Below are positions 1 through 64,000 of a stretch of 64,000 nt of DNA, piece after piece. Position 1 is the first letter of the stretch, and the number at the start of each line of letters is the position of its first letter. Below the pieces are notes generated by a model that saw only the letters and a list, made by a program, of their open reading frames with translations, did not search any database and had not been told where the DNA came from. Source of the stretch: an uncultured archaeon (GTDB lineage: Archaea > Asgardarchaeota > Thorarchaeia > Thorarchaeales > Thorarchaeaceae); contig CAZSWP010000014.1 of NCBI GenBank assembly GCA_964610875.1, positions 1-64,000 on the forward strand, in the 5' to 3' direction. Both the position numbers and the translations under genes were made by a program.

Positions 1-2
1 CC

Positions 3-824
3 TACCAGTTAATCAGCCAGGCAGAGGAATATTATGCCATACCCCGCGATATTTACCGTTATCTCGCAGGCAAAGATAACGAGGGATTAACATTCAGCGG
101 AACAAGTGACTACGATATAAAAGATCGATATTCTGCTTCAGACGATATGTATCATGAAGGGCATTCCATCAATGCTTTTCTCGGTTGGGAAGTGAACCCT
201 TCCCTGAAATTGGGAATGAAAGCAGGAAAATCTCGTATGCCTTTAGATGCTCGCGGTACATACTCAGCTGAGTTGAAGGATGAAGTTCGAATTGAACTTG
301 AAGAGATCGGTTTGATTGAGAAATCCGAGTATCCTGAAGTAAGCTCAGTTGATGTGAAAGAAATTCTATCGAGTATGGATTATGCTGTCATGGGAGATGA
401 TATTAAACATTCCTCTATCAAAAGCGACAAGATATCTGTAGGTGCTATAAGGGGTTTGAAAAATGGGTCTCTTGGCCATATCTTCGTTGGACTCATGACA
501 ACTCCAAGGATTGGACATGAGGCGCTATCAGTAATTTTGGAACCAAATCTAGCAGTCCGTCCAAGTAGCATCATGCTACCCACGCGAACAATCAAGTCTC
601 TAAGACAGGCTTCGCTATTCTATGGTCCAGTGCAATCCGGTGCTGGCAGAGCTTTTGCTAAGATGCTTCAAGAGAAGTTGATTCCGGATGAGTCGATTGA
701 CAAAGAGGTAATTATTCTTGCAATAGATATCAATCTCAACTATCGTAATAGAAGAGAGATTACAAGTTTTACCGAGAAAGCTATATACTCAGCACTTCGC
801 GAACTATGGGGGTATCCTAAATGA
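3..824 (+). CDS. Fae-like domain protein preceded by a DHDPS-family C-terminal remnant (5'-partial; frame open from window edge, first ATG at 147)
   Basis: GHEALSVILEPNLAVRPSSIMLPTRTIK...YGPVQSGAGRAFA...LIP matches the formaldehyde-activating enzyme core. LGMKAGKSRMPL...EVRIELEEIGLI aligns to MGIPVGHARKPL...ELRTCLEDLQLI of the downstream gene. The frame has no stop from nt 3. Confidence 0.7.
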   Translation, partial: YQLISQAEEYYAIPRDIYRYLAGKDNEGLTFSGTSDYDIKDRYSASDDMYHEGHSINAFLGWEVNPSLKLGMKAGKSRMPLDARGTYSAELKDEVRIELEEIGLIEKSEYPEVSSVDVKEILSSMDYAVMGDDIKHSSIKSDKISVGAIRGLKNGSLGHIFVGLMTTPRIGHEALSVILEPNLAVRPSSIMLPTRTIKSLRQASLFYGPVQSGAGRAFAKMLQEKLIPDESIDKEVIILAIDINLNYRNRREITSFTEKAIYSALRELWGYPK

Positions 825-2296
825 GTGAGTCGTTCAAATTCAAGGGCGTATATCCAGCATTAGTAACACCATTCAATGAAGACGGAGTTGACGAAAAGTT
901 ATTCAGAAATCTAATCGACTATGTCATTAAAACCGGTGCTACTGGAATCGTTCCCTGTGGCACAACAGGTGAATTCACAAGTATGCGTTTCGAAGAAAAA
1001 GTTGAAGCAATTCGCATTGCTTGTGATGCGGCTAAAGGGCGTGTCCCTGTCTTAGCAGGCACTGGGGCGCCACATACAAGAGATGCGATTATAATCACAA
1101 AGAGAGCCGCTGAGTTTGGCGCAGATGCCGCACTTGTTGTTTCACCTTACTTCCTCAAACCTTCAAACAAAGAAGTCTACGAACACTATCAGAAGGTTGC
1201 AAATAACTCTGATATTCCGATTTTTGCGTATAATATACCTCAAGTAACAGGAGTTCCTCTCCATTGGACTCTTATTGATGGCTTACAGCAAATTGATGGG
1301 ATTGCTGGTTTGAAAGATTCTAGTGGTGACCTTGTTAATCTCACCACTATTCTTGTTCGTCGTCCTGCGGAATTTCAAGTAGTAATCGGTCACGATGAAG
1401 TTGCACTACCTGCATTAGCCGCTGGCTGTGATGGAGCTATTTTGGCAAGTGCGAATATTTTTCCAGATCGATACATCAAGATGCAGAATGAGTTAGCTGA
1501 GGGTGATTTGAAAGAAGCAATGATTGTTCAAAGGAGCATTCAGAGAACAGTTAGGATCATTGTGAATAGGGGTGGAGGCATGGCAGTGAAAGCCGCTTTG
1601 AACATGATGGGAATACCTGTTGGTCATGCTCGTAAACCCCTTCTAGAGGGTGATTCGTTTACCTATGAAGACATTGACGAATTACGGACCTGTCTTGAGG
1701 ACCTCCAACTCATTCCACGTGGACCTGTAACTTTCAAAATGGGCGAAAAAGCAATCGTTGCTGAGGCCTATCCTAAAGCGGTTGGTCTTGTTCCTGATGT
1801 TGTGGAGGACTTGACACTTCTTCATGGCGAATCACTATGTGGTGGAGGCCAAGAGGTTGCTCATGTAGACTTAGTGATGGGAATCAGAGATGGTCCGTTA
1901 CAGGAAGCAGTTGAAAAAGCCGGAAAGATTGTCGAAGACTATCACTCATCAAATATCGTGAAAGACTTAGAGCCCGTAACTGTCTTTGCACCCACTGTGA
2001 CTATAACAAATGAGCGACACAAGAAGATGGTCTATGAAGTAGCTCAGAAAGCAGTTTCAGACGCAATAACAAGGTGCATCACCGACGGGATTCTTCCTGA
2101 AGAACTCCTTCCAGATATTGTCATAGCAGCAAATGTATTCGTACATCCAAATGCGGTAAATACTCGTCGGGTTCATATCAATAACTTCCGTGCTGTCCGT
2201 CATGCTATTCGTCGTGCAATTGAAGGACGACAGGAGACATCTGAGATTGTGGAACGGATCGAGTCTGCAAGACATCCCTTTGCTTATAATCCATAG
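821..2296 (+). CDS. DHDPS/NAL-family class I aldolase fused to a C-terminal formaldehyde-activating enzyme (Fae) domain
   Basis: PALVTPF, GTTGE, YNIP and Schiff-base Lys in GLKDSSG. C-terminal GESLCGGGQEVAHVDLVMG...AQKAVSDA...VFVHP...NFRAVRHAIRRA...HPF is typical of Fae. Overlaps the upstream stop. Confidence 0.88.
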   Translation: MSESFKFKGVYPALVTPFNEDGVDEKLFRNLIDYVIKTGATGIVPCGTTGEFTSMRFEEKVEAIRIACDAAKGRVPVLAGTGAPHTRDAIIITKRAAEFGADAALVVSPYFLKPSNKEVYEHYQKVANNSDIPIFAYNIPQVTGVPLHWTLIDGLQQIDGIAGLKDSSGDLVNLTTILVRRPAEFQVVIGHDEVALPALAAGCDGAILASANIFPDRYIKMQNELAEGDLKEAMIVQRSIQRTVRIIVNRGGGMAVKAALNMMGIPVGHARKPLLEGDSFTYEDIDELRTCLEDLQLIPRGPVTFKMGEKAIVAEAYPKAVGLVPDVVEDLTLLHGESLCGGGQEVAHVDLVMGIRDGPLQEAVEKAGKIVEDYHSSNIVKDLEPVTVFAPTVTITNERHKKMVYEVAQKAVSDAITRCITDGILPEELLPDIVIAANVFVHPNAVNTRRVHINNFRAVRHAIRRAIEGRQETSEIVERIESARHPFAYNP

Positions 2297-2308
2297 AATC
2301 AGTAATCT

Positions 2309-2340
2309 TGGGGGGGAAGAGTATCCTCTCTTCCTCTCCA
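2309..2340 (+). terminator. GC-rich hairpin after the aldolase-Fae gene
   Basis: tgggggggaagag / ctcttcctctcca pair with G:U wobbles on the + strand, 13 nt after the stop codon. Confidence 0.5.
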
Positions 2341-2592
2341 TCAAATATCTCTGTAATTCGCTTGGCCATTTGTTAAGTCAGTCAATTCATCTTCTGCATT
2401 ACCAGTATGCATTTTCAAAAAGATGCAATGGTTCTAGATTAGTGGACTCTATAATCCATTCTTAGGCCTTCTAGCTTATTTCTAATGCAGATGTTGAACT
2501 CTTCTTGTATATATACCCGTTTGTGTAATGATAGTATCAGTCTAGCATCCCATTCAGGTGTCGCGCCACCACGCATCCCTGGAGAGATAAAT

Positions 2593-2754
2593 ATGGCTGA
2601 AATCCGCGAGATTTCCTTAAAGTATCTCCCAACCCGATCTCTAAAGAAGGTAAGGAGTTTCTTACAAGGAGAAGAAGTGTCAGTCATAGACTCATATGGA
2701 CGTAGTTTTTCAGTGGGACTCCAGAAAGACAAGCTGGTTCTAAAGTCAGAGTAA
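2593..2754 (+). CDS. Small hypothetical protein (53 aa, MAEIREISLKYLP...)
   Basis: TATA-like tatatata at ~2508-2515, SD-like ggaga at 2581-2585 and ATG at 2593. It is the 3' part of track ORF 2485..2754. Confidence 0.45.
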   Translation: MAEIREISLKYLPTRSLKKVRSFLQGEEVSVIDSYGRSFSVGLQKDKLVLKSE

Positions 2755-2832
2755 TCTCTGCGGACCCACACGGATGACGGGGAATGTGGGAGTCATTTCT
2801 GGTTCTCAGAAAAAAAGACGGATTTCAGCCAT
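2593..2832. repeat. Perfect 14-bp inverted repeat (atggctgaaatccg 2593-2606 / cggatttcagccat 2819-2832)
   Basis: Read directly from the sequence. The right arm lies in a hairpin flanked by A7 (2810-2816) and T6 (2839-2844). Confidence 0.85.
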
Positions 2833-3080
2833 CCCTGATTTTTTGTTAATAGTGGCAAGTCTCAGCTGCACACCGTTTCTTCATCGCTTACAGCTCCGAC
2901 AGGGGTAACTGCTTCATTGACTGCCATTCTATGGATAGGACTCTGAGTTGATAAAGTGTATGAAGTGCCAATCATGATTTCAGGTTTGTCTACAATTTTA
3001 TTTGTGCATAATGCATTGTCTTTTCTTAGTATGAATAACCTCATAACTACCTTAAACACCGAAAAGTCCGGGTCTTGTGA

Positions 3081-4217
3081 ATGAATCAAAAGCGAGTCCT
3101 TCAACTCCTGAAAGAACTAGTGAATACAAACTCCGAGAATCCACCTGGGAAAGAAGATGATGTAGCTAAAGTCTTGTGTGACCATATGGAAGCACATGGC
3201 ATTGGTTGTGTTTCTGTCGGCCCCTCGAAAAGACCCAATTTGATTTTTTCAACACACGAGGATGAAAAAGGACCATTGGTTTTTCATGGGCATATGGATA
3301 CAGTTCCAATAGGTGAATTGAGTGATTGGAGTCATAATCCCTTCGCAGCAGATGTGCATGATGGTAAATTGTATGGCCGCGGGTCATGCGATATGAAAGG
3401 TCCTGTAGCCGCTCTTACTGAAACAATGATTCAGTATAATGATGAGGGACACGAAACCCCGTTACTTCTGTTGTGTACATCAGATGAGGAGAGTGGTTGT
3501 TCTGGTGCTGAAGAAGTTGCTGCATCGGGAATTCTTGATGGTGTGAAATTCGGTGTTTGTGCAGAACCAACAAGTTTAGGCATCTTAGTCGGAGAGAAGG
3601 GGATGCTGTGGTCTCGTGTTATGGCCAAAGGAAAATCTGCTCATGGATCTAGGCCAGAGGAAGGCATCAATGCTATCTCTCTTTGTATAGATGCGTTGGA
3701 TTTACTTGTTGCTGATGATTATGAATATGAAGAAGATGCCCTTATGGGTGAGATGACAATAAATATCGGCATGATTGAAGGTGGAATCAAAATCAATGTT
3801 GTTCCATCTGAATGTCGTGTTCAACTTGACATGAGACTAGTCAAGGGTCAAACGCCAGATAATGTAATCAAGGAAATGCAGCAGAGGATAGTAGATGGAG
3901 AGCTATCTGATTTCGTGAGTATCGAATACATCCATGGCAAACCTGCAGTGTACACATCTCCTGATACTGAGATAGTAAAAATTGCTCAAAACGCAGTAGA
4001 GAGTGTCACAGGTCGGCTATCCGATCTTAAAGCTGCAACTTATGGCACAGATTGTTCAGTCTTACAACCCAAAATAGGTATTATGAATATTATATGTGGG
4101 CCTGGATCAATCGAACGAGCCCATCAGCCAGACGAGTACATTCGATTGAGTGAGTTATACCATGCTGTTGAGATATATAGTTTGATTGCCAAGCATTTTG
4201 ATTCATCTTTGAAATGA
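3081..4217 (+). CDS. M20 family metallopeptidase/deacylase (ArgE/DapE-like)
   Basis: HGHMDTVP, GRGSCDMKG, DEE, AEPT, AHGS and AHQPDE motifs are intact. Confidence 0.9.
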   Translation: MNQKRVLQLLKELVNTNSENPPGKEDDVAKVLCDHMEAHGIGCVSVGPSKRPNLIFSTHEDEKGPLVFHGHMDTVPIGELSDWSHNPFAADVHDGKLYGRGSCDMKGPVAALTETMIQYNDEGHETPLLLLCTSDEESGCSGAEEVAASGILDGVKFGVCAEPTSLGILVGEKGMLWSRVMAKGKSAHGSRPEEGINAISLCIDALDLLVADDYEYEEDALMGEMTINIGMIEGGIKINVVPSECRVQLDMRLVKGQTPDNVIKEMQQRIVDGELSDFVSIEYIHGKPAVYTSPDTEIVKIAQNAVESVTGRLSDLKAATYGTDCSVLQPKIGIMNIICGPGSIERAHQPDEYIRLSELYHAVEIYSLIAKHFDSSLK

Positions 4218-4233
4218 AAATTCGTGTCTATTG

Positions 4234-5019
4234 TCAGTCTTTCGTTCCTGATCGTTTCTTAGCAATCAAACAGGCAAATGCTCCAGCTCCTAAACCATTC
4301 CCAATATTTACAACAGCCAAACCTGGTGCACAGGATTGAAGCATCGATGCTAATGCAGTTTGCCCTTCTCCCCCAAAGCCATAACCTACAGGGATAGGAA
4401 GGCCAATAACAGGAATATCAATCAATGATGCCACAATTGTGGGGAGTGCTCCTTCCATTCCAGCGAGAACAATTACAGCATCAACATCTCTTTCAATAAT
4501 TTCTGAGATTGGGTCAACTAGTCTATGGATTCCAGCTACTCCTATATCATAAAACTTGATGGTTTCAACTCCTGTGACTTTAGCGATGAACTCGACCTCC
4601 TTAGCATATGGTACATCAGAAGTTCCAGCTGTTAGGATTGCAATTAGACCAGATTTCTCTGGAGGTGCCCAAGCATCCGATTGAATCAATATTGTGATAT
4701 GATTTTTTGAACCATCGGATTCTATTCTATAATTTCTAAACTCCTTCTCCAGAACCTTCAGAATCTTGTGATTTGCTCGCGTAATTAGTGCAAAACCATT
4801 GCTATGTAACATACCCTTTACTATCTCGACAATTTGTTCTGGGCTTTTTGTCTGAGCATAGATAACTTCCGGAATCCCACTGCGATGTGCTCGATCATGG
4901 TCCAGAACTGCAAAACCTCCTATGGATATTGCAGCACGACTTTTTATTATCTGTTCTGCATCTGCAACAGATACTTTGCCTGCTGCAACAGCCTTCAGTA
5001 TTTCTTTGATCGAGTTCAT
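4234..5019 (-). CDS. larB: Nickel-pincer cofactor biosynthesis protein LarB (AIR carboxylase-like)
   Basis: LDHDRAHRSGIPEVIYA, AGTSD, DIGVAGIHRL, AGMEGALP, PVGYG, MLQSCAPG, VVNIGNG. Confidence 0.92.
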   Translation of the reverse strand: MNSIKEILKAVAAGKVSVADAEQIIKSRAAISIGGFAVLDHDRAHRSGIPEVIYAQTKSPEQIVEIVKGMLHSNGFALITRANHKILKVLEKEFRNYRIESDGSKNHITILIQSDAWAPPEKSGLIAILTAGTSDVPYAKEVEFIAKVTGVETIKFYDIGVAGIHRLVDPISEIIERDVDAVIVLAGMEGALPTIVASLIDIPVIGLPIPVGYGFGGEGQTALASMLQSCAPGLAVVNIGNGLGAGAFACLIAKKRSGTKD

Positions 5020-5155
5020 AATTGATTTCCTCCTTCACTCTAGAAAACGGAGAAACCTTAAAGTTGGTGTTAGGTGCTGGATTATTTATGTGATATCTAC
5101 AAAGTAATCATCGTTTAAGATATCAAATCTCATCCAAATAACCGGAAGTGATACG

Positions 5156-5575
5156 ATGCCTTTCTTCGGGCGAAAAGAACCTCCCATTATTAAGAAAATA
5201 AAGAAACTTCGCTCTGCTGTTGAAAAAGGAAAAAAACCACCGTCGCTTGAGATAAAATCAAGGGAGGAAATAATCACTACTAAATTTGAGGAAGCGATGC
5301 ATGAAATTGGTTTAAATCCATCAGAAGATTCTGGATACATCCCCACTTCTCAGACTCCACTTGCTAGATATCTCCGCAAATACAAGATTCCTGATGATAT
5401 CATTGACGCAGTGATTAGTGGTGTTGCAGAAGCTGAAACTGCCCAAGCTGTAAGAGATATCATCGACGCTGCTGCTGATTCTCCTAAGATTAATCTTGAA
5501 GGAATATATTTGGGGCAAGCAATGGACCTCGCTGTTGAAGAATGGGAGCGTAGACGAAAAGGTTCGATTGATTAG
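5156..5575 (+). CDS. Hypothetical protein (139 aa, basic N-terminus, helical)
   Basis: Clean ORF with an upstream ggaagtga, 10 nt before the next gene; no family recognised. Confidence 0.7.
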   Translation: MPFFGRKEPPIIKKIKKLRSAVEKGKKPPSLEIKSREEIITTKFEEAMHEIGLNPSEDSGYIPTSQTPLARYLRKYKIPDDIIDAVISGVAEAETAQAVRDIIDAAADSPKINLEGIYLGQAMDLAVEEWERRRKGSID

Positions 5576-5585
5576 GTGTTTTTGA

Positions 5586-6311
5586 ATGACTGAACTTTTG
5601 TATATGGGCGATAATTATGTGAAGGAATTTGATGCTGTAGTAACCAAAGTCGGTGATGATTATCTTACTCTTGATAAAACCGCTTTTTATCCAGAGGGTG
5701 GTGGCCAGTTTGGAGACAAAGGTTGGATTTCTGTAGATGATACTGAGGTCGAGGTAGATACAACAAAGCGGCAAAAAGGTGAGGTATGTCATATGGTAGA
5801 TGATACAACGCCTTTTGTTGTTGGAACAAAAGTCACTGGAAAACTTGATTGGGAACGTCGATATCGTTGTATGCGATTTCATACAGCCCAACATGTTCTA
5901 TCAAGACACCTTCAAATGAAATACAATTTAGTAACAGTTGGAAATCAAATCAAACCAGATAGGAGTCGAGCTGATTATTCCCCGCTAGAAAGCTTTGATG
6001 AAAGCATGAAAAAAGACGTTGAGCGGGCGGTAAATGCCCTAATTCAACAAGAGATGGATGTTAAAATATCATTTATGCCACGAAATGAAGCCATCGATTA
6101 TCTCAAAGAGAGAGGCTATCAGACACGATATCTTATGATGGTTCCTGAACATGTGAAGGAATTTAGAGTAATAGAGATGGAGAATTTTGATGCAGCTTCA
6201 TGCGCAGGCACACATGTTGCAAATACAAGTGAAATTCGTGGAATAAGATTAGGCAAATCAAAAAATGTGGGTGCTGGGAAACAAAGAATCTACTTTACAC
6301 TTGTTGATTAA
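5586..6311 (+). CDS. alaX: Alanyl-tRNA editing protein AlaX-M
   Basis: TAFYPEGGGQ, HTAQH and CAGTH zinc ligands; ~240 aa; SD aggtg. Confidence 0.92.
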   Translation: MTELLYMGDNYVKEFDAVVTKVGDDYLTLDKTAFYPEGGGQFGDKGWISVDDTEVEVDTTKRQKGEVCHMVDDTTPFVVGTKVTGKLDWERRYRCMRFHTAQHVLSRHLQMKYNLVTVGNQIKPDRSRADYSPLESFDESMKKDVERAVNALIQQEMDVKISFMPRNEAIDYLKERGYQTRYLMMVPEHVKEFRVIEMENFDAASCAGTHVANTSEIRGIRLGKSKNVGAGKQRIYFTLVD

Positions 6312-6374
6312 CAGAAGTACAATCATGGCTCGAAGGCAACATCTTTATGACATTAGGAGCTGTGTCAAAAGCTA

Positions 6375-7682
6375 GTGGATGAAATGAAAGCACTCGTGCT
6401 AACGGCTGGTCTTGGCAATAGATTAAGACCACTAACCTCCAAACGTTCCAAATCTATGTTGATGATAGCTGGTCGTCCTGTTCTGGATTATATTTTTGAC
6501 AGTCTTATAGAGAATGATTTGAAAGATGTTGTCGTAGTGGTGGGTCATGGTAGTGATGAGATTGTTGAGCATTTTCAACATGATGCGGATAAAGGATTGA
6601 ACATACGCTACGTATACCAAATGGAACAAAAGGGTGTTGAGCACGCCATACTCACAGCTAAGAGTGAAATTGAGGAAGATGATGCATTTCTTCTTGTGAA
6701 TGGCGATGTTCTAGTCGAACCTAATATGGTGTCTAGAACATTAAACAACCATCAAAGCATGGATGCTGATGCAACAATGCTTGTAACTCTTGTTTCCAAT
6801 CCTGAACAATTTGGAACTGTTAAGATTGGACGAAATGGAATTGTTGAGAAGCTTGTTGAGAAAGGCGGTCCTGATAGATACGTGAGTAATTACGCAGTTG
6901 CAGGAGTATCTGTTCTTCCGTCAAGTCTTCTTCCTCTTTTAGAAGAGCACAAAACAATGGAGCTCGGAATAGAAAAAATGATTGACTCAGGTGCCAAAAT
7001 TGCAGCCACTGTCTGGGAGAAGGAATGGGCTGAGTTCACATGGCCATGGGATATCTTAAAGGCCAATCGAATTGTTATGGATCGCATTTTGAAAGGAAAG
7101 GGTAGTTTCATTGCTGAAACAGCTGATGTACACACAGATGTGGTTATAGAAGGCTCTGTTTTTATTGACGAAGGATCGGTTATTCGACCCGGCACAACGC
7201 TCCGCGGACCTGTCTATATCGGAAAGAGAGTCTATGTTGGCAACAACTCCCTTATTCGGGACTATTCCAGCCTTTGTGATGGAGTTCACATAGGCTATGC
7301 GGTTGAAGTTAGAAATAGCATGGTATTCGATCGTGTCAATGTTGGTAGAATGACATATCTTGCTGATTCGATTGTTGGGACTGATACTTGCATTGAGGCT
7401 GGTGCACAAATGTGGAATTGGCGTCCTGGAAAGAAACCTCTCTTTATTGACTATTCTGACAAATCTGTTCAGTTGCCCACTATGAAGTTTGGAGCCATTA
7501 TCGGAGATGATGTTGTTATTGGAGTTAACTCATCTATATACCCTGCTAGAAGAATTGGTGAAAATAGCATAATATCTCCCGGATGTATCATTGATCAGGA
7601 TATTCCCCCATTCAGTGAAGTTACGGTGAAACAAGTACAGAAGATATCTCCCCGAAAAGATGCCATAGAGGGTTGCGAGTGA
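6375..7682 (+). CDS. Sugar-1-phosphate nucleotidylyltransferase with hexapeptide (LbH) domain, archaeal GlmU-like
   Basis: LTAGLGNRLRPLT, NGD, VEK, WPWDIL, hexapeptide repeats, KFGAIIGDDV. ATG at 6384 is an alternative start. Confidence 0.88.
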   Translation: MDEMKALVLTAGLGNRLRPLTSKRSKSMLMIAGRPVLDYIFDSLIENDLKDVVVVVGHGSDEIVEHFQHDADKGLNIRYVYQMEQKGVEHAILTAKSEIEEDDAFLLVNGDVLVEPNMVSRTLNNHQSMDADATMLVTLVSNPEQFGTVKIGRNGIVEKLVEKGGPDRYVSNYAVAGVSVLPSSLLPLLEEHKTMELGIEKMIDSGAKIAATVWEKEWAEFTWPWDILKANRIVMDRILKGKGSFIAETADVHTDVVIEGSVFIDEGSVIRPGTTLRGPVYIGKRVYVGNNSLIRDYSSLCDGVHIGYAVEVRNSMVFDRVNVGRMTYLADSIVGTDTCIEAGAQMWNWRPGKKPLFIDYSDKSVQLPTMKFGAIIGDDVVIGVNSSIYPARRIGENSIISPGCIIDQDIPPFSEVTVKQVQKISPRKDAIEGCE

Positions 7683-7690
7683 ATAGACGG

Positions 7691-8340
7691 TCATAATTTC
7701 GGCACAACTTGACCATTGCGTCGAATCATTGTTTTTTCGTCTTCATATGTAATATTAATTCCATCAGTTTCCACAAAATGAAGGCTCTCTATTAGAATTC
7801 CATCAACAAAGAGAAACTTCTCTCCTTTATTTCTATGAATACACACATCGTGAAGAGGCACTTATTCCGATTCTATCGTTCCTCTTTCAATTAGTCTTGT
7901 ATGTTGTTGCAAATCATCAAGCTGTTGTATTTCGTGTGGACTGAGTTTTCCTCTAATTATTTCGTAGCCAAGATATTTATCTTTTCCATTTTTAGAATGT
8001 GATCTTGATACTTACGTGTGTATATTCGTTCAATTGCGAGATATAATCCTAAACCTTTTTTCAAAACGAATGAATCAGCGTTAATCTCTTTGTGTTATTC
8101 TTGTCCTAATGAAAGATGTGCATGCTCTTGGGAAAGAAGTCCAATAACTGCTGCATTGTGCCAATTTATCAATATGGGATTGCATTTGATTTCGGCCCAT
8201 TGTTTCTTAAGCTCCCATTCTACAACAGCGCAAGAAACCATGCTTCTCCAGAATAGCTTGATATAATATCTTCTGGTTTCACTCATAGAACATTTACGAA
8301 TATTTTCCAATATATCTTCGATTTTGAAAGGTATTGAATC
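7691..8340 (-). pseudogene. Disrupted zinc-metallopeptidase-like gene
   Basis: The minus strand reads ...AAVIGLLSQEHAHLSLGQE*HKEINADSFVLKKGLGLYLAIERI..., then after a frameshift near 7990 GKDKYLGYEIIRGKLSPHEIQQLD...ESE*VPLHD.... It has a degenerate HExxH plus ExxAD, two stops and one frameshift. Confidence 0.6.
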
Positions 8341-8416
8341 TGATGGAATTTGTACGAAACCTATGTTTTTTCACAAACGTATGAGTATCTTTAAAAGCCA
8401 ATCCTAAGAGGTTGCG

Positions 8417-9433
8417 TTGACCCCAGAACATCAATCTAGGAGAGTAATTACTATCAGTCGTAAGAAATGGGGAAAGTCAGCAGCAAAAACAGAGAAAGCC
8501 ATTCGCGACGCTATTCCCAAACCAGATGACATGGAATCGATTAACAAATTCATCACTAGTGGAAAATCCTTCACATGTTATGACCTTGCTAATCGTTTCA
8601 ACATTAGAATGAGTGTTGCGAAACGGATTCTTCGCGAGGCTGAAGCAGACGGGAAAGTCACTCCATACATTCGTGAAAGTGGATTTGTTGTTTATACTAC
8701 ACCTTCTGAAATTGAAAAAAGGGAAGGAGGTGCTCCAATTATGGTTGCTGATGTTCTTGCAGAGGTTGCAGCATCTAAACCTCCTGAACCTATAATCACG
8801 GAGGACATGGAAGCACAACTTGCAGCCGCATCCATGGGTGTTGTAAAACCAAGTAAACTTGCTCGCAAGAGAAGGGAAGCGGGAGAAAAGAAGGAACGTA
8901 AAGACAAACGTCCAGAAGTAGTTGTTGAACCACTCGAATCAGAAGTGGAAAAGGAAACACCTCCTGAACCTCCTAAGACTGAGAAGAAGGAGGAGAAGCC
9001 CAAGAAGAAGCCTGCAAAGAGAGAGGAGAAGAAGGAAGAGACTCCCAAGAAGAAGCCTGCAAAGAGAGAGGAGAAGAAGGAAGAGACTCCCAAGAAGAAG
9101 CCTGCAAAGAAAGAGGAGAAGAAGGAAGAGACTCCCAAGAAGAAGCCTGCAAAGAAAGAGGAGAAGAAGGAAGAGACTCCCAAGAAGAAGGCTGAACCAA
9201 AACCAAAGAAGACTGAAACTAAGAAGACTCCTAAGAAAGAAACAAAGAAGAAAGTTGCACTCACTGATATTCCTGGTGTAGGTCCTAAAACAGCAGAGGA
9301 TTTGAAAGCAGCAGGTATCACAACAGTTGCCAAGCTTTCGAAGTTCGATCCTGTGAAGCTATCTGAAAAAGTAGATGGTATTGGGGAAACATCCGCTAAG
9401 TCTATGATTGACGAAGCAAAGAAACTAGCCTAA
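8417..9433 (+). CDS. rps25e: Ribosomal protein eS25 fused to a Lys/Glu/Pro tandem-repeat linker and a C-terminal helix-hairpin-helix domain
   Basis: KKWGK...FTCYDLANRFNIRMSVAKRILRE...G.V......GFVVYT is eS25-like. C-terminal LTDIPGVGPKTAEDLKAAGITTV...DGIGETSA is a double HhH. The start is uncertain (TTG 8417, or a non-canonical codon ~8447-8453 after aggaga). Confidence 0.8.
   Translation: MTPEHQSRRVITISRKKWGKSAAKTEKAIRDAIPKPDDMESINKFITSGKSFTCYDLANRFNIRMSVAKRILREAEADGKVTPYIRESGFVVYTTPSEIEKREGGAPIMVADVLAEVAASKPPEPIITEDMEAQLAAASMGVVKPSKLARKRREAGEKKERKDKRPEVVVEPLESEVEKETPPEPPKTEKKEEKPKKKPAKREEKKEETPKKKPAKREEKKEETPKKKPAKKEEKKEETPKKKPAKKEEKKEETPKKKAEPKPKKTETKKTPKKETKKKVALTDIPGVGPKTAEDLKAAGITTVAKLSKFDPVKLSEKVDGIGETSAKSMIDEAKKLA
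8999..9190 (+). repeat. 45-bp coding tandem repeat, 4 full copies plus a partial (PKKKPAK[R/K]EEKKEET)
   Basis: Unit cccaagaagaagcctgcaaaga[g/a]agaggagaagaaggaagagact read directly; copies 1-2 differ from copies 3-4 at one base. Confidence 0.95.
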
Positions 9434-9461
9434 TTCATTTGATTCAACCGTTCATTGTAAG

Positions 9462-9592
9462 CTGGACAGATCTGGACACCGGAGTCTTGTCCGTCCAGAA
9501 ATGGTACTGGAACATCACTCCGTGGGGTCAGCACAATGATTCCACATGACCTATGAATTGGTTCCATCCCCAAAATGTCCGGGTTTGTCTAG
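9462..9592 (+). ncRNA. Unclassified structured RNA or 3' UTR element (~130 nt, multibranch)
   Basis: Closing helix 9462-9478/9576-9592 is 17/17 paired, with 4 G:U pairs valid only on the + strand. Internal helices are cggagt/actccg, tccag/ctgga, and ggtca/tgacc or tgggg/cccca. Followed by ttttt. Confidence 0.55.
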
Positions 9593-9628
9593 AATTTTTG
9601 CAGCTATAACCAATGCTTTCTATTTAGT

Positions 9629-9674
9629 AGTATAGGAAAGCTCCTTGTTCTACTTTCCTATATTCTCTTTTTTT
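9629..9674 (+). terminator. Hairpin plus U-tract
   Basis: agtataggaaag / ctttcctatatt stem followed by T7. Confidence 0.55.
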
Positions 9675-9720
9675 GAATTAAATATGCCGAAAACAACTTT
9701 TCATTGAAATAAGGTTCAAG

Positions 9721-9742
9721 TGGGAGGGAAATCCCTCCCCCA
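9721..9742. terminator. Short GC hairpin downstream of the convergent 9770-10306 gene
   Basis: gggaggga-aa-tccctccc. Confidence 0.4.
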
Positions 9743-9769
9743 TTTATATTGATTTTTGTGCAAAGAAGA

Positions 9770-10306
9770 TTATTTCAATGCAGTAATTTGCTTATCGAGA
9801 TCTTCCAATTGGGAATCAAGCTCTGCTTCTTTGCCCTTATATTCTTCTTCAGGGATGTAACCACGCATATAATCAAACCTAAGGTCTGTCAATGCAGCCT
9901 TTAGCCTATCCTTCTGTTGCAATAAAAAGTCGAGCTGATCACTGCCTTCTTCTGTAACTTCAGCTGTTACTGATTCAGCTTCTACCTTTGGTGCTGGTTC
10001 CGGCTCAGTTTTGGGAGCTGGTTCAGGTTCTACCTCAGGAGCTGGCTCAGGCCCAGTTTTGACAGATGCAGATGATGGTGCTGTGCTGGCTTTAACACTC
10101 TCCATCTGTTCCATATTTTTCCTAAGAGTATCAATCTGGGCAGCTACCTCAGTAAAGGTTTCATTAATTGTCTGGTTGATAGACATCTTCATTTTTGCAA
10201 AATTCTCAGCGAGCTGATCTGCAAGTTTCTTGGTTTCGGTTACTTTCGCGGCAAATTCTTCTATTGCCTTAAGCTTCTCGAGTACTTCACTAATATCAAA
10301 GGCCAT
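9770..10306 (-). CDS. Coiled-coil protein with Pro/Glu linker and C-terminal helical hairpin (SHOCT- or steadiness-box-like)
   Basis: Heptad N-terminus, (E)PEPAP repeats, LTDLRFDYMRGYIPEEEYKGKEAEL; SD aggtga upstream. Confidence 0.7.
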   Translation of the reverse strand: MAFDISEVLEKLKAIEEFAAKVTETKKLADQLAENFAKMKMSINQTINETFTEVAAQIDTLRKNMEQMESVKASTAPSSASVKTGPEPAPEVEPEPAPKTEPEPAPKVEAESVTAEVTEEGSDQLDFLLQQKDRLKAALTDLRFDYMRGYIPEEEYKGKEAELDSQLEDLDKQITALK

Positions 10307-10414
10307 GAATGGTCACCTATTTTGTAGCCCATCTTGTGATAATTCCTTTGCCACATTCTTAACCTTTGCTATGACTTCATCAAAAGCATAGAAATAATAC
10401 ACGAGTATTATTTT

Positions 10415-11275
10415 CTAGTTATCTGCTGCATCTGATTTGCCCTCAAGGATAGCTCTGCGGATTATTTGAATGAGTCTATCCCTATACGATATATCAATAG
10501 CAACAAGTTCGTAGGTTGCAATACCTAGGATCTGTCCGACTCTTTCTGGAGTTAAAGCCGTAGGTAGGTCCTGTTTGTTGGCAATTCCAATTATCTTAGC
10601 GTCAGGAACTTCCTCCTTTACGAGTGAAACAAGTTTCTTACTCCTTAGAACATTCTCAAGCGTGCTGTCTGTAACAATAACCACTACTTGTGCATTGGCA
10701 ATCATCTTTGCCCACAAAATGCTAAATCGGGACTGTCCTGCTAAATCCCATAAAACAATATTTGCATTCTCAACTTCTTCAGGTAATTTTTTGATACTAA
10801 CACCAATTGTTGGATCATGTACCAAGGGTAAAGTTTCTCCTCTTAGAAGATGTAGAGTTGTTGTTTTTCCGACACCTGCAAAACCGAGAATGGCTACCTT
10901 GACCATTGTGACAGCAATTTCATCAACTTTGGCATCAAATCCATCAAGTGGTTGTCTGGCGCGCGCAAGTTGTAGAAAATCTCGTAGAAATATATCCATG
11001 AGCTGACCCATTTTCTCTTCTATTTGTGCAGAATCATCTGCTTTATCAGCTATGAAGATGAATGTGAAATCTTCCTTTAAAGTATAGAAGAATCTAGATG
11101 CTGCAAGATTCATGTACTCGATTTTTTCATCTAAATCAACTGTGTTAAGAAAATCTGCCAAATTTACCAGGAATTCAACGAAACTCTGTTTTGTTTCAAC
11201 TTCTGCATACTCCTTTGTAAAGATTATTTCTCCTGATTTTTCAAGTATGTAGATACTTCGAATCAAATCAATCAC
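10415..11275 (-). CDS. Longin-domain/small Ras-superfamily (Arf/Rab-like) GTPase fusion
   Basis: N-terminal IRSIYILEKSGEIIF...FIFIADKADD longin pattern. G1 GFAGVGKT, G2 PTIG, G3 WDLAGQ, G4 ANKQD. Overlaps the upstream gene. Confidence 0.88.
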   Translation of the reverse strand: MIDLIRSIYILEKSGEIIFTKEYAEVETKQSFVEFLVNLADFLNTVDLDEKIEYMNLAASRFFYTLKEDFTFIFIADKADDSAQIEEKMGQLMDIFLRDFLQLARARQPLDGFDAKVDEIAVTMVKVAILGFAGVGKTTTLHLLRGETLPLVHDPTIGVSIKKLPEEVENANIVLWDLAGQSRFSILWAKMIANAQVVVIVTDSTLENVLRSKKLVSLVKEEVPDAKIIGIANKQDLPTALTPERVGQILGIATYELVAIDISYRDRLIQIIRRAILEGKSDAADN

Positions 11276-12374
11276 TCCAGTTCTCTACAAGGAGATCCAG
11301 ATATCTTCCTGCGGTTTGCGGTGTTAATTCCTTATCAACAATCTTCCGAGATACTATATCTAACACGTATTCTGGCATGAATGTATCCATTCTTGGGTCT
11401 GTTAATAATGCCCAGAGCTTATCATGTTCGAAATATGCTGTTATTCTATTGTCTTGTAATTCCCATAACGATTTTGTTATAGCTCCTTTTGGTAGTGAGG
11501 TTATTGTAGAAATTTGTTCAATTGTGCGAGGTTGATCTCTCAAACAATCGAGTACTTGATAGTTTAAGGCTCCTGTAAGAACTCTTGCAATTCTTTCTCT
11601 ATCTTCTACAATAGGTGAGTTTGGATCATCAACTGGAATTGTGGGATTGTAACCTTTGTTAGGGGGTGGAGGTGAGAAGAATGTTTTTACATATTCTCGA
11701 TATTGTTCTCGGATTGAAAGGTCGAGCTCTTCTGTTTTCTTAATAGAATTTACAGGCGGCTCTCGATATCCAAAAACATCCTTGATTAAGAAAACAGTTT
11801 CCTTAGTTTTTCCGACTAACTCAACTTTCACAATTCCTGCTCGAATAAGGGGTCGCATTGCCTCTCGAATATCGACATTATCACTTTGCACTTCTTTTTT
11901 GAGCCATAATGCAAGTTGTGCTGCAGTTTGTACTGCTTCCTTTTGTAGTTTTTCCAGAACTAATGCCGTTGAAGGAGTGACAAATGATTCAGCAACAATC
12001 TGCTCTTCATTAGGTAGAGGCAGAATGCTCTTCTTTTTGAGTATCTCTCCTAAATCTACAATCTCGGGGTCTAGCTTGACCAATTCAAGAATTAGCCGGC
12101 TCATGCCTTTTGATACTTCTAGAATGTCTTCTGGAGATGTAGTCCTTTGCAAACAGAAACATACCAAATGTCCCGGGTGATTGTGCGAAGAGAATGTAAG
12201 GATACGCAGATTATCTATTTCCGTGAAGGACACATCCTCCTTCTTTCCTTTCTCATGATTATAATAAATGGTATTGAGAATTTTTTCGTTTAACGATAGA
12301 GTTAATGGAAACCTTTTCTCGACTAGGAATCCCTGATAATCATCAAGCAGTATTACAAAGATAGACTCTATCAC
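11268..12374 (-). CDS. uDENN/longin-like N-terminal domain plus two winged-helix-like domains
   Basis: SIFVILLDDYQGFLVEKRFP resembles the uDENN F..x.G..l...yP start. AMRPLIRAGIVKVE and TIEQISTITSLPKGAITKSLWEL are wHTH-like. Confidence 0.6.
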   Translation of the reverse strand: MIESIFVILLDDYQGFLVEKRFPLTLSLNEKILNTIYYNHEKGKKEDVSFTEIDNLRILTFSSHNHPGHLVCFCLQRTTSPEDILEVSKGMSRLILELVKLDPEIVDLGEILKKKSILPLPNEEQIVAESFVTPSTALVLEKLQKEAVQTAAQLALWLKKEVQSDNVDIREAMRPLIRAGIVKVELVGKTKETVFLIKDVFGYREPPVNSIKKTEELDLSIREQYREYVKTFFSPPPPNKGYNPTIPVDDPNSPIVEDRERIARVLTGALNYQVLDCLRDQPRTIEQISTITSLPKGAITKSLWELQDNRITAYFEHDKLWALLTDPRMDTFMPEYVLDIVSRKIVDKELTPQTAGRYLDLLVENWSD

Positions 12375-12432
12375 ATAGAAGCCCCATTCATTCGTTTCAG
12401 GAATAATGATAAATCTTTGTCTCTAATATTCG

Positions 12433-12771
12433 TTATGTGTTCGTAAAATGTTTTAGGATAACTACGAATCAGTCATCATTGAATATCCAACAATCTTCAC
12501 ATATGATTTCTGCACATATTTCATAAGTGCCAATTATTTGCAAATGATTAACTAATTTTGATTCAGTGACGAATCTACTATGCTCATAACAAAAAAGAGC
12601 ACCACAGTGTGAACATTGATATTTTGCTTCCTGTTCACATCTCGAGCATATTTTTTGTCTTCTCACGCTTTGCTGTTGTTTCTCCATATTTCTACAAGAT
12701 GAGTCCTTACAAAAACCAATTCCTTTGTACTTCTCACATCTAGAACAAAATGGGTCTAAGAATGGATTCAT
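12433..12771 (-). pseudogene. Cys-rich zinc-finger protein, probably decaying
   Basis: CSRC, C...C, CSRC...CSHC...FCYEH (B-box/AN1-like). In the last finger GTYEIC lacks an expected Cys, and TGA at 12469 is followed by FVVILKH in frame. Confidence 0.4.
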
Positions 12772-12841
12772 TTTTTCAATGGTATACTCCTCGTATAATG
12801 AATAGCGCCAAGAATGATTAGAAAATGCTTCTCTAGAAAGT

Positions 12842-15166
12842 ATGAAAAGGCTTCCCTTCAAATCTCAGGACTGGGAGTCATTAATGGATTTGGATCGAAC
12901 TGACCTCTATGTTCCTAGTTTTGCTGTAGTGGATATAAAGTCGGGCTCTGGACTCCAGATGACTCAAGCCCTGCCAAATGACTACACTTTAGCTTCAATT
13001 ACCTTACGTGCCATGGAGTTGAAAAATGGTGAGGATATGGAGTTTCTACTGAAGGTCTACTCCCCAGTCCGTCTTTTTCAAAACACTTCATTGGATGATT
13101 TATTTGCCTTTGATATGTTAGGTTCTGTTTCTTCAAAATATTCAAGGATCTCTTCTTCAAAAATATTTGAACCACCTCCAGATTCTAGTGAATTATTAGA
13201 CCATGGAAGGAGCTTACGTGCGTTCCTTGTAAATGAAATCAATTCTCCGTCAACAAATGTTGTTGGTCTGATATCAAATCCACTCAACCAGTCCATACAG
13301 GAATTACTAAAGTGGCCAACACTTTCGACTTTGGAGTCGTATGCTGTTATAATCGATGGTATATTAGATAATGAAATTATTGAAAGCGAAGCAAAATCAT
13401 TGGTTTCAACAAGTGATAGATTAAGTAATTATGAGTCGAAGATTCCAGGTATTGCAGACTCATATTTTGAACTAGTTGAAAGAAGGATTTCATATCTAGA
13501 AGAATCCCAATCCGGTAAGATATCAAGACTTGAACAAAGGATTGAGAAAATTGGTATTGATCTGGAGGAAATAGAATCAAGACTAAAAACATCAAAAAGT
13601 AGTGACCTTCTCAAAATTAGAGATGCGCGACGGAGTGCACTACAGCGAGATATTGCCAGAAAAGATGCATTGAAACTAGATATCGAAACTGAATCTGCTG
13701 AATTACTTGAAATTGCGCACGAAATCAAATCATTGGCAGCGTCTTTACTCAATAAATTAGACACAATTTCTTCTCAAATTGAAAGGCTGAGGCTCGATTC
13801 TATAGGAAGAATCACTAATGATAAGGATTTGACTCTTCTAATTCCATTCATTCTTGCGGGATACTCAAAGAAGGGTCGCCTAAGAGTTGAGGCATTTCCT
13901 CCCTCAATGATGTTAGATTTAACCGAAAAAGTTGGCATACGGCGAGATTTTGTTGATTCGCTCAAAGATGCTCTACCATATGTCGAACCCATTACCAAAT
14001 CAATTACTAACCTAGCTAATAATGATGTAACTTTTAGGAGGTTCCTAAGAGAGCAATCAAAGAAACGAAATTTGCTCTCCGAAACTTCTGCGAGAGCTCT
14101 GATACTTGCTGGATTAGACCTTCTTGTTGCTGATGCAATTGTTAAGGAGTCTATGGCTTCTGAGCTAAAGGACTTCGTGAATCAGATACCTGCCGTTCGC
14201 ATAGAAAGAAAAACAAAAACTATTCCAATCACAGCAACCGCAGATGAGATTAGCAATGTTACATTCATAGTTACTGATCAGACTGGACATGCTATTAGTA
14301 ATGTACGCTTAGATCTAGGTTTAATTGAACTTGTAACCGATAATCGCGGACGTGCATCTATTCAGTTGCCACGTAGCAATTATGATGCCAAACTAGAAGC
14401 TGCTGGCTATCAAGAAGAAGGGATTGAGTTCTCCCTTACTCGTTCTGGAGATTTGGTTGTACCTGTTATTCTTCAAGCACTATCTCATGAAGAGAAATTG
14501 TCACACTCACTTGATGAACTGGTAGGGAGAGCAAAAAGGATTGATCAGATCAAATCCAGACTCCAAGAGGCCTTTGACATGCATGGTGAAACGATAATCA
14601 ACATCCCTGCATATAGAACGGTACTCTCACAATTACTAAAAGAACTCGGCTATGACCCTGAGAGTTGGATTGCTGATGCTACTACCAAAAAAGGAATGAT
14701 GAAACGTCTATTAAAAAGGGATGAACGTAAAGATGGAATCAGACGAGATTTACTCTGGATTGCTGAACACTCCAAAGACACTGGTGGCATGATGCTAATC
14801 TCAGAAATTCTTGTACGACTCGATGAGAAGGGTTGGGCCACAAATCCCAATGAGATTGAAGCCTTACTAAATGAAATGATTGCTGAAGGTCTAATAGAAG
14901 GCATTTCGGGTCTTGAGAATGGCGCTCGAGTGGTCACATTTATCCCTGTTGAATTGACCGATGATCCTAGACGAATTCTCTCTCTTGCCTCAAAGAATGA
15001 TGGTAAACTGACACTTGAGGATGCAATGGTATCCTATGAGTGGTCTGAAGAGCGTGCAAAGAAAGCATTGGATTTACTTGTTGAAAATGGAGTTGCGAAG
15101 ATACAAAAGAGATATTCGCGTTCCACTGCATATTGGTTTCCTGGACTTCGAAGTCGAAAGAAATAA
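12842..15166 (+). CDS. Large multidomain protein: coiled coil + Ig/carboxypeptidase-regulatory-like domain + C-terminal ESCRT-II Vps22/EAP30 domain
   Basis: The last ~210 aa (HGETI..IPAYR...LGYDP...KKG...GGMMLISE...PVELTDD...ILSLA...G...EWSEERAKKALDLLVENG...YWFPGL) follow the SNF8/Vps22 pattern. VTFIVTDQTGHAISNV...TDNRG...EAAGY is an Ig-like beta-sandwich. Confidence 0.8.
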   Translation: MKRLPFKSQDWESLMDLDRTDLYVPSFAVVDIKSGSGLQMTQALPNDYTLASITLRAMELKNGEDMEFLLKVYSPVRLFQNTSLDDLFAFDMLGSVSSKYSRISSSKIFEPPPDSSELLDHGRSLRAFLVNEINSPSTNVVGLISNPLNQSIQELLKWPTLSTLESYAVIIDGILDNEIIESEAKSLVSTSDRLSNYESKIPGIADSYFELVERRISYLEESQSGKISRLEQRIEKIGIDLEEIESRLKTSKSSDLLKIRDARRSALQRDIARKDALKLDIETESAELLEIAHEIKSLAASLLNKLDTISSQIERLRLDSIGRITNDKDLTLLIPFILAGYSKKGRLRVEAFPPSMMLDLTEKVGIRRDFVDSLKDALPYVEPITKSITNLANNDVTFRRFLREQSKKRNLLSETSARALILAGLDLLVADAIVKESMASELKDFVNQIPAVRIERKTKTIPITATADEISNVTFIVTDQTGHAISNVRLDLGLIELVTDNRGRASIQLPRSNYDAKLEAAGYQEEGIEFSLTRSGDLVVPVILQALSHEEKLSHSLDELVGRAKRIDQIKSRLQEAFDMHGETIINIPAYRTVLSQLLKELGYDPESWIADATTKKGMMKRLLKRDERKDGIRRDLLWIAEHSKDTGGMMLISEILVRLDEKGWATNPNEIEALLNEMIAEGLIEGISGLENGARVVTFIPVELTDDPRRILSLASKNDGKLTLEDAMVSYEWSEERAKKALDLLVENGVAKIQKRYSRSTAYWFPGLRSRKK

Positions 15167-15219
15167 GATATACTATAGTATTCCCTGATTTTGTATTCGT
15201 CAATGTGGAGAGGTAGAAA

Positions 15220-16008
15220 CTGAATCGATTATCACATATCATGTTTGCATTCTCGCTTTTTGTTGCATTGTACTCTCTTGTTTTCGCCTTCAGTGTCTGG
15301 TATTCCGATATTGGGATTCTTACCGAATTTGCCTTCAATTATATAGCAGGTGGATTGGCTATTAGTGTAATATTTACACCTATCATGTATTGGAAAGCAC
15401 CTCACAGGGAATCATCACGAAGGACTACAAGCAATAGAAGTGCATTTGGAGCTCTTTTCTTCATGTTATTCTGTATTGGTTCACTTGTTGGTACCACTAT
15501 ATACCAATATCAATCAGGAGTTTTTATGATCGGTAATGTGTCGATTTTCATTGGTGCATTGATTACCATGTCTGGTGCTCTTATTCCTGACTGGGACATC
15601 ATCTTCCTTGGCATATCTCGTCATAGAAACATCATATTCCATTCTCTAATACTACCAGTTCTGATATTGTTAGGGACATTAGTCAATGTGGCATTCTCAG
15701 TTATATCATCAAGTAGTCTAGCAGTTGGTGCACATCTCGAATACTATATTGCAGCACTCTTCCTTATTGGATATTCAAGTCATTTGTATCTAGATATATT
15801 TCCTAGTGATGCTAGTCCTTTAGAAATCGTTTGGCGTGCCGTAAATCCTTTAGATGATGCTCCAACAGGAATGAAACAATTTGGGCCTTGGAAAATATCA
15901 AAAAATCAGGCTCGTTCATGGCTAGTGGGTAATGCCACCATACTATTGCTAATTGCAATTGGACTTCTTGGACTGTATTTCTATAACCTCTCCCTTATCA
16001 TGCCCTGA
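15220..16008 (+). CDS. Membrane-bound metal-dependent hydrolase (YdjM-like)
   Basis: Multiple TM helices; PDWD, HRNIIFHS and SHLYLD motifs. An in-frame CTG at 15220 after SD ggagaggt adds the conserved N-terminal His (LSHIM). The track start is ATG 15241. Confidence 0.75.
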   Translation: MNRLSHIMFAFSLFVALYSLVFAFSVWYSDIGILTEFAFNYIAGGLAISVIFTPIMYWKAPHRESSRRTTSNRSAFGALFFMLFCIGSLVGTTIYQYQSGVFMIGNVSIFIGALITMSGALIPDWDIIFLGISRHRNIIFHSLILPVLILLGTLVNVAFSVISSSSLAVGAHLEYYIAALFLIGYSSHLYLDIFPSDASPLEIVWRAVNPLDDAPTGMKQFGPWKISKNQARSWLVGNATILLLIAIGLLGLYFYNLSLIMP

Positions 16009-16314
16009 TTACCAATCCTCATCGATCAAGTCATCCATATCAAGATCGTCGATATCATCATCTTCATCATCATCTAACCAATCCTCTTCCTCATCATCGT
16101 CATCAATATCTTCGAAGAGAAAGGTTTCAGGGTCTACTTCTTCTACCTTTGTGATAGATGGCATCTCTTTCTGTTTCTTCTCTTTTTTCAGAGTTTCTGG
16201 AGCAAGGCAAATATTTTCCTCTTCATCAAAATATGTGCATTCAGGACAGCATTCACCTTTGTGATTGCAGGTGTAGAAAGCACCACATAATTTACAGCAT
16301 TTTAATTCGGACAC
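16009..16314 (-). CDS. Small Cys-rich protein with a highly acidic C-terminal tail
   Basis: GTG at 16314 after ggtgg; CKLC..C...CCPEC...C then a D/E-rich tail. The longer track ORF overlaps gltX and is unlikely. Confidence 0.65.
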   Translation of the reverse strand: MSELKCCKLCGAFYTCNHKGECCPECTYFDEEENICLAPETLKKEKKQKEMPSITKVEEVDPETFLFEDIDDDDEEEDWLDDDEDDDIDDLDMDDLIDEDW

Positions 16315-16471
16315 ATTGATCCACCGAAGCCATTTTTGATGATTTCTCGGAATTTTGATTAGTAAATAAGAGTCTCCGTAGGGAAAAATAAATCCTTCTA
16401 AAGACATTAGGAAGTTACTCTTAGTTAATATTAAAACACCATCAAACATGACATGATGTGAGCTGATCCTT

Positions 16472-18202
16472 TTGGATGAACTGCAGGAATACATATTGAA
16501 AATGGTCTTGGAAAATGCAGTGAAATATGATGGCACGCCTCAAGTTAAGTCTGTTATGGGTGCCATTATGGGGTCGAGAGCGGATTTACGTTCACGTGCT
16601 TCCGAGGTAAAACAGCTGGTTCAAGAAACTGTAGATGACGTATCAAAAATGTCGGTTGAGACGCAAAGATCTGAGCTAAAGAGAGTTAGTCCTGAATCGC
16701 TGATAGAAGAGGAAACATCAGAACCTGAAGAAAAGGAGATGCCAGAGTTGCCCAACAGAGAAAAATGGGACAGTATTGTGATGCGTCTTGCACCATTTCC
16801 ATCAGGCCCACTTCATATCGGAAATGCAAGGATGGTTATTCTAAACGACCACTATGTGAAGCACTATGGTGGAAAGCTTATCCTTGTTTTTGATGATACT
16901 ATCGGCTCTGCAGAAAAACAAGTTGAACCTGAAGCATTTGACTTAATTCCTGAGGGTCTAGAGTATCTTGGTGTAAAATGGCATGAAACTGTATACAAAA
17001 GCGATAGGATGGACCTGTTCTATGATTATGCTGTAGATTTAATCAAGAAAGAAGAAGCCTATGTTTGTGATTGCGATGCTGGAGTCTGGCGGAATAAACA
17101 CAAAGTTTTGGGTATCCCTTGCAGTTGTCGGGGCCTGTCACTTGACGAGAACCTAGAACGATGGGAAAAAATGCTTGATGGTTCTTATGAAGAAAAAGAA
17201 GCTGCAGTTCGTTTGAAGACCGGAATGGATGACCCTGATCCAGCAATGAGAGACCATGTGATCCTTAGAATATCTGAGACCGATCATCCCCGCGTTGGCA
17301 CGAAATATCGAGTATGGCCTCTCCTAGAGTATTCATGGGGTATTGATGACCATGAACTCGGTGTGACACATATCATTCGAGGAAAGGACCTAGTTAAAGA
17401 AGGGAAGATTGAGCAACATATTTGGAATATTTATGAATGGAAACATCCTGAACTCATCTACTATGGTCGTCTTAAATTCCAAGATGCCACTCTTAGCAAA
17501 AGCAAGTCGCGGAAAGAAGTTATGTCCGGAATGTATTCTGGGTGGGAAGATCCACGTACATGGAGTATACAGTCATTGGAACGAAGAGGTATCCATCCAG
17601 ATGCTGTTAGAAAAGCCATGCTTGATTTGGGATTGAGCATTGTTGATATCTCAATATCCATGAAGAGCGTCTACTCTGAGAATAGAAAGCTTCGAGATGC
17701 TGATGCAATTAGATTCTTCTTTGTTCAAAACCCTGTATGGGTTGAACCTACTGGACTTCCTGAAGATGTATCTTCAGCTGAGGCTCCAATGCATCCGGAC
17801 TTCCCAGAGAAAGGTGTTCGTACGATTCCATTGATTAGAGATAAAGGGTTTGAACTTGGAATTGCAACTAGGGATTATGAGAGGATGGAGTTAGGATCAC
17901 TATTCAGATTGAAGGACTTGGCTAATTTTACTCTTATTGGCAAAACACCTCCCAGACTTGAATTCCACAGTTTGAGTGTGGATGACGTTAGAAACGCTGG
18001 AGGGTCTATTATCCATTGGGTGCCTAAACAAAATGGAGTTCCTATAGATCTTGTGCAAATTGATGGCACTATCGAAACTGGAATTGGTGAACCCGCTTTA
18101 GCTGATGTTGCTGAGGGTACGTTCTTACAATTCGAGCGTGTTGGTTTTGCCAGAATCTTTGAAGTTGGGGATACTATCAAGGCAGCTTTTGCGCACAAAT
18201 GA
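16472..18202 (+). CDS. gltX: Glutamyl-tRNA synthetase (archaeal type)
   Basis: RLAPFPSGPLHIGN, DDT, YKSDR, IDDHELGVTHIIRGKD, LSKSK, WEDPR, QFERVGF. Confidence 0.97.
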   Translation: MDELQEYILKMVLENAVKYDGTPQVKSVMGAIMGSRADLRSRASEVKQLVQETVDDVSKMSVETQRSELKRVSPESLIEEETSEPEEKEMPELPNREKWDSIVMRLAPFPSGPLHIGNARMVILNDHYVKHYGGKLILVFDDTIGSAEKQVEPEAFDLIPEGLEYLGVKWHETVYKSDRMDLFYDYAVDLIKKEEAYVCDCDAGVWRNKHKVLGIPCSCRGLSLDENLERWEKMLDGSYEEKEAAVRLKTGMDDPDPAMRDHVILRISETDHPRVGTKYRVWPLLEYSWGIDDHELGVTHIIRGKDLVKEGKIEQHIWNIYEWKHPELIYYGRLKFQDATLSKSKSRKEVMSGMYSGWEDPRTWSIQSLERRGIHPDAVRKAMLDLGLSIVDISISMKSVYSENRKLRDADAIRFFFVQNPVWVEPTGLPEDVSSAEAPMHPDFPEKGVRTIPLIRDKGFELGIATRDYERMELGSLFRLKDLANFTLIGKTPPRLEFHSLSVDDVRNAGGSIIHWVPKQNGVPIDLVQIDGTIETGIGEPALADVAEGTFLQFERVGFARIFEVGDTIKAAFAHK

Positions 18203-18268
18203 TACCAGATAATTCACAGCCAAAGAGAACAAATAGTAGTTTGCTAACCCCCTTTTAGGGATGTACTG

Positions 18269-19018
18269 ATGGCTAAGAAGAAGAAAAAAACACAATCTCT
18301 ATCTAAAACGCTCTTCAAGACAACTGGCAAAGATACAAAGATGAAGATAGATGACAAGAAGAAGAAACTCTATTATTTCAAACCAAAAGTGGATGAGGAA
18401 AAAGCTAAGAAGCTTGGTTCTGTTGATGGTGCAGAAATAATGGGTGTTTCTGAGGATTCATTGAAAGTAAGCAAACCTTCACTAAAATACGATTTCTACT
18501 GTATATATGATGCGACCGTTTACATGAAGTTTGTTCGAGTTCGTGATCAGGAGATTGGCGTTCAAGAACAGCTATTGGGTGCAATGGTTGGGAAAGAGGT
18601 TTTCATGCCTAAGAAAGGCAAAGAAATTCCGGGAAAAGCAATTTTTCTTGAAATCACTGAGTTATTCGAAATTGAAAACAAGGCCGAATTCATCATTGAT
18701 GGAAGCACTGGTTTTCCTGCGAGGACATTAGAAAAATTACTCAAAGGTCCGGGAAAGAAGAGAGCTACTCCTGCTTGGCTTCGAAAGGGTAAGATTACTT
18801 CTGGAAAATTGAACAGTGTCGAGAAGGTTGTGAAAGCTCTTGCCAAAGATGCAGGAAAAGCTCCGAAGGAAGCAAAACGTGTTGTGGAACATTCTTTGAC
18901 ATTCAATACATTGGATGGATTCTATGTCCCGACGTATTATGTAAACATCAGAGCTGGCGAACAGAAGAAGACAATGCGAATCAATGCAATAGATGGTAAT
19001 GTGGCTCTCAAGGTCTGA
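18269..19018 (+). CDS. Hypothetical Lys-rich protein
   Basis: Long clean ORF, very basic, C-terminal FYVPTY...INAIDG; no family assigned. Confidence 0.7.
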   Translation: MAKKKKKTQSLSKTLFKTTGKDTKMKIDDKKKKLYYFKPKVDEEKAKKLGSVDGAEIMGVSEDSLKVSKPSLKYDFYCIYDATVYMKFVRVRDQEIGVQEQLLGAMVGKEVFMPKKGKEIPGKAIFLEITELFEIENKAEFIIDGSTGFPARTLEKLLKGPGKKRATPAWLRKGKITSGKLNSVEKVVKALAKDAGKAPKEAKRVVEHSLTFNTLDGFYVPTYYVNIRAGEQKKTMRINAIDGNVALKV

Positions 19019-19042
19019 GATTCCTCCTTGAGCTAGGATGGA

Positions 19043-20620
19043 CTAGTCATCAGTCCATCCCCAGCCCCCACCACCCGGTGTTTCAATTTTTACAATAGAC
19101 CCCTTTAGGGTCTTCACAGTGGTTTTTGCTTCTAGTTTGAATTCACGATTATCATAGATTAATAGGTTTCTTCCGGGTTTTCCTGGCATTCCTTCTTTCA
19201 AACCCCAAGGTGCTTTCTCTCGACGTTCAGATTGTATTGAAGCATAGCAATCATCTGACAAAATTTGAATCTCTCTAATTATGCCATCACCGCCATACCA
19301 TTTCCCTTTTCCTCCACTTGCTTTACGTATTGAATACTCTATTACCCTCAATGGATATTCTATCTCGAGTGCTTCAATGGGAGTGTTCAGTGTGTTTGTC
19401 ATATGACTATGTACACCCGCGGTCCCTGCATAGTTTTGCATTGCTCCAACACCACCCCCTATTGTTTCATAGAAGGAAAATTGCTCTCCTGTTCCATGGT
19501 GTATTCCTCCAATAGTAAGGTTATTCATTGTTCCTTGACTGGCTGCAGGAATCTTCTCTGGAATTATCTTTGCTAATGCTCCTAGAGTAGTGTCCACTAT
19601 TCGCTGTGTTGTTTCAACATTACCTGCTGAAACCGCTGCTGGTGGGTTCGGGTTTAGGAGTGAACCAGGGGGAATATTGACACGTATTGCTCTCCAGCAA
19701 CCTTCGTTTGATGGGATATCGTATCCAAAGAGTGCAATGAATACATAATATACAGCAGACAATGAAGATGCTAATGGACAGTTAATATTTCCACTCACCT
19801 GTCTACTTGTACCTGAGAAGTCTACTTCCACACCATCTGATGTGAACTCCAAGCTGACCCTAATTGGGATTTTCCACTCTCCTGCTCCATCGCTATCCAT
19901 GATGTCTTCAAAAGATGCTTTTTCACCAACTAATGGGCTGACAGCATTCATCATCCTTTTTTCGGAATACATTATGAGATTCTGAAATGAGGTTTCAATG
20001 GTCTGCCATGAGTGGGCCTCTCCAATCTCAAGCAGATTTCTTCTTCCCACATTATTTGCAGCAATTTGTGCTGACAAGTCCCCCAATCTTTCTTTAGGTG
20101 TTCTAGTGGAATCCAAAAGGTCTACAATTGCTGATGTGTCCAAAATACCTTTTTTCACAACAATCCTGGGTTCAATAATTACACCTTCTTCGTCAATTGA
20201 AAGTGAGAGTCCGGGCATGGACCCAGGGCTTATACCGCCTATATCTGCATGATGTGCCCTGTTGGCAGTAAATCCTCTCAACTTTCCATCTCGGAAAATT
20301 GGCGACACCAATGTTAGATCAGGCAAATGGGATCCTCCCGAATATGGGTCATTGACTAATGCCATAGTGCCTTCTCTAAGTTCAAGTCCCAATGTATTGA
20401 TACAGCTCTTTACTGAGAGTGGCATTGCTCCAAGATGAACGGGAATGTCCTTGGATTGAGCAATCAATTGTCCTTTTGAATCGAAGACTGCGCTGCTACA
20501 ATCTCTTCTCTCTTTTATATTTGGACTGAATGCCGTTCTACGAAGAGCCTGACTCATCTCCCGGGCAACAGAGATGAGTGCATTCTTTATAACCTCAAAT
20601 GTTACAGGGTCTTCAATCAT
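19043..20620 (-). CDS. Hydantoinase B / 5-oxoprolinase subunit B
   Basis: RTAFSPNIKERRD, IPVHLG, NDPYSGGSHLPD, AHHADIGG, QGTMNN, YETIGGG, TPGGGGWG. Confidence 0.93.
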   Translation of the reverse strand: MIEDPVTFEVIKNALISVAREMSQALRRTAFSPNIKERRDCSSAVFDSKGQLIAQSKDIPVHLGAMPLSVKSCINTLGLELREGTMALVNDPYSGGSHLPDLTLVSPIFRDGKLRGFTANRAHHADIGGISPGSMPGLSLSIDEEGVIIEPRIVVKKGILDTSAIVDLLDSTRTPKERLGDLSAQIAANNVGRRNLLEIGEAHSWQTIETSFQNLIMYSEKRMMNAVSPLVGEKASFEDIMDSDGAGEWKIPIRVSLEFTSDGVEVDFSGTSRQVSGNINCPLASSLSAVYYVFIALFGYDIPSNEGCWRAIRVNIPPGSLLNPNPPAAVSAGNVETTQRIVDTTLGALAKIIPEKIPAASQGTMNNLTIGGIHHGTGEQFSFYETIGGGVGAMQNYAGTAGVHSHMTNTLNTPIEALEIEYPLRVIEYSIRKASGGKGKWYGGDGIIREIQILSDDCYASIQSERREKAPWGLKEGMPGKPGRNLLIYDNREFKLEAKTTVKTLKGSIVKIETPGGGGWGWTDD

Positions 20621-22649
20621 GAGAGAGCCTCCGTACCCAAATTCTTCCTCGTTTATTCTCCATTACTTTCCAACCTGGTGAAACATAGGTTGTTGTGTCA
20701 ATTTGTTCTATGATCAAAGGTCCATCGATTTCTGTATCGACCACGAACTCATCTCTTCTGTATACAGGAACTTCAAGTCGTTCTCTGCTGTCGAGTACAA
20801 TCTCTCTCCATGAATTCATCTTATCCTCTGATTTTAGTGCATGTTCTTCTCTCTGTACTCTTGCTTGTGATGATTTTGAAACAACTCGTGCAGTGACCCA
20901 TTCAATCTCCTTATTCTCAAGGTGGTATCCATATGCTTTCTCGTGCTGATTTTCAAAAGCCATCAATGATTTCATGATTCCATTTGAAATGTCTTTGATA
21001 GGTACTGCAATTTCATGTGACTGGCCCACATATCTCATGTCAATCCAGAGTTCATGAGAGATTGTTCCTCCCTTACATCCTTGGTCCAATAGTCTCTGTG
21101 TATTCTCCTCCACAAGATTTTGTAAGACATCTACTGTCATCGTTTCATGGGATTGTGTTGCTTTTTCGATTATAGACAGCATAGAATCGACTCTTAAATC
21201 AGCACATACTAAACCCAATGCAGAAGTTATACCTGGATGCTTTGGAATGAGGATTGAATCGATATCAAGCTGCTCAGCAATATCAACGGCTTGTGTCGGC
21301 CCAGCTCCTCCAAACGGAATGAGAACAAACTCTCTTGGGTCTCTGCCTCTTTCAACGGTGACTTCTCGGATAGCTTGTACCATGTTCGATGTTGAGATAC
21401 GAATGATTCCCAGAGCAGTTTCATCTAGATTAAGACTCAAATTTGAACCTATTCTCTTGATAGATTTCTCTGCTAGTCCATAGTCGAGCTTTAGTCTTCC
21501 GCCTACGAAATATTCTGGGTTCAAACGACCAAGCACTAGATTTGCATCAGTAACAGTGGCTTCATCGCCTCCTTGTGAATAAGCTGCTGGTCCCGGAATC
21601 GCACCTGCACTTTGAGGGCCAACATGGAGAATCCCAACATCATCTATCCAAGCGATACTTCCTCCACCTGCTCCTATGGTCTTTACATCCACTGATGGAA
21701 TCCTTAGAGGGAGTCCCCCAATCTCATTGTCTGGTCGGACAACAATCCCCCCTGATAATGCGCTAATATCACAACTTGTTCCCCCCATGTCGAACGTAAT
21801 AGCATTATGTACTTCTTCCCGTTCTGCAACATACCATCCTCCAATCACTCCTCCAGCTAGACCGGAAATTGCCAAACCCACTGCATGCCCTTCTGCCATT
21901 GAACATAGCATAGTTCCTCCATTTGACTGCATGACAGTGACTTGTGCATTCCTACAGTAATTTGATAATGTTCTCTGTAAGTTTTCGAGGTATCCGACCA
22001 CCAATGGACCAAGATAGGCTTCTAACACTGTAGTCGAGGTTCTTTCAAATTCCCTGAACTCTGGGAGTATATCTGAAGAAGCAACTACATAGCTATCAAA
22101 TTCATCATTGAGAGATTTTAGAATTTTCTTTTCATGATTAGGATTCAAAAATGAGAAGAGTAGTGAAATTGCCACAGCTTCTGGTTTTTGCTTGCGTAGA
22201 GATTCAATGATTTTGTCTACATCCTCATTACTTAATTCCTGAATTACAGAACCCGTTGAGTCCAGACGTTCCTTTATTCCAAATCGAAGGTTTCTCGGCA
22301 CGAGCGGTTCAGGTTTCCGAGCTAAGAAGTCGTAGATCTCTGTTCTATTCTGCCTTCCAATCTCTAAGACATCTTCAGTGCCCTTGGTAGCGATGAGGCA
22401 AGTCCGTGCACCTTTTCTTTCAAGCATCGCATTTGTGGCTACCGTAGTTCCATGAACAATGAGATTAATTTCATCAGGGTGGACCTTTTCTCTTGATAGA
22501 ACTTCTTTGATACCTTCCACTACTGCAATGTCCTGTGAACCTGGTGTTGAAGGCAGTTTATGAATCTTTGAAATTCCTGTTTCTATATCAAGCACTATTA
22601 TGTCAGTAAAAGTGGATCCAACATCGATTCCTACTACTTTCATTTTCAA
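20613..22649 (-). CDS. Hydantoinase A / 5-oxoprolinase subunit A (ATP-dependent)
   Basis: GIDVGSTFTD, HGTTVATN, EFERTSTT, DMGGTS, IGAGGGS, TVTDAN, FGGAG, MRYVGQ. Overlaps the B subunit. Confidence 0.93.
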   Translation of the reverse strand: MKMKVVGIDVGSTFTDIIVLDIETGISKIHKLPSTPGSQDIAVVEGIKEVLSREKVHPDEINLIVHGTTVATNAMLERKGARTCLIATKGTEDVLEIGRQNRTEIYDFLARKPEPLVPRNLRFGIKERLDSTGSVIQELSNEDVDKIIESLRKQKPEAVAISLLFSFLNPNHEKKILKSLNDEFDSYVVASSDILPEFREFERTSTTVLEAYLGPLVVGYLENLQRTLSNYCRNAQVTVMQSNGGTMLCSMAEGHAVGLAISGLAGGVIGGWYVAEREEVHNAITFDMGGTSCDISALSGGIVVRPDNEIGGLPLRIPSVDVKTIGAGGGSIAWIDDVGILHVGPQSAGAIPGPAAYSQGGDEATVTDANLVLGRLNPEYFVGGRLKLDYGLAEKSIKRIGSNLSLNLDETALGIIRISTSNMVQAIREVTVERGRDPREFVLIPFGGAGPTQAVDIAEQLDIDSILIPKHPGITSALGLVCADLRVDSMLSIIEKATQSHETMTVDVLQNLVEENTQRLLDQGCKGGTISHELWIDMRYVGQSHEIAVPIKDISNGIMKSLMAFENQHEKAYGYHLENKEIEWVTARVVSKSSQARVQREEHALKSEDKMNSWREIVLDSRERLEVPVYRRDEFVVDTEIDGPLIIEQIDTTTYVSPGWKVMENKRGRIWVRRLSHD

Positions 22650-22775
22650 TTTCTGGAGTTCACACAGCTAGATATGAAGCCTTGGGCAAGGTAAGCTGTT
22701 ATCTATATACATAACTGTCCTATTACATAATTGTTAATTGGAAAGAATCTTGTTCTGGAAACCTGAGGTCTGAAA

Positions 22776-23954
22776 ATGGAACCACGTTTCTCATCAGTTC
22801 TTGTTCGCTTTGGAGAGATAGCTCTGAAGTCCAATCAGACAAGACTGCGAATGACAAAGATGTTGGTTGATAATATCAACGCTGCGCTAACAAAACGTGG
22901 TATCCCTTTTGATAGAATACGACGTGATTTTGGCAGAATCTTTGTTGAAACGGATTCGGTTGATGATGCAGTAGAAGTCATTGCTACCGTTTTTGGTGTT
23001 GTATCATGCTCACCTGTTGTTGAAACAAATAGTGATTTTGATAATATCATCAATATTGGTCTAGCCATCGCAAAAGGGGAGTTTCAAAGAGACCTTAGCT
23101 TCGCAGTCGGAGCCAGACGTTATGGTAAGCAGGATTACTCTAGTCAAGATATTCGTGAGCAACTTGGTGCAGCAATTCTTGAAGAACTCTCTACACATAA
23201 TTTGAGTGTCAATCTTGACGGTCCTGACCAGAGTATCTATGTAGAAGTAAGAAAAGAAAAGGCGTACATATTCACAAAGACAGTTGATGGATTTGGTGGA
23301 ATGCCCACAGGCACGCAGGGGAAGGTTGTCTGTACAATCTCCACTGGTCTTGACAGTCCTGTTGCTGCCTTCAAAGTTATGAAACGTGGATGTATTCCAA
23401 TTCTCGTTTATTTTGATAACACTCCTCATGCTGAAGGTGGTTGTGAAGAACGAGCCTTGAAACAAGCTCAGAAGTTGGCTGAATATATTCCAAACCATGA
23501 AGTGAAGTTCTATATTGTTCCTCATGGTCCAGATCTAAATGACATCGTCGAAAACATACCAGAGAAAATGACATGTGTTTTTTGCAAGCGAAATATGCTA
23601 AAACTAGCCCGTGAAATTGCACTCATTGAAGGAGCCGATGCTATTGTCACAGGGGAGATAATTGGCGAACAAGCATCACAGACAACACAAAATCTTCGAG
23701 CTATTGGAAATGCAGTGTGTGATATTCCTGTGCTTCGACCACTTGCTGGCGATGATAAGGTCGACATCGAACATCTCGCTTCCAAAATTGGGACTTACCA
23801 GTTTGCTTCAGATGCCCCAACATGTTGTTCCTTGCCTCCTAAGTATCCGATAATTCGCGCTGATTATAAAGAAGTAATTGATTTGGATAGTAAATTAGAT
23901 ATTAGCATAATCTCTGAAGAGGTTAAGAACTCGAAAATCTACATTCTAGACTGA
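22776..23954 (+). CDS. thiI: tRNA 4-thiouridine synthase ThiI (THUMP + PP-loop)
   Basis: RFGEIALK, GGMPTGTQGK, STGLDSPVA, CVFC, TGEIIGEQASQT, RPL, CC. Confidence 0.93.
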   Translation: MEPRFSSVLVRFGEIALKSNQTRLRMTKMLVDNINAALTKRGIPFDRIRRDFGRIFVETDSVDDAVEVIATVFGVVSCSPVVETNSDFDNIINIGLAIAKGEFQRDLSFAVGARRYGKQDYSSQDIREQLGAAILEELSTHNLSVNLDGPDQSIYVEVRKEKAYIFTKTVDGFGGMPTGTQGKVVCTISTGLDSPVAAFKVMKRGCIPILVYFDNTPHAEGGCEERALKQAQKLAEYIPNHEVKFYIVPHGPDLNDIVENIPEKMTCVFCKRNMLKLAREIALIEGADAIVTGEIIGEQASQTTQNLRAIGNAVCDIPVLRPLAGDDKVDIEHLASKIGTYQFASDAPTCCSLPPKYPIIRADYKEVIDLDSKLDISIISEEVKNSKIYILD

Positions 23955-24011
23955 ATTAGTATAGAAGAAATCTTATCAGGATTTTAACACGTTTATCTGT
24001 TTCAATAAAAG

Positions 24012-24074
24012 CCTTTAAATACCTCTTTGACTCGATTGACAGTTATACGGGGTTTTTAAAAGCCCTGAGAGGTG
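24012..24074 (+). promoter_or_regulatory. Histone gene promoter and leader: TATA box, 5' hairpin, SD
   Basis: tttaaata at 24014-24021 preceded by a purine-rich BRE-like stretch; hairpin cggggtttt/aaagccctg at 24048-24067; gaggtg at 24069-24074. Confidence 0.55.
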
Positions 24075-24082
24075 TAATATAT

Positions 24083-24319
24083 TTGCCACGTTCTAGAAAG
24101 GACAGAATTATCCCAGTAGCTCCGATTGACCGACTTATCAGAAAAGCTGGAGCGGATCGAGTAAGTGACAAAGGTGCTGAAAGGTTAGCTCAGATTCTCG
24201 AAGAGATTGGAGAATTTCTTGCCAAAATTGCTTTTGAACTGACAGAACACACTGGAAGAAAGACCATTACTGACAAGGATATTGACTTGGCATACAAACA
24301 GTGGAAACGAACTATGTAA
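24083..24319 (+). CDS. Archaeal histone (HMf-type fold) with a short basic N-terminal extension
   Basis: IPVAPIDRLIRKAGADRVS...A.ELTEHTGRKTITDKDIDLA; TTG start with strong SD. Confidence 0.95.
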   Translation: MPRSRKDRIIPVAPIDRLIRKAGADRVSDKGAERLAQILEEIGEFLAKIAFELTEHTGRKTITDKDIDLAYKQWKRTM

Positions 24320-24401
24320 TTCGTTTCTGAAAACAATGCAATCTGCGGTGCATATATTACTCGGTAGTTTAATTCAGGGATGTTAGGAGTGACTATCTCA
24401 T

Positions 24402-25085
24402 TTGTGTGCTAATAGAGTAAGAGATGGAGTAGTACTCATCTCTGTGCATGACATCATACCATCTGCTGAGAATGATGTTGTGAGTACTCTTGACTGGTTG
24501 CAGGAAATTGGGATTGCAAATCCGACACTTCTAATCACACCATTTCATTCAATGAAATCTGCAAATAGTTTTGAGAAATGTCCTCTGTTCATAGAGTATC
24601 TTCTATCCTTGAGAAATGAGATTTCTTTACACGGCTATTCTCACCAAACAAAGTCTGGTTCACCAGCAGAATTTCAACGAATGCCACGAGAACGAATGCA
24701 ATCTAGATTACTTCTTGGAATCACATTGATGAAAAAGTACTTCAAAATACGACCTTATGGGTTTATACCTCCAATGTGGTTAGCACCTAAAGGACTGGCA
24801 AAAATTTTTGAAGAACTTGGAATGAAATATATTGCAATAGGCAGTGAGATCCACTTTGCTGGCGCATCAGCTCCGCTAAGTGCTTCGTCCTTGATTATCA
24901 GTCAAGGTGTCAACCGTCTGAATTTATCCGATGTCACGCTTGAATTAGAACTCGGTGGATCAATACAATTGGCTATCCATCCCTTAGACCATAGGTCGGA
25001 CAAGATGAGATCCTTCGTTCACGACCTTATTGATAGATTAGACTATGAATTCATGCCCTATGGGCAGTACCTCAAAATTCATTGA
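24402..25085 (+). CDS. Polysaccharide deacetylase-like (DUF2334-type) protein
   Basis: ISVHDI, LHGYSH, GFIPPMW, LAIHP. Confidence 0.78.
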   Translation: MCANRVRDGVVLISVHDIIPSAENDVVSTLDWLQEIGIANPTLLITPFHSMKSANSFEKCPLFIEYLLSLRNEISLHGYSHQTKSGSPAEFQRMPRERMQSRLLLGITLMKKYFKIRPYGFIPPMWLAPKGLAKIFEELGMKYIAIGSEIHFAGASAPLSASSLIISQGVNRLNLSDVTLELELGGSIQLAIHPLDHRSDKMRSFVHDLIDRLDYEFMPYGQYLKIH

Positions 25086-25413
25086 AGCAATTTCGGCTTG
25101 CTCATTAATAACTAGTAAAACTATCCGCAGGTATGTACAACGTATGTATATCTATTGTTTTGTTTCGATTGCTTTCTGGTTGCTTGAGTAGTTAGTCTCA
25201 GGTCTCTTATGTGAATGGAGAATGTGGTGTATTGTTAGTAATTCATACATGTTCCAAAAAATCGGCAGCTCTGTCAACACATAGAAAGAGTCTGCCCAAC
25301 AATGATTATTATACACTCCCTATCACTTTCACTACTAGACGTGAGACCATATCTTACACCACTTGTGTGTTGAGGAAAGGTTCGCAACCAGAAATGTATC
25401 GAGGTCAGTCCAA

Positions 25414-28400
25414 ATGAAACGACTCAGTATTATTGCTGTACTATTCATACTTGCATTCATGCTTCCAATGACAACAACGCTACCTGTTGTTACAAATAAT
25501 CCAAATCAAGAAACAATTACTGAACAAGATGACATGAAAAGCAGGTATGCCGTTTCTGACATATCCTCTGGAGGAGGTATGACTCTACCTGTCACAATGA
25601 CGGGTACGTTGACCAATACATATGATGGCCAAATGGTCATTGATTCATCAGATTCAGGTGAAACTACAATAACAACGACTGATGGCTGGACTGGTTCAAA
25701 TCTCGATTCTAGTATTAATGACCTTTCGCTGACAATTGATAATACTCTAGAGAATGGTAAACTCGATGATTATCATAATGAGAAATGGCTCATTAGCGGC
25801 TATGAAAGCGAAGATGTGGGAGTTCCCAATTCATGGACGCTGACCAAAGACATCTCAGGTGGCGGTTCAACACATCCGCATTACGGAACATTTGAACTAA
25901 ACCGTTTTGCTGGCTCAGGCTATCAGAATTCAGAAGGGTGGCGTTTTGATGCGGATTGGAGTAGTGGAACAAATATTGGCGCAGGGGATACTATCTACAT
26001 TAGCCAGATGGTTTCTTTGCCATATAGAGACATCCAATCTGCAACACTCTCATTTTACTATAACGTTGATTCAGCATCCTCAATGCGTGATGACGTGTTT
26101 GTATTCGTAAGAATTGCAGGATATGAAACCGAGTTTCATGTATTCGAGTCTGGGGATACAACCAGTTCTTGGTTACAGACATCTGTTTCACTGACCAGCG
26201 GACAACTAAACACAATTTCTCTTCCTGATTCTGTTCTTGTAGAGATTGGAATTGCTACTGACCTCTCTGGCTTTCAATCAAATTCTCGCACCTACCATGT
26301 GTATCTTGATGAAATCCAGCTTTCGACAGATGTACGTCCATTCCCCGAGCAGGTAGGATTGAAAGCAAATGGGACATTGGTGCAAGGAGCAATTGAAGGC
26401 AGTATCTACAATTATGTTCCAGATGATTCAAATCGGGATGCCTACGATGATAATACCAATGGAATAGATCTCAACGGATACAACAATAATGGTCAGTTGG
26501 ATGTTGGGATTTGGAGTAATGATGGAACTTGGCCAAATGCTTTTACATTTCAAGTCGGTATGCAGTTTCCTCTCACAATCCCACAAGGTGCTGCAATTAC
26601 TTCTGCTTGGGTTGAAGTTGAAGCGGCAACTTCCTCAAATACTCCTGATATGCGTATCTATATTGCTGGAGAGGATACATCATCTCAACCTATTACTAAT
26701 TTCACATCAGGTACACCTCATATGGAAGACAGATACAATTGGGTCGACACAAGTATTGATTGGGATGTTTCTGGATGGACTTCTCCTGTCACGATTCGTC
26801 AAAAGACTCCAGATCTATCAGGTCTGATTCAAGAGATAGTGTCATCTAGCTCTTGGAATGAAACGTATTATGTCTGTGTGATGCTTGATTACATGTATTC
26901 ATCAAGCAATCAAGCCTACAATACAATCAAAGGCTCATCAAATTATGCACAGAATGAACTCGCACGTCTCTTTGTGGAGTATATGATCCCTCTCCCTGAG
27001 GATGAAGTAACAACATTTGCATATGAAAAGGATATAACAATCGACCAGTCGATGGTCGCCGGTCCTCTAACTGATTTTCCTGTGATGATTAATATAACCG
27101 ATAGCGACCTAAAATCCAAAGCACAATCTGATGGAGATGATATTGCATTCAGTATCGATGGAAAAGCAGTCGATTTCGAAATTGAATACTATGACCCCGA
27201 ATATAGCGTATCTGAAGCTCACCTAGTCGCGTGGGTAAAAGTACCATATCTCTCAAGTTCGAGTGATACAATAATTACGATGCATTATGGAAATCCTGAT
27301 GCTCGACCTATGAGTTCAACGGCCGTTTGGGATGGCTATGAAACCGTACACCATCTCAATCACGATCCGACGGGTGTTACTTACGATAGTACTGCAAACA
27401 ATCATGATGGTACATCTTATGGCTCGATGACGAGTGATGATTTAACTACTGGATTGGTTGATGGTGCAGTTGATTTTGATGGAAGCGATGATGTAATTAG
27501 CATAGGTCAAATAGAAACTGATTCGTGGAATTCATTTACTCAGAGTATCTGGGTATACAGAGATACTGCAACTGACTGTCGTGTCTTTTCAAAATCTTAT
27601 ACTACATCAGCAAATCAACACATTCTCTCGACTCGTATAGATACAAATAATGTTCTTACTGTTCGACTATGGACTGACGGAACTGGTGGTTCTGGAGCGT
27701 CTTACAGTACTGGTGCTACTGTTTCATTGAATCAATGGCACCATATAGTCTGGTCTTGGGATGCTTCTACTGGTAATGTTATTGTATACGTAGATGGTAA
27801 TCTTGCATATAGCACGACTCATGATGGAGATACGATTTATAATGCAGATGAGATGTTCACGATTGGTAATGTATATGTTGAAGCAGCTAGGAATACCAAT
27901 GGCACGCTTGATGAGGTGAGGTTGACCCAGAGTGTATTAACTGAAGATTGGATTGATACTGAGTATAACAACCATTTGAATCCATCATCCTACATATCTG
28001 TTGGTTCTGAGAGGTCTGTTCGTGATACCTGGAGTGATGATGATCAAGCAAAACTTGTGATGAGCACAACCTCTCCTGACCCTGTAACACTTGACATAAT
28101 GATGACTATGGATATAGAGGGTTCAGGTCAATCCCTCGATGAGAATATGGAACCCGGTTCAACTTACTACATGACAAATGGTAGTGCCATTGTTGATTGG
28201 GTGGCGCATGTCCTCATTTCACCTCCTGCTGAAGCAACTTCAATGATGGCTGAAATTGCGTACCCAATGACTGAGTGGAACCCCACTAAAATTCTCGACC
28301 CCTTGAGCATCGAGCTCACATACGGAACTGATTGGACATTCGATGGTGGTATCATAAGCATCTCTCTCAATACAGCTGGTATATGGGGCGTGTACGAACT

Positions 28401-31400
28401 ACAATTCCAGAGTTGGAACTATGTTGAGAATGCACTACTGGGTCACACTGGACTCTCACTTGCAGAAACGGACACTTATGACATTGGCGACTCGATGAAA
28501 GTGAAAGTTACAACTCCATGGATTACAGATGCGCGGGTTGGAATGATTCTAACAGACCCATCTGGCACTGAATGGTATACTGCTTTCAACACCACTACTG
28601 GTTCGGCATCTCACGAGATTCCCTCTTTCAAGTACAGGAAGACCATAACAGTGGAATCCGATTATGTAGCTGCAGACGTCGATAATTTTCCATTCTTCAT
28701 CAGTATTCTTGATACAGATCTCTTTGATACCAGTAAGGTTCAATCAGATGGTGATGACATCCTATTCATTCAGAACGGTCAAATACTATCACACGAGATT
28801 ACGTCGTTTATTCAGAATTTCGATGGTTCTCGGGCAAGACTTCAAGCTTGGATTGCAGCGAATCTCTCTAGTACTGTAGACACACCAATAACAATGTACT
28901 ATGGGAATCCTGTTGTTGGGTCTCAGGAGAGTGTTGGTAATCTCTGGTCAGAGCCATCCTACGAGGGTGTTTGGCATTTGGAAGAAGCTGCAACTGCTGG
29001 ACAAACATCAGCAATTCATTATGACTCCACGACAACAGATGCAGATGGTAATCAGAATGGAAATGCAAGGAATACAGGTAGAGCAGGATATGCTCAACAG
29101 TTTGATGGTACAAATGACCAGATTGTTGTCAATGCTTCATTAGGTCCTAGTCCCCCTGCTGATGCAACAATCTCTGGTTGGTTCCGTCTTGACAACTCCT
29201 TCAATGATCTCTCATCAACATCACAATTGATTGTTTCAAAATACTACTCTGATTATCACGATATGCACATAGCTCTTGTGGGGCAGGACTATGGAGGTTC
29301 TAATGCTGAATACGGTGCATTGGGCTTTAAAGTTGAAAACGACCCGAATTGGCTATACAAATACACTACAATCACATCATGGGCAGCAAATACATGGTAT
29401 CATTTTGCATGCTTTATTGATTCCGATAATCCTTCTAATCACAAAATCTACATTGATGGTGTCGATCGAACAAGCACAACATCTGGAGGTTCATCTTCAT
29501 ATGCAAATATCTCCTATGCTGGTGATTTGCAATTTGGAGGTGGAGTTGCTGATTCTCAAGTTGATAATAGATGGCTAGATGGTAGAATGGATGAGATGCG
29601 TATATCATCTACATCTAGGTCAACTGGATGGCTCAGAACAGAGTATCTGAATCTGTATAATCTTAATTCATTCGTTTCGGTAGGATCTGAAAACCAACGA
29701 ACATCTCCCGAAGCCACATTCACAAAGACAATTACTAGTGATTACAATGCTGGTCTTTGGACTCTAACCACATATTTCAACGATACAGGAACAACTGTCA
29801 CAAATGCAACTGGAATATATGAACGGAATTTCATTGTTCAACATGATAGCAGCCTTTCGCTTATTTCCCCGACAGATGCAATTTCTGACAAAGTTGCAGT
29901 TGAAGTTGCAGGCAATCAGTTGATGCTCGAAGTTGAGCTAACCGATGATGTTACTTCCAATGGAATTACAGGAGCAGAGGTCACTATCAACTGGACGGTA
30001 TCAGATGTTGCTACTGAAGTCACTCTAGATGAATACGATGATGGGCGATATGGAAAAGTCCTTGATACGGACGATTTGGGTCATAACCAAAGATGGAGAA
30101 TCAATATCGGATCATATCATCCTTACTACAATAACGCAACAGATTATTTCGATCTTGATTTGTATCACGAAACCAAATTGACATACAAGCATGTTGAAAC
30201 AACGCCTACTGGGTTTGACTTCACTGCAACCCTTGTGTATTGGGATGTATATGACAATGTACCAATAACAGGCGCATCCATTTCATTTGATAATGGTACG
30301 GCTATTACTCCGGATGCTGAAGGCAGTGGTGAATACAATATCTCACTGAGTAGTAGTAGTTACAATTATGGCGACCATATTTTCACATTCAATGCAACCA
30401 AGTCTTCGTCTTATCTTTTGGTAGGACAGTCTGATGTGATATTTACACTAAGGAAGCACTATACTGCTGTTTCTGTTACGGGTGATCTTCTAACACCGTA
30501 TGGTGAAACGACAGAGCTAACTATTATTCTGATTGACTTGGACACAGGTACATCTGTACCGATAGGTGATGTTGCATCCTTTACATTTACACCTGATGTT
30601 GAAACATCTGAGGGTGAAACTAGTCCAATCAGTGATTATATCTATACAATGGGGACTGATGATTGGTCTGTTAAGACAGAGGGAGTTACACTATCTGTGT
30701 CATTAGCTGGTTCGCAGTATTATGACCCAGATGATTATAGTTTTGATATAACAATAAGAAAACACTACACAGCACTATCTATCAATGCGAATCTAACAAC
30801 TCCCTACGGATTTACAACTGATATCTCCGTTATATTGATAGACTTGGACACAGGCGGAACTGTTGCAATTGGAAATGTGTATAACATTACTTTCGACCCA
30901 ACTGGTTATGGCTCCGATTCAGAAACAGATCCTATACCTGATTATGATTTCACTCTTGCTACAAGCTCGTGGTCAGTAGGAACAGTGAGTGTCACACTGA
31001 TAGTAGATATGACCGGCTCTATCTATAATAACCCCGATGACTATGTCTTTGAGATTATCATACGAAAACGTATGACATCAATGTCGGTTAGTGGTGATTT
31101 TGTCACTCCTTTTGGCGAGAGCACCGATGTTACTGTGACGATTACAGACTTGGACACTGGTTCCACTGTAACGATTGGAAATGTGTATAACATTACTTTC
31201 GACCCAACTGGTTACACTTCCTATTCAGAAACGGATCCTATATCCGATTATGAATTTACACTTGACACGAGCTCGTGGTCAGTAGGAACAGTGAGTGTCA
31301 CACTGATAGTAGATATGACAGGTTCGAATTACGATAGTCCCGATAACTATGTCTTCTCAATACAAATCAGAAAACACTATACTTCAGTGACGGTTATTGG

Positions 31401-34400
31401 CAACCTCACAACTCCACATGGATTCACAACAGATCTAACTGTTATCCTGACTGACTTGGACACTGGTTCCACTGTAACGATTGGAAATGTGTATAACATT
31501 ACTTTCGACCCAACTGGTTACACTTCCTATTCAGAAACGGATCCTATATCCGATTATGAATTTACACTTGACACGAGCTCGTGGTCAGTAGGAACAGTGA
31601 GTGTCATACTAATTGTTGATATGGCTGGATCTGACTATGTAAATCCAACAAATTATGCATTTAACATTATTATTCGTAAACACTTTACATCAGTGAGTAT
31701 TTCTGGAGATTTCATAACTCCATTTGGAGAGAATACAACTGTTACCATATCGCTCATTGATACTGACACTGGCGGAACTGTAGCGACAACAGATGTCGTA
31801 TCTTGGACATTTACACCAGATTCCAATCCTGTCAATTCAGAATCTTCTCCATCTGATTACGAATTCGAACTGGACACTGATGGCTGGGTTGTTTCTACCG
31901 ATTCAATTACTTTCTCAGTAGACCTTTCAGGCTCTATCTATATTGACCCTGATGACTTTGTATTCTCTGTCACTATCCGAAAGCATTACACTTCAGTTAC
32001 TGTTACAGGTGACTTGACAACTCCATATGGTAATGATACCACAGTTACAGTCGTCATTACAGACCTTGATACTGCGACAACAATTGGCTTTGGAGCTGTT
32101 AACTATCTAAACTTCACATGGACTGGAGGCTATAATGATACAGCATCAGCACTCATGACGGTTCTACAGACTAATACTTGGAATGTTGGCTCAACGACAG
32201 TGACACTTGATGTGTCAATGATCGGGTCTAACTATTTTGACCCAACAGATTACGACTTTTCAGTAACAATTACCCCATTAGAAATCACACTCTATCATGA
32301 ACCTACTGATTTGATATTCCCACAAGAAGATGATTTTGAACTAGTCCTTAGAGTTAATGTCAGCGAACCTGGTCAGTACCATGGTGATATTGTACCTGAT
32401 CTAGTGCAAGCAGAATTCACAGTACGAAATAGCACATACACTTACACAATCACACTCTATGAAATCGGTACCAGCACTGGTAGATATAATCTAACTATCA
32501 GCTGGGTTAACAATTTCTTTGAGGGTGACTATACAATAACTATCAGAGTCAATCCTGTTGACTCAAGATACAAATCTGATTCTTTAGTTGTCACCTTCAA
32601 CTATCGACCTGCACGAAGCGAATTATCTTCTCCCGACCGTGCTGCTGTAACACCATTTGAAACAAACTACACGATATCTCTCAACTTCACAGATATTGAC
32701 CGAGATAGTGGTATCTCGGGAGCCACAATTACAATCGATGGAGTTACCAGTTATGTCGTCTATGATTTAGGTGGAGGTCTCTACGAAGTTTCAATCAATG
32801 TTGATGGCATGTCCAAAGGCGAACATCTCTATGATGTTACTGCTGATGCTGATGGATACGAGGCGCAGACTATTGAATTCAAGGTCATAATACGTATTGC
32901 TTACACCTATGCTATCCCAACTACTGGAGCGTTAGATGTACCTGTTGGCAATTCGCCTGTATTCTATGTCGATTATTGGGACATCGACCATGATGAAGCA
33001 GTTACTGGAGCTACTGTCACAGATAACTGGACTGCACGTGTAGATATTGCATGGACTGGTTCGAGGTATAAAGTTACATTCAATGTCCCCGATAACACAA
33101 CGCTTGGAACCTATCTCGTGATGTTCACCTTCTCCAAGGGTGAGAACTATCAGGAAGGACAATTCAATATCTCTGTAGTTGTCCGAACTCACAATACAGA
33201 TTTCCGACTCGTAAGCGCGATTGAACCCACAAGCTTCAATGGTCAAATCAATATCTCTGTATTCTATGGGGATCTTGACAGTGGAGGCGCTGGTATCGCT
33301 GCAAGCAATGTGACTCATGCTGTATGGAATGGAACAAATTGGGTTACTTCATCATTTGAGAATGATACAAGCCTAGGTGTGGGATATTATCTGATAGCAA
33401 TTCCTGCATCACAATTTGGAGGACTCGGGCTTCAAAACTTCACAGTTTACTTCAATTGGACTGGTTCAGTATACAAATATCAAAACAAGACCCTGATTGC
33501 ATCAGTGAATATAATTGGAGAAGACTCCAAGCTAACACTTCTCCTATCCTCTGAACCAACACCGTACTTGGATAATATGACATACACCTTCTTCTATGCT
33601 GAACTCTATAGTGGTGATGGCATCACTAATACTAGTAGTCCGTATGGAGATGGCAATGTTCACATCTCTGTGAGTTTCCAAGGTCTCTCGGTTGACCTAT
33701 CACAAGTTGATATCTGGGAGATAGATTCTACAAACAATCCTGGAGAATACAGAATCCGATTCGACACTGAGATATTTTCGGATATTGGTGTCATATACAT
33801 GAACGTATTCATCAATTGGTCTAAGGGTGTAGAACCCTTCTACACAAATCGGACTGATACGATAACTGTGAGAATTCTCGCAAGAGATACGCAGTTAGCT
33901 GTTGTGCCTGCATCAGCCACTCCTTACGCTGAAAACGCAACCTTCTCCTTTACATTTGAGGATTCGTTATTGAATACAGAGATAGCGAATGCTAGCAATA
34001 TGATGATCACACTGAGCTTATCATATTATAATCTGACCTATAATGAAACCACGTTAGTATTCACGGTTTACTTCAATACGAGCCAATTTGGCGAAACAAT
34101 TGGTCAGAAGTCATTTACGTTGGGAGTGGAATGGGTTGGAGCACCCTTCTATGCAAATAAGACTGGTAGGATTCTCTATGTTACAGTTACAACACGTGAC
34201 ACCGTTGTTGATTTCCAAGCTCCTGCTCCCACACCATATTTGAACAATGTGACTTTCACAGTGACTTGGACTGATGTAACTGGTGCCTCGACATCAGGTA
34301 TTGAACTGGCATCTCTGATTCTTTATGATGGTGTAACTGCAATCGATACTATCTATTATAATGTCACTGAAATTGGGAATGGTGAATATAGCATCGAATT

Positions 34401-37400
34401 CAATACCACATATTATACCACACCTGGAACTTACTCCCTAAAACTTGAAATTTCGTCAACTAAAGTCTATTACGCGACTAAGACTACTACTCGAGATTTG
34501 ATTGTTCAATTTAGGAATTCTATATTGACAACAGACCCCATTGCAGATGTTGCATATAATTCTTCAATTATCATACAGGCATACTTCCAAGACTCCTTGA
34601 CAGGCGCGAACATTGTCAACAATTCCGACATTGTTTTCACAATTGAAACCGGCAGTAACTGGATATTCACATGTGAATGGCAGCCTTCTCTGGAGTATTA
34701 CCTCATAACCATAGAAACCTATAATCAAGCTGGACTTGAGATTGGTGTTGATTATAATCTCCGATTAAGAATGACCTACGCATATCAGAGTCCCTTCTAT
34801 GACTATGATGACGTAATTGTAACATATGAGATTAGGTACAGAGATTCAACTCTCGATAGAGTACAATCTCCAGTACAGACACCTTACCTTGACACTATTA
34901 CATTCTCTGTGCTTTACACTGATGCAGATGGAAACTCAGGGATTACAGGTGCAACTATTTACATCTCAGAAGGTGGCACCTTACTTACCTCCGGAGTCGA
35001 TTATACATTTAGTGATGATCTCGATGGATATTATACAATAAATGTTGACACCACAGCACTTGATGGTCTAGGAAGTACAAATGTCAGAATCTATGCAAAC
35101 TGGACTGGCACTCCCTACCACGACAACGCCTCACTCAGCATTAATCTTGTAGTCACTCGACGTGTCACAGATATTGTCGTCGTGTCTACACCAAGTAGAA
35201 CTAGCTATAATGAGAATGTTACTTTTGTAGTAACATTCAATGATCTGGGAACTGGAAGTACTTTATCAGTAACAAAGAATTTACTAACACTGTATATAGG
35301 CACATCAAGTCTGTTCTCCAGTGACTGGTCCTTTACCGAGATTTCTACTGATACATATGAGGTTCAAGTACTCTCAACAAAATTGACAACTGTTCTCGCC
35401 TCCGGGTTGAATGTAACACTACATGTTGATTGGCCGGATTCACCAAACTACTATCAAGATGATTCCACATCTGTTTCAGTAACTATCATAGCTAGAACTA
35501 CTGCAGTCACGATAGAGCGACCTGCAAGTACAGCTTATGGTGAGAATGCAACCCTTGAATTGACATTTATTGATACAACTGAAACCCCTGAAGAAGTAAT
35601 TGACTCTCCATTAGTTGATAGATCAACAAATCTAACCGAAACACCAACTTGGACTTATTCTGCTGGAACTGGAATCTGGACCCTGTCCTTTGACACTGCA
35701 CAATTTGGTGAAATTGGAGAAATGGTATTTCACATCAATGTGACATGGGTAGGTTCACCATTCTATGCGAACAAAACCCTACGAATTGTATACGTCGTAA
35801 TTATAGAACGCCAAACACAGGTTGAGTTTGATTCTCCCACACCAACTCCATATGGCGACAATGTCAATTTCACGATTGAATATATTGATATTGCTGGTGC
35901 TACTGATACTGGTATTGATGATGCTACACTCACTCTATATTACCTTGGCAGTCCAATCAACTCACTATATTATGATTATACAAAGCAAGGTAATGGAGTT
36001 TTTGAAGTCGAATTCAATTCAAGTTTCTTCGCAAATCCTGACTCTTACGATTTAAACGTGAGTCTTGTATATGATGGCTTAGGATACAAAGCGGATGGTT
36101 ATGCTATCAGATCTCTTCGTGTACTATATCGTAGTACTTTAGCTTCTGCTGAACCAGCTGGGAGTATTGGATATGCGACCATATTTACTATCGAAGTGTC
36201 ATTCATTGATTCATTGACACTTGCTGTGGTAGGTAATGGGTCGGGTTATGTGACTTTCACAATTACTAATAACACAGAAACATGGGAGTTCAATATCACT
36301 TGGAATGGTGCGGATGAAACTTATACACTCTCTGTGGATACTGACGGCCATCCTGGTTTGGAACTGAATAAACCATATCGCCTTTACTTTGAGATGTCTT
36401 ATGATAATGTTGTTCCATTCTATCGATCTGATGATTCATATATCTCATTCACAATCAGACAAAGGACTTCAATATTGGATATTACGGAACCGCCGACTCC
36501 TACTTCGTATCTTGAATTTGCTGAGGTCACAATCTATTATCTCGATACAGATGAAAATCAAGGGATAAGTGGTTCATCAATTGTCGTATCCACAACTGTT
36601 CCTCTAACATTGAATGTAGACTATTTTGTCACTCCCGGTGATCCGGGATACTATCTCATTCAACTAAACACTTCAGTATGGGGTGCACTTGGATCGTTCA
36701 CAGTCACTATCACTATTACTGGTGATTGGTCTGATGCTATAGCTCCATATCATGCTGATGCAAGTAGAAATACGACCATTAGAGTGATTCGAAGAACAAC
36801 AAATGTCGAGATTCTTTCTCCACCTTCAAACACAATGTATCTAGATAATCTTACTCTTACATTTGAGTACGTTGACACAACGAATTTTGATAGTCCAATG
36901 CCAATTTCAATAACAAGTGATGATATCGTTATATATGCAGATGGTGCCCCACTTGGACCTACAGACTTTGTATTAACTCCCTTTGGTTCTGCTTTCATAT
37001 TAAACATTAATTCCACTGTTTTTGGTGAGTTCTTGGTTACAAATCTAAATCTGACAATAGTCGTTGATTGGGACGATGGGACTTCGCCGTTCTATGAGGA
37101 TGACCAAACCTATATTCGTGTTTCCACTACAAAACGAAATTTGGCAATAACACTCGGACAAATCGAAACAACTCCTTATGGAGATAATATGACTATCGAA
37201 TTCACTGTTGAGGATAGCAATAGACTATCCGGTGTAGGTGATTTGATAATTCTCTTTGAGTGTACTAACTTAACACTCATAGAAGGGTTCAATTTCTGGA
37301 TCACAGAAGGAACTGGAGTGAATGAGGGTCTTTACACAATCAATGTTGACACTGGTCAATTTCTAGGTGATGTTGGTAATTATCAGTATACACTTAGAGT

Positions 37401-40400
37401 CCAATGGAATCAATCCCAGGTGCCATTCTATAGAAACCTAACAGCAATTACCCTAACTGGCTCAGTTGATCTCATATGGACAAATCTACAGAACGATTTA
37501 CCTGATCCATCTCCTGTTCAATATACTGGCAACGTGTCTATTCTAGTGTACTTCACTGACCTTGACCACGAACAAGTTGGAATTGATGTAGCGAATACAA
37601 CATTTACAGTTGTTTATGTTTCATCTGGAATAGCACCAGAACAGCTTAGAATTAATCCATTAGGCAATGGAGTATACAATATATCTTTCAGCACAGAAAA
37701 CCTACCTGGTGTTGGTTCAGTGCGTCTGAATATTACAGTAGATTCATTCCCATATGAACCGATTAGCATCACGCCGTCACTAACAATCTCAGCAATCCAG
37801 ACAACTCTTGAACCTCTCGAAGCAACCATTCAGCTAAGTTGGACAGAACTGGCGGACATAACTTTTTACTACTTGGATAATCTGCATGATAATTTGACCG
37901 TTGGGGCTGAGCTGAAGTATAATTGGATTGGTGGTGATGGTGTCTTAGTTGAAACTTCTCCCGGTGTATACGAAATAAGCATTGATACAGCTCTTGCTGA
38001 TGCTGGCACAAGGGTCATAACTTTCAATGCAACGAAAGATAATTTTCAATTTGCCATCGCCACAATTACATTAGTTGTAGCAACTCTTCCTTCTGATATA
38101 GATGCAATTGTACCTTCAAGCCTGGTTGAAGATATCAACAGAGGTTCTCCAGTTGTGGTTACTCTATATCTAAATGATACTTTCAACAATGCAGCAATAG
38201 ACGACGAGTATGTCAACGAAGTAAAAATCTCCTTCATAACAGGAACATTCTATCTCTCATATACTGGTACTGCAGGAATCTATAATGGTAGTATACCTGG
38301 TGATAGTACTATTCTTTCACCTGGCTTCTACAGTGTGATTATCACATGCACATACAGGAACTACAATCCCGCGAGTTATCAGTTCAAGATCAACTTAAAG
38401 GAAACACCAACAGTTCTTAGCTCTTCCAGATACGGCAATGCAACCGCTCTTGAAACAGTATTCTCTACTCAGTTCAATCTTACTCTGGCTCTTGAAGCAC
38501 CTACTATCGATTATATCATTACAGATGGGATAGTGAACTGGACCATTCCACAGCTTAAGATATCTGGTGATTTCATTAATCTCGGGAACGGATCTTATGT
38601 TGCAACATTCAATACTACAGGGATGTTCTTTGGTGTCTGGGCTGTGACAGTTCGAGCTTATCCTGACAACAAGACGTTAGCTGAAACCGTAAGAGGATTC
38701 ACGCTCACTATCAATCAGATTACTACAATTACTATTCGTGAAGTAATTCCTGATAGGTACTGGGGTTGGGTTGGTAATGTATCTGTACAATATTACGATA
38801 TATCATTCGAGCGTGGTATCGGAGGAGCGAATGTTACCTATACCTGGGAAGGAGGAAGCGACCTGTCCTATGACCTTGGAAATGGTACCTATCTCATTCC
38901 AATCTATAGTAACTCGGTGTTACCAGATAGTTATAACATCAAGATAACTTTCACCAAGGAGAACCATCAAGTTGGTACTGCGACTATATCTATAATCATT
39001 CGTCCTGTACCTACCGAACTCATTGCAACCGCTCCATCAATGAATTACATACCTGATTCAACTACGAGCCTAGAACTTCCAATAAATGAAACAGTAACAA
39101 TAACATTATACTATAATGACACAGATAATTCCGACGGATATATTGGAGGTCTGGAAGGAGCTAATTTTGGTAGTTCAGTCATCAGTTCAGACCTTGGAAC
39201 TGCTTTTGTAATTCCACTTTCAATCGAAGTATCAGAGATTGGTGATGGCTATTATGAATTCAGCTTTGATACAAACCTAGTAAGATTCAATGTCAAAATA
39301 GGATATTCATACACAATTACTTTCATCGTTAATCTGGCTAATAGAACAAGAAGTGTAGCACTGATGAAAGTAAAAGTTATTGAAATGCCTACAGTGATTG
39401 AGATTATTCAACAAGACATTAACATCATGTACGGGGAAATTGGAGAAATTTGGCTAAACTATACGAATGGATGGCCAGCATATGAAGGACAACCTATCAG
39501 AAATGCAAATCTCTCTCTAGATTATGCAAGTCAATTCCTTACATTTTCCAATCCAGAAGAACGTAGTCCGGGAATATACGTCATTCAATATACCGCAGGA
39601 TCTAGTTTTGTGCCATCGGATTACGCAATACCAATAGAGGTTCAACTAAATATCACAAATCATGAAATCAAAACTTTGAGTTTCATAATTATTGTTGCGC
39701 CCACACCTGAGGCACAGACATTGTACAATAGTACAATTCTAGGTACACCAATTCTGCTGTTCATTCTAATACTTGTTGGACTATGGATAAAGGTCTGGAG
39801 TGTCCCCAAAAAGCTGAGGCAGATCAATGGACAGATCAAACAACTAAGGAAAGGAAAGATTCCAAAACCAATCGATGATGCCAAACCGAGAGAAGCTCTG
39901 GTCGCTGAGTTGTTCAACGACACCTATGAAGATTACAGAGTTGGAGATAAAGTCATAACACGAAAACCAGATCAAATGCCTTCCGAAGCTGTTGCCGTGG
40001 AAGTACCAGAAATGGGCGAGTTACTTATACAACTCTCTATTCTCACAAACCTTTCACCTGAAGAGCTTGATGAGTTCAAGGCTGATATTTCTAAGATGAA
40101 AATCAGTGAACAGGCTGCATTTGTGAAAGAAGTCATCATGCAAGAAGCTATTCGTGCGGCTCGTCGTGAAAACAAGACCGTTGAAGATATCATAGAAGAT
40201 ATCGAACATCAAGCAAGAGTTCAGCTGAGTGGCGAGGATATCGAAAGGGTTGATAGAACAAAAGCACCTACTGAGGAAGAACCAATCCTTCTCCTTGATG
40301 ATGAGGTAACTGAAGAGGTCACTCCCATTGATGAAGAAGAGGAGATTTCTGAAAGCGCTCGTGAGATAATTGACACAATTCGTCGTGAAGAGGTAGCAAC

Positions 40401-40560
40401 ACCCTCAGAAATGATGAGTGAATATGAAATCGGAGAGCTCAGAAAAGAACTTGTCCAGAAGGGCGTTCCACCGCATGAAATAGATACCATCCTCGAACAG
40501 GCTAGAACACTGCCTAGAGAACTTGTAGAAGAGCTTCTCAAGAGCCTCGAAGATGTGTAA
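25414..40560 (+). CDS. Giant (~5,050 aa) type I membrane surface protein: signal peptide, 2x DUF2341+LamG, many Ig-like repeats, TM helix, cytoplasmic tail
   Basis: ATG at 25414 after SD gaggt; MKRLSIIAVLFILAFML signal. LTDFPV...DGDDI.F...WVKVP...YGNP (DUF2341) followed by FDG..D...W.H...YVDG...LDEVR (LamG), twice. T/S/N-rich ~100-aa repeats with many NxT/S sequons; TM PILLFILILVGLWI; charged C-terminal ~260 aa. Confidence 0.9.
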   Translation: MKRLSIIAVLFILAFMLPMTTTLPVVTNNPNQETITEQDDMKSRYAVSDISSGGGMTLPVTMTGTLTNTYDGQMVIDSSDSGETTITTTDGWTGSNLDSSINDLSLTIDNTLENGKLDDYHNEKWLISGYESEDVGVPNSWTLTKDISGGGSTHPHYGTFELNRFAGSGYQNSEGWRFDADWSSGTNIGAGDTIYISQMVSLPYRDIQSATLSFYYNVDSASSMRDDVFVFVRIAGYETEFHVFESGDTTSSWLQTSVSLTSGQLNTISLPDSVLVEIGIATDLSGFQSNSRTYHVYLDEIQLSTDVRPFPEQVGLKANGTLVQGAIEGSIYNYVPDDSNRDAYDDNTNGIDLNGYNNNGQLDVGIWSNDGTWPNAFTFQVGMQFPLTIPQGAAITSAWVEVEAATSSNTPDMRIYIAGEDTSSQPITNFTSGTPHMEDRYNWVDTSIDWDVSGWTSPVTIRQKTPDLSGLIQEIVSSSSWNETYYVCVMLDYMYSSSNQAYNTIKGSSNYAQNELARLFVEYMIPLPEDEVTTFAYEKDITIDQSMVAGPLTDFPVMINITDSDLKSKAQSDGDDIAFSIDGKAVDFEIEYYDPEYSVSEAHLVAWVKVPYLSSSSDTIITMHYGNPDARPMSSTAVWDGYETVHHLNHDPTGVTYDSTANNHDGTSYGSMTSDDLTTGLVDGAVDFDGSDDVISIGQIETDSWNSFTQSIWVYRDTATDCRVFSKSYTTSANQHILSTRIDTNNVLTVRLWTDGTGGSGASYSTGATVSLNQWHHIVWSWDASTGNVIVYVDGNLAYSTTHDGDTIYNADEMFTIGNVYVEAARNTNGTLDEVRLTQSVLTEDWIDTEYNNHLNPSSYISVGSERSVRDTWSDDDQAKLVMSTTSPDPVTLDIMMTMDIEGSGQSLDENMEPGSTYYMTNGSAIVDWVAHVLISPPAEATSMMAEIAYPMTEWNPTKILDPLSIELTYGTDWTFDGGIISISLNTAGIWGVYELQFQSWNYVENALLGHTGLSLAETDTYDIGDSMKVKVTTPWITDARVGMILTDPSGTEWYTAFNTTTGSASHEIPSFKYRKTITVESDYVAADVDNFPFFISILDTDLFDTSKVQSDGDDILFIQNGQILSHEITSFIQNFDGSRARLQAWIAANLSSTVDTPITMYYGNPVVGSQESVGNLWSEPSYEGVWHLEEAATAGQTSAIHYDSTTTDADGNQNGNARNTGRAGYAQQFDGTNDQIVVNASLGPSPPADATISGWFRLDNSFNDLSSTSQLIVSKYYSDYHDMHIALVGQDYGGSNAEYGALGFKVENDPNWLYKYTTITSWAANTWYHFACFIDSDNPSNHKIYIDGVDRTSTTSGGSSSYANISYAGDLQFGGGVADSQVDNRWLDGRMDEMRISSTSRSTGWLRTEYLNLYNLNSFVSVGSENQRTSPEATFTKTITSDYNAGLWTLTTYFNDTGTTVTNATGIYERNFIVQHDSSLSLISPTDAISDKVAVEVAGNQLMLEVELTDDVTSNGITGAEVTINWTVSDVATEVTLDEYDDGRYGKVLDTDDLGHNQRWRINIGSYHPYYNNATDYFDLDLYHETKLTYKHVETTPTGFDFTATLVYWDVYDNVPITGASISFDNGTAITPDAEGSGEYNISLSSSSYNYGDHIFTFNATKSSSYLLVGQSDVIFTLRKHYTAVSVTGDLLTPYGETTELTIILIDLDTGTSVPIGDVASFTFTPDVETSEGETSPISDYIYTMGTDDWSVKTEGVTLSVSLAGSQYYDPDDYSFDITIRKHYTALSINANLTTPYGFTTDISVILIDLDTGGTVAIGNVYNITFDPTGYGSDSETDPIPDYDFTLATSSWSVGTVSVTLIVDMTGSIYNNPDDYVFEIIIRKRMTSMSVSGDFVTPFGESTDVTVTITDLDTGSTVTIGNVYNITFDPTGYTSYSETDPISDYEFTLDTSSWSVGTVSVTLIVDMTGSNYDSPDNYVFSIQIRKHYTSVTVIGNLTTPHGFTTDLTVILTDLDTGSTVTIGNVYNITFDPTGYTSYSETDPISDYEFTLDTSSWSVGTVSVILIVDMAGSDYVNPTNYAFNIIIRKHFTSVSISGDFITPFGENTTVTISLIDTDTGGTVATTDVVSWTFTPDSNPVNSESSPSDYEFELDTDGWVVSTDSITFSVDLSGSIYIDPDDFVFSVTIRKHYTSVTVTGDLTTPYGNDTTVTVVITDLDTATTIGFGAVNYLNFTWTGGYNDTASALMTVLQTNTWNVGSTTVTLDVSMIGSNYFDPTDYDFSVTITPLEITLYHEPTDLIFPQEDDFELVLRVNVSEPGQYHGDIVPDLVQAEFTVRNSTYTYTITLYEIGTSTGRYNLTISWVNNFFEGDYTITIRVNPVDSRYKSDSLVVTFNYRPARSELSSPDRAAVTPFETNYTISLNFTDIDRDSGISGATITIDGVTSYVVYDLGGGLYEVSINVDGMSKGEHLYDVTADADGYEAQTIEFKVIIRIAYTYAIPTTGALDVPVGNSPVFYVDYWDIDHDEAVTGATVTDNWTARVDIAWTGSRYKVTFNVPDNTTLGTYLVMFTFSKGENYQEGQFNISVVVRTHNTDFRLVSAIEPTSFNGQINISVFYGDLDSGGAGIAASNVTHAVWNGTNWVTSSFENDTSLGVGYYLIAIPASQFGGLGLQNFTVYFNWTGSVYKYQNKTLIASVNIIGEDSKLTLLLSSEPTPYLDNMTYTFFYAELYSGDGITNTSSPYGDGNVHISVSFQGLSVDLSQVDIWEIDSTNNPGEYRIRFDTEIFSDIGVIYMNVFINWSKGVEPFYTNRTDTITVRILARDTQLAVVPASATPYAENATFSFTFEDSLLNTEIANASNMMITLSLSYYNLTYNETTLVFTVYFNTSQFGETIGQKSFTLGVEWVGAPFYANKTGRILYVTVTTRDTVVDFQAPAPTPYLNNVTFTVTWTDVTGASTSGIELASLILYDGVTAIDTIYYNVTEIGNGEYSIEFNTTYYTTPGTYSLKLEISSTKVYYATKTTTRDLIVQFRNSILTTDPIADVAYNSSIIIQAYFQDSLTGANIVNNSDIVFTIETGSNWIFTCEWQPSLEYYLITIETYNQAGLEIGVDYNLRLRMTYAYQSPFYDYDDVIVTYEIRYRDSTLDRVQSPVQTPYLDTITFSVLYTDADGNSGITGATIYISEGGTLLTSGVDYTFSDDLDGYYTINVDTTALDGLGSTNVRIYANWTGTPYHDNASLSINLVVTRRVTDIVVVSTPSRTSYNENVTFVVTFNDLGTGSTLSVTKNLLTLYIGTSSLFSSDWSFTEISTDTYEVQVLSTKLTTVLASGLNVTLHVDWPDSPNYYQDDSTSVSVTIIARTTAVTIERPASTAYGENATLELTFIDTTETPEEVIDSPLVDRSTNLTETPTWTYSAGTGIWTLSFDTAQFGEIGEMVFHINVTWVGSPFYANKTLRIVYVVIIERQTQVEFDSPTPTPYGDNVNFTIEYIDIAGATDTGIDDATLTLYYLGSPINSLYYDYTKQGNGVFEVEFNSSFFANPDSYDLNVSLVYDGLGYKADGYAIRSLRVLYRSTLASAEPAGSIGYATIFTIEVSFIDSLTLAVVGNGSGYVTFTITNNTETWEFNITWNGADETYTLSVDTDGHPGLELNKPYRLYFEMSYDNVVPFYRSDDSYISFTIRQRTSILDITEPPTPTSYLEFAEVTIYYLDTDENQGISGSSIVVSTTVPLTLNVDYFVTPGDPGYYLIQLNTSVWGALGSFTVTITITGDWSDAIAPYHADASRNTTIRVIRRTTNVEILSPPSNTMYLDNLTLTFEYVDTTNFDSPMPISITSDDIVIYADGAPLGPTDFVLTPFGSAFILNINSTVFGEFLVTNLNLTIVVDWDDGTSPFYEDDQTYIRVSTTKRNLAITLGQIETTPYGDNMTIEFTVEDSNRLSGVGDLIILFECTNLTLIEGFNFWITEGTGVNEGLYTINVDTGQFLGDVGNYQYTLRVQWNQSQVPFYRNLTAITLTGSVDLIWTNLQNDLPDPSPVQYTGNVSILVYFTDLDHEQVGIDVANTTFTVVYVSSGIAPEQLRINPLGNGVYNISFSTENLPGVGSVRLNITVDSFPYEPISITPSLTISAIQTTLEPLEATIQLSWTELADITFYYLDNLHDNLTVGAELKYNWIGGDGVLVETSPGVYEISIDTALADAGTRVITFNATKDNFQFAIATITLVVATLPSDIDAIVPSSLVEDINRGSPVVVTLYLNDTFNNAAIDDEYVNEVKISFITGTFYLSYTGTAGIYNGSIPGDSTILSPGFYSVIITCTYRNYNPASYQFKINLKETPTVLSSSRYGNATALETVFSTQFNLTLALEAPTIDYIITDGIVNWTIPQLKISGDFINLGNGSYVATFNTTGMFFGVWAVTVRAYPDNKTLAETVRGFTLTINQITTITIREVIPDRYWGWVGNVSVQYYDISFERGIGGANVTYTWEGGSDLSYDLGNGTYLIPIYSNSVLPDSYNIKITFTKENHQVGTATISIIIRPVPTELIATAPSMNYIPDSTTSLELPINETVTITLYYNDTDNSDGYIGGLEGANFGSSVISSDLGTAFVIPLSIEVSEIGDGYYEFSFDTNLVRFNVKIGYSYTITFIVNLANRTRSVALMKVKVIEMPTVIEIIQQDINIMYGEIGEIWLNYTNGWPAYEGQPIRNANLSLDYASQFLTFSNPEERSPGIYVIQYTAGSSFVPSDYAIPIEVQLNITNHEIKTLSFIIIVAPTPEAQTLYNSTILGTPILLFILILVGLWIKVWSVPKKLRQINGQIKQLRKGKIPKPIDDAKPREALVAELFNDTYEDYRVGDKVITRKPDQMPSEAVAVEVPEMGELLIQLSILTNLSPEELDEFKADISKMKISEQAAFVKEVIMQEAIRAARRENKTVEDIIEDIEHQARVQLSGEDIERVDRTKAPTEEEPILLLDDEVTEEVTPIDEEEEISESAREIIDTIRREEVATPSEMMSEYEIGELRKELVQKGVPPHEIDTILEQARTLPRELVEELLKSLEDV
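30445..32280 (+). repeat. About six tandem 306-bp (102-aa) Ig-like repeats
   Basis: gacttggacac anchors at 30535, 30841, 31147 and 31453; RKH[Y/F]T motif repeated; 31147-31300 is identical to 31453-31606. Confidence 0.9.
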
Positions 40561-40566
40561 ATCCAT

Positions 40567-40592
40567 TGCCTGTCAATCTTCTTTTGGCAGGC
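40567..40592. terminator. Hairpin between convergent genes
   Basis: tgcctgtcaa / ttggcaggca. Confidence 0.5.
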
Positions 40593-40594
40593 AC

Positions 40595-41371
40595 CTACTC
40601 ATCTGAGCTCTCATCATCACGGTTGAGAAAATAGGATAGAGGCAATGTACTTCCAAAATCGGTCGGTTTCGAACGCGTGCTACGTCTTACTGGATATTGT
40701 GGATGTTTTGCCAATGTGTACTTGGAATAAGATTTGGACTCCTCAACGTAGACATGAATCTGCGAATAACTGGCAATTGCTTTCCCACCTGCTGGAGAAT
40801 ACTGACTTCTCTCTGAACTTGGTGCAGAAACAACTGTGAATAAATTTCTCTTGAGCGATTCGGTCATGATTCTGGTTATCATGTGTGTGAGTTGTTGCAG
40901 CCCTTCACCAGTCAGTCCCTCTTTGATGTACAAGTCTGGAAGACCTGTGACCATTAGCACTTTTGCGTGTACTCGTGAGAGGAAGTCATCAAGCTGGTTC
41001 ATTATCAAGTCATATGTCTGTGAAGAGTTGAATGCGCGTGTGATATATATGCGGTCCATGACCTCTTCTGGTTCCAGCCCAAATTCGAAGGCATAGTCTG
41101 TGATATTTTCGAACTTCACTACGTTCGCACTATCAATGATTATTGTTGAACAGTCGAGTCCACCCTTTTCTTCGGGCAGCTGAGCATGGACTGCAATTTT
41201 CAGAAGGTCATTGTGTAAACTTCGGACTCCGTAGAATAGGTGAGTCAATCCAGCTTCAAGCCCTCCGGATAGCAATATGTCTAATGCGTCAATCCCAGTA
41301 CCCAGTATTCTACGCGTCACCTGATCTGCAGTCTGGAACCCTGAATAGACTTCCGCATTATTATCCTTCAT
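40595..41371 (-). CDS. RadA/Rad51-like paralogue lacking Walker A
   Basis: TGIDALDILLSGGLEAG, AVHAQLPEEKGGL, IYITRAFNS.Q, GGKAIA, AKHP. The P-loop position reads YGVRSLHN. Confidence 0.8.
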   Translation of the reverse strand: MKDNNAEVYSGFQTADQVTRRILGTGIDALDILLSGGLEAGLTHLFYGVRSLHNDLLKIAVHAQLPEEKGGLDCSTIIIDSANVVKFENITDYAFEFGLEPEEVMDRIYITRAFNSSQTYDLIMNQLDDFLSRVHAKVLMVTGLPDLYIKEGLTGEGLQQLTHMITRIMTESLKRNLFTVVSAPSSERSQYSPAGGKAIASYSQIHVYVEESKSYSKYTLAKHPQYPVRRSTRSKPTDFGSTLPLSYFLNRDDESSDE

Positions 41372-41493
41372 CTCAGGTATTGGTTACAGCTGAACATTAA
41401 TAACGACCCCTAAGTTTGGCGCCGCCTTATGCCGCTGGCGACTTGCTTAAAAGCTGAGGTAACATACTAACTAGTAGTCGGGAGGACAGAAAC

Positions 41494-41712
41494 TTGGTTG
41501 GTCAAAAAATACGAGTGTGCCCTCGTTGCGGAAGTGCTAGAATCAAAGAAACTGCTAGCTCTGTAGGTGGTTGGTTGATTCCTACGACGTATTACTGTGA
41601 GTCTGAGGGTTGTGGGTACTCGGGCCCAATATATGTCGAAGTTGACGCTGAACAACTCGAAGATTTTCAACGTGCAATAAAAGAAGAAACGGAACTTGAG
41701 TCAGTATATTAA
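41494..41712 (+). CDS. Small zinc-ribbon protein
   Basis: CPRCGS...YYCESEGCGYSGP; SD ggagga. Confidence 0.75.
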   Translation: MVGQKIRVCPRCGSARIKETASSVGGWLIPTTYYCESEGCGYSGPIYVEVDAEQLEDFQRAIKEETELESVY

Positions 41713-41770
41713 CATTTACTCCGAAATTCACTTAAGGGGTATCTATTTCCCTAGATTAAGGTGAATAAAC

Positions 41771-42211
41771 GTGGTCAAGGTAGATGAATTCGAATTTCCT
41801 GATGACTTGAGATATTTCTCAACAGAAACTGATTCACTGTGGCTGAAACAAGAGGATGGAAAGGTGCGTCTAGGCATTACTCCCCTCGGTGCTTATGCTG
41901 CAGGTAAAATCAAGTTCATCCGGCTACGCCCTCCTGGAAAAGAAGTAAAGAGTGGTCGAAGTATTGGCACACTCGAATCCGGCAAATGGACTGGAGCTGT
42001 TAAAGCTCCTCTTACAGGAACGATAGTTGAAGTCAATGATGATTTGAAAGATAATCCCTCTCTTCTAAATGATGATCCTTATGAAAAAGGATGGATTACA
42101 GTCCTTGAACCATCTGACATGTCCGAATTTGAAGCACTACAAGGTGCTGATGGGCTAGAAGAATGGGCCAAGAACGAAGTTGCTGCGAAGAAAGCGCTGA
42201 AAGGAGATTAG
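41771..42211 (+). CDS. gcvH: Glycine cleavage H / lipoyl-carrier protein
   Basis: FPDDLRY, RLGIT, GTLESGKW (lipoyl Lys), APLTG, NDDPYEKGW; SD aggtga. Confidence 0.88.
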   Translation: MVKVDEFEFPDDLRYFSTETDSLWLKQEDGKVRLGITPLGAYAAGKIKFIRLRPPGKEVKSGRSIGTLESGKWTGAVKAPLTGTIVEVNDDLKDNPSLLNDDPYEKGWITVLEPSDMSEFEALQGADGLEEWAKNEVAAKKALKGD

Positions 42212-42215
42212 ACAT

Positions 42216-42272
42216 AAAATATGTGGGACCGGGACATACCGGTCTCGCACATTTTCATTTCTTTATTTTTTC
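42216..42272 (+). terminator. Hairpin plus U-rich tract after gcvH
   Basis: aaaatatgtgggaccgg / ccggtctcgcacatttt with G:U pairs, then a T-rich run. Confidence 0.6.
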
Positions 42273-42278
42273 ATAAAC

Positions 42279-43415
42279 CTATTTTCTACGAATCAGTTCT
42301 CTTCTGAGATGCACTGCTGCATCATACAATATCTCTGGTGGGACAAGTATGTACAACAGGTTCCTTGAGTAACCTGATTCAAAAATCACACTTTGAAAAA
42401 TCAGAGTCTGTAGACTCTTCTCTATGTCACTTAGGGAGTATTTTATGCCCATCTCTTCACATTTGATCTGCACAATTTCATTCAATGTTTTTCTATCAAC
42501 ATAGGTTTCGCTCTTGTAACGCATTAGATGCTCAGCTAACGCCTCTAATACAACTAGGGTCATAAAATCGTTCAGGCTGATTGCTTCAATCGTATCCATG
42601 TAGTCATCATCATTAATGAATGTGGTAATATTGCTGGTTGCATTTCTAACAATATCTGAATCAATTTGTTGTCCACTTGATGCGAGTGGCCATAACGCTT
42701 TGAGTGCCTCGATTGATGTCTTTGGTTTTGAAGCATCAAATTCACATACTATGTCTGTGATATATCTAACAATCTCATCTGTGAGCCCTAATGGAAAGGT
42801 GTCCTCAACTCGCATCCTCACAATGTCATAGAGTTGTGACTGAGTGTAGGTATCGAGTGGAATTTCAAAATCATATGCCATGGAAGTTGCAGGACCCTTC
42901 GTGAGAAGTCTATAATCATGACTGTTCAGCACACCGATTGTACTTGCCTTTATCTCCTTGGATAACCTCGCGAGCTTTCCGTAAATCTCCTCATTCCGTT
43001 CATCAATATTATCGATAACAAAGACCCCTCTTTGAGGTGCTGCTGCAGCGGTTCGTCGGAACTGCATCCATAGTACATCTAGGTCAAAAGCAATGGTGAT
43101 CGGTGTGTTTGTTTGTTGGTGAATCTTATCATTTAGTTCTGACACAATTTCTAGAATATCCTTATTCTTTGCATCCACGTAGACCGTGTAGGGACTAAAT
43201 TTCTCAGGAATCAGCTTGGTTAGAAAATAGCGGGAAAAAACCGTCATTCCTACTCCAGTTATGCCATGAATAAGGCAGTTCACACCATAATCATCTTCGT
43301 AAGAGTCTCCGTATATGCCTCCAATGGTTTCTAGTTCTCGGTCCCGATAGAGTAGTTGTTTCGGAACGTAATATGGATCAAAAAGCCCTTTTGGACTTGT
43401 ATCAACCTTTCTCAT
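42279..43415 (-). CDS. Orc1/Cdc6-like AAA+ protein with degenerate Walker motifs
   Basis: FDPYYVPKQLLYRDRELE, HGITGVGMT, VIDNID, YTQSQLYDIVRMRV, and a C-terminal winged helix. Start is probably ATG 43415 or 43424 (track gives 43457). Confidence 0.8.
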   Translation of the reverse strand: MRKVDTSPKGLFDPYYVPKQLLYRDRELETIGGIYGDSYEDDYGVNCLIHGITGVGMTVFSRYFLTKLIPEKFSPYTVYVDAKNKDILEIVSELNDKIHQQTNTPITIAFDLDVLWMQFRRTAAAAPQRGVFVIDNIDERNEEIYGKLARLSKEIKASTIGVLNSHDYRLLTKGPATSMAYDFEIPLDTYTQSQLYDIVRMRVEDTFPLGLTDEIVRYITDIVCEFDASKPKTSIEALKALWPLASSGQQIDSDIVRNATSNITTFINDDDYMDTIEAISLNDFMTLVVLEALAEHLMRYKSETYVDRKTLNEIVQIKCEEMGIKYSLSDIEKSLQTLIFQSVIFESGYSRNLLYILVPPEILYDAAVHLRRELIRRK

Positions 43416-43463
43416 GCACATCATAACTTGGTCATGATGTGTACTTATAAGCACCACAGGGAC

Positions 43464-43485
43464 ATGACCGAAAGTAATCGGTCAT
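43464..43485. promoter_or_regulatory. Palindrome ATGACC-N10-GGTCAT upstream of the cdc6-like TATA box
   Basis: atgaccgaaagtaatcggtcat; TATA-like cttataag at 43444-43451; related site at 58714-58736. Confidence 0.45.
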
Positions 43486-43487
43486 CT

Positions 43488-44825
43488 TCATACCATTGAA
43501 GCAAGGACATCATTACAATCAGGGTCCAAAATGAAGCCGTTAAAACCATCACCAATGATCTCTCGTAGTTTCTTGATTCTTGTCAATTTAATCGTATCAC
43601 TGAATATCCACTTATGTTCTGGTTTTGGTGTGACTCCAAAATGTTCACACAAATCAACAATATCCAAAACGGCTTGGTAAAGGTCCTGTCCAGATTTTCC
43701 TTCAGGTCTAATTTCACGTGAATGTAATACTATTCCATACGCTGGGGTGTTATTTCCCAGATACCACTTGCTCGGTCCATGCCCGTATTTGGAAAAGGAT
43801 TCAAGATTATGACTCTTGAGTAGTTTGTTTATTTCGTCAATTATATCCTGCATTTTCAACAAGCTCTCGGAATGAAATCCATATCCTTCAAAGAGAGCCA
43901 TTTGATTACCTTTGATTGGATTTCTCTTGGGTAGTTTTATTCTGATATGCCTCATTCGATCTAATTCTTCTTTAGATAGTTCCCTCACTTCAGCAAACTC
44001 TTCAATTTCGCATTTCTCTACTTCCGGACATTCAATAATATGTACTGGCGGATTCAAATCCCCTCGGATATCCTCATGAACCGCTGCAATTACTTCACCG
44101 TACCGGACTGGCAGGGTTCTTTTTTTCATCTCATTCAATGCGAAGCCAGTTTCATTATTATCAGAGTATTCAATCTTTAGACCAAAAATATCTTCATCAA
44201 TGATTGGCTTGATTGTTAGCCTCAGTTCAGTGATGAAGCCAAGTGTCCCGTGTGAACTAGCAATATCATGAATAGTCATATTTTGTCTGTTCAATTCTTC
44301 TTCGAGCGTTTTGTCCGAACTAGTAACTCCCTCCCAGTCAATTACATGCTTATTTCCAAGATAGTCTACTATTTTTACTTGTTGAGTGTTATCTCGCATT
44401 GTACCATTGACCCAAGTGTCATTTCCTCCGCCATCTGTTGATAGAATTCCCCCCACAGTGGCTATATCTCTGCTACTTGGTGCTACATAGAGTCGCATCC
44501 CCATCGGACGTAAGTGATTATTAATTTGGTCTGGTGTCACGCCTGGCTGAACATCAATGAATCCCTGTTCCTTTGATACTGAGATGATCCTCTTCATTTT
44601 CAAACTACTCAGCATTATCCGTTCCCTATCGCCTCCAGTACAAGCTCCACTAAGTCCGGTACCTGCCCCTTTTGGTGTTACATCAAAATTCTTCTCTCTT
44701 GCATTTCGAATTGCCATGATGACATCTTGTTCATCCCTTGGATAGAAAACGCCCTTTATTCTGTTGAAATTCAATCTATAGTAGATAGAAGCATTCGCAC
44801 CAATTGCTATATCCCTTAATTTCAC
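43488..44825 (-). CDS. FAD-binding oxidoreductase (GlcD/D-lactate dehydrogenase-like)
   Basis: PKGAGTGLSG, VQPGVT, PSS..ATVGG, SHGTLGFITE, C-terminal EH. Confidence 0.85.
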   Translation of the reverse strand: MKLRDIAIGANASIYYRLNFNRIKGVFYPRDEQDVIMAIRNAREKNFDVTPKGAGTGLSGACTGGDRERIMLSSLKMKRIISVSKEQGFIDVQPGVTPDQINNHLRPMGMRLYVAPSSRDIATVGGILSTDGGGNDTWVNGTMRDNTQQVKIVDYLGNKHVIDWEGVTSSDKTLEEELNRQNMTIHDIASSHGTLGFITELRLTIKPIIDEDIFGLKIEYSDNNETGFALNEMKKRTLPVRYGEVIAAVHEDIRGDLNPPVHIIECPEVEKCEIEEFAEVRELSKEELDRMRHIRIKLPKRNPIKGNQMALFEGYGFHSESLLKMQDIIDEINKLLKSHNLESFSKYGHGPSKWYLGNNTPAYGIVLHSREIRPEGKSGQDLYQAVLDIVDLCEHFGVTPKPEHKWIFSDTIKLTRIKKLREIIGDGFNGFILDPDCNDVLASMV

Positions 44826-45935
44826 CTAATCATTCGCCCCATTTTGTAGTGCTTTCCACAAAACTTCTATGATATCAAGAGTGTCCAGTTCGTTACTAAA
44901 AAGTTGTTCGCGGCAGGATGGACAACATGTAATCACAGTAGAATCCTTGAGATCTTCACTTGCAGCTCTCATTTCGATGATGATGCTACTGAGATTAGGG
45001 TCTGTCATTCGTAACAAACCTCCACCACCACAGCAGCTTGGCTCAATATCACGATATTGTATTCCTAGTTTCCTAAGAAGAGATCGTGGTTCTCTCTTGA
45101 TTTCTAAAATGCGATGTAGTTCGCAGGGGTCATGATATGTAAGATTCTCATTCGTTTCATACTCTGGTAGTTCATCAAATAATTCATCAAAGAATTCTGA
45201 ATGATGAAGAGTTTTGACCCCCTCTAGATTGTGATATTCTCTCAATTGAATTAAGCAACCTGGACAACAGGTAACAACACGAGAAGCTTCCGCATCCTCG
45301 ATAACTGATTTGTTGTGTTTTCGAAGATCTTCTGCTCTTTCATCTTGACCCATTAGGTGCAATGGGTGTCCACAACAGAACTCCTCAGCACCCATAACCA
45401 AGTATTCCACTTTTTTCTTTTCCAATGTCTTGAATAATGCACGAAGCACATCTATCTGTGTACCACGAAATGACATTACACATCCAAGAAAAATCATCAC
45501 ATCAGCTCTCTTACCCGGTTGATAGACTCTCTCTGATATTTCTGGAATATCATCTTCCAATTCATCAAGCCAATAGATAGCTCTGTCTTCAGGATCAAGA
45601 CCGTAGATGTTTTGCACATTGGCTAGAGCCTCTCTAAGGGAATCAAGATATTCAAACTCCTGAGGAGCCATTTCCAAAGCTTTTGCTCTTTGTTCATGCC
45701 ATATACGAAGAAGATCCACATCTGAGGAACATATCTCTTTGCAGCGTCCGCACATTGTACATGTAAATAATAATCTTCTAAATTCACTTGCTAGTTCAGG
45801 GTCATCATCGATCAAATCCATTACTTGAAGCAAGTATGTCTTACCTCTGGGTGAGAATTGTTCCTCTCCTATTGCGTCAAATATGGGGCATATAGCGAGA
45901 CAGGAACCACATCTTACGCATTTATCATATGACAT
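44826..45935 (-). CDS. Fe-S / CCG-domain oxidoreductase subunit (GlcF/HdrD-like)
   Basis: CVRCGSCLAICP, CTMCGRCKEIC, GC, CCG, CPGC, YHDPC, CCGGGG, CPSC. True start is ATG 45935 after SD ggagt. Confidence 0.88.
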   Translation of the reverse strand: MSYDKCVRCGSCLAICPIFDAIGEEQFSPRGKTYLLQVMDLIDDDPELASEFRRLLFTCTMCGRCKEICSSDVDLLRIWHEQRAKALEMAPQEFEYLDSLREALANVQNIYGLDPEDRAIYWLDELEDDIPEISERVYQPGKRADVMIFLGCVMSFRGTQIDVLRALFKTLEKKKVEYLVMGAEEFCCGHPLHLMGQDERAEDLRKHNKSVIEDAEASRVVTCCPGCLIQLREYHNLEGVKTLHHSEFFDELFDELPEYETNENLTYHDPCELHRILEIKREPRSLLRKLGIQYRDIEPSCCGGGGLLRMTDPNLSSIIIEMRAASEDLKDSTVITCCPSCREQLFSNELDTLDIIEVLWKALQNGAND

Positions 45936-46125
45936 TGAATTGACTCCATCTGAATATAGTATAAGGTTACGATTTGAAACATAAAAGATATGTTGTTCGG
46001 ATGTATTTCTAAATGTGTACCTTCTCATTGCCCTTTGGTAAACTTTCAATACTGCTCTTTTCGGTGTGTATTTAAGCTCACAAGAATTGCATGATGATGT
46101 CCTCGTATGCAATGAGGTTAGTGCC

Positions 46126-48093
46126 ATGGATAGACGAAGAACCGGTGGAATATTGTTCATTCTTGTTGTTGTTATATCGAGTACATTTGCATTGCTATAT
46201 TTCATGCAACCTGAAAATGGTACTAGTGGAATAGATGACACAGAGATCGAATTAAGCCCCCTAAACAAGTTGAATTGGTGGGAAGTAGCTTGGGAGTTGT
46301 CTGAATCCCCAGTAGCAAATGGTCTAATATCAAAACTTGCAGGTTTTGCTTCACGGTTTGATGGAGAACCCGGTTTCTACGAGGCTGCTAATTATCTATT
46401 CGGATTATTTGAAGATTTTTCATTACCTGTATCATTCAAAGGCAAACACGATTCTGTGGTTGCTTATCAGGAAGGTTATGGGACAGATAATCGTGCATTA
46501 GTATTTGGGGCACACCTTGATTCTGCTCTTCTTGGTCAATTCACTGGGAACATGGGAGTGAACAACAATGCTGCTGGCTGTGGTGTCGTGATGATGATTG
46601 CTGATATTCTTTCTCAATACCGGTTGCCAATAGACATCTACTATTGTTTCTTTGCGGGGAACTTAGAAATTCTGGATCCCAATGCCCCCATCCAAATGTT
46701 CTATGGGGCTGAAGAGGTAGCAAACATTCTGAATGAAACAGGCGTTGATGTAATTGCTAGTTATAATTTTGATGAATTACTCTATTATGACCCTGAGCAA
46801 GGAGAACAAGACCGACTCATTGTGGAATACAAACAAGGTGTCTATTCGAGAACAAAGTATCTGGCAGACCTTCTTGAAGCCTTCATGAAAAGTCTTGGTA
46901 GTGATATTCTGACATCTGTTCTTAATTCACAACGAAAAGCCGATCATCAGAAGTTCTGGTCAAAGGGATATCCTGCTGTTCATATCACAAGTGGCCATAA
47001 GATTCCCATAGGTTATGAAGATACTGACAGATTGAATAACCCTGACTGGAATTATACGCAAGCTTTCATGATTGCCAGAGCGGCTGCTGCAACTGGAGTC
47101 TATTTAGCTTTAAGTGGAGATGGGCATGATATTGATTATAAGATGGATTCCATTATCACTGGTCTTCAAACGCAGAGGATTGTAATACCCTTGACTCATA
47201 TCCAGTCTGTCCAAATTTCTGGTAGTATTGAAACAGATCGAAATGTTGTTCTCAACTTTGGTAACACTTCTCTAGTATTTGAGTCCGAACAAGTGTCAGC
47301 CAACTTCACAACTAGCTTTGAAATCACAAACAGAGGTCTGTTTGAACTTGCAATTGAAAATCCAATTAATGAGTCAATTTCTGTCAAGATTCATCTAAAA
47401 TACAGCAATGATATGGATGGTGATGGGGTTTCTGATGCAGATCAGTACTCATGGCCAGAGCCGGACCCACCATTAGATTGGGACAGTGATGGCTTACCTG
47501 ATAAGTTAGAGAGATATCTGGGTACAGATGTATTTCACAAAGATACTGATAGAGATGAAATCTGGGACGGCATAGAGGTAGACAATAACCTCGATCCTCT
47601 TCGCAATGACCTTCAAGAGGACCCAGATGAGGATAAGGTCGTAAACGAGAAGGAAATCTTCTACGGCACGGACCCATTCAATAGCGATACTGACAATGAT
47701 GGGATGGATGATGGATGGGAGATCCAATATCACACTAATCCAACCGTTAATGATGCTACTGATGACCCCGATAATGATACGCTGACAAACATAGAAGAGT
47801 ACGAATACGGATCAGACCCTATGTCCGCAGATGGTGATAACGACGGACTGCCTGATGTGTATGAGGTAGAAATCGGTACAGATCCCCTATCTAAGGACTC
47901 CGACCAAGATGGTTTGGAGGACCGTCTTGAACTACTAGAAGGTTTGGATCCGCTAAATCCTGATTATGATGTTGATATGGCTGAAGATGGTGATGATGCT
48001 AACCCACGAATCAGTGTGTTGGTTGTTCTGGGCCTTATGATTACACTTCCCGTTGGTTTTGGATTTGTATATTTCAGAAAACGTGTGGTTTAG
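46126..48093 (+). CDS. M28-peptidase-like ectodomain + DxDxDG Ca-binding repeats, anchored by N- and C-terminal TM segments
   Basis: GAHLDS, YNFDEL, ADH..F...GYPAV; ~8 D(S/T)DxDG/DP repeats (~47405-48000); ATG 46126 after gaggt. Confidence 0.78.
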   Translation: MDRRRTGGILFILVVVISSTFALLYFMQPENGTSGIDDTEIELSPLNKLNWWEVAWELSESPVANGLISKLAGFASRFDGEPGFYEAANYLFGLFEDFSLPVSFKGKHDSVVAYQEGYGTDNRALVFGAHLDSALLGQFTGNMGVNNNAAGCGVVMMIADILSQYRLPIDIYYCFFAGNLEILDPNAPIQMFYGAEEVANILNETGVDVIASYNFDELLYYDPEQGEQDRLIVEYKQGVYSRTKYLADLLEAFMKSLGSDILTSVLNSQRKADHQKFWSKGYPAVHITSGHKIPIGYEDTDRLNNPDWNYTQAFMIARAAAATGVYLALSGDGHDIDYKMDSIITGLQTQRIVIPLTHIQSVQISGSIETDRNVVLNFGNTSLVFESEQVSANFTTSFEITNRGLFELAIENPINESISVKIHLKYSNDMDGDGVSDADQYSWPEPDPPLDWDSDGLPDKLERYLGTDVFHKDTDRDEIWDGIEVDNNLDPLRNDLQEDPDEDKVVNEKEIFYGTDPFNSDTDNDGMDDGWEIQYHTNPTVNDATDDPDNDTLTNIEEYEYGSDPMSADGDNDGLPDVYEVEIGTDPLSKDSDQDGLEDRLELLEGLDPLNPDYDVDMAEDGDDANPRISVLVVLGLMITLPVGFGFVYFRKRVV

Positions 48094-48119
48094 ACTCTCA
48101 CAACAGTAAATATAGAATT

Positions 48120-48170
48120 GAAAAAGAAGTGGGATTGGAAAACAAAGCTTTCAGGCAATGTTTTCCATTA
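48120..48170 (-). terminator. Hairpin plus U-tract after malic enzyme
   Basis: tggaaaaca / tgttttcca stem; the minus strand continues cttcttttt. Confidence 0.45.
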
Positions 48171-48176
48171 TCTAAT

Positions 48177-49538
48177 CTATGTCTTAGGTGCTTTTGGTAT
48201 GTAACCTTTCTCATAGAGAATCTCTGAAGACTTGCGAGCAGTTCTAATGATGTCCTCTGCATGCTTATAGAGGTCTTTCTCATCCCACTCTACTCTTGCA
48301 ATGCCTTGTTCAATGGCCTTCATACCGACAGCAGTGGCTTCTAATGGGTAAAGATCCCATTGGTCCATTGTTGGAATGACTTTCTTCTCACTTACTTCCT
48401 TTGCACCAAGGTCTGCTAGTGCTTGGGCTGCTGCAACACACATCTCATCAGTAATGGTGTGAGCACGCACATCCAGAGTGCCTCTGAAGATACCTGGGAA
48501 GCCAAGTGAATTGTTGATTTGATTATCAAAGTCACTTCGTCCTGTTCCGACTATTCTGGCACCTGCATCCTTTGCATCCCATGGCCAAATCTCAGGTAGT
48601 GGGTTTGCGCAGGCATAAACTATTGCATCGTCAGCCATCTTTGAAATCCATTCTTTCTTGACAGTTCCTGGAACTGGTCGTGAGGCTGTTATCAACACAT
48701 CCATTCCTTCAATAACATCACCAAGGTTTCCAGTCATTCTGTCTGGATTGGTCTTCTGTGCAAGGTCATACTTGAACGTGTCATAGTCTTTCTCTTCGAC
48801 GATATCCTCACGATCTGCGTAGATTGCACCTTTACTATCAACCATGACAGTGTTTTTCGGGTCCACACCTGCTGCAAAGAGCAAGTAAGCAGTCCTTGTA
48901 TTTGCTGCTCCTACTCCGAGGAGTGCAACCTTGATATTCTCTATGTCCTTCTTCACAACATTGAGACCGCCAAGTACTCCTGCCAGAACAACTGTACCAG
49001 TACCCTGTGCATCATCGTGCCAGACGGGAATCTTGACCTCTGGGTCATTCCTTAGTTTTTCAAGAACATCGTAACACTTGGGTTTTGAGATGTCTTCAAG
49101 GTTAATACCACCAAAACTGGGTTGTAGTAATTTCACAGTCTTGATGATTTCGTCTGCATCCTTTGTGTCCAAACATATTGGCCAAGCGTCAACGCCTCCA
49201 AGATATTTGAACAGAATTGCTTTTCCTTCCATAACGGGGCCTGCTGCATATGGACCAATGTCACCAAGTCCGAGAACTCGAGTGCCATCACTTACGACAG
49301 CTACCATGTTACCTCTGTTCAGCATTTCGTAGGAGGCTTCTTGATCTTCCTTTATTGCCAAGCAAGCTTTAGCAACTCCTGGAGTATACCAGATTGCAAA
49401 GTCTGAGAAATCACGTACGGGTGCTTTTCCTATAGATTGAATCTTCCCCTTATAGAATGGATGAAGAATCATAGCATCCTTACCTGGCTTCTCTGCTTTC
49501 TTCTTAAGTTCTTCAATTGTCTTCTCGTCAGAAGTCAA
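48177..49538 (-). CDS. NAD(P)-dependent malic enzyme
   Basis: WYTPGVA, VSDGTRVLGLGDIG, MEGKA, GGINLEDI, HDDAQGT, ANPLPEI, TGRSD, NQINN. Probable TTG start at 49538. Confidence 0.95.
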   Translation of the reverse strand: MTSDEKTIEELKKKAEKPGKDAMILHPFYKGKIQSIGKAPVRDFSDFAIWYTPGVAKACLAIKEDQEASYEMLNRGNMVAVVSDGTRVLGLGDIGPYAAGPVMEGKAILFKYLGGVDAWPICLDTKDADEIIKTVKLLQPSFGGINLEDISKPKCYDVLEKLRNDPEVKIPVWHDDAQGTGTVVLAGVLGGLNVVKKDIENIKVALLGVGAANTRTAYLLFAAGVDPKNTVMVDSKGAIYADREDIVEEKDYDTFKYDLAQKTNPDRMTGNLGDVIEGMDVLITASRPVPGTVKKEWISKMADDAIVYACANPLPEIWPWDAKDAGARIVGTGRSDFDNQINNSLGFPGIFRGTLDVRAHTITDEMCVAAAQALADLGAKEVSEKKVIPTMDQWDLYPLEATAVGMKAIEQGIARVEWDEKDLYKHAEDIIRTARKSSEILYEKGYIPKAPKT

Positions 49539-49753
49539 AGTATTTGCCCCTTGTATTATACTAGCCAGCTTAAGTGGGCCAGACAAGAACGAGCTGAAAA
49601 TAGGCCTATATTAAAGACTATCCATAGGGAATATTCGCTCAGAGAATGGTAAAATCGATTCTCGTCAAGTAACACTTCTAAATTCAAAATGTGTGGGACG
49701 CAATTCATAGACACATGGGAATCATCAAATGAAAAGATTCTGAGTGTATCCTT

Positions 49754-50482
49754 ATGGACGATAATATCGGCGAAAGATTTCATGCTATGACAAAATATGC
49801 TCGAGGAAACTTACCGAGGCATATGCTTGACTGGGACAAGAAACCATCAGTTTACAAGGAATACAATGACGTGCCCAAAATACCTCTCCCCAAACCTAAT
49901 GTGACTGGTGGAGGTGCCTTATGGGAAATTATTGAAAGAAGGAGAAGTGTTCGTGCATATGCTGAGATTCCTATCTCACTAGAACAAGTTTCCCAATTAC
50001 TTTGGGCTACACAGGGTATTACAGGGCGGGTTGGTGGATATGAGCTTCGCGCTGCACCATCAGCAGGAGCTCTTTATCCAATCGAGACCTACCTGTCTGT
50101 ACACAAGGTTACAGGAATTGAACAAGGTCTCTACCACTATACTCCGTCATCTCATTATTTAGACCAGCTCAAGAAGGGTGATTATTCGACAACAGTTGCA
50201 TCTAGTGCACTTGACCAACAAATGGCCAAGAAAGCCCCACTCGTCTTTATCTGGAGTGCTGTTTTCCCTAGGTCAAAATGGAAATATCTGCAGCGTGCCT
50301 ATCGCTATGTATTCTTGGATGCAGGTCATATTGCACAAAATCTAGCACTTGCTTCAGAATCATTGGGGCTAAGTAGCTGTCAGATTGCTGCAATCTATGA
50401 TAATGAAATGAATGTATTGCTTGACATAGACGGTGAATCTGAGAGTGTCATCTATCTTAGTGTAGTAGGTAAATCGCGATGA
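49754..50482 (+). CDS. SagB/ThcOx-family nitroreductase-like flavoprotein
   Basis: RRSVRAY, LRAAPSAGALYPIE, KY.RAYRY..LDAGHIAQN. Confidence 0.9.
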   Translation: MDDNIGERFHAMTKYARGNLPRHMLDWDKKPSVYKEYNDVPKIPLPKPNVTGGGALWEIIERRRSVRAYAEIPISLEQVSQLLWATQGITGRVGGYELRAAPSAGALYPIETYLSVHKVTGIEQGLYHYTPSSHYLDQLKKGDYSTTVASSALDQQMAKKAPLVFIWSAVFPRSKWKYLQRAYRYVFLDAGHIAQNLALASESLGLSSCQIAAIYDNEMNVLLDIDGESESVIYLSVVGKSR

Positions 50483-50495
50483 CAAAATGTATGAC

Positions 50496-50978
50496 CTATA
50501 TCTTCAAGCCCCAGAATTCAACTATCTGTTCTGCGTGTTTACTAGATTTGACTTTTTCAACGCCCTTTGAACCACCAAACACTCCCTCGATTTTTCCCTC
50601 CTCATCAATAAGGAATGTTATCCGTTTGACTCCAAGAAGTTCTTTTCCCAGTAATTTGATTGGTTTGTAAACTCCATATAGCTTTGCAATTTCATTGTCC
50701 TCGTCAACCAGTAATGGGAAATTCAGATCGTATTTCTCTTTGAACTTCTGATGCGACTCTGCATTTCCTCCAGATATTCCAAACACAGGGACTCCTGCAT
50801 CTTCGAATACATCATAGCTATCTCTTATCGAGCATGCCTCAGCTGTGCATCCTGGAGTGAAATCCTTTGGATAGAAGTAGAGTACTATTCTCTTACCTCT
50901 ATGTTCACTCAATCTAAACTTGTTTCCAGACTCATCAACTGTAGTGAAATCTGGTGCTATATCTCCTTCATCTAACAT
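50496..50978 (-). CDS. bcp: Peroxiredoxin Bcp/PrxQ (copy 2)
   Basis: YFYPKDFTPGCTAEAC, RITFLID. Confidence 0.93.
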   Translation of the reverse strand: MLDEGDIAPDFTTVDESGNKFRLSEHRGKRIVLYFYPKDFTPGCTAEACSIRDSYDVFEDAGVPVFGISGGNAESHQKFKEKYDLNFPLLVDEDNEIAKLYGVYKPIKLLGKELLGVKRITFLIDEEGKIEGVFGGSKGVEKVKSSKHAEQIVEFWGLKI

Positions 50979-51019
50979 AATTCTTCACCATTCCCACTTC
51001 TTGGAATTATTTTAATCTA

Positions 51020-51502
51020 CTATATTTTGAGGTCCCAATATTTTATGACTTGATCAGCGTGTTCCTTGGTCTTTACTTTCTCTATGCCTTCAGGTCCACC
51101 AAAAATTCCCTCAATTTTCCCATCTTCATCAATGAGAAAAGTAGTTCTTTCAATACCCATGTACTCTTTTCCGTACATTTTCTTCTTTTTGTAAACTCCA
51201 TAGAGCTTTGCTATTTCAAACTCCTCATCCATTAGCAGAGGGAACGGTAGATTGTATTTATTCTTGAAGTTCTGGTGTGATTTTTCACTGCCGGCTGATA
51301 TTCCGAATACCGGAATATCATTAGATGTGAAAGCATCCCAGGAGTCTCGTATTGAGCAAGCTTCTGCTGTGCAACCTGTTGTATTATCCTTTGGATAGAA
51401 ATAAACCATGACCTTCTTTCCTCGGTGGTCACTCAGTTTGAATTTATCTCCATTTTCTGTGGTTGTTTCAAAATTAGGTGCTTTATCTCCCTTTTTTAGC
51501 AT
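51020..51502 (-). CDS. bcp: Peroxiredoxin Bcp/PrxQ (copy 1)
   Basis: YFYPKDNTTGCTAEAC, KKMYGKEYMGIERTTFLID. Confidence 0.93.
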   Translation of the reverse strand: MLKKGDKAPNFETTTENGDKFKLSDHRGKKVMVYFYPKDNTTGCTAEACSIRDSWDAFTSNDIPVFGISAGSEKSHQNFKNKYNLPFPLLMDEEFEIAKLYGVYKKKKMYGKEYMGIERTTFLIDEDGKIEGIFGGPEGIEKVKTKEHADQVIKYWDLKI

Positions 51503-51635
51503 TTGATTAACTCCACCAATTCACTATTGTTAATGAGAGTCTGTATATCCCTATTAAACCTTTTGAAAGATGAAAGTACTACTAAGCAATCCTTAAAGAG
51601 AAGAGATATTGTTGAAGGTTCAAGGAGATTGATGC

Positions 51636-52640
51636 ATGTCGGAGGAAATAGTACAGAACAAACCATTGGCGAAATACATCTCAATGTTGTTCTCTTTGTT
51701 TATTCTTTATCCTATTGGATTTTATCTGATATTACCTTGGTATGGAACGATGAATTGGCCATTTCTGATTATAGATTTCATTGTTATTCCTTTGTTCCTG
51801 ATTTTTTCTAGTTTTTTCATAGGTTGGATTATGAAAAAGAATGCAATAGATTACAAAAGACCAAAGTGGGATTTTAAGACCAAGTCATTCTCCCTTGATG
51901 AGATTAAAACGAGCCTAAAGGGTTCGACAAATGGGAATTCTAGAGTTGAAGCAAAACCACATTTCTGGTTTTTCTTTACTCCAATTGTAGTGTCATTATT
52001 TCTATTATCTATAGCTCTCTATAGCATGTTAGTTAGCTGGTTTCCTCTTGACTTCCTATTATTTGTTCTAGTAACCAGTTACTTACTTCTACACAGTTTT
52101 TCATTTTGGAGCGCGTGGCGCGCAACATCAAATAATGCTACTGATGATTTCATTAAACTGCTAATTACCGAGAATCTTCAACTGGCAAAAACGCAATCAC
52201 GACTTCCAGGTGTTTCCGATATCAAATTACTCATTGAAACTGCGGATGAAAAGGGCTATTCAGTATTTCGTAATCCGAGAGTGTTATTCCGAGTTAATGG
52301 ATTGGAAAAATCGAGTTATGTAGAATCCCGGACTGACGAGCTGGGTTCAATTATCCGATTACGCGCAGGTCTACTCGACAACCAGAATCGTCCACTAGTG
52401 GAATGGTTCTGGCACTCCCGTGATAGATTCTTCAGAAAAGAAAACCGGTTGAACAATGACTCATATTATGTTGAGAACCCTGTACCAATGACTGCATCGG
52501 AGCTTGGAGTGAAGGATGTTCATCTAGTTACCATGAATGCAATAGCTTTGGTCATCTTAGAATATGGGAAAATACATGAGGACTGGACCTATGGTACTGA
52601 GATATTGGAAAAAATGGGTATTGCTCAAGCTATACCTTAG
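51636..52640 (+). CDS. Unknown 4-TM membrane protein with soluble C-terminal domain (paralogue 1)
   Basis: 2 TM + loop + 2 TM + soluble domain; similar to the two following ORFs. Confidence 0.75.
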   Translation: MSEEIVQNKPLAKYISMLFSLFILYPIGFYLILPWYGTMNWPFLIIDFIVIPLFLIFSSFFIGWIMKKNAIDYKRPKWDFKTKSFSLDEIKTSLKGSTNGNSRVEAKPHFWFFFTPIVVSLFLLSIALYSMLVSWFPLDFLLFVLVTSYLLLHSFSFWSAWRATSNNATDDFIKLLITENLQLAKTQSRLPGVSDIKLLIETADEKGYSVFRNPRVLFRVNGLEKSSYVESRTDELGSIIRLRAGLLDNQNRPLVEWFWHSRDRFFRKENRLNNDSYYVENPVPMTASELGVKDVHLVTMNAIALVILEYGKIHEDWTYGTEILEKMGIAQAIP

Positions 52641-52661
52641 TTTTCAGGGAAGCGGTTCTCA

Positions 52662-53567
52662 GTGACTTCAAAACAACCCTTTGTTGAAACACCTTGGTAT
52701 CAGACCATGATTCTTTTCTTCATCTTGTTTTTTTGGGCAGTATTTAGTGGTTGGGTTGCTGAATTCTCACTGACTTTTATTGTAACGGAACCAGTGACTT
52801 GGATTATATTGTCAACACTATATTTGCTCGGTCTAACTCTACAGATATTCTTCCTGACAAGATGGATGAAGAGTAGTCTTCATTTTCCAGAACTCGAGTG
52901 GCAATACAAGAAAGCATACGTTGAATATGATGAGTATAAGAAAATGGCATCTGAATACCATATTTCTTACTCCTTTGCCTTAGCACAAGGTCTACAAATT
53001 ATGCCTCTGCTGGTTTCTCTTCTTATTGCAATTATCGCTATACTCCTTCCAGTTTATTGGGCAATGACTGTACCTTACCTCTTGGTCTCTTTACCAGGCA
53101 TATTTGGCATAGAAGTGATGATCTTTTCGATATCGCTTAGTATTGCACTATACAGGATGATGCCCTCATCGCAAAAAAGCGGTTTCAGGGCAGCTAATCC
53201 GAAATTATTCGAGAAAGCAATGAAAATCTTCGAAGAGATTGACGATATCTCCTGGTATGGAATAGAATGCCTGATTGGAGAATCAGGTGGATATTTCACT
53301 ATACCTGAAGCAAGACCAGTAGGCAGAGTTAGTGGATTCGAGAGCGTGATTGGAATCATTCTCTATGTCGACGAAAGGGGAATTACTAGTAAAGTAGTAG
53401 GATGGGTTACAGAAACATCAAATCAAACTGATGAATTTAAGACGAAGATTGAAATATCCTCTCCAACTATAATAATGATTGAAGATCTTATTGATTCACT
53501 GATTGAACAATATCTTGATTCTCGGGAGCTTGATGTAGATACAAAGGAATTACTTGAAGAATTCTGA
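52662..53567 (+). CDS. Unknown 4-TM membrane protein (paralogue 2)
   Basis: Same topology as its neighbours; GTG start. Confidence 0.75.
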   Translation: MTSKQPFVETPWYQTMILFFILFFWAVFSGWVAEFSLTFIVTEPVTWIILSTLYLLGLTLQIFFLTRWMKSSLHFPELEWQYKKAYVEYDEYKKMASEYHISYSFALAQGLQIMPLLVSLLIAIIAILLPVYWAMTVPYLLVSLPGIFGIEVMIFSISLSIALYRMMPSSQKSGFRAANPKLFEKAMKIFEEIDDISWYGIECLIGESGGYFTIPEARPVGRVSGFESVIGIILYVDERGITSKVVGWVTETSNQTDEFKTKIEISSPTIIMIEDLIDSLIEQYLDSRELDVDTKELLEEF

Positions 53568-53650
53568 AGTTAAACTCCGCAATTGCTAATCCGATTACCT
53601 TATGATGTATTATGTGAATGTCATTTCGAAAGTTGTAGGATGATTTCAAG

Positions 53651-54625
53651 ATGTCTGAGGAGAACATTGTAAGTTATTCACGTCAAAGGATTGTAAATCG
53701 CATCTTCATTGTATTTGTAATTACTGTGATTATTGCTATATCCATCTGGATTTATCTCAGTGGATTAGAAGCATTTGAAGTCTTAATCTTCTCATTTTTC
53801 CTAATTCCTCTTGGTGTTCTATTAGTTTCAGCAATCTTGGGAGCTGCCTCAAAAAAGGGAATTGACTATATTCCAGGAGAATGGGAAGAATCATCAAAAT
53901 GGGTTGGTTTTTCTGAATATCGCGAGATTGCGAATAAGTATGAGGAAGCGTATGGTCATCTCTATGCCCATTCTGATTCAAGCTGCAATATTCTCTGTTT
54001 CCTCATCATTGCTCCCATGCTTGGTTTTGGCGTTCTTGCATATATCGAAATTGCTACTCCACTCTTTTCTAAAATGATTGATACCCTCCTATTGACAGTA
54101 ATCTACTATTGTCTCATTACAGTGCTTGGATTCCTTATGGGTTTCAGAATACCTACTATTGACTCGGATGCATTTTTCAAAGCCCCAGCTTCTGGTGATG
54201 ACTTTGAGTTTACTGAAGCTCTCAACTCAGTGAGTGGATTAAAAGCTGGTATGAATGTTAAAATGGGTCGTAGATCTGGTGTTCAAACACTTATCGAAGC
54301 TGAACCGAAGATTTTCATCGAAGGTCTTCCAGATACTGTTACAATAAAGGTACAGGTTTCACATTCTGGATTTGCTTATCCCTATCTTGTAGGTACAATA
54401 TACAAGGGTCCAAAAGTTCCTGATTTTGAGGAAGGATATGGGATAAGAACAAGATACCCTGCATTGATTGAAACCTCAATGGATGGAGAGGTAGCTGTAT
54501 TTGTAGCTCGGTTTGACATTCCAAAGAGAACAAGTAGTGTACCCAGTATCTCCGACCGTGACTTCAGGAAATTAGCAAAATTACTCGTTGAGAGAATGAA
54601 AGAATCTTACAATAGAGGTGCTTGA
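53651..54625 (+). CDS. Unknown 4-TM membrane protein (paralogue 3)
   Basis: Same topology as its neighbours. Confidence 0.75.
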   Translation: MSEENIVSYSRQRIVNRIFIVFVITVIIAISIWIYLSGLEAFEVLIFSFFLIPLGVLLVSAILGAASKKGIDYIPGEWEESSKWVGFSEYREIANKYEEAYGHLYAHSDSSCNILCFLIIAPMLGFGVLAYIEIATPLFSKMIDTLLLTVIYYCLITVLGFLMGFRIPTIDSDAFFKAPASGDDFEFTEALNSVSGLKAGMNVKMGRRSGVQTLIEAEPKIFIEGLPDTVTIKVQVSHSGFAYPYLVGTIYKGPKVPDFEEGYGIRTRYPALIETSMDGEVAVFVARFDIPKRTSSVPSISDRDFRKLAKLLVERMKESYNRGA

Positions 54626-54702
54626 TGACAGACATCTTTAATTAGAGCGTCTTTTCCACAGGTCTTTAGTGGACTAATCTATACCACGGAGATGACATTC
54701 AA

Positions 54703-55017
54703 ATGGCTTCAAATTGGACAAATAAGTGGGTTCTGTTACTTCTTTTCGGATTATTAATCCAAACGATTATCTATCCGGTGATTGCGTTTCTAAAACCTGT
54801 TGCTTTCGCAGGTCATCTATATTTCTATGACGTTTGCATCATTGCATTCATTTCGCTTATAATCCAGTATTTTGGCTTTGGAATAATTATGTCTAAAACG
54901 AAGAATGAGGACCCTGAAATATATGGACAGGGAAGACCTTTCCAGCATAAGCTCCGTGAAGAGGACCATGAAGTTGCAGATCGTAAACCTACTCATGCTG
55001 ATTCTCAGGAGAGCTGA
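54703..55017 (+). CDS. Small 2-TM membrane protein
   Basis: Two hydrophobic segments and a charged tail; SD ggag. Confidence 0.65.
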   Translation: MASNWTNKWVLLLLFGLLIQTIIYPVIAFLKPVAFAGHLYFYDVCIIAFISLIIQYFGFGIIMSKTKNEDPEIYGQGRPFQHKLREEDHEVADRKPTHADSQES

Positions 55018-55022
55018 TCTCA

Positions 55023-55859
55023 TTGACAGAAAGTACTAATGAACCTGGACCTATTATGAAATTCATTCAGGACTATAGGATGAAAATGCTGATTCCTGAA
55101 CTCTTGGTTGTCTTTGGTGTGTGGTATATGGCTCCTACATCGTTGACATCAAATATATATACAGCATTCTTTGGTGATTTCAGTATAATATTACAACCTC
55201 TATTTTTCCTACCAAGTGGTATCCTTGCTTTTATGACGGCATTCACATTACATGGAATTTACCCATTGGACAATTACCATGAGGGAAAGATTCCTCATCT
55301 ACCTAGAGCTGCGTTGGTAATGATTATCGTATCATTCATTTTTCTACCTTGGCTCGTACTGATGCAAATGATTGGCTATTACATGACTGAGGCTACAGAA
55401 TATATTAGCAGAAATCCGTTCTGGGAAAGAGTGGAAAGTGTTGGTGATCTGTTGTTCTATGCAGGTCCAATGTTTTTTGTAGCGCTCCAGTGGTGGTTGC
55501 TTATTCCTGTATTCTTCCTAAGTCAGGGTGTTGATGGTATTCATAAGATTGCTCATCATGAAACCTCTAGTGATAATATCACATGGGTATTCTATTCCTT
55601 GTGGCCAATATCTATTCCATTCTTCTTCTCTCCAGTAGAGATTCTGGCAATGGCTGCATTATCCATACCTGCTTTTGCTTTCTATAGCTACATCAGACCG
55701 TACTACACATATGTCACAGCAATTCATACGGCAACTTTCGCTGTTCTTGTTTTAGTGAGCTTCATGTTAGCTCCCTACTTGCCTCTAGTGGATTTATGGT
55801 TCCCAGGATTCATTCCCGACCATATACCTGCTAGATTATTTCCTGGAATTTCATGGTAG
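55023..55859 (+). CDS. Polytopic membrane protein of unknown function
   Basis: About 7 hydrophobic segments; begins 5 nt after the previous stop. Confidence 0.7.
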   Translation: MTESTNEPGPIMKFIQDYRMKMLIPELLVVFGVWYMAPTSLTSNIYTAFFGDFSIILQPLFFLPSGILAFMTAFTLHGIYPLDNYHEGKIPHLPRAALVMIIVSFIFLPWLVLMQMIGYYMTEATEYISRNPFWERVESVGDLLFYAGPMFFVALQWWLLIPVFFLSQGVDGIHKIAHHETSSDNITWVFYSLWPISIPFFFSPVEILAMAALSIPAFAFYSYIRPYYTYVTAIHTATFAVLVLVSFMLAPYLPLVDLWFPGFIPDHIPARLFPGISW

Positions 55860-55867
55860 TAATTAAT

Positions 55868-55900
55868 TGGTGGATGGTTTCATCCCATCCACTTTTGTTT
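55868..55900 (+). terminator. Hairpin plus U-tract
   Basis: gtggatgg / ccatccac, then ttttgtttt. Confidence 0.55.
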
Positions 55901-56937
55901 TATTTTTCCACTCTACTAGTAATTTTATCAAAAGCAGTTGGATAAACACCTGCCATTTCATGTATTCGAATAATTAGTTCCTTACTCGCGCCTTTTAATC
56001 CACATTGAGTAGAAACCATACAACTTTCTTTTAAAAGGTCCAAATTTACACCACTTGCTACGAAGTTATGGAGGACATTTGAAAGATTGTGTTCAAGAGT
56101 TACTAAGACGGAAGCATCATACCCATCATCAGTATTAGGAAGTACACCTAAAGCAAGTGCCCCTCCTTTTTGGAGAAAGTGATTAATCTCTTCTGCTTGT
56201 TCAGAATCTATTGAAGTATCGTATGCCACAACGTCAATATGGACTATTTTTGGCTTTGAATTCCAGAGGATATACTCCTCGTCGATTTTTAGCTCTCGCC
56301 AATCCTCGCAATAGTGATATGCTGGGATCACCCTCTCAGGATACAAACTGTCCGTCTTCTTCAGCATTTTCTTCATATCTAGTCCATGAATTTGTTTATT
56401 CTCTATCATCTCTCTTATGAATCCAAAAGCAGGATCGTCTTGACATATAATAGTGGTCGAAGCCATATCCTCAAGAAATTCAACCATCCCTTGAGAAACT
56501 CTGGATATTAACGATGAATAGAATGCGAACATTTGCGGAGAAACATGATTCTTTCCATTGCTTCCTCTTGTACTGAAACACATTGTGGCAGGTGCAGTAA
56601 CCTGAGTCTTGAATATATCAAATGAATCCTGTTCTTTGAGTAGAAATAGACTACCAAAATAGTCCTTGGATGGTGAAATTGGGTCATCATTCTCAATCAT
56701 TTCTTGAAAGGATGAAGGATCAATGTCCAGAATAAAATCTCCTTCTTCTTCAAAACCATCAATGTAAGCTCCAAATTGACGTATCATGTCTTCTTCTCTT
56801 TTCGATGGAATCTGGTAGGCATAGGGCACTTTTAATTTTGGAATGTACTCCAGCGGAGCTCTCTCCTCCTTTTCGTTTAGACTTCCCACACCAAAGAAAT
56901 GCCCAACCAAATCAAAAGGTAGTACTCTCTTGGCCAA
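55900..56937 (-). CDS. Cobalamin-independent methionine synthase catalytic-core-like (MetE C-terminal barrel)
   Basis: GSL...P...QIP...EDM..Q, KTQVTAP.T, QDDP, HYC, and STQCGL as zinc ligands. Confidence 0.72.
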   Translation of the reverse strand: MAKRVLPFDLVGHFFGVGSLNEKEERAPLEYIPKLKVPYAYQIPSKREEDMIRQFGAYIDGFEEEGDFILDIDPSSFQEMIENDDPISPSKDYFGSLFLLKEQDSFDIFKTQVTAPATMCFSTRGSNGKNHVSPQMFAFYSSLISRVSQGMVEFLEDMASTTIICQDDPAFGFIREMIENKQIHGLDMKKMLKKTDSLYPERVIPAYHYCEDWRELKIDEEYILWNSKPKIVHIDVVAYDTSIDSEQAEEINHFLQKGGALALGVLPNTDDGYDASVLVTLEHNLSNVLHNFVASGVNLDLLKESCMVSTQCGLKGASKELIIRIHEMAGVYPTAFDKITSRVEK

Positions 56938-56944
56938 GAAAGAT

Positions 56945-58657
56945 TCACTCCTTGGTCTGCGATTTTCTTTTTGCTCCTCTGTTGCAAGACTGTAAAGCTG
57001 GACATCCGAAACATGTATCTGGAATATCGGTCAGCGCTTGTTCTCCGTATAATAACACTTGTTCAGCCACTTTGGTCCCTGTCGGTTCTGTTTCTTCTCT
57101 TTCCACAGAACCTGCTCTCCTGATGTGGCATCTATGTTCCTGCAATTCTTCAATGAATTCATCCGTATCGTCTCTCAAAATGACGGCTTGTGGACCAAGA
57201 CGTTTGACAACATGTTTCGTGAAATCCTCAATTAGCAGCAAATCTTCAAGGTCTTGTTCGTTTTCAGTTTCAAATATTGTGACATTTGAAAGTGTGGCAA
57301 ATATTGTTCGGGATGTCCAATCTTTAATTGAGCGTAGTACATTCGCTGGCACTGGTTTGCTACTTTCCGTTTCCAAGAATTCAAGAATCTCAGCTTCTCG
57401 CCAGTTGATTTCAATCGCTTGGAATATTGAATTCTCGGTGATTTTACATGTACTAACAACATCTGTTTTAACTGGTTCTGTAAGTAGCATGAGCTGATAG
57501 AGTTTGTAGTAGTTCATCTCTGAAGAGAAGACAGTAATCTCAAAATTAGGCTGCACAAAGAATGTTTCATGTTTTTCTAATTTTGTCATTGGTCTATTTG
57601 CAATCACGCTTGCTCCAACTTCTGTGAGTCTTATCGCCAGTAACTTCTTACCTTTATACGCTCCTTCTACCAATCCGAGTAGCAATGGTGTTTCAAGAGC
57701 CATAATGACCCTCTCCTCTGATACTTGTATCCATTTCAGAGGCTGCTCGTCAATAAACAATTCAGTTCTGATCCAATCTTTCAATTCAGATATCTGAATC
57801 CAATCCTCTGTAGTACTCTCTCTTAATCTGCAAATGACTAGATTTAGTGTATATTCGGTTGGTTGATCTGGTGTTGCCCATATTGCTCTAGTTCTTCCAA
57901 GTGCTGAGAGTAATATCCTACTTGAAACTTCATCTTGACGTCCATCAAATAGAGCTTCAACCTTTCCTGGGATCACTCTATCTTTTTCTACTATTACATA
58001 AGCACCAGCCTTTCTAGCAATCTTTTGCACTAGTTCAAAACGTTCTTCTGATGAATCTGACATTGCTTCTTTGATATGATCCATCTCTCTCTTTGGAAAT
58101 TCCCAAGAACTAGTCATCTTGACTTCATTCTTTGCCAAATATGAAACGAGTAATAGGGAATCAAGTAGGATTGTGTCACGATTATTGACAATATTTTTGA
58201 CTCTCTTAGGTTTCTCTAGGTCATGTTTAGGTTTCTTAGAGAAGTACTGTTTGAGTATCGGCATGAAGAAATCCAGTATCTTAAATTCGGCAACTTCTCT
58301 CCCAAATTCAGTAAGTCTAGACATCATTCGTCTAATAATCAAACCTTTTTTGCGAAGATCTCTCTCAGTTTGATTTAGTTGACCATAGCTATAGATTTTC
58401 CTGTAAGGCTTAAGTCGGTCATAACTCATTGCCCCGCCATTCAACACAAGCATTCCCAAAAGATCAATTTCCTTCTCAGTAAAAGTAGCAAAAATTCGTT
58501 CCCTTGCTTCTTTATTTTTCATTTTTTCTGCTAACATTTTCATGAGAGAATCGCCTGAAGAACTACTTCCAACATCGATGCCCCAATATTGGCATGCCAC
58601 TATCAGGTCTTCTCTAAACATGTGTTCTATCTCTTTTTCAAGCGTGATTTTCTGCAT
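56945..58657 (-). CDS. Helicase_C_3-domain (XPB-partner, Tfb2/p52-like) protein
   Basis: FFVQPNFEI...DVVSTCKITENSIFQA...ILEFLETESSKPVPANVLRSIKDW; C-terminal CxxCxxxxxC. Probable ATG at 58657 after gaagtga. Confidence 0.75.
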   Translation of the reverse strand: MQKITLEKEIEHMFREDLIVACQYWGIDVGSSSSGDSLMKMLAEKMKNKEARERIFATFTEKEIDLLGMLVLNGGAMSYDRLKPYRKIYSYGQLNQTERDLRKKGLIIRRMMSRLTEFGREVAEFKILDFFMPILKQYFSKKPKHDLEKPKRVKNIVNNRDTILLDSLLLVSYLAKNEVKMTSSWEFPKREMDHIKEAMSDSSEERFELVQKIARKAGAYVIVEKDRVIPGKVEALFDGRQDEVSSRILLSALGRTRAIWATPDQPTEYTLNLVICRLRESTTEDWIQISELKDWIRTELFIDEQPLKWIQVSEERVIMALETPLLLGLVEGAYKGKKLLAIRLTEVGASVIANRPMTKLEKHETFFVQPNFEITVFSSEMNYYKLYQLMLLTEPVKTDVVSTCKITENSIFQAIEINWREAEILEFLETESSKPVPANVLRSIKDWTSRTIFATLSNVTIFETENEQDLEDLLLIEDFTKHVVKRLGPQAVILRDDTDEFIEELQEHRCHIRRAGSVEREETEPTGTKVAEQVLLYGEQALTDIPDTCFGCPALQSCNRGAKRKSQTKE

Positions 58658-58713
58658 TATCTTCACTTCTAGGAAATTTAGGAAGTAAACAAGCGCCCAG
58701 ATATTCATGGTTT

Positions 58714-58736
58714 ATGACCATTACGGTTTCGGTCAT
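58714..58736. promoter_or_regulatory. Palindrome ATGACC-N11-GGTCAT in the divergent promoter region
   Basis: atgaccattacggtttcggtcat; shares TTTCGGTCATGT with the reverse complement of 43462-43473. Confidence 0.45.
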
Positions 58737-58822
58737 GTTTAGCTAAAATTTTCCAAATTAGAAAAATATCAATGAACATGCTTATCTTGTTATCGCAGGA
58801 GGAATGTATAGGGGTCCTCACC

Positions 58823-59944
58823 ATGGAAGTACCATTGTGGTCAGTAAAATATCGCCCTTCATCATGGGATTCATTTGTGGGTCAGGAGAGAGCCATCGCC
58901 CAACTCAGACAATATGCTGAATCGGGACTCTTTGCTAGTTTGATTCTTTACGGCCCCTCTGGAACGGGCAAGACAGTAGCTGCGGAGTTGTATGCAAGAG
59001 AAGCTCTTGGTGATTTATTTGAATCAAATTATAAAATACTGAACGTGCGCGAGATATTCACATATTCTGCAACTACTGCAAAGCGAAAAATATCTGATTT
59101 GGCTAAATTAGATAGAAAGGATAGAACTGAACTTGATGAATACATGTCCTTTGTCTATCGAGAAGCAAAAGCAGAACTAAAGCTTAAAGGTAGGAGTAAA
59201 GAACCTAACAGAAGTGAAATGCTTCAACAAGCGATAAAGCTCTTCGCGTCAACCATGACAGTTTCTGACGAACTTGTGAAAGTGTTAATTCTTGATGAAG
59301 CCGATGCGATGGATTACAATATGCAACAAGCACTCCGCAGAACTATGGAATTATATTCGGATTTGTGTAGATTCATTCTAATAACTCCATCATTGACTGG
59401 GTGGAATCCTGCTATTATATCTCGATGTCTTATGGTTAAATTCTCAGCGATTTCTGAAGAGAATCTTTCAGACATGCTTACAAGAATTTCCAAGAATGAG
59501 TCAGTGAATTATGATGAAACGGGCATCCAAGCTATCACCAAAGAGTCTCAAGGTGACATGAGAAGAGCTATAGACTTGCTACAGATATGTGCCTCAAGTG
59601 GAAACACGGTATTTGAAGATATTGTCTATGAGTATTCTGAATCCTCCCTCTCTAAGAAAGTCAGGAAAATGATCTCACTGGCACTCAATAATGATTTTGT
59701 GAAAGCAAGAGATCGATTAAGGTTGTTAATTGCTATGGATGGATACGAACCAGAAGAAGTCTGTCTGGAGATACAGCGAGACTTACTCAAACGACCAATT
59801 CCTGTTACGAAACTGCAACATCTTCTCTCTAGAATTGCAGAGATTGACTATAGAATAACTCAGGCACGAAACCCATTCATTCACCTAACAGCATTATTGG
59901 CATCGATTAGGAATATTTTCTCGGAAGAATCTGTTATTGCATAG
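58823..59944 (+). CDS. Replication factor C small-subunit-like clamp-loader ATPase with insertion
   Basis: WSVKYRP, GPSGTGKT, ILDEAD, QQALRRTME, ISRC, GDMRRAI; a ~45-aa insertion replaces the NASD region. ATG at 58823. Confidence 0.87.
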   Translation: MEVPLWSVKYRPSSWDSFVGQERAIAQLRQYAESGLFASLILYGPSGTGKTVAAELYAREALGDLFESNYKILNVREIFTYSATTAKRKISDLAKLDRKDRTELDEYMSFVYREAKAELKLKGRSKEPNRSEMLQQAIKLFASTMTVSDELVKVLILDEADAMDYNMQQALRRTMELYSDLCRFILITPSLTGWNPAIISRCLMVKFSAISEENLSDMLTRISKNESVNYDETGIQAITKESQGDMRRAIDLLQICASSGNTVFEDIVYEYSESSLSKKVRKMISLALNNDFVKARDRLRLLIAMDGYEPEEVCLEIQRDLLKRPIPVTKLQHLLSRIAEIDYRITQARNPFIHLTALLASIRNIFSEESVIA

Positions 59945-60221
59945 GTTTTTTTTCACTATTCATCCGAACTGGTCCTCCAAATGCTGCAACAAGGTCTATT
60001 GGTAATTCTTGCTTCTCATATAGGAATCCTGCTTTGATGCTATTGCCTTCGCGGTTGACCATTTCATTCTCAAGGGCAATTGTTAGAAGTCTACGAATAT
60101 CTGAAGGCCGCCCTAACCTACATCGGAATGATAGAAAAGAAACTGCTTCCTCAATCTCCACATGAGATCCCCTTTTACGAAATAGATGAGTTAGAATCTG
60201 GATGACATGTTTTCCATTCAT
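59934..60221 (-). CDS. Small winged-helix-like hypothetical protein (DUF2240-like)
   Basis: HLFRKRG...LSF.....PSDIRRLLTIALENEMV pattern. Confidence 0.55.
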   Translation of the reverse strand: MNGKHVIQILTHLFRKRGSHVEIEEAVSFLSFRCRLGRPSDIRRLLTIALENEMVNREGNSIKAGFLYEKQELPIDLVAAFGGPVRMNSEKKPMQ

Positions 60222-60277
60222 AACGAGTTCATGATTGCCGTGGGTTTAAGTGCTTTGGATTAGTTACTGAGAAATAG

Positions 60278-61243
60278 ATGTCTCCAATAAACATCCAAGT
60301 ACATGGGTTTGATTTGAACCGAATTCCAATTCTATTGAATGAATCAGTAGAAGGTCTCAGGGTAGATACTCATCCCCCTATCTTGCTACACGGTTGGTCT
60401 AATATTAACCTTCTAATGGATAGTTCAGATGGCCAAGTAATAGTAAAACTTCCTCAACTTGTATGCAGATATCAAGAAAATCCGTATGAATATCAATGGA
60501 ATTGTCATGAAGCACTCTATCCTTCCGGGCTTTGCTCCAAACCATTGGCAATTGGTCGGCTTTCTGACCTAAAACAAACTCCCTTTATGGTACTCGAACA
60601 TATTACTGGTCAGATACCCTCTCGGATATCTGAACTTGATTCTAGTGATATCGAAACAATATTTGCATTTCATCAGAAGTTCGCTAAATTGAGACCCAAA
60701 ACCATCCATAAATTCAAGAACGCTGAATCATATATCAGATTCAATTATGATTCCATCTTACGTATTTACAATCAATCAAACACATATTCTAACTATATTG
60801 AAAATAGAATCTCATTAATGGATGATTTTCAACAATCTCTCTTAGAGTGGGCGAAATCTATGCCATGGTCGTGTGATTTAATGCATGGTGATTTTCACAC
60901 GCAGAATATAGTTTTCCAAAAAGGTGGGCTCCTTTTTCTTGATCTTGAATTCTGTGCACTTGCAGAAAGCATGATTGATCAATCATATTTCTTTTGTGAA
61001 CCATATAGTTTGAAAAATCTATCAGAACTGAAAAAATCCATTTCACAGATTGAAAAGCGAAACCAGATACTCCTTTTTGCACCTCTGGCCTTACTTGCAC
61101 TGATATCTTGGTTTCTTATTTGGATAATGAACACTGAGCAAAATCTTATCGAACCCATTTTGTTAACAAATGGATCTAGAGCTTCTTGGATTGATTATCT
61201 TAGTACAAGAATGGATATTCTAGAATCTCTTCTAACTCCTTAA
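60278..61243 (+). CDS. Aminoglycoside phosphotransferase / choline kinase-like protein
   Basis: GWSN, IVKLP, MVLEHITG, HGDFHTQN, FLDLE. Confidence 0.82.
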   Translation: MSPINIQVHGFDLNRIPILLNESVEGLRVDTHPPILLHGWSNINLLMDSSDGQVIVKLPQLVCRYQENPYEYQWNCHEALYPSGLCSKPLAIGRLSDLKQTPFMVLEHITGQIPSRISELDSSDIETIFAFHQKFAKLRPKTIHKFKNAESYIRFNYDSILRIYNQSNTYSNYIENRISLMDDFQQSLLEWAKSMPWSCDLMHGDFHTQNIVFQKGGLLFLDLEFCALAESMIDQSYFFCEPYSLKNLSELKKSISQIEKRNQILLFAPLALLALISWFLIWIMNTEQNLIEPILLTNGSRASWIDYLSTRMDILESLLTP

Positions 61244-61479
61244 TTATCAAGTTTCTCTTCAATCTCACTCTTTTTCGTTCTAATGTCATTACCCTCTATA
61301 ATCAGTTTGGTAAGATCTTTCTGATATTCTTCTTTGGAAATCCACCCATTACTTAGTTTTTCATCCAAGTCTATTCTCTTGTGACGGATTTCTGTGAAGG
61401 CTTTCTCGAGTGCTGCGTGGCGTATTTTTAGAAACACAGAATTCTCTGATTGCAATCTCTCCCGGCTTGAATTATACAT
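61240..61479 (-). CDS. Small coiled-coil helical-hairpin protein
   Basis: LDEKLSNGWISKEEYQKDL flanked by heptads; motif similar to the C-terminus of 9770-10306. Confidence 0.6.
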   Translation of the reverse strand: MYNSSRERLQSENSVFLKIRHAALEKAFTEIRHKRIDLDEKLSNGWISKEEYQKDLTKLIIEGNDIRTKKSEIEEKLDN

Positions 61480-61626
61480 TTACATTGAAACGCTCCGAAC
61501 TTTAAAGGTTATATCTAATATAATATAATATAATATAAACTATGCTATATCTCCCATTGTATTTCGAAAATCCATAGCCAATAGATTGATGTAATATCTA
61601 TCTGAAGACATTCAGGGACTTAAGAG

Positions 61627-62454
61627 ATGAGTCTAGAAGATATGTTAAAGAAAGGACGTCCTCTTTATTGGACTGGAGTAGAACCATTGGACAAAGAAAC
61701 TACGAAAGGGTTTCCAAGTAACGCATTTGGCTTTATTCGTGGACCTGGTGGTGGTGGCAAATCTGTAATATTGAATGAAATAGCAAAAGCGCAGATGGAA
61801 ATGGGAAAGAAGGTACTTTATGTTTGCTTTGAAGACACTCCTCTCTCCATTCTACAAAATCTGTATTCTCTTGGATGGGATTATGCTAAGATGCTTGGGA
61901 AGGACATGATTCATCTCATAGATTGTTTTTCGGGTCAGATTCTACGAAAAACCGTGAAGTATAATCATACCACACTTGTTAGGAATCCCACTGAACCCAA
62001 TGAAGTTGGTGATGCAATACACGCTTACCTAGATGAAAACGAAGAAGTAATCGGAGGCATTTTCATCGATAGTATCACAGAACTCTTCCTCCAATCACAT
62101 CCCTTCAAGGCTGTAAATGCAGTGAAGGCTTGGCGCGCAACTTTCTCAAAAGATCATTATGTTCCATGCTGGGCTACCTATCACACTGGACTACAACAAT
62201 TTGCTGCATATGATGATCTGATTACCTATAGTAGTGATATCATCATTGATACAAGACATGAGCCTGTATTCAAGAATGCGGGGGTTCTCCTAAAACAATT
62301 TAGAATAACAAAATTGAAAGGTGCACCTCATAATACATTATGGGTCACATTTGAAGTTGGTCCTGAGGGGATTGAACGTCTGACAATCGATACAATCAAA
62401 GAGATAGCACGGAAGATCACTACGTATGACGCTCCAAAGGATGAGAAAGACTAA
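61627..62454 (+). CDS. KaiC/RAD55-family single-domain RecA-like ATPase
   Basis: TGVEPLD...GFP, GPGGGGKS, YVCFED, IDCFS, FIDSIT, ITKLKG..H, GI. Confidence 0.85.
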   Translation: MSLEDMLKKGRPLYWTGVEPLDKETTKGFPSNAFGFIRGPGGGGKSVILNEIAKAQMEMGKKVLYVCFEDTPLSILQNLYSLGWDYAKMLGKDMIHLIDCFSGQILRKTVKYNHTTLVRNPTEPNEVGDAIHAYLDENEEVIGGIFIDSITELFLQSHPFKAVNAVKAWRATFSKDHYVPCWATYHTGLQQFAAYDDLITYSSDIIIDTRHEPVFKNAGVLLKQFRITKLKGAPHNTLWVTFEVGPEGIERLTIDTIKEIARKITTYDAPKDEKD

Positions 62455-63998
62455 TTGAAGAACTTGGCGGGGTCTTTTTCCCAGATCATTTCATCATCTG
62501 ATGCTATCACATATTGATAACCCTGTTCGGTTAAGAACAGTTGACGTTTAGCTGCAAAATCCATATCGCGAGTGTCTTTTGTTATTATCGAATAAAATCT
62601 GGCAAAGCTACCATCTGATTTTGGTCTTAGAATTCTACCAAGCCGTTGTGCTTCTTCTTGACGTGAACCAAATGTACCAGAGACCTGAATCGCTACATTT
62701 GCGTCAGGAAGATCTAGAGCAAAGTTTGCAACTTTGGACACAACAAGTATCTTTTCTTTTCCTGCTCTAAAGGCTTTGTATAGTTTCTGTCGATCATAAT
62801 TGTTGGTCTTGCCTGTAATAAGCGGTGCTTTGATCTCATCAGCTATAGCCTTCAGTTGCTTCAGATACATACCAATGATCAATATATTATCCTTTTCATG
62901 ATATTGAATCAGTTCTTTTATGATCTCGAGTTTTCTTGGATTTTCAGCAGCAATTCTATACTTCTTCCGATCCTCTGTGACAGCGTATTTACGTCGTAGT
63001 TTATCGGGCAACTCCAAACGTATCTCATAACAGATAGCTGTAGCAATCCATCCTTTGTTTTCTAGTTGCTTCCAGGGCATATCATAACGTTTTGGACCTA
63101 TTAGGCTGAACACATCCTCTTCGCGTTCATCTTCCCGAATTAGTGTTGCAGTTAAGCCAAGTCTCCTAGTGGCCTGAATTACTGCTGTGACTCTAAAAAC
63201 TGGTGCAGGTAACAGATGCACCTCATCATATATTATGAGTCCCCATTGACGCGCATCAAACAATTCGAAGTGCTCAAATTCATTCTCACGAGATTTTCGA
63301 TAAGTCAGAATTTGATAAGTTGCTACAGTTACAGGCTTGATTGTCTTATCGTCTCCTGTGTATTCCCCAATCTGATCCTCTGTCAGAGTTGTCTTATCAA
63401 GAAGCTCGGCAATCCATTGTCTTACTGCAACCACGTTTGGACACAGAATCAATGTAGATGTTTGGAGCTCATGCATCGCACCTATCCCAACCATGGTCTT
63501 TCCGGCACCACAAGGCAGTACAACTACTCCTGAACCACCTCTTACTCCGCCTCCTGCGTGGAAAGATGCAACTGAATCGAGTTGATAATCTCGCAACCTA
63601 AAGGGCTTATTGTCAAGAGTGATGTCCCTCATCTCAAATGGTAGGGCTTCTCCTTCAGTATATCCTGCTAGGTCTTCTACCGGATGGCCAACCTCAAGCA
63701 AAGCATGTTTTATGAAACCTCTCTCTCTTGGGTCAACAAGAAATGTCCTTTCATCCACTCGCTCTACAATAAACTCTCTCACTTTCTTCTGTTGCCATAT
63801 TTCCTCTGCAACATCTACATCCTCACATTGAAGGAGCAAATCTTCTCCTTCCGCGAACAATGTAATTGTACCATATCGGCTCATGTATTCAATTATATCT
63901 CGAGAAATGTTACTCGGGATTGGATACTTGGCATACCGTTCAAGAGTATCAATTACCTCCCTGGCTGAGATGCCAATCGCTGCTGCATTCCAGAGGCT
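62451..63998 (-). CDS. xpb: XPB/Ssl2/Rad25 SF2 helicase with N-terminal Helicase_C_3 domain (5'-partial, runs off the window)
   Basis: LRDYQ, VLPCGAGKT, DEVH, LGLTATLIRED, QEEAQRLGRILR. The frame is open upstream of 63884 as SLWNAAAIGISAREVIDTLERYAKYPIPSNI. Confidence 0.93.
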   Translation of the reverse strand, partial: SLWNAAAIGISAREVIDTLERYAKYPIPSNISRDIIEYMSRYGTITLFAEGEDLLLQCEDVDVAEEIWQQKKVREFIVERVDERTFLVDPRERGFIKHALLEVGHPVEDLAGYTEGEALPFEMRDITLDNKPFRLRDYQLDSVASFHAGGGVRGGSGVVVLPCGAGKTMVGIGAMHELQTSTLILCPNVVAVRQWIAELLDKTTLTEDQIGEYTGDDKTIKPVTVATYQILTYRKSRENEFEHFELFDARQWGLIIYDEVHLLPAPVFRVTAVIQATRRLGLTATLIREDEREEDVFSLIGPKRYDMPWKQLENKGWIATAICYEIRLELPDKLRRKYAVTEDRKKYRIAAENPRKLEIIKELIQYHEKDNILIIGMYLKQLKAIADEIKAPLITGKTNNYDRQKLYKAFRAGKEKILVVSKVANFALDLPDANVAIQVSGTFGSRQEEAQRLGRILRPKSDGSFARFYSIITKDTRDMDFAAKRQLFLTEQGYQYVIASDDEMIWEKDPAKFFN

Positions 63999-64000
63999 CA

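Follow-up and report, generated by a model that had tools for sequence, protein, structure and literature searches.

Fae condenses formaldehyde with H4MPT, and its active site sits between neighbouring subunits. In the archaeal Fae-Hps fusion (NF009833; EC 4.2.1.147 / 4.1.2.43), an N-terminal Fae is joined to Hps, a C-C lyase of the OMP-decarboxylase fold that releases or consumes formaldehyde; Fae of Methylorubrum extorquens (1Y5Y/1Y60; PF08714, TIGR03126) is a homo-oligomer of unfused chains, each of which has the full set of motifs. The condensation of pyruvate with formaldehyde to 4-hydroxy-2-oxobutanoate, which is then converted to homoserine, is established chemistry, so far from engineered E. 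coli (PMC8879981). Literature searches for a fusion of a DHDPS-family aldolase to Fae found no paper.

Two such fusions, genes A and B, adjoin each other at the start of the window (the whole 64 000-nt stretch of Thorarchaeaceae DNA that was analysed). We tentatively propose that their products are subunits of one hetero-oligomeric enzyme, which would interconvert pyruvate plus methylene-H4MPT and 4-hydroxy-2-oxobutanoate and in which the Fae site would be divided between the two chains.

The gene pair and its motifs

Gene B (821–2296, forward strand) is complete and encodes 491 amino acids. Profile searches, which the original prediction had proposed as a check, matched both domains: a DHDPS-family aldolase domain (836–1657, forward; residues 6–279, PF00701, E = 1.1e-73, 247.9 bits) is followed by a linker and a Fae domain (1826–2281, forward; residues 336–487, PF08714, E = 5.3e-30, 105 bits versus a gathering threshold of 27), so that a class I aldolase is indeed joined to Fae here. 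The two genes overlap by 4 nt, the ATGA at 821–824 containing both the start of B and the stop of A. Gene A has the same layout as B, with only its tail inside the window (216–824, forward): the end of the DHDPS-family domain (~30 residues), followed by a linker and by a degenerate Fae-like domain (447–800, forward; residues 149–266 of the open frame, E = 3.3e-22), which covers positions 18–135 of the 159 in the Pfam Fae profile and, at 79.6 bits, also passes the threshold. The N-terminal 268 residues of A were found on another contig end (G000:C5:3-809(-)), where they adjoin CutA1 as in closed relatives. The upstream gene had been described as an aldolase tail and Fae in the same layout as B; the aldolase tail, the Fae domain and the overlap stood, but positions 3–215 are not aldolase, the tail beginning only near nt 216. 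This stretch shows 55% identity to residues 156–231 of an unrelated ~600-amino acid family (P0136) with no Pfam match. Positions 1–215 (forward), in frame with A, are probably a foreign fragment, i.e. an assembly chimera at the contig end: the junction at nt ~215/216 sits on a G(I/M)KAGK / 16-nt microhomology common to both sides, and the ends of G000:C5 and of the window have just 16 nt in common, with one mismatch. A tblastn search of the assembly for further pieces of the ~600-amino acid family gene behind 1–215 found none.

The PF00701 match, together with the catalytic Lys and Tyr, places the aldolase among the class I pyruvate-dependent aldolases. In B, GTTGE (Thr48, nt 962), Tyr137 (nt 1229) and the Schiff-base Lys165 (nt 1313) are all kept; the fragment of A on the other contig has GIKDSSG, YNIPQ and GTTGE, and equivalents of the DapA catalytic residues Lys161, Tyr133 and Thr44/45 are present in both genes. 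The Schiff-base Lys is conserved in 83 of 84 Thorarchaeota copies. The GHDE motif after this Lys resembles the GYDE of sialic-acid lyase, and could point to a hydroxylated, larger aldehyde. At the DapA Arg138 position, where M. jannaschii DapA (2YXG) has the arginine, B has Val142 (nt 1244) and A has Cys; Val or Cys occupies it in all 117 fusion copies examined, with YN.PQ(C/V)T throughout. The cross-dimer Tyr107 is replaced by Phe111 (nt 1151) in B, and A of the window's own genome has Phe-Phe at the Tyr106/107 position.

The full Fae motif set (GE.L..EVAH.D, PNL..KP, FGPAQ, VF.H and HPF) is found in neither chain and is split between the two. Aligned to 1Y5Y, B keeps GESL, EVAHVD (His348, nt 1862; Asp350, nt 1868), VFVHP (nt 2135) and ARHPF (nt 2273), and lacks the PNL..KP and FGPAQ segments, its middle segment being shortened; A keeps GHEAL (nt 513), EPNLAVRP (nt 540), RQA (nt 603) and GPVQ (nt 624), and lacks the His segment, VFxH and HPF. 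Both fall below the TIGR03126 cut-off (114.2 bits for B and 75.3 for A versus 118.05), which an intact single-gene form from Bathyarchaeia exceeds at 223.2 bits; against NF009833 they score 84.5 and 66.9 bits versus a cut-off of 274, the match being confined to the Fae part. Of the five motifs, 39–40 Thorarchaeota copies of A keep only EPNL..(K/R)P and GPxQ, and about 38–42 copies of B have AH.D and HPF, mostly also VFxHP, and no PNL. Since this complementary pattern recurs in ~40 Thorarchaeota species and in Baldrarchaeia, it is not due to chance. The retained catalytic Tyr and Lys, the replaced DHDPS arginine and the His/PNL complementarity of the two Fae domains had all been anticipated from the window and agree with these alignments.

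Distribution, modelled interface and genomic context

Both genes are present at 43 of the 47 Thorarchaeota loci, nearly always adjacent and with a spacing of −13 to +6 nt. Of the 62 Fae-positive genomes of the Thorarchaeota family, 59 have two Fae matches each, neither more nor fewer, and lack a canonical Fae. The survey across Asgard and Bathyarchaeia, a check proposed earlier, places the pair in Thorarchaeota and Baldrarchaeia and a single fusion gene with all five Fae motifs in other Asgard families and in Bathyarchaeia (29 of 31 single genes in the latter). Among 40 species, mean pairwise identity is 0.76 for the aldolase and 0.63 for the Fae domain of A, and 0.79 and 0.74, respectively, for those of B; with the A linker at 0.41, the aldolase of A changes more slowly than its linker and Fae. 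Constraint is evident on both copies. In a quick tree, Baldrarchaeia A groups with Thorarchaeota A and Baldrarchaeia B with Thorarchaeota B, the B clade lying among intact single forms, which points to one old duplication behind A and B.

When the linker and Fae parts of A and B were modelled together, the ipSAE reached 0.91, versus 0.01 for the best of three controls; by a rough calibration, in which our own alignments were used, 0.91 is attained by 58 of 80 solved complexes and by 2 of 110 mismatched pairs. At least 88% of contacts recur between runs, and partner pLDDT is at least 87. The modelled interface comprises, in the numbering of the model, residues 46–50 (GESL), His59, Asp61 and 194–198 (ARHPF) on the B side and residues 82–90 (ILEPNLAVR) and 112–116 (GPVQ) on the A side, so that the retained motifs of the two chains face each other. 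The score may echo memory of the solved Fae homopentamer 1Y5Y, and speaks for likeness rather than binding. Strict alternation of the two chains is impossible in a Fae ring of five, a point that weighs against the proposed scheme. The mixed complex put forward in the original prediction, which had also suggested such modelling, is thus supported in silico by gene adjacency, by the conserved complementary loss and by a complex model that exceeds its controls.

Mch, of the H4MPT pathway, was found in five of five genomes. No Hps was found in the Thorarchaeota genomes, and the fused aldolase is therefore the only evident formaldehyde partner there. Among fusion-bearing families, homoserine dehydrogenase occurs in 2 of 65 (or 3 of 66) Thorarchaeota genomes and in none of those of families f12 (0/14), f13 (0/3) and f25 (0/8); in the fusion-less families f5, f21 and f14 it occurs in 41 of 52. 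A strict anticorrelation was nevertheless rejected, as many genomes of Asgard family f9 hold both. The window's own genome has aspartate kinase, Asd, homoserine dehydrogenase and HcyBio; since it and f9 carry homoserine dehydrogenase alongside the fusion, the enzyme is not simply a substitute for that pathway. Two closed genomes have threonine synthase and neither Asd nor homoserine dehydrogenase. No canonical homoserine kinase (ThrB) scored above cut-off in five genomes, where the full homoserine-to-threonine route was not seen, and no aminotransferase is linked to the A-B pair in Thorarchaeota. The gene neighbours of ThrC were uninformative. Replacement of PanB was also considered and rejected, because the own genome already encodes a canonical PanB (377 bits).

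Apart from the fusion itself, no neighbours are common to the Thorarchaeota and Bathyarchaeia loci. Those in Thorarchaeota (two large proteins with no Pfam match, CutA1, an M20 peptidase and AIRC) reflect lineage synteny only. At 27 loci in Bathyarchaeia and 12 in Asgard f9, the single fusion is adjoined by a gene for an uncharacterised TIM barrel of ~428 amino acids. This protein has no Pfam or NCBIfam match, an Atlas feature search was empty and all its database names are 'hypothetical'; its AF2 model (pLDDT 66) folds as a TIM barrel, for which Foldseek gave weak matches, MTHFR first (E 7e-4, TM 0.3–0.4), and a wide structure search returned generic TIM barrels only (Z about 9). Asgard families that lack the fusion have this gene no more than 10 kb from homoserine dehydrogenase in 27 genomes, as part of an operon of TIM barrel, aminotransferase, homoserine dehydrogenase and aldehyde:ferredoxin oxidoreductase. 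It thereby ties the fusion, indirectly, to C4/homoserine metabolism, which fits the proposed C4 keto acid. A matching phyletic profile of the two genes was rejected by their presence and absence across Asgard families, the TIM-barrel gene being absent from f12 and f13 and present in f5 and f21.

Proposed enzyme and alternatives

In the scheme that we propose, each subunit would carry a class I (Schiff-base lysine) 2-oxoacid aldolase domain derived from archaeal DapA, in which the arginine for aspartate semialdehyde is no longer present. The ancestral gene, one aldolase-Fae fusion, would have been duplicated long ago and the inter-subunit Fae site then divided between the copies, B contributing its His/Asp face together with HPF at the C terminus, and A the PNL..(K/R)P and GPxQ face. 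With the faces so split, a complete Fae site would exist only at the B-to-A interface, and A and B probably work only together, as an obligate heteromer. The complex would interconvert pyruvate plus methylene-H4MPT (plus H2O) and 4-hydroxy-2-oxobutanoate plus H4MPT, formaldehyde being handed between its two kinds of active site in the manner of archaeal Fae-Hps, and the keto acid would be joined to homoserine by transamination. It is the heteromer, the substrate (4-hydroxy-2-oxobutanoate), the channelling of formaldehyde and the direction of the reaction that we infer. We regard as doubtful the further suggestion of a natural C1 assimilation, in which Wood-Ljungdahl methylene-H4MPT and pyruvate would yield 4-hydroxy-2-oxobutanoate and then homoserine, a route that in most Thorarchaeota would replace aspartate kinase, Asd and homoserine dehydrogenase.

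Databases name both genes as the lysine-synthesis enzyme 4-hydroxy-tetrahydrodipicolinate synthase (DapA; EC 4.3.3.7), and this has some apparent backing: the TIGR00674 (dapA) score of 229.9 bits lies above the equivalog cut-off of 206.15, no solved relative is closer than M. jannaschii DapA, and the own genome has no other DHDPS-family gene. However, the arginine for aspartate semialdehyde is Val or Cys in every copy, a search for DapB (as DapB_C) drew a blank in five genomes, of which three are closed, and Asd was found in the own genome only, being absent from the other four. Because Arg138 is missing and the DapB/Asd context fails, we judge the equivalog score to be a mis-call; as the original prediction suspected for the aldolase, neither A nor B is DapA, and we reject the label, giving a role in lysine synthesis almost no credence. 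It is also highly improbable that B is self-sufficient and A a decaying duplicate that forms no functional heteromer. A is the more diverged copy, carries the Phe-Phe replacement in the own genome and is not intact in this assembly, but its frame, Schiff-base Lys, Tyr and GTTGE are intact in ~40 species, with 76% mean identity in the aldolase; the two genes overlap or abut like coupled genes, and homomers of B would be left without the PNL/GPxQ face.

Another alternative, which we consider improbable, is that the Fae-derived domains of Thorarchaeota are no longer catalytic and serve as oligomerisation or regulatory modules of an aldolase with no formaldehyde or H4MPT role. Each domain alone does lack part of the canonical site, neither attains the TIGR03126 cut-off, and the linker and Fae of A diverge faster than its aldolase. 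Functionless decay, however, would not preserve exactly complementary motifs across ~40 species and Baldrarchaeia, the retained motifs fall in the modelled interface, and intact single-gene relatives reach 223 bits on the Fae equivalog model. Finally, the heteromer and its composite Fae site may be as described but the aldolase may act on another substrate pair, be it another 2-oxoacid donor, with a hydroxymethyl group passed to 2-oxobutanoate or 2-oxoisovalerate much as by PanB, or the cleavage of a different 4-hydroxy-2-oxoacid with transfer of C1 to H4MPT. Specificity is not readable from sequence, YN.PQ(C/V)T and G(H/W/A)DE occur in all copies and were not seen in characterised relatives, and other contexts are hinted at by genes that adjoin the fusion: a CitG-like one in f12, and one for a TIM barrel resembling class II aldolases in f12, f13, f17 and Baldrarchaeia. 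With PanB present, on the other hand, the own genome has no gap in ketopantoate synthesis, and the sole cross-phylum neighbour links to homoserine dehydrogenase and C4 amino-acid metabolism; we hold another substrate pair to be unlikely.

If the proposed enzyme is real, it would be an unrecognised component of H4MPT-dependent C1 metabolism in Thorarchaeota, Lokiarchaeia-like Asgard and Bathyarchaeia, three abundant groups of sediment archaea, and a widespread mis-annotation as DapA, which distorts reconstructions of the lysine pathway, would be corrected. The Thorarchaeota pair would then be a clean natural case in which duplication left two paralogues sharing one inter-subunit active site, so that a former homomer became an obligate heteromer. 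It would also be a natural enzyme for pyruvate-formaldehyde condensation, so far used only in synthetic methylotrophy, and, if run towards C1 assimilation, would parallel the engineered homoserine cycle in nature.

Comparison with known systems

The comparison with Fae-Hps made in the original prediction is apt. In both, Fae is joined to a C-C lyase that releases or consumes formaldehyde in an H4MPT-using archaeon, with formaldehyde capture on H4MPT as the logic. Here, however, Fae is C-terminal and is joined to a class I 2-oxoacid aldolase of the DHDPS family, and in Thorarchaeota the Fae site is shared out over two paralogous subunits. Fae-Hps and the single intact DHDPS-Fae are both present in Bathyarchaeia and in most of the other Asgard families, and this co-occurrence in many genomes argues that their roles differ. 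M. extorquens Fae is homologous, B aligning over its residues 8–168 and A over 37–137, and the combined motifs amount to a full Fae, although each chain holds only half of them. By sequence, the aldolase domain is closest to M. jannaschii DapA (E 4.6e-50), which has the same Lys, Tyr and Thr-Thr; DapA differs in Arg138, in Tyr107 (Phe in B), in having no ~200-residue C-terminal linker and Fae and in its pathway context, no DapB having been found in the five genomes here. PanB likewise achieves net C1 transfer from methylene-pterin to C3 of a 2-oxoacid, but its fold and mechanism are unrelated and the own genome encodes it separately. The 4-hydroxy-2-oxobutanoate aldolase step of the synthetic homoserine cycle shares the proposed pyruvate plus formaldehyde chemistry, followed by transamination to homoserine; it relies on E. 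coli RhmA, a promiscuous metal-dependent class II aldolase that uses free formaldehyde in engineered cells (PMC8879981), whereas the Thorarchaeota pair would be a natural class I aldolase with putative coupling to H4MPT.

Domain organization of the gene pair

Profile searches confirmed that gene B (821-2296, +; 491 aa) encodes an aldolase fused to a formaldehyde-activating enzyme (Fae), as originally predicted: a PF00701 domain (1.1e-73) covers residues 6-279 and a PF08714 domain (5.3e-30) residues 336-487, with a linker of ~55 residues between them. The upstream open frame (3-824, +), which overlaps B through an ATGA stop/start, was expected to have the same layout. It does end in a Fae-like domain (residues 149-266, 3.3e-22) and, from residues ~67-72 onwards (nt ~216), it is 58% identical to residues 257-464 of the A-type fusion protein P0121; however, residues 1-76 (window 1-215, +) are of unrelated origin, matching, at 55% identity, residues 156-231 of uncharacterised proteins of ~600 aa, a family in which no Pfam match was found. 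Since no other piece of a gene of that family was found in the source assembly (3.75 Mb, 95% complete; the window is the initial 64 kb of its contig C14), positions 1-215 probably represent a chimeric contig end, the foreign fragment and gene A meeting in a G(I/M)KAGK microhomology. The N-terminal 268 residues of A were located on the minus strand of contig C5, where that contig begins, beside CutA1 as in a closed relative, and share 79% identity with P0121 1-268. The C5 and C14 ends have 16 nt in common, with one mismatch. Downstream of the pair, the order M20 peptidase (ArgE/DapE-like; 3081-4217, +), AIRC-family protein (4234-5019, −) and AlaX-like tRNA_SAD protein (5586-6311, +) is conserved in one closed Thorarchaeota genome and at most Thorarchaeota (Thor) loci; the arrangement has the look of synteny within the lineage, with no functional link to the pair evident.

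Complementary Fae motifs and the case for a heteromer

Compared with its best solved relative, M. jannaschii DapA (2YXG), the B aldolase retains GTTGE and, as predicted, the catalytic Tyr137 and Lys165, with Val142 in place of the DHDPS Arg138; Phe stands at the Tyr107 position. Loci were collected from named genomes (80) and other Asgard families (20), and motifs were counted in 117 full-length copies, all of which carry YN.PQ(C/V)T and lack the DapA arginine. The cross-dimer Tyr107 position is asymmetric: P(F/Y)Y in Bathyarchaeia, mostly P(Y/F)Y in Thor A (the A copy of the own genome, against this pattern, reads PFF) and PYF in Thor B. The Schiff-base Lys is present in 83 of the 84 Thor copies; the exception is a B copy (L049:9158-10630, +) reading GMNDSS instead of GMKDSS (Lys to Asn). 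Five genomes (the own one, three closed chromosomes, of which two are Thor and one Bathyarchaeia, and another Bathyarchaeia genome) were searched for neighbouring pathway steps: DapB was found in none and Asd was absent from four. The suspicion that the aldolase is probably not DapA is thus borne out by the loss of Arg138 and the missing DapB, and, within the limits of what sequence and context can tell, DapA is rejected. A role as substitute for PanB is unlikely because the own genome has PanB.

The predicted complementary loss of Fae motifs proved systematic. Relative to Fae 1Y5Y, B retains GE.L..G.EVAHVD, VFVHP and ARHPF, its middle part being shortened and diverged; A retains GHEAL..ILEPNLAVRP, RQA and YGPVQ, but lacks VFxH, the HPF tail and, in the region of the His, ~13 residues. 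In the census, all five motifs occur in 29/31 Bathyarchaeia proteins. In 39 Thor A copies EPNL..(K/R)P and GPxQ are the only ones present; the Thor B copies (about 38-42) have AH.D and HPF, mostly also VFxHP, and neither PNL nor GPxQ. Baldrarchaeia show the identical split. With the NCBIfam Fae model (cut-off 118), a single fusion scores 223 bits, window B 114 and window A 75.

The co-occurrence check proposed with the original prediction placed the pair in Thor and Baldrarchaeia and a single fusion gene in Bathyarchaeia and other Asgard families: one gene per locus in 33/34 Bathyarchaeia cases, two in 43/47 Thor cases. Among 251 Asgard genomes with a completeness of 80% or more, 62 of the 65 from the window's family had Fae matches, exactly two weak ones (the A/B pair) in 59 of these 62, and no canonical Fae was found in that family. 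In several other Asgard families a strong Fae match falls within a frame of 400-460 aa (Fae-Hps), and frequently a further, complete Fae lies in one of 495-527 aa, which is the single aldolase-Fae; Bathyarchaeia have both forms. In a quick maximum-likelihood tree, Baldrarchaeia A groups with Thor A and Baldrarchaeia B with Thor B, the B clade being nested among intact single forms, a topology that points to a single ancient duplication, after which the two copies lost complementary parts.

A and B abut or overlap in all 43 pairs (spacing −13 to +6 nt). Mean pairwise identity over 40 species is 0.76 for the A aldolase, 0.63 for A Fae, 0.79 for the B aldolase and 0.74 for B Fae; judged from sequence, both copies are under constraint. 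The original prediction also proposed a mixed complex. When the linker and Fae parts of A and B (29-row alignment each) were modelled together, the score was 0.91, while none of three controls exceeded 0.01; the higher level is reached by 58/80 solved complexes and 2/110 mismatched pairs, a calibration only rough here given the custom alignments. Runs agreed on at least 88% of contacts, with partner pLDDT of at least 87. The confident predicted interface comprises GESL, His59, Asp61 and ARHPF of B (numbering of the modelled part) and ILEPNLAVR and GPVQ of A, exactly the motifs that each copy has kept. However, since a solved Fae homo-oligomer exists, the high score may reflect likeness to that known fold: in the model the retained faces are those that meet in a Fae-type interface, which does not itself imply A-B binding.

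Conserved neighbours and homoserine metabolism

The gene for a ~428-aa protein that could be assigned to no family is the immediate neighbour of the single fusion at 27 Bathyarchaeia loci and 12 loci of Asgard family f9, with protein identity of 62-81% across Asgard and about 70% to Bathyarchaeia copies. This TIM-barrel protein (own genome C35:23681-24943, −, equivalent to L116:9676-10953; also L060:7806-9086, −, and L107:7464-8747, +) has at least 8000 database relatives, every one named 'hypothetical', and Foldseek placed MTHFR on top among weak matches. In 27 genomes of Fae-less Asgard families, no more than 10 kb separates its gene from homoserine dehydrogenase (Hom); at six loci examined there, the TIM-barrel gene heads an operon continuing with a class I/II aminotransferase, Hom and aldehyde:ferredoxin oxidoreductase, and a PatB C-S lyase is also listed for this operon in fusion-less families. 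The fusion and the Hom module therefore occupy alternative positions beside one conserved gene, which is indirect support for a homoserine link. A second neighbour (~315 aa; L101:7804-8748, +; L005:5619-6563, +), directly upstream of the fusion, is present in families f12, f13 and f17, Baldrarchaeia and two Bathyarchaeia. It has no Pfam match and no homologue was found in the own genome; class II aldolases, YdjI and tagatose-bisphosphate aldolase among them, are the nearest structures to its AF2 model (pLDDT 80; E 9e-9, TM ~0.5). In f12 the single fusion also adjoins a CitG-family gene (PF01874; L101:10266-11246, −; equivalent position in L102-L104 and L111). CitG homologues occur in H4MPT-linked gene clusters of methylotrophs.

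Counts of Hom versus the fusion are suggestive only, because related genomes are not independent: Hom was found in 2/65 genomes of the window's family, f1, which has the pair (3/66 with the own genome), in 0/14 of f12 and 0/3 of f13 (single fusion), in 0/8 of f25 (Fae matches, the fusion itself unconfirmed) and in 41/52 of the Fae-less f5, f21 and f14; f9, with the single fusion, has it in 31/61, many genomes having both. The own genome possesses Hom (C1:26273-27331, −) and, apart from it, a row of genes (C24:43610-48985, −) made up of HcyBio, a 247-aa gene, Asd and aspartate kinase (AK). This set, unusual for the family, could reflect lateral gain or contamination (5.8% estimated). Closed Thor chromosomes G001 (CP070761.1) and G002 (CP070658.1) encode a threonine synthase above the curated cut-off and, over the whole genomes, neither Asd nor Hom nor a canonical homoserine kinase was found, which leaves an unexplained gap ahead of threonine synthase.

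Proposed reaction and known systems

Methenyl-H4MPT cyclohydrolase is present in all five genomes tested, so H4MPT-bound C1 units are available. Because no Hps was found in Thor genomes, the fused aldolase is the only evident formaldehyde partner of a composite Fae site. A pyruvate-type class I aldolase acting with formaldehyde would yield 4-hydroxy-2-oxobutanoate, which one transamination would convert into homoserine, a chemistry documented in engineered E. coli (PMC8879981). Given the mixed distribution of Hom, Asd and ThrC, the own genome with its AK, Asd, HcyBio and Hom included, the pair could either assimilate C1 units into homoserine or cleave a homoserine-derived keto acid and capture the formaldehyde. 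These proteins are named DapA in databases, where near-identical ones carry the label Candidatus Thorarchaeota, and a full-text literature search found no paper on a DHDPS-Fae fusion. The pair would follow the same logic as Fae-Hps, with a different lyase. Class I aldolase, Fae and the Fae-Hps type of logic are all of known kinds; novelty would lie in the variants, namely an inter-subunit site divided between two proteins and the reaction proposed for the pair.

Follow-up and report, generated by a model that had tools for sequence, protein, structure and literature searches.

The locus described here raises the question of why an archaeal ESCRT-II-type subunit should carry a long N-terminal extension and be encoded apart from the other ESCRT genes, and with which proteins it is likely to work. 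In the published description, Asgard ESCRT-II consists of a Vps22 homodimer and Vps25 and lacks Vps36, and Asgard ESCRT genes (Vps25, Vps4 and ESCRT-III) are usually encoded together (PMC9192718). Many odd domain fusions are recorded in a survey of archaeal ESCRT, in which we came across no mention of the present one (PMC10936438). The gene lies in a window of 64,000 nucleotides (the whole stretch of DNA analysed) from a member of the Thorarchaeaceae, in an open reading frame at 12842..15166 on the forward strand that encodes 774 aa. Its true start is likely Met15, at nt 12884, because homologues and the database gene call all begin at the MDLD... methionine; we refer to the product as long Vps22. 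The spacer in front of this start (Table 1) presumably carries promoters. A full Vps22 unit joined to the probable adaptor of an unstudied set of ATP-dependent amide ligase genes would provide a testable handle on the role of the ligase, and touches on what could feed ESCRT in a ubiquitin-free lineage.

Domain composition and distribution of long Vps22

The C-terminal region of the protein is a complete Vps22/SNF8 unit and a real extra copy of an ESCRT-II subunit. Residues 555-769 align with the full length of human SNF8 in phmmer searches (2zme_A, E 2.5e-10; 3cuq_A, 3.9e-10), yeast Vps22 (1u5t_A) matches the same region at E 0.0017, and the translation carries LGYDP, GGMM, PVEL..D, W.EERA...L.LL...G and YWFP. 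The AlphaFold model (pLDDT 83 overall, 67-84 for the Vps22 part with AF2) finds its best Foldseek matches in SNF8/Vps22 structures at E 3e-7 to 1e-5, namely 3cuq_A (3e-7), 2zme_A and 1u5t_A (1.3e-5). VIA comparison of the Vps22 part gave 1w7p_A (Z 10.9 over 137 residues) and 3cuq_A (Z 10.3); the superposition on 1w7p_A has a high rmsd because the angle between the two winged helices differs. The SNF8 alignment, the motifs and the Foldseek ranking uphold the assignment to Vps22/SNF8 over the whole length of the unit that a sequence-only reading of the locus had made. The same reading had named the EAP30 model as a check; this Pfam model (PF04157) scores 26.4 bits on the protein against a cut-off of 26.8, rises to 29.1 bits in a six-frame search of the genome, and matches 21 of 23 members of the long Vps22 family (best E 3.1e-19). 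A further EAP30 match, on contig C3, was considered as a third paralogue and rejected, being the winged helix at an MCM end.

Table 1. Coordinates of long Vps22, its domains and its divergent neighbours in the window
Feature	Position	Strand	Basis or remark
Long Vps22 paralogue gene	12884..15166	+	760 aa from Met15; open frame starts 12842
Head domain (residues 1-145), alpha/beta	12884..13318	+	pLDDT 85-94 in whole model
Antiparallel coiled-coil hairpin (helices 163-236, 240-302)	13370..13789	+	Model; PDB matches coiled coil only
Middle domain (beta-hairpin 316-343 and four helices 365-434)	13829..14185	+	Model, profile matches
Transthyretin-like / CarboxypepD_reg beta-sandwich (residues 456-529)	14249..14470	+	Pfam, Foldseek, VIA
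Vps22-type N-terminal helical region (residues 535-633)	14486..14782	+	Aligns with SNF8 residues 28-124; model
Tandem winged helices WH1 (636-686) and WH2 (694-751)	14789..15136	+	SNF8 alignment, model, Foldseek, VIA
Intergenic region, 112 nt, A/T-rich, divergent	12772..12883	.	Between zinc-ribbon gene and long Vps22 gene
Zinc-ribbon gene, ~100 aa, Cys-rich, probable start Met31	12469..12771	-	Neighbour, not part of system
unk368 / longin-Arf-like GTPase / coiled-coil operon	9770..12374	-	Neighbour, not part of system

The extension had been described as coiled-coil and Ig. A coiled coil is indeed present, as one antiparallel hairpin of ~140 residues; the supposed Ig part is instead a transthyretin-like CarboxypepD_reg sandwich, which superposes on 5aq0_B and 9hfj_A by VIA (Z 12.3, rmsd 1.4-1.7 over 78 residues) and is matched by PF13620 in 18 of 23 family members. 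Two globular parts absent from that description are also found in the extension. Folded alone, the head gave a weak model (pLDDT only 69.5) with no structural match above Z 3.2, and a longin fold, suspected from the order of strands and helices, was dropped on these grounds; Pfam returned no match to a GLUE/PH domain or zinc fingers anywhere in the extension. Within the family alignment, P11, P31 and G128 of the head are invariant.

Head, hairpin and middle domain, the first ~445 residues, are treated here as one N-module. Whole-model VIA and PDB profile searches for its relatives returned coiled-coil matches only, and the ESM Atlas only unnamed archaeal clusters. A profile of residues 1-445 with full-length relatives (A4) matches stand-alone proteins of ~540 aa (E 1e-8 to 7e-28) over profile positions ~45-446, and hhalign of A4 with profile A5 of the f15 proteins gave 97.6% (E 4.5e-12) over the middle domain. 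These matches define an unnamed Asgard head-hairpin family, for which neither a Pfam model nor a solved relative was found; its members are stand-alone proteins of ~525-550 aa, or of ~650-708 aa where an N-terminal longin is present. They are homologous to residues ~45-445 of long Vps22 and differ from it, in all the stand-alone and longin-fused relatives from other Asgard families, by having neither the beta-sandwich nor the Vps22 unit. Long Vps22 originated by fusion of the N-module, the transthyretin-like beta-sandwich and a complete Vps22 unit. The neighbours of the stand-alone N-module genes showed no shared theme.

Exhaustive HMMER searching of 1.84 billion proteins yielded ~22 full-length representatives of long Vps22; such a search was required, a whole-protein word-index search and a search with the C-terminal part against shorter proteins having recovered almost nothing. 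Of 85 Thorarchaeaceae genomes, 74-76 carry the gene, in one copy each, and it occurs outside this family in a member of a sister family (G311) and in Ca. Asgardarchaeum abyssi, the Vps22 unit of the fusion being conserved since before the Thorarchaeia and Asgardarchaeia split. Long Vps22 and canonical Thorarchaeota Vps22 form separate clades (SH-aLRT 99 and 100), which, with its conservation across the genome family, bears out the earlier proposal of a second, Vps22-like ESCRT-II-type subunit that has an N-terminal arm of its own. The paralogue is accessory, and dispensable because it has been lost in several genera.

Gene neighbourhood and the GTPase operon

The gene is an orphan among ESCRT genes within the window, as had been noted. 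Elsewhere in the same genome, contig C1 encodes Vps25 and canonical Vps22, and Snf7 is found both there and on C5; the ordinary Vps22-Vps25-Vps4-Snf7 cluster is kept on a different contig from long Vps22, and none of 20 syntenic loci compared has ESCRT genes beside long Vps22.

From the divergent arrangement in the window, the sequence-only reading had proposed that long Vps22 and the zinc-ribbon, unk368, longin-GTPase and coiled-coil genes may form one GTPase-controlled, ubiquitin-independent system of ESCRT recruitment. Most of the Thorarchaeaceae loci that were compared share this arrangement; in G311 the GTPase gene and the coiled-coil gene are found within 4 kb, and an Arf-like GTPase is encoded ~3 kb upstream of long Vps22 in Asgardarchaeum and, for two other families, at ~2-3 kb from stand-alone N-module genes. 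With only 27 Arf-like GTPases in the 3.75 Mb of the genome, such proximity is not trivial. Against this, adjacency within the Thorarchaeaceae belongs to a syntenic block of ~15 genes, including GluRS and hydantoinase, and therefore carries little weight; a nearby GTPase was not seen at most of 16 stand-alone N-module loci; and the linkage fails in G368, which has long Vps22 and no unk368 orthologue, and in Asgardarchaeia, where the divergent neighbour of the fusion is an unrelated gene of ~840 aa and the upstream genes of Asgardarchaeum differ. Moreover, long Vps22 has been cleanly deleted from six genomes that are 95-99% complete (G315, G320, G322, G387, G388 and G389), and the zinc-ribbon/unk368/longin-GTPase/coiled-coil genes are still in place in all six, the zinc-ribbon gene being retained in G315 and G320 among them. 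Because of these deletion genomes, an obligate joint system with the GTPase operon is largely refuted, and we hold the proposed recruitment system to be highly improbable; a tempting but unsupported GTPase-ESCRT model is thereby removed. The GTPase link that remains is weak: in families f14 and f15, relatives of the N-module carry a fused longin homologous to the N-terminus of the GTPase in the window (E 2e-7).

Association with a carboxylate-amine ligase gene set

Gene order and co-loss tie long Vps22 not to its GTPase neighbours but to another gene set, with which it probably works. The set comprises a YbdK/GCS2-type ATP-dependent carboxylate-amine ligase, of the superfamily to which the Pup ligase PafA also belongs, a fast-evolving small partner encoded just upstream of the ligase, and a CDC48N-vWA protein, and is grouped here as ligase, pseudo-hydrolase and vWA. 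The catalytic domain of the ligase resembles YbdK/GCS2 enzymes (TIGR02050, PF04107; PDB 1r8g, 1tt4), including their conserved metal/ATP motifs; the protein differs from them in its length of 1141 aa, in an Ig-like arm of ~650 aa and in its score of 55 bits against a family cut-off of 176. Three lineages conserve the motifs GIEVE, GEHHH, NSP and GTIELR, and to judge from these the ligase looks active. Neither long Vps22, nor the small partner, nor the ligase has transmembrane segments, and the partner gene set of the head-hairpin protein is cytoplasmic; a hydrophobic stretch near the ligase C-terminus was rejected as a membrane anchor, since it is not conserved and holds charged residues.

A tight operon of long Vps22, a gene of ~220 aa and a ligase of ~1140 aa occurs in G311 and at two loci of Asgardarchaeia, one from Asgardarchaeum and the other on a metagenome contig; the ligases are 37% identical (E 6e-110), and in the two Asgardarchaeia loci the CDC48N-vWA gene adjoins the ligase (domains scanned on L060). 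In family f15 (G115 and G116), an N-module homologue of 506-508 aa (hhalign 97.6%, E 4.5e-12) lies 9-98 nt upstream of a ligase-Ig paralogue. Within the Thorarchaeaceae themselves, the ligase, small partner and CDC48N-vWA genes are found ~60 kb from long Vps22; in the present genome the ligase is at L059:1441-4866, the small partner at L059:4859-5545 and the CDC48N-vWA gene at C5:48430-49683. Three further candidates for homology around these operons came to nothing: the ~220-aa operon gene of G311 is no relative of the downstream YdjM-like gene, homology was not detectable between the Thorarchaeota small partner and the middle gene of the Asgardarchaeia operon, and proteins of 385-425 aa upstream of the first ligase paralogue (f15/f16) match the N-module through a coiled coil only (26% probability).

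The six clean-deletion genomes all lack a ligase orthologue, G315 having only a remnant (708 aa, 36% identical). The vWA gene is likewise absent from 6/6, and the small partner from all five that were searched for it; all 33 remaining genomes with a completeness of 90% or more have the vWA gene. Controls were retained: DUF92 (which flanks the ligase), canonical Vps22 and Vps25 in the five deletion genomes searched (not G388), and unk368 of the GTPase operon in all six. Every apparent case of a ligase without the fusion proved to be an unassembled locus. Related genomes are not independent samples in these counts; the losses are spread over four genera, and in two of these some members have kept every one of the genes, so at least three independent events have occurred. 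In G323 the fusion survives as a very divergent copy, and neither its ligase and vWA gene nor the flanking gene of the ligase was found. The pairing of N-module and ligase is not universal, because N-module relatives are present in the ligase-free families f9 and f14 and the ligase family, found in 219 of 332 Asgard genomes, is far wider than the fusion.

The Vps22 unit and its possible link to ESCRT

We consider it probable that long Vps22 is the scaffold of the ligase module, possibly linking that module to ESCRT. The N-module would partner the ligase, the small partner and the CDC48N-vWA protein, and the Vps22 end would present an ESCRT-II-type surface that could either pair with canonical Vps22 or bind Vps25 as eukaryotic Vps36 does. 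The ligase or its products might thereby be brought to the membrane-remodelling machinery, in what appears to be a lineage without ubiquitin (PF00240 was not found in this genome, which is 95% complete). If both ends truly bridge, the protein would represent a second, independent solution to the marking of cargo for membrane remodelling. A bolder form of the idea, which we regard as having only a slim chance of being right, is that in ubiquitin-less Thorarchaeia and Asgardarchaeia the Ig-arm YbdK-type ligase places a glutamate-type or other amide tag on proteins or lipids, assisted by the hydrolase-fold partner and the vWA docking protein, and that long Vps22 is the adaptor that passes the cargo so tagged on to ESCRT-II/III. 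Close relatives of eukaryotes would then have a tagging route into the ESCRT pathway that does not use ubiquitin.

Eukaryotic Vps36 is the obvious point of comparison, since it too is a paralogue of Vps22 whose N-terminal arm serves for targeting (PMC10936438), and the design is analogous. Long Vps22 might then be a Vps36 analogue only, forming a heterodimer with canonical Vps22; in the resulting asymmetric ESCRT-II the long arm would target membranes or cargo, and only shared ecology or history would tie the gene to the ligase set. No Vps36 is known from Asgard archaea (PMC9192718), and the full Vps22 unit includes the helical region that the steadiness-box-fused canonical Thorarchaeota Vps22 lacks (PMC10936438). 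We nevertheless think this unlikely: in the absence of a functional tie, neither the co-loss of three separate loci nor the existence of operons in three lineages is easily explained, and the canonical ESCRT-II genes are unchanged where long Vps22 has been lost. Unlike Vps36, moreover, long Vps22 has no GLUE/PH domain or zinc fingers detectable by Pfam or with the weak isolated head model; its Foldseek match to Vps36 (2zme_B, E 1.8e-4) ranks below Vps22, and nothing that we saw favours a common origin of the two extensions.

Long Vps22 can also be compared with canonical Vps22. In its C-terminal 225 residues, comprising the helical region and two winged helices, long Vps22 is alike to Vps22/SNF8/EAP30 (PF04157; 3cuq_A, 2zme_A, 1u5t_A) and to the ~240-aa canonical Asgard Vps22 (asCOG cog.002769); it differs from the latter in its threefold length, ~530 residues of other domains preceding the Vps22 unit, in its separate clade and dispensability, in lying away from Vps25, Vps4 and ESCRT-III, and at one position of WH2. 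Another Thorarchaeota fusion, the steadiness-box-fused Vps22, is described by Makarova et al. 2024 (PMC10936438). In the present genome this protein is encoded inside the ESCRT cluster (L001:1354-2130, 258 aa; Vps25 is at L001:2139-2867), and all the genomes checked for it have retained it, namely five of the six without the long form. The winged-helix part of long Vps22 is 35.5% identical to this canonical Vps22, and similarity is limited to the winged helices. At the WH2 position aligned with D214 of yeast Vps22 and the matching Asp of human SNF8, most members of the long family have Gln, whereas canonical Thorarchaeota Vps22 retains Asp; we take the yeast position to be a contact with Vps25, and a literature check gave no mention of a contact between Vps22 D214 and Vps25 R83.

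Loss of this acidic residue would suit a different role, in which the Vps22-like end serves the ligase complex as a general-purpose winged-helix module, for dimerisation or for binding nucleic acids, with no working link to ESCRT; we judge this doubtful, if possible, and long Vps22 would then clearly exemplify the reuse of an ESCRT domain in another setting. At no locus is the gene encoded beside ESCRT genes, tandem winged helices are common scaffolds (many unrelated winged-helix proteins match at Z 9-10), and in most Asgard lineages the ligase set manages with no Vps22 domain at all. Against such reuse, the similarity to Vps22 covers the whole unit including its helical region, the unit has been conserved from before the divergence of Thorarchaeia and Asgardarchaeia, and it is nearer to eukaryotic SNF8 than generic winged-helix proteins are.

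Gene, Vps22 similarity and domain architecture

The open reading frame at 12842-15166 on the forward strand encodes 774 residues. Met15 is where every homologue begins, as does the database gene call P0002 (760 aa), so the gene most likely spans 12884-15166; we call its product long Vps22. Human SNF8/Vps22 aligns end to end with residues 555-769 of the open reading frame (2zme_A, E 2.5e-10; 3cuq_A, E 3.9e-10), and yeast Vps22 (1u5t_A) aligns to the same residues at E 0.0017. The Pfam EAP30 model scores 26.4 bits on long Vps22, slightly below its cut-off of 26.8, reaches 29.1 bits, above the cut-off, in a six-frame genome search, and matches 21 of the 23 aligned homologues (best E 3.1e-19). The similarity is real and far above chance.

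An AlphaFold model with 23 homologues as input (mean pLDDT 83) completes the domain architecture now established (see table). Its top Foldseek matches in the PDB are SNF8/Vps22 (E 3e-7 to 1.3e-5), with Vps36 next (1.8e-4), bearing out the sequence-only reading of a Vps22/SNF8 domain at the C-terminal end. Matches to 5aq0_B and 9hfj_A (Z 12.3, rmsd 1.4-1.7 across 78 residues) mark the beta-sandwich as transthyretin-like. Head, hairpin and middle domain make up a head-hairpin module, residues ~1-445. Modelled in isolation, the head is poor (pLDDT 69.5) and has no structural match (best Z 3.2), and a PDB search with a profile of residues 1-445 returned coiled coils only; folding of the head probably depends on the remainder of the module.

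Locations of long Vps22 domains (residues of the 760-aa protein, AlphaFold model) and of associated genes
Feature	Location	Strand	Details
Alpha/beta head	1-145		
Antiparallel hairpin	163-236 and 240-302		two ~70-residue helices
Middle domain	316-434		beta-hairpin and four helices
Beta-sandwich	456-529		
Vps22 helical region	535-633		
Two winged helices	636-686 and 694-751		
Arf-like GTPase	window 10415-11275	-	N-terminal ~110-aa longin-like domain; longin homology E 2e-7
Zinc-ribbon ORF	window 12469-12861	-	weak B-box/zf-HIT matches; Cys-rich, ~100 aa from Met31
1141-aa YbdK-type ligase with Ig arm, and 228-aa upstream partner	genome of the window (G000), contig C5; L059:1441-5545		
CDC48N-vWA gene	G000, C5:48430-49683		~11 kb from ligase
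Longin-fused head-hairpin proteins of two other Asgard families	L063:4128-6080, L069:7955-10066		

Family range, origin and canonical ESCRT-II

HMMER, run exhaustively against 1.84 billion representatives, recovered ~22 full-length relatives of 765-805 aa, among them a group that has diverged to ~20% identity. A survey of 400 Asgard genomes, one per species, established the range: long Vps22 is single-copy in 74-76 of the 85 Thorarchaeaceae genomes, and is present also in the sole genome of a sister family (G311) and in one genome of another class, Candidatus Asgardarchaeum abyssi. The profile of residues 1-445 detects weaker yet clear relatives in many further Asgard families, either stand-alone (~525-550 aa) or with an extra N-terminal longin domain (~650-708 aa). 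All of these relatives lack the sandwich and the Vps22 part, and long Vps22 is therefore a fusion of an older Asgard head-hairpin module with a sandwich and a Vps22 unit. In the single-contig genome G368 (L052 / L083, G368:C1 about 2158330-2159700) long Vps22 shows no similarity to the first ~100 residues of the family.

The usual cluster of a 258-aa canonical Vps22, Vps25 and Vps4, with Snf7 nearby, lies on contig C1 of the same genome, and a second Snf7 on contig C5. A search of this genome found no ubiquitin, which fits its reported apparent absence from Thorarchaeota (PMC9192718). Long and canonical Vps22 have the winged helices alone in common (35.5% identity, E 1.7e-21); according to the PMC10936438 supplement, the canonical form has a steadiness box where the helical region would be. 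The same supplement lists two EAP30/Vps22 family genes (cog.002769) for Heimdallarchaeota AB_125, so the rule of one Vps22/36-like gene in each Asgard genome does not strictly hold in general. A maximum-likelihood tree places Thorarchaeota long forms and canonical Thorarchaeota Vps22 in separate clades (SH-aLRT 99 and 100) on a backbone without resolution, consistent with the earlier proposal of a Vps22 distinct from the usual one. Canonical Vps22 is encoded in the ESCRT cluster, whereas long Vps22 is never encoded with ESCRT genes. At the position of yeast Vps22 D214, which we take to be a Vps25-contacting residue, most long Vps22 members carry Gln and the canonical Thorarchaeota protein Asp; both the Gln and the lack of ESCRT gene neighbours count against canonical Vps25 contact.

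Independence from the GTPase operon

Synteny within Thorarchaeaceae extends over the entire block in 20 loci from 14 genera: two upstream genes, then eS25-HhH, coiled-coil, longin-GTPase, unk368, zinc-ribbon, long Vps22, a gene for a YdjM-like membrane protein, GluRS and finally hydantoinase B. The adjacency of long Vps22 to the GTPase operon (coiled-coil, longin-GTPase and unk368) therefore says little. Gene loss provided the decisive test: six genomes of 95-99% completeness (G315, G320, G322, G387, G388 and G389) have unk368 and lack long Vps22, which alone is cleanly excised at their loci between the YdjM and zinc-ribbon/unk368 genes. Conversely, G368 has long Vps22 with no unk368 orthologue and no GTPase operon nearby, and in Asgardarchaeia a different gene lies upstream. 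Operon and long Vps22 are separable both ways, which establishes their independence. The sequence-only reading, correct in its description of the protein, had also proposed a joint GTPase-controlled system; the linkage on which this relied holds as synteny within the family and is uncoupled in the six deletion genomes and G368, leaving the joint system unsupported.

A hint of a GTPase link does persist between domain families: the N-terminal domain of the GTPase is homologous to the longin that head-hairpin relatives from two other families carry as a fusion, and at a few loci an Arf-like GTPase lies at most 2-3 kb away, to be set against a genome-wide density of 27 such genes in 3.75 Mb. The zinc-ribbon gene probably starts at Met31 (nt 12771); in G311 its homologue belongs to a 256-aa ORF. 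The gene was not detected in several genera, and its presence is not tied to long Vps22.

Coupling to a carboxylate-amine ligase set

In G311 and two Asgardarchaeia loci, a tight operon opens with long Vps22 and continues with a ~215-240-aa gene and the gene for a ~1140-aa protein; two of these large proteins share 37% identity (E 6e-110). The ~1140-aa protein has as its first ~480 residues a divergent carboxylate-amine ligase of the YbdK/GCS2 type (TIGR02050, E 7e-15 to 3e-18; PDB match 1r8g) which keeps the motifs GIEVE, GEHHH, NSP and GTIELR; beta-sandwich repeats follow, and no transmembrane segment was found in the protein. A CDC48N-vWA gene abuts the ligase in Asgardarchaeia (domains scanned on L060) and completes what we call the ligase set. 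The genome of the window has the ligase and its 228-aa upstream partner on contig C5, and relatives with long contigs have both ~60 kb from long Vps22; the partner shows 20-28% identity even inside its family. A third independent adjacency of head-hairpin module and ligase occurs in family f15, where a ligase-Ig paralogue has a 506-508-aa head-hairpin homologue (hhalign 97.6%, E 4.5e-12) as its immediate upstream neighbour.

The six Thorarchaeaceae genomes with the clean deletion of long Vps22 are also without the ligase orthologue. At the ligase position in G315 (G315:C27:82604-84106, adjoining DUF92) there is a 708-aa protein with only 36% identity to the ligase, which may be a remnant in decay or may have replaced it; this genome has lost long Vps22 together with the small partner and the vWA gene. 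Searches of five of the six did not find the 228-aa gene (as a positive control, it was found beside the ligase in 63 other genomes), and among 40 genomes at least 90% complete the CDC48N-vWA gene is absent from exactly the six and G323. Control genes are kept: all six have unk368, and the five deletion genomes searched for the others have DUF92, which flanks the ligase, as well as canonical Vps22 and Vps25. The losses are distributed over four genera, two of which have members keeping everything, giving at least three independent events.

Four genomes (G312, G347, G385 and G395) have the ligase and apparently no long Vps22; all four also lack unk368, and the flanking YdjM gene is absent or, in G312, cut at a contig end, so the long-Vps22 locus was simply not assembled there. 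In G323 the most divergent long Vps22 is retained, and no ligase, vWA or DUF92 gene was found. The ligase family is far wider (219 of 332 Asgard genomes) and some families have head-hairpin relatives without ligase; the coupling, strong here, is thus not universal.

Gene order and co-loss couple long Vps22 to the ligase set, and the best-supported reading is that it serves as the scaffold for a hitherto unstudied ligase module and bears an ESCRT-II-type end. The head-hairpin module would bind the ligase set, for which the long protein would act as scaffold, and, more speculatively, the Vps22 end might join the set to ESCRT-II/III. Asgard archaea have been described as having Vps22 and Vps25 and no Vps36 (Hatano et al. 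2022, PMC9192718), and ESCRT-II architectures of diverse kinds, along with ESCRT-related proteins of several domains, have been reported (Makarova et al. 2024, PMC10936438); the portions of the latter's text and supplements covered here make no mention of the long Vps22 fusion or of a ligase link, and a literature search found no paper pairing Asgard with carboxylate-amine ligase. Long Vps22 is a real and conserved Vps22 variant, apparently unpublished.

Near other ligase paralogues, a p228-like gene (resembling the 228-aa partner) and a 385-425-aa coiled-coil protein precede the first paralogue in families f15 and f16 (L100, L102, L104); the coiled-coil protein sits where long Vps22 does in G311 and Asgardarchaeia, with coiled-coil similarity only detected. 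The neighbourhood of a 1399-aa paralogue in G117 (L101:448-2019, 12220-13472) holds a 523-aa head-hairpin homologue 4.6 kb off, a small GTPase, and a winged-helix protein of 210 aa that EAP30 matches faintly. Downstream in the window, a 5065-aa open reading frame spans 25363-40560 on the forward strand.
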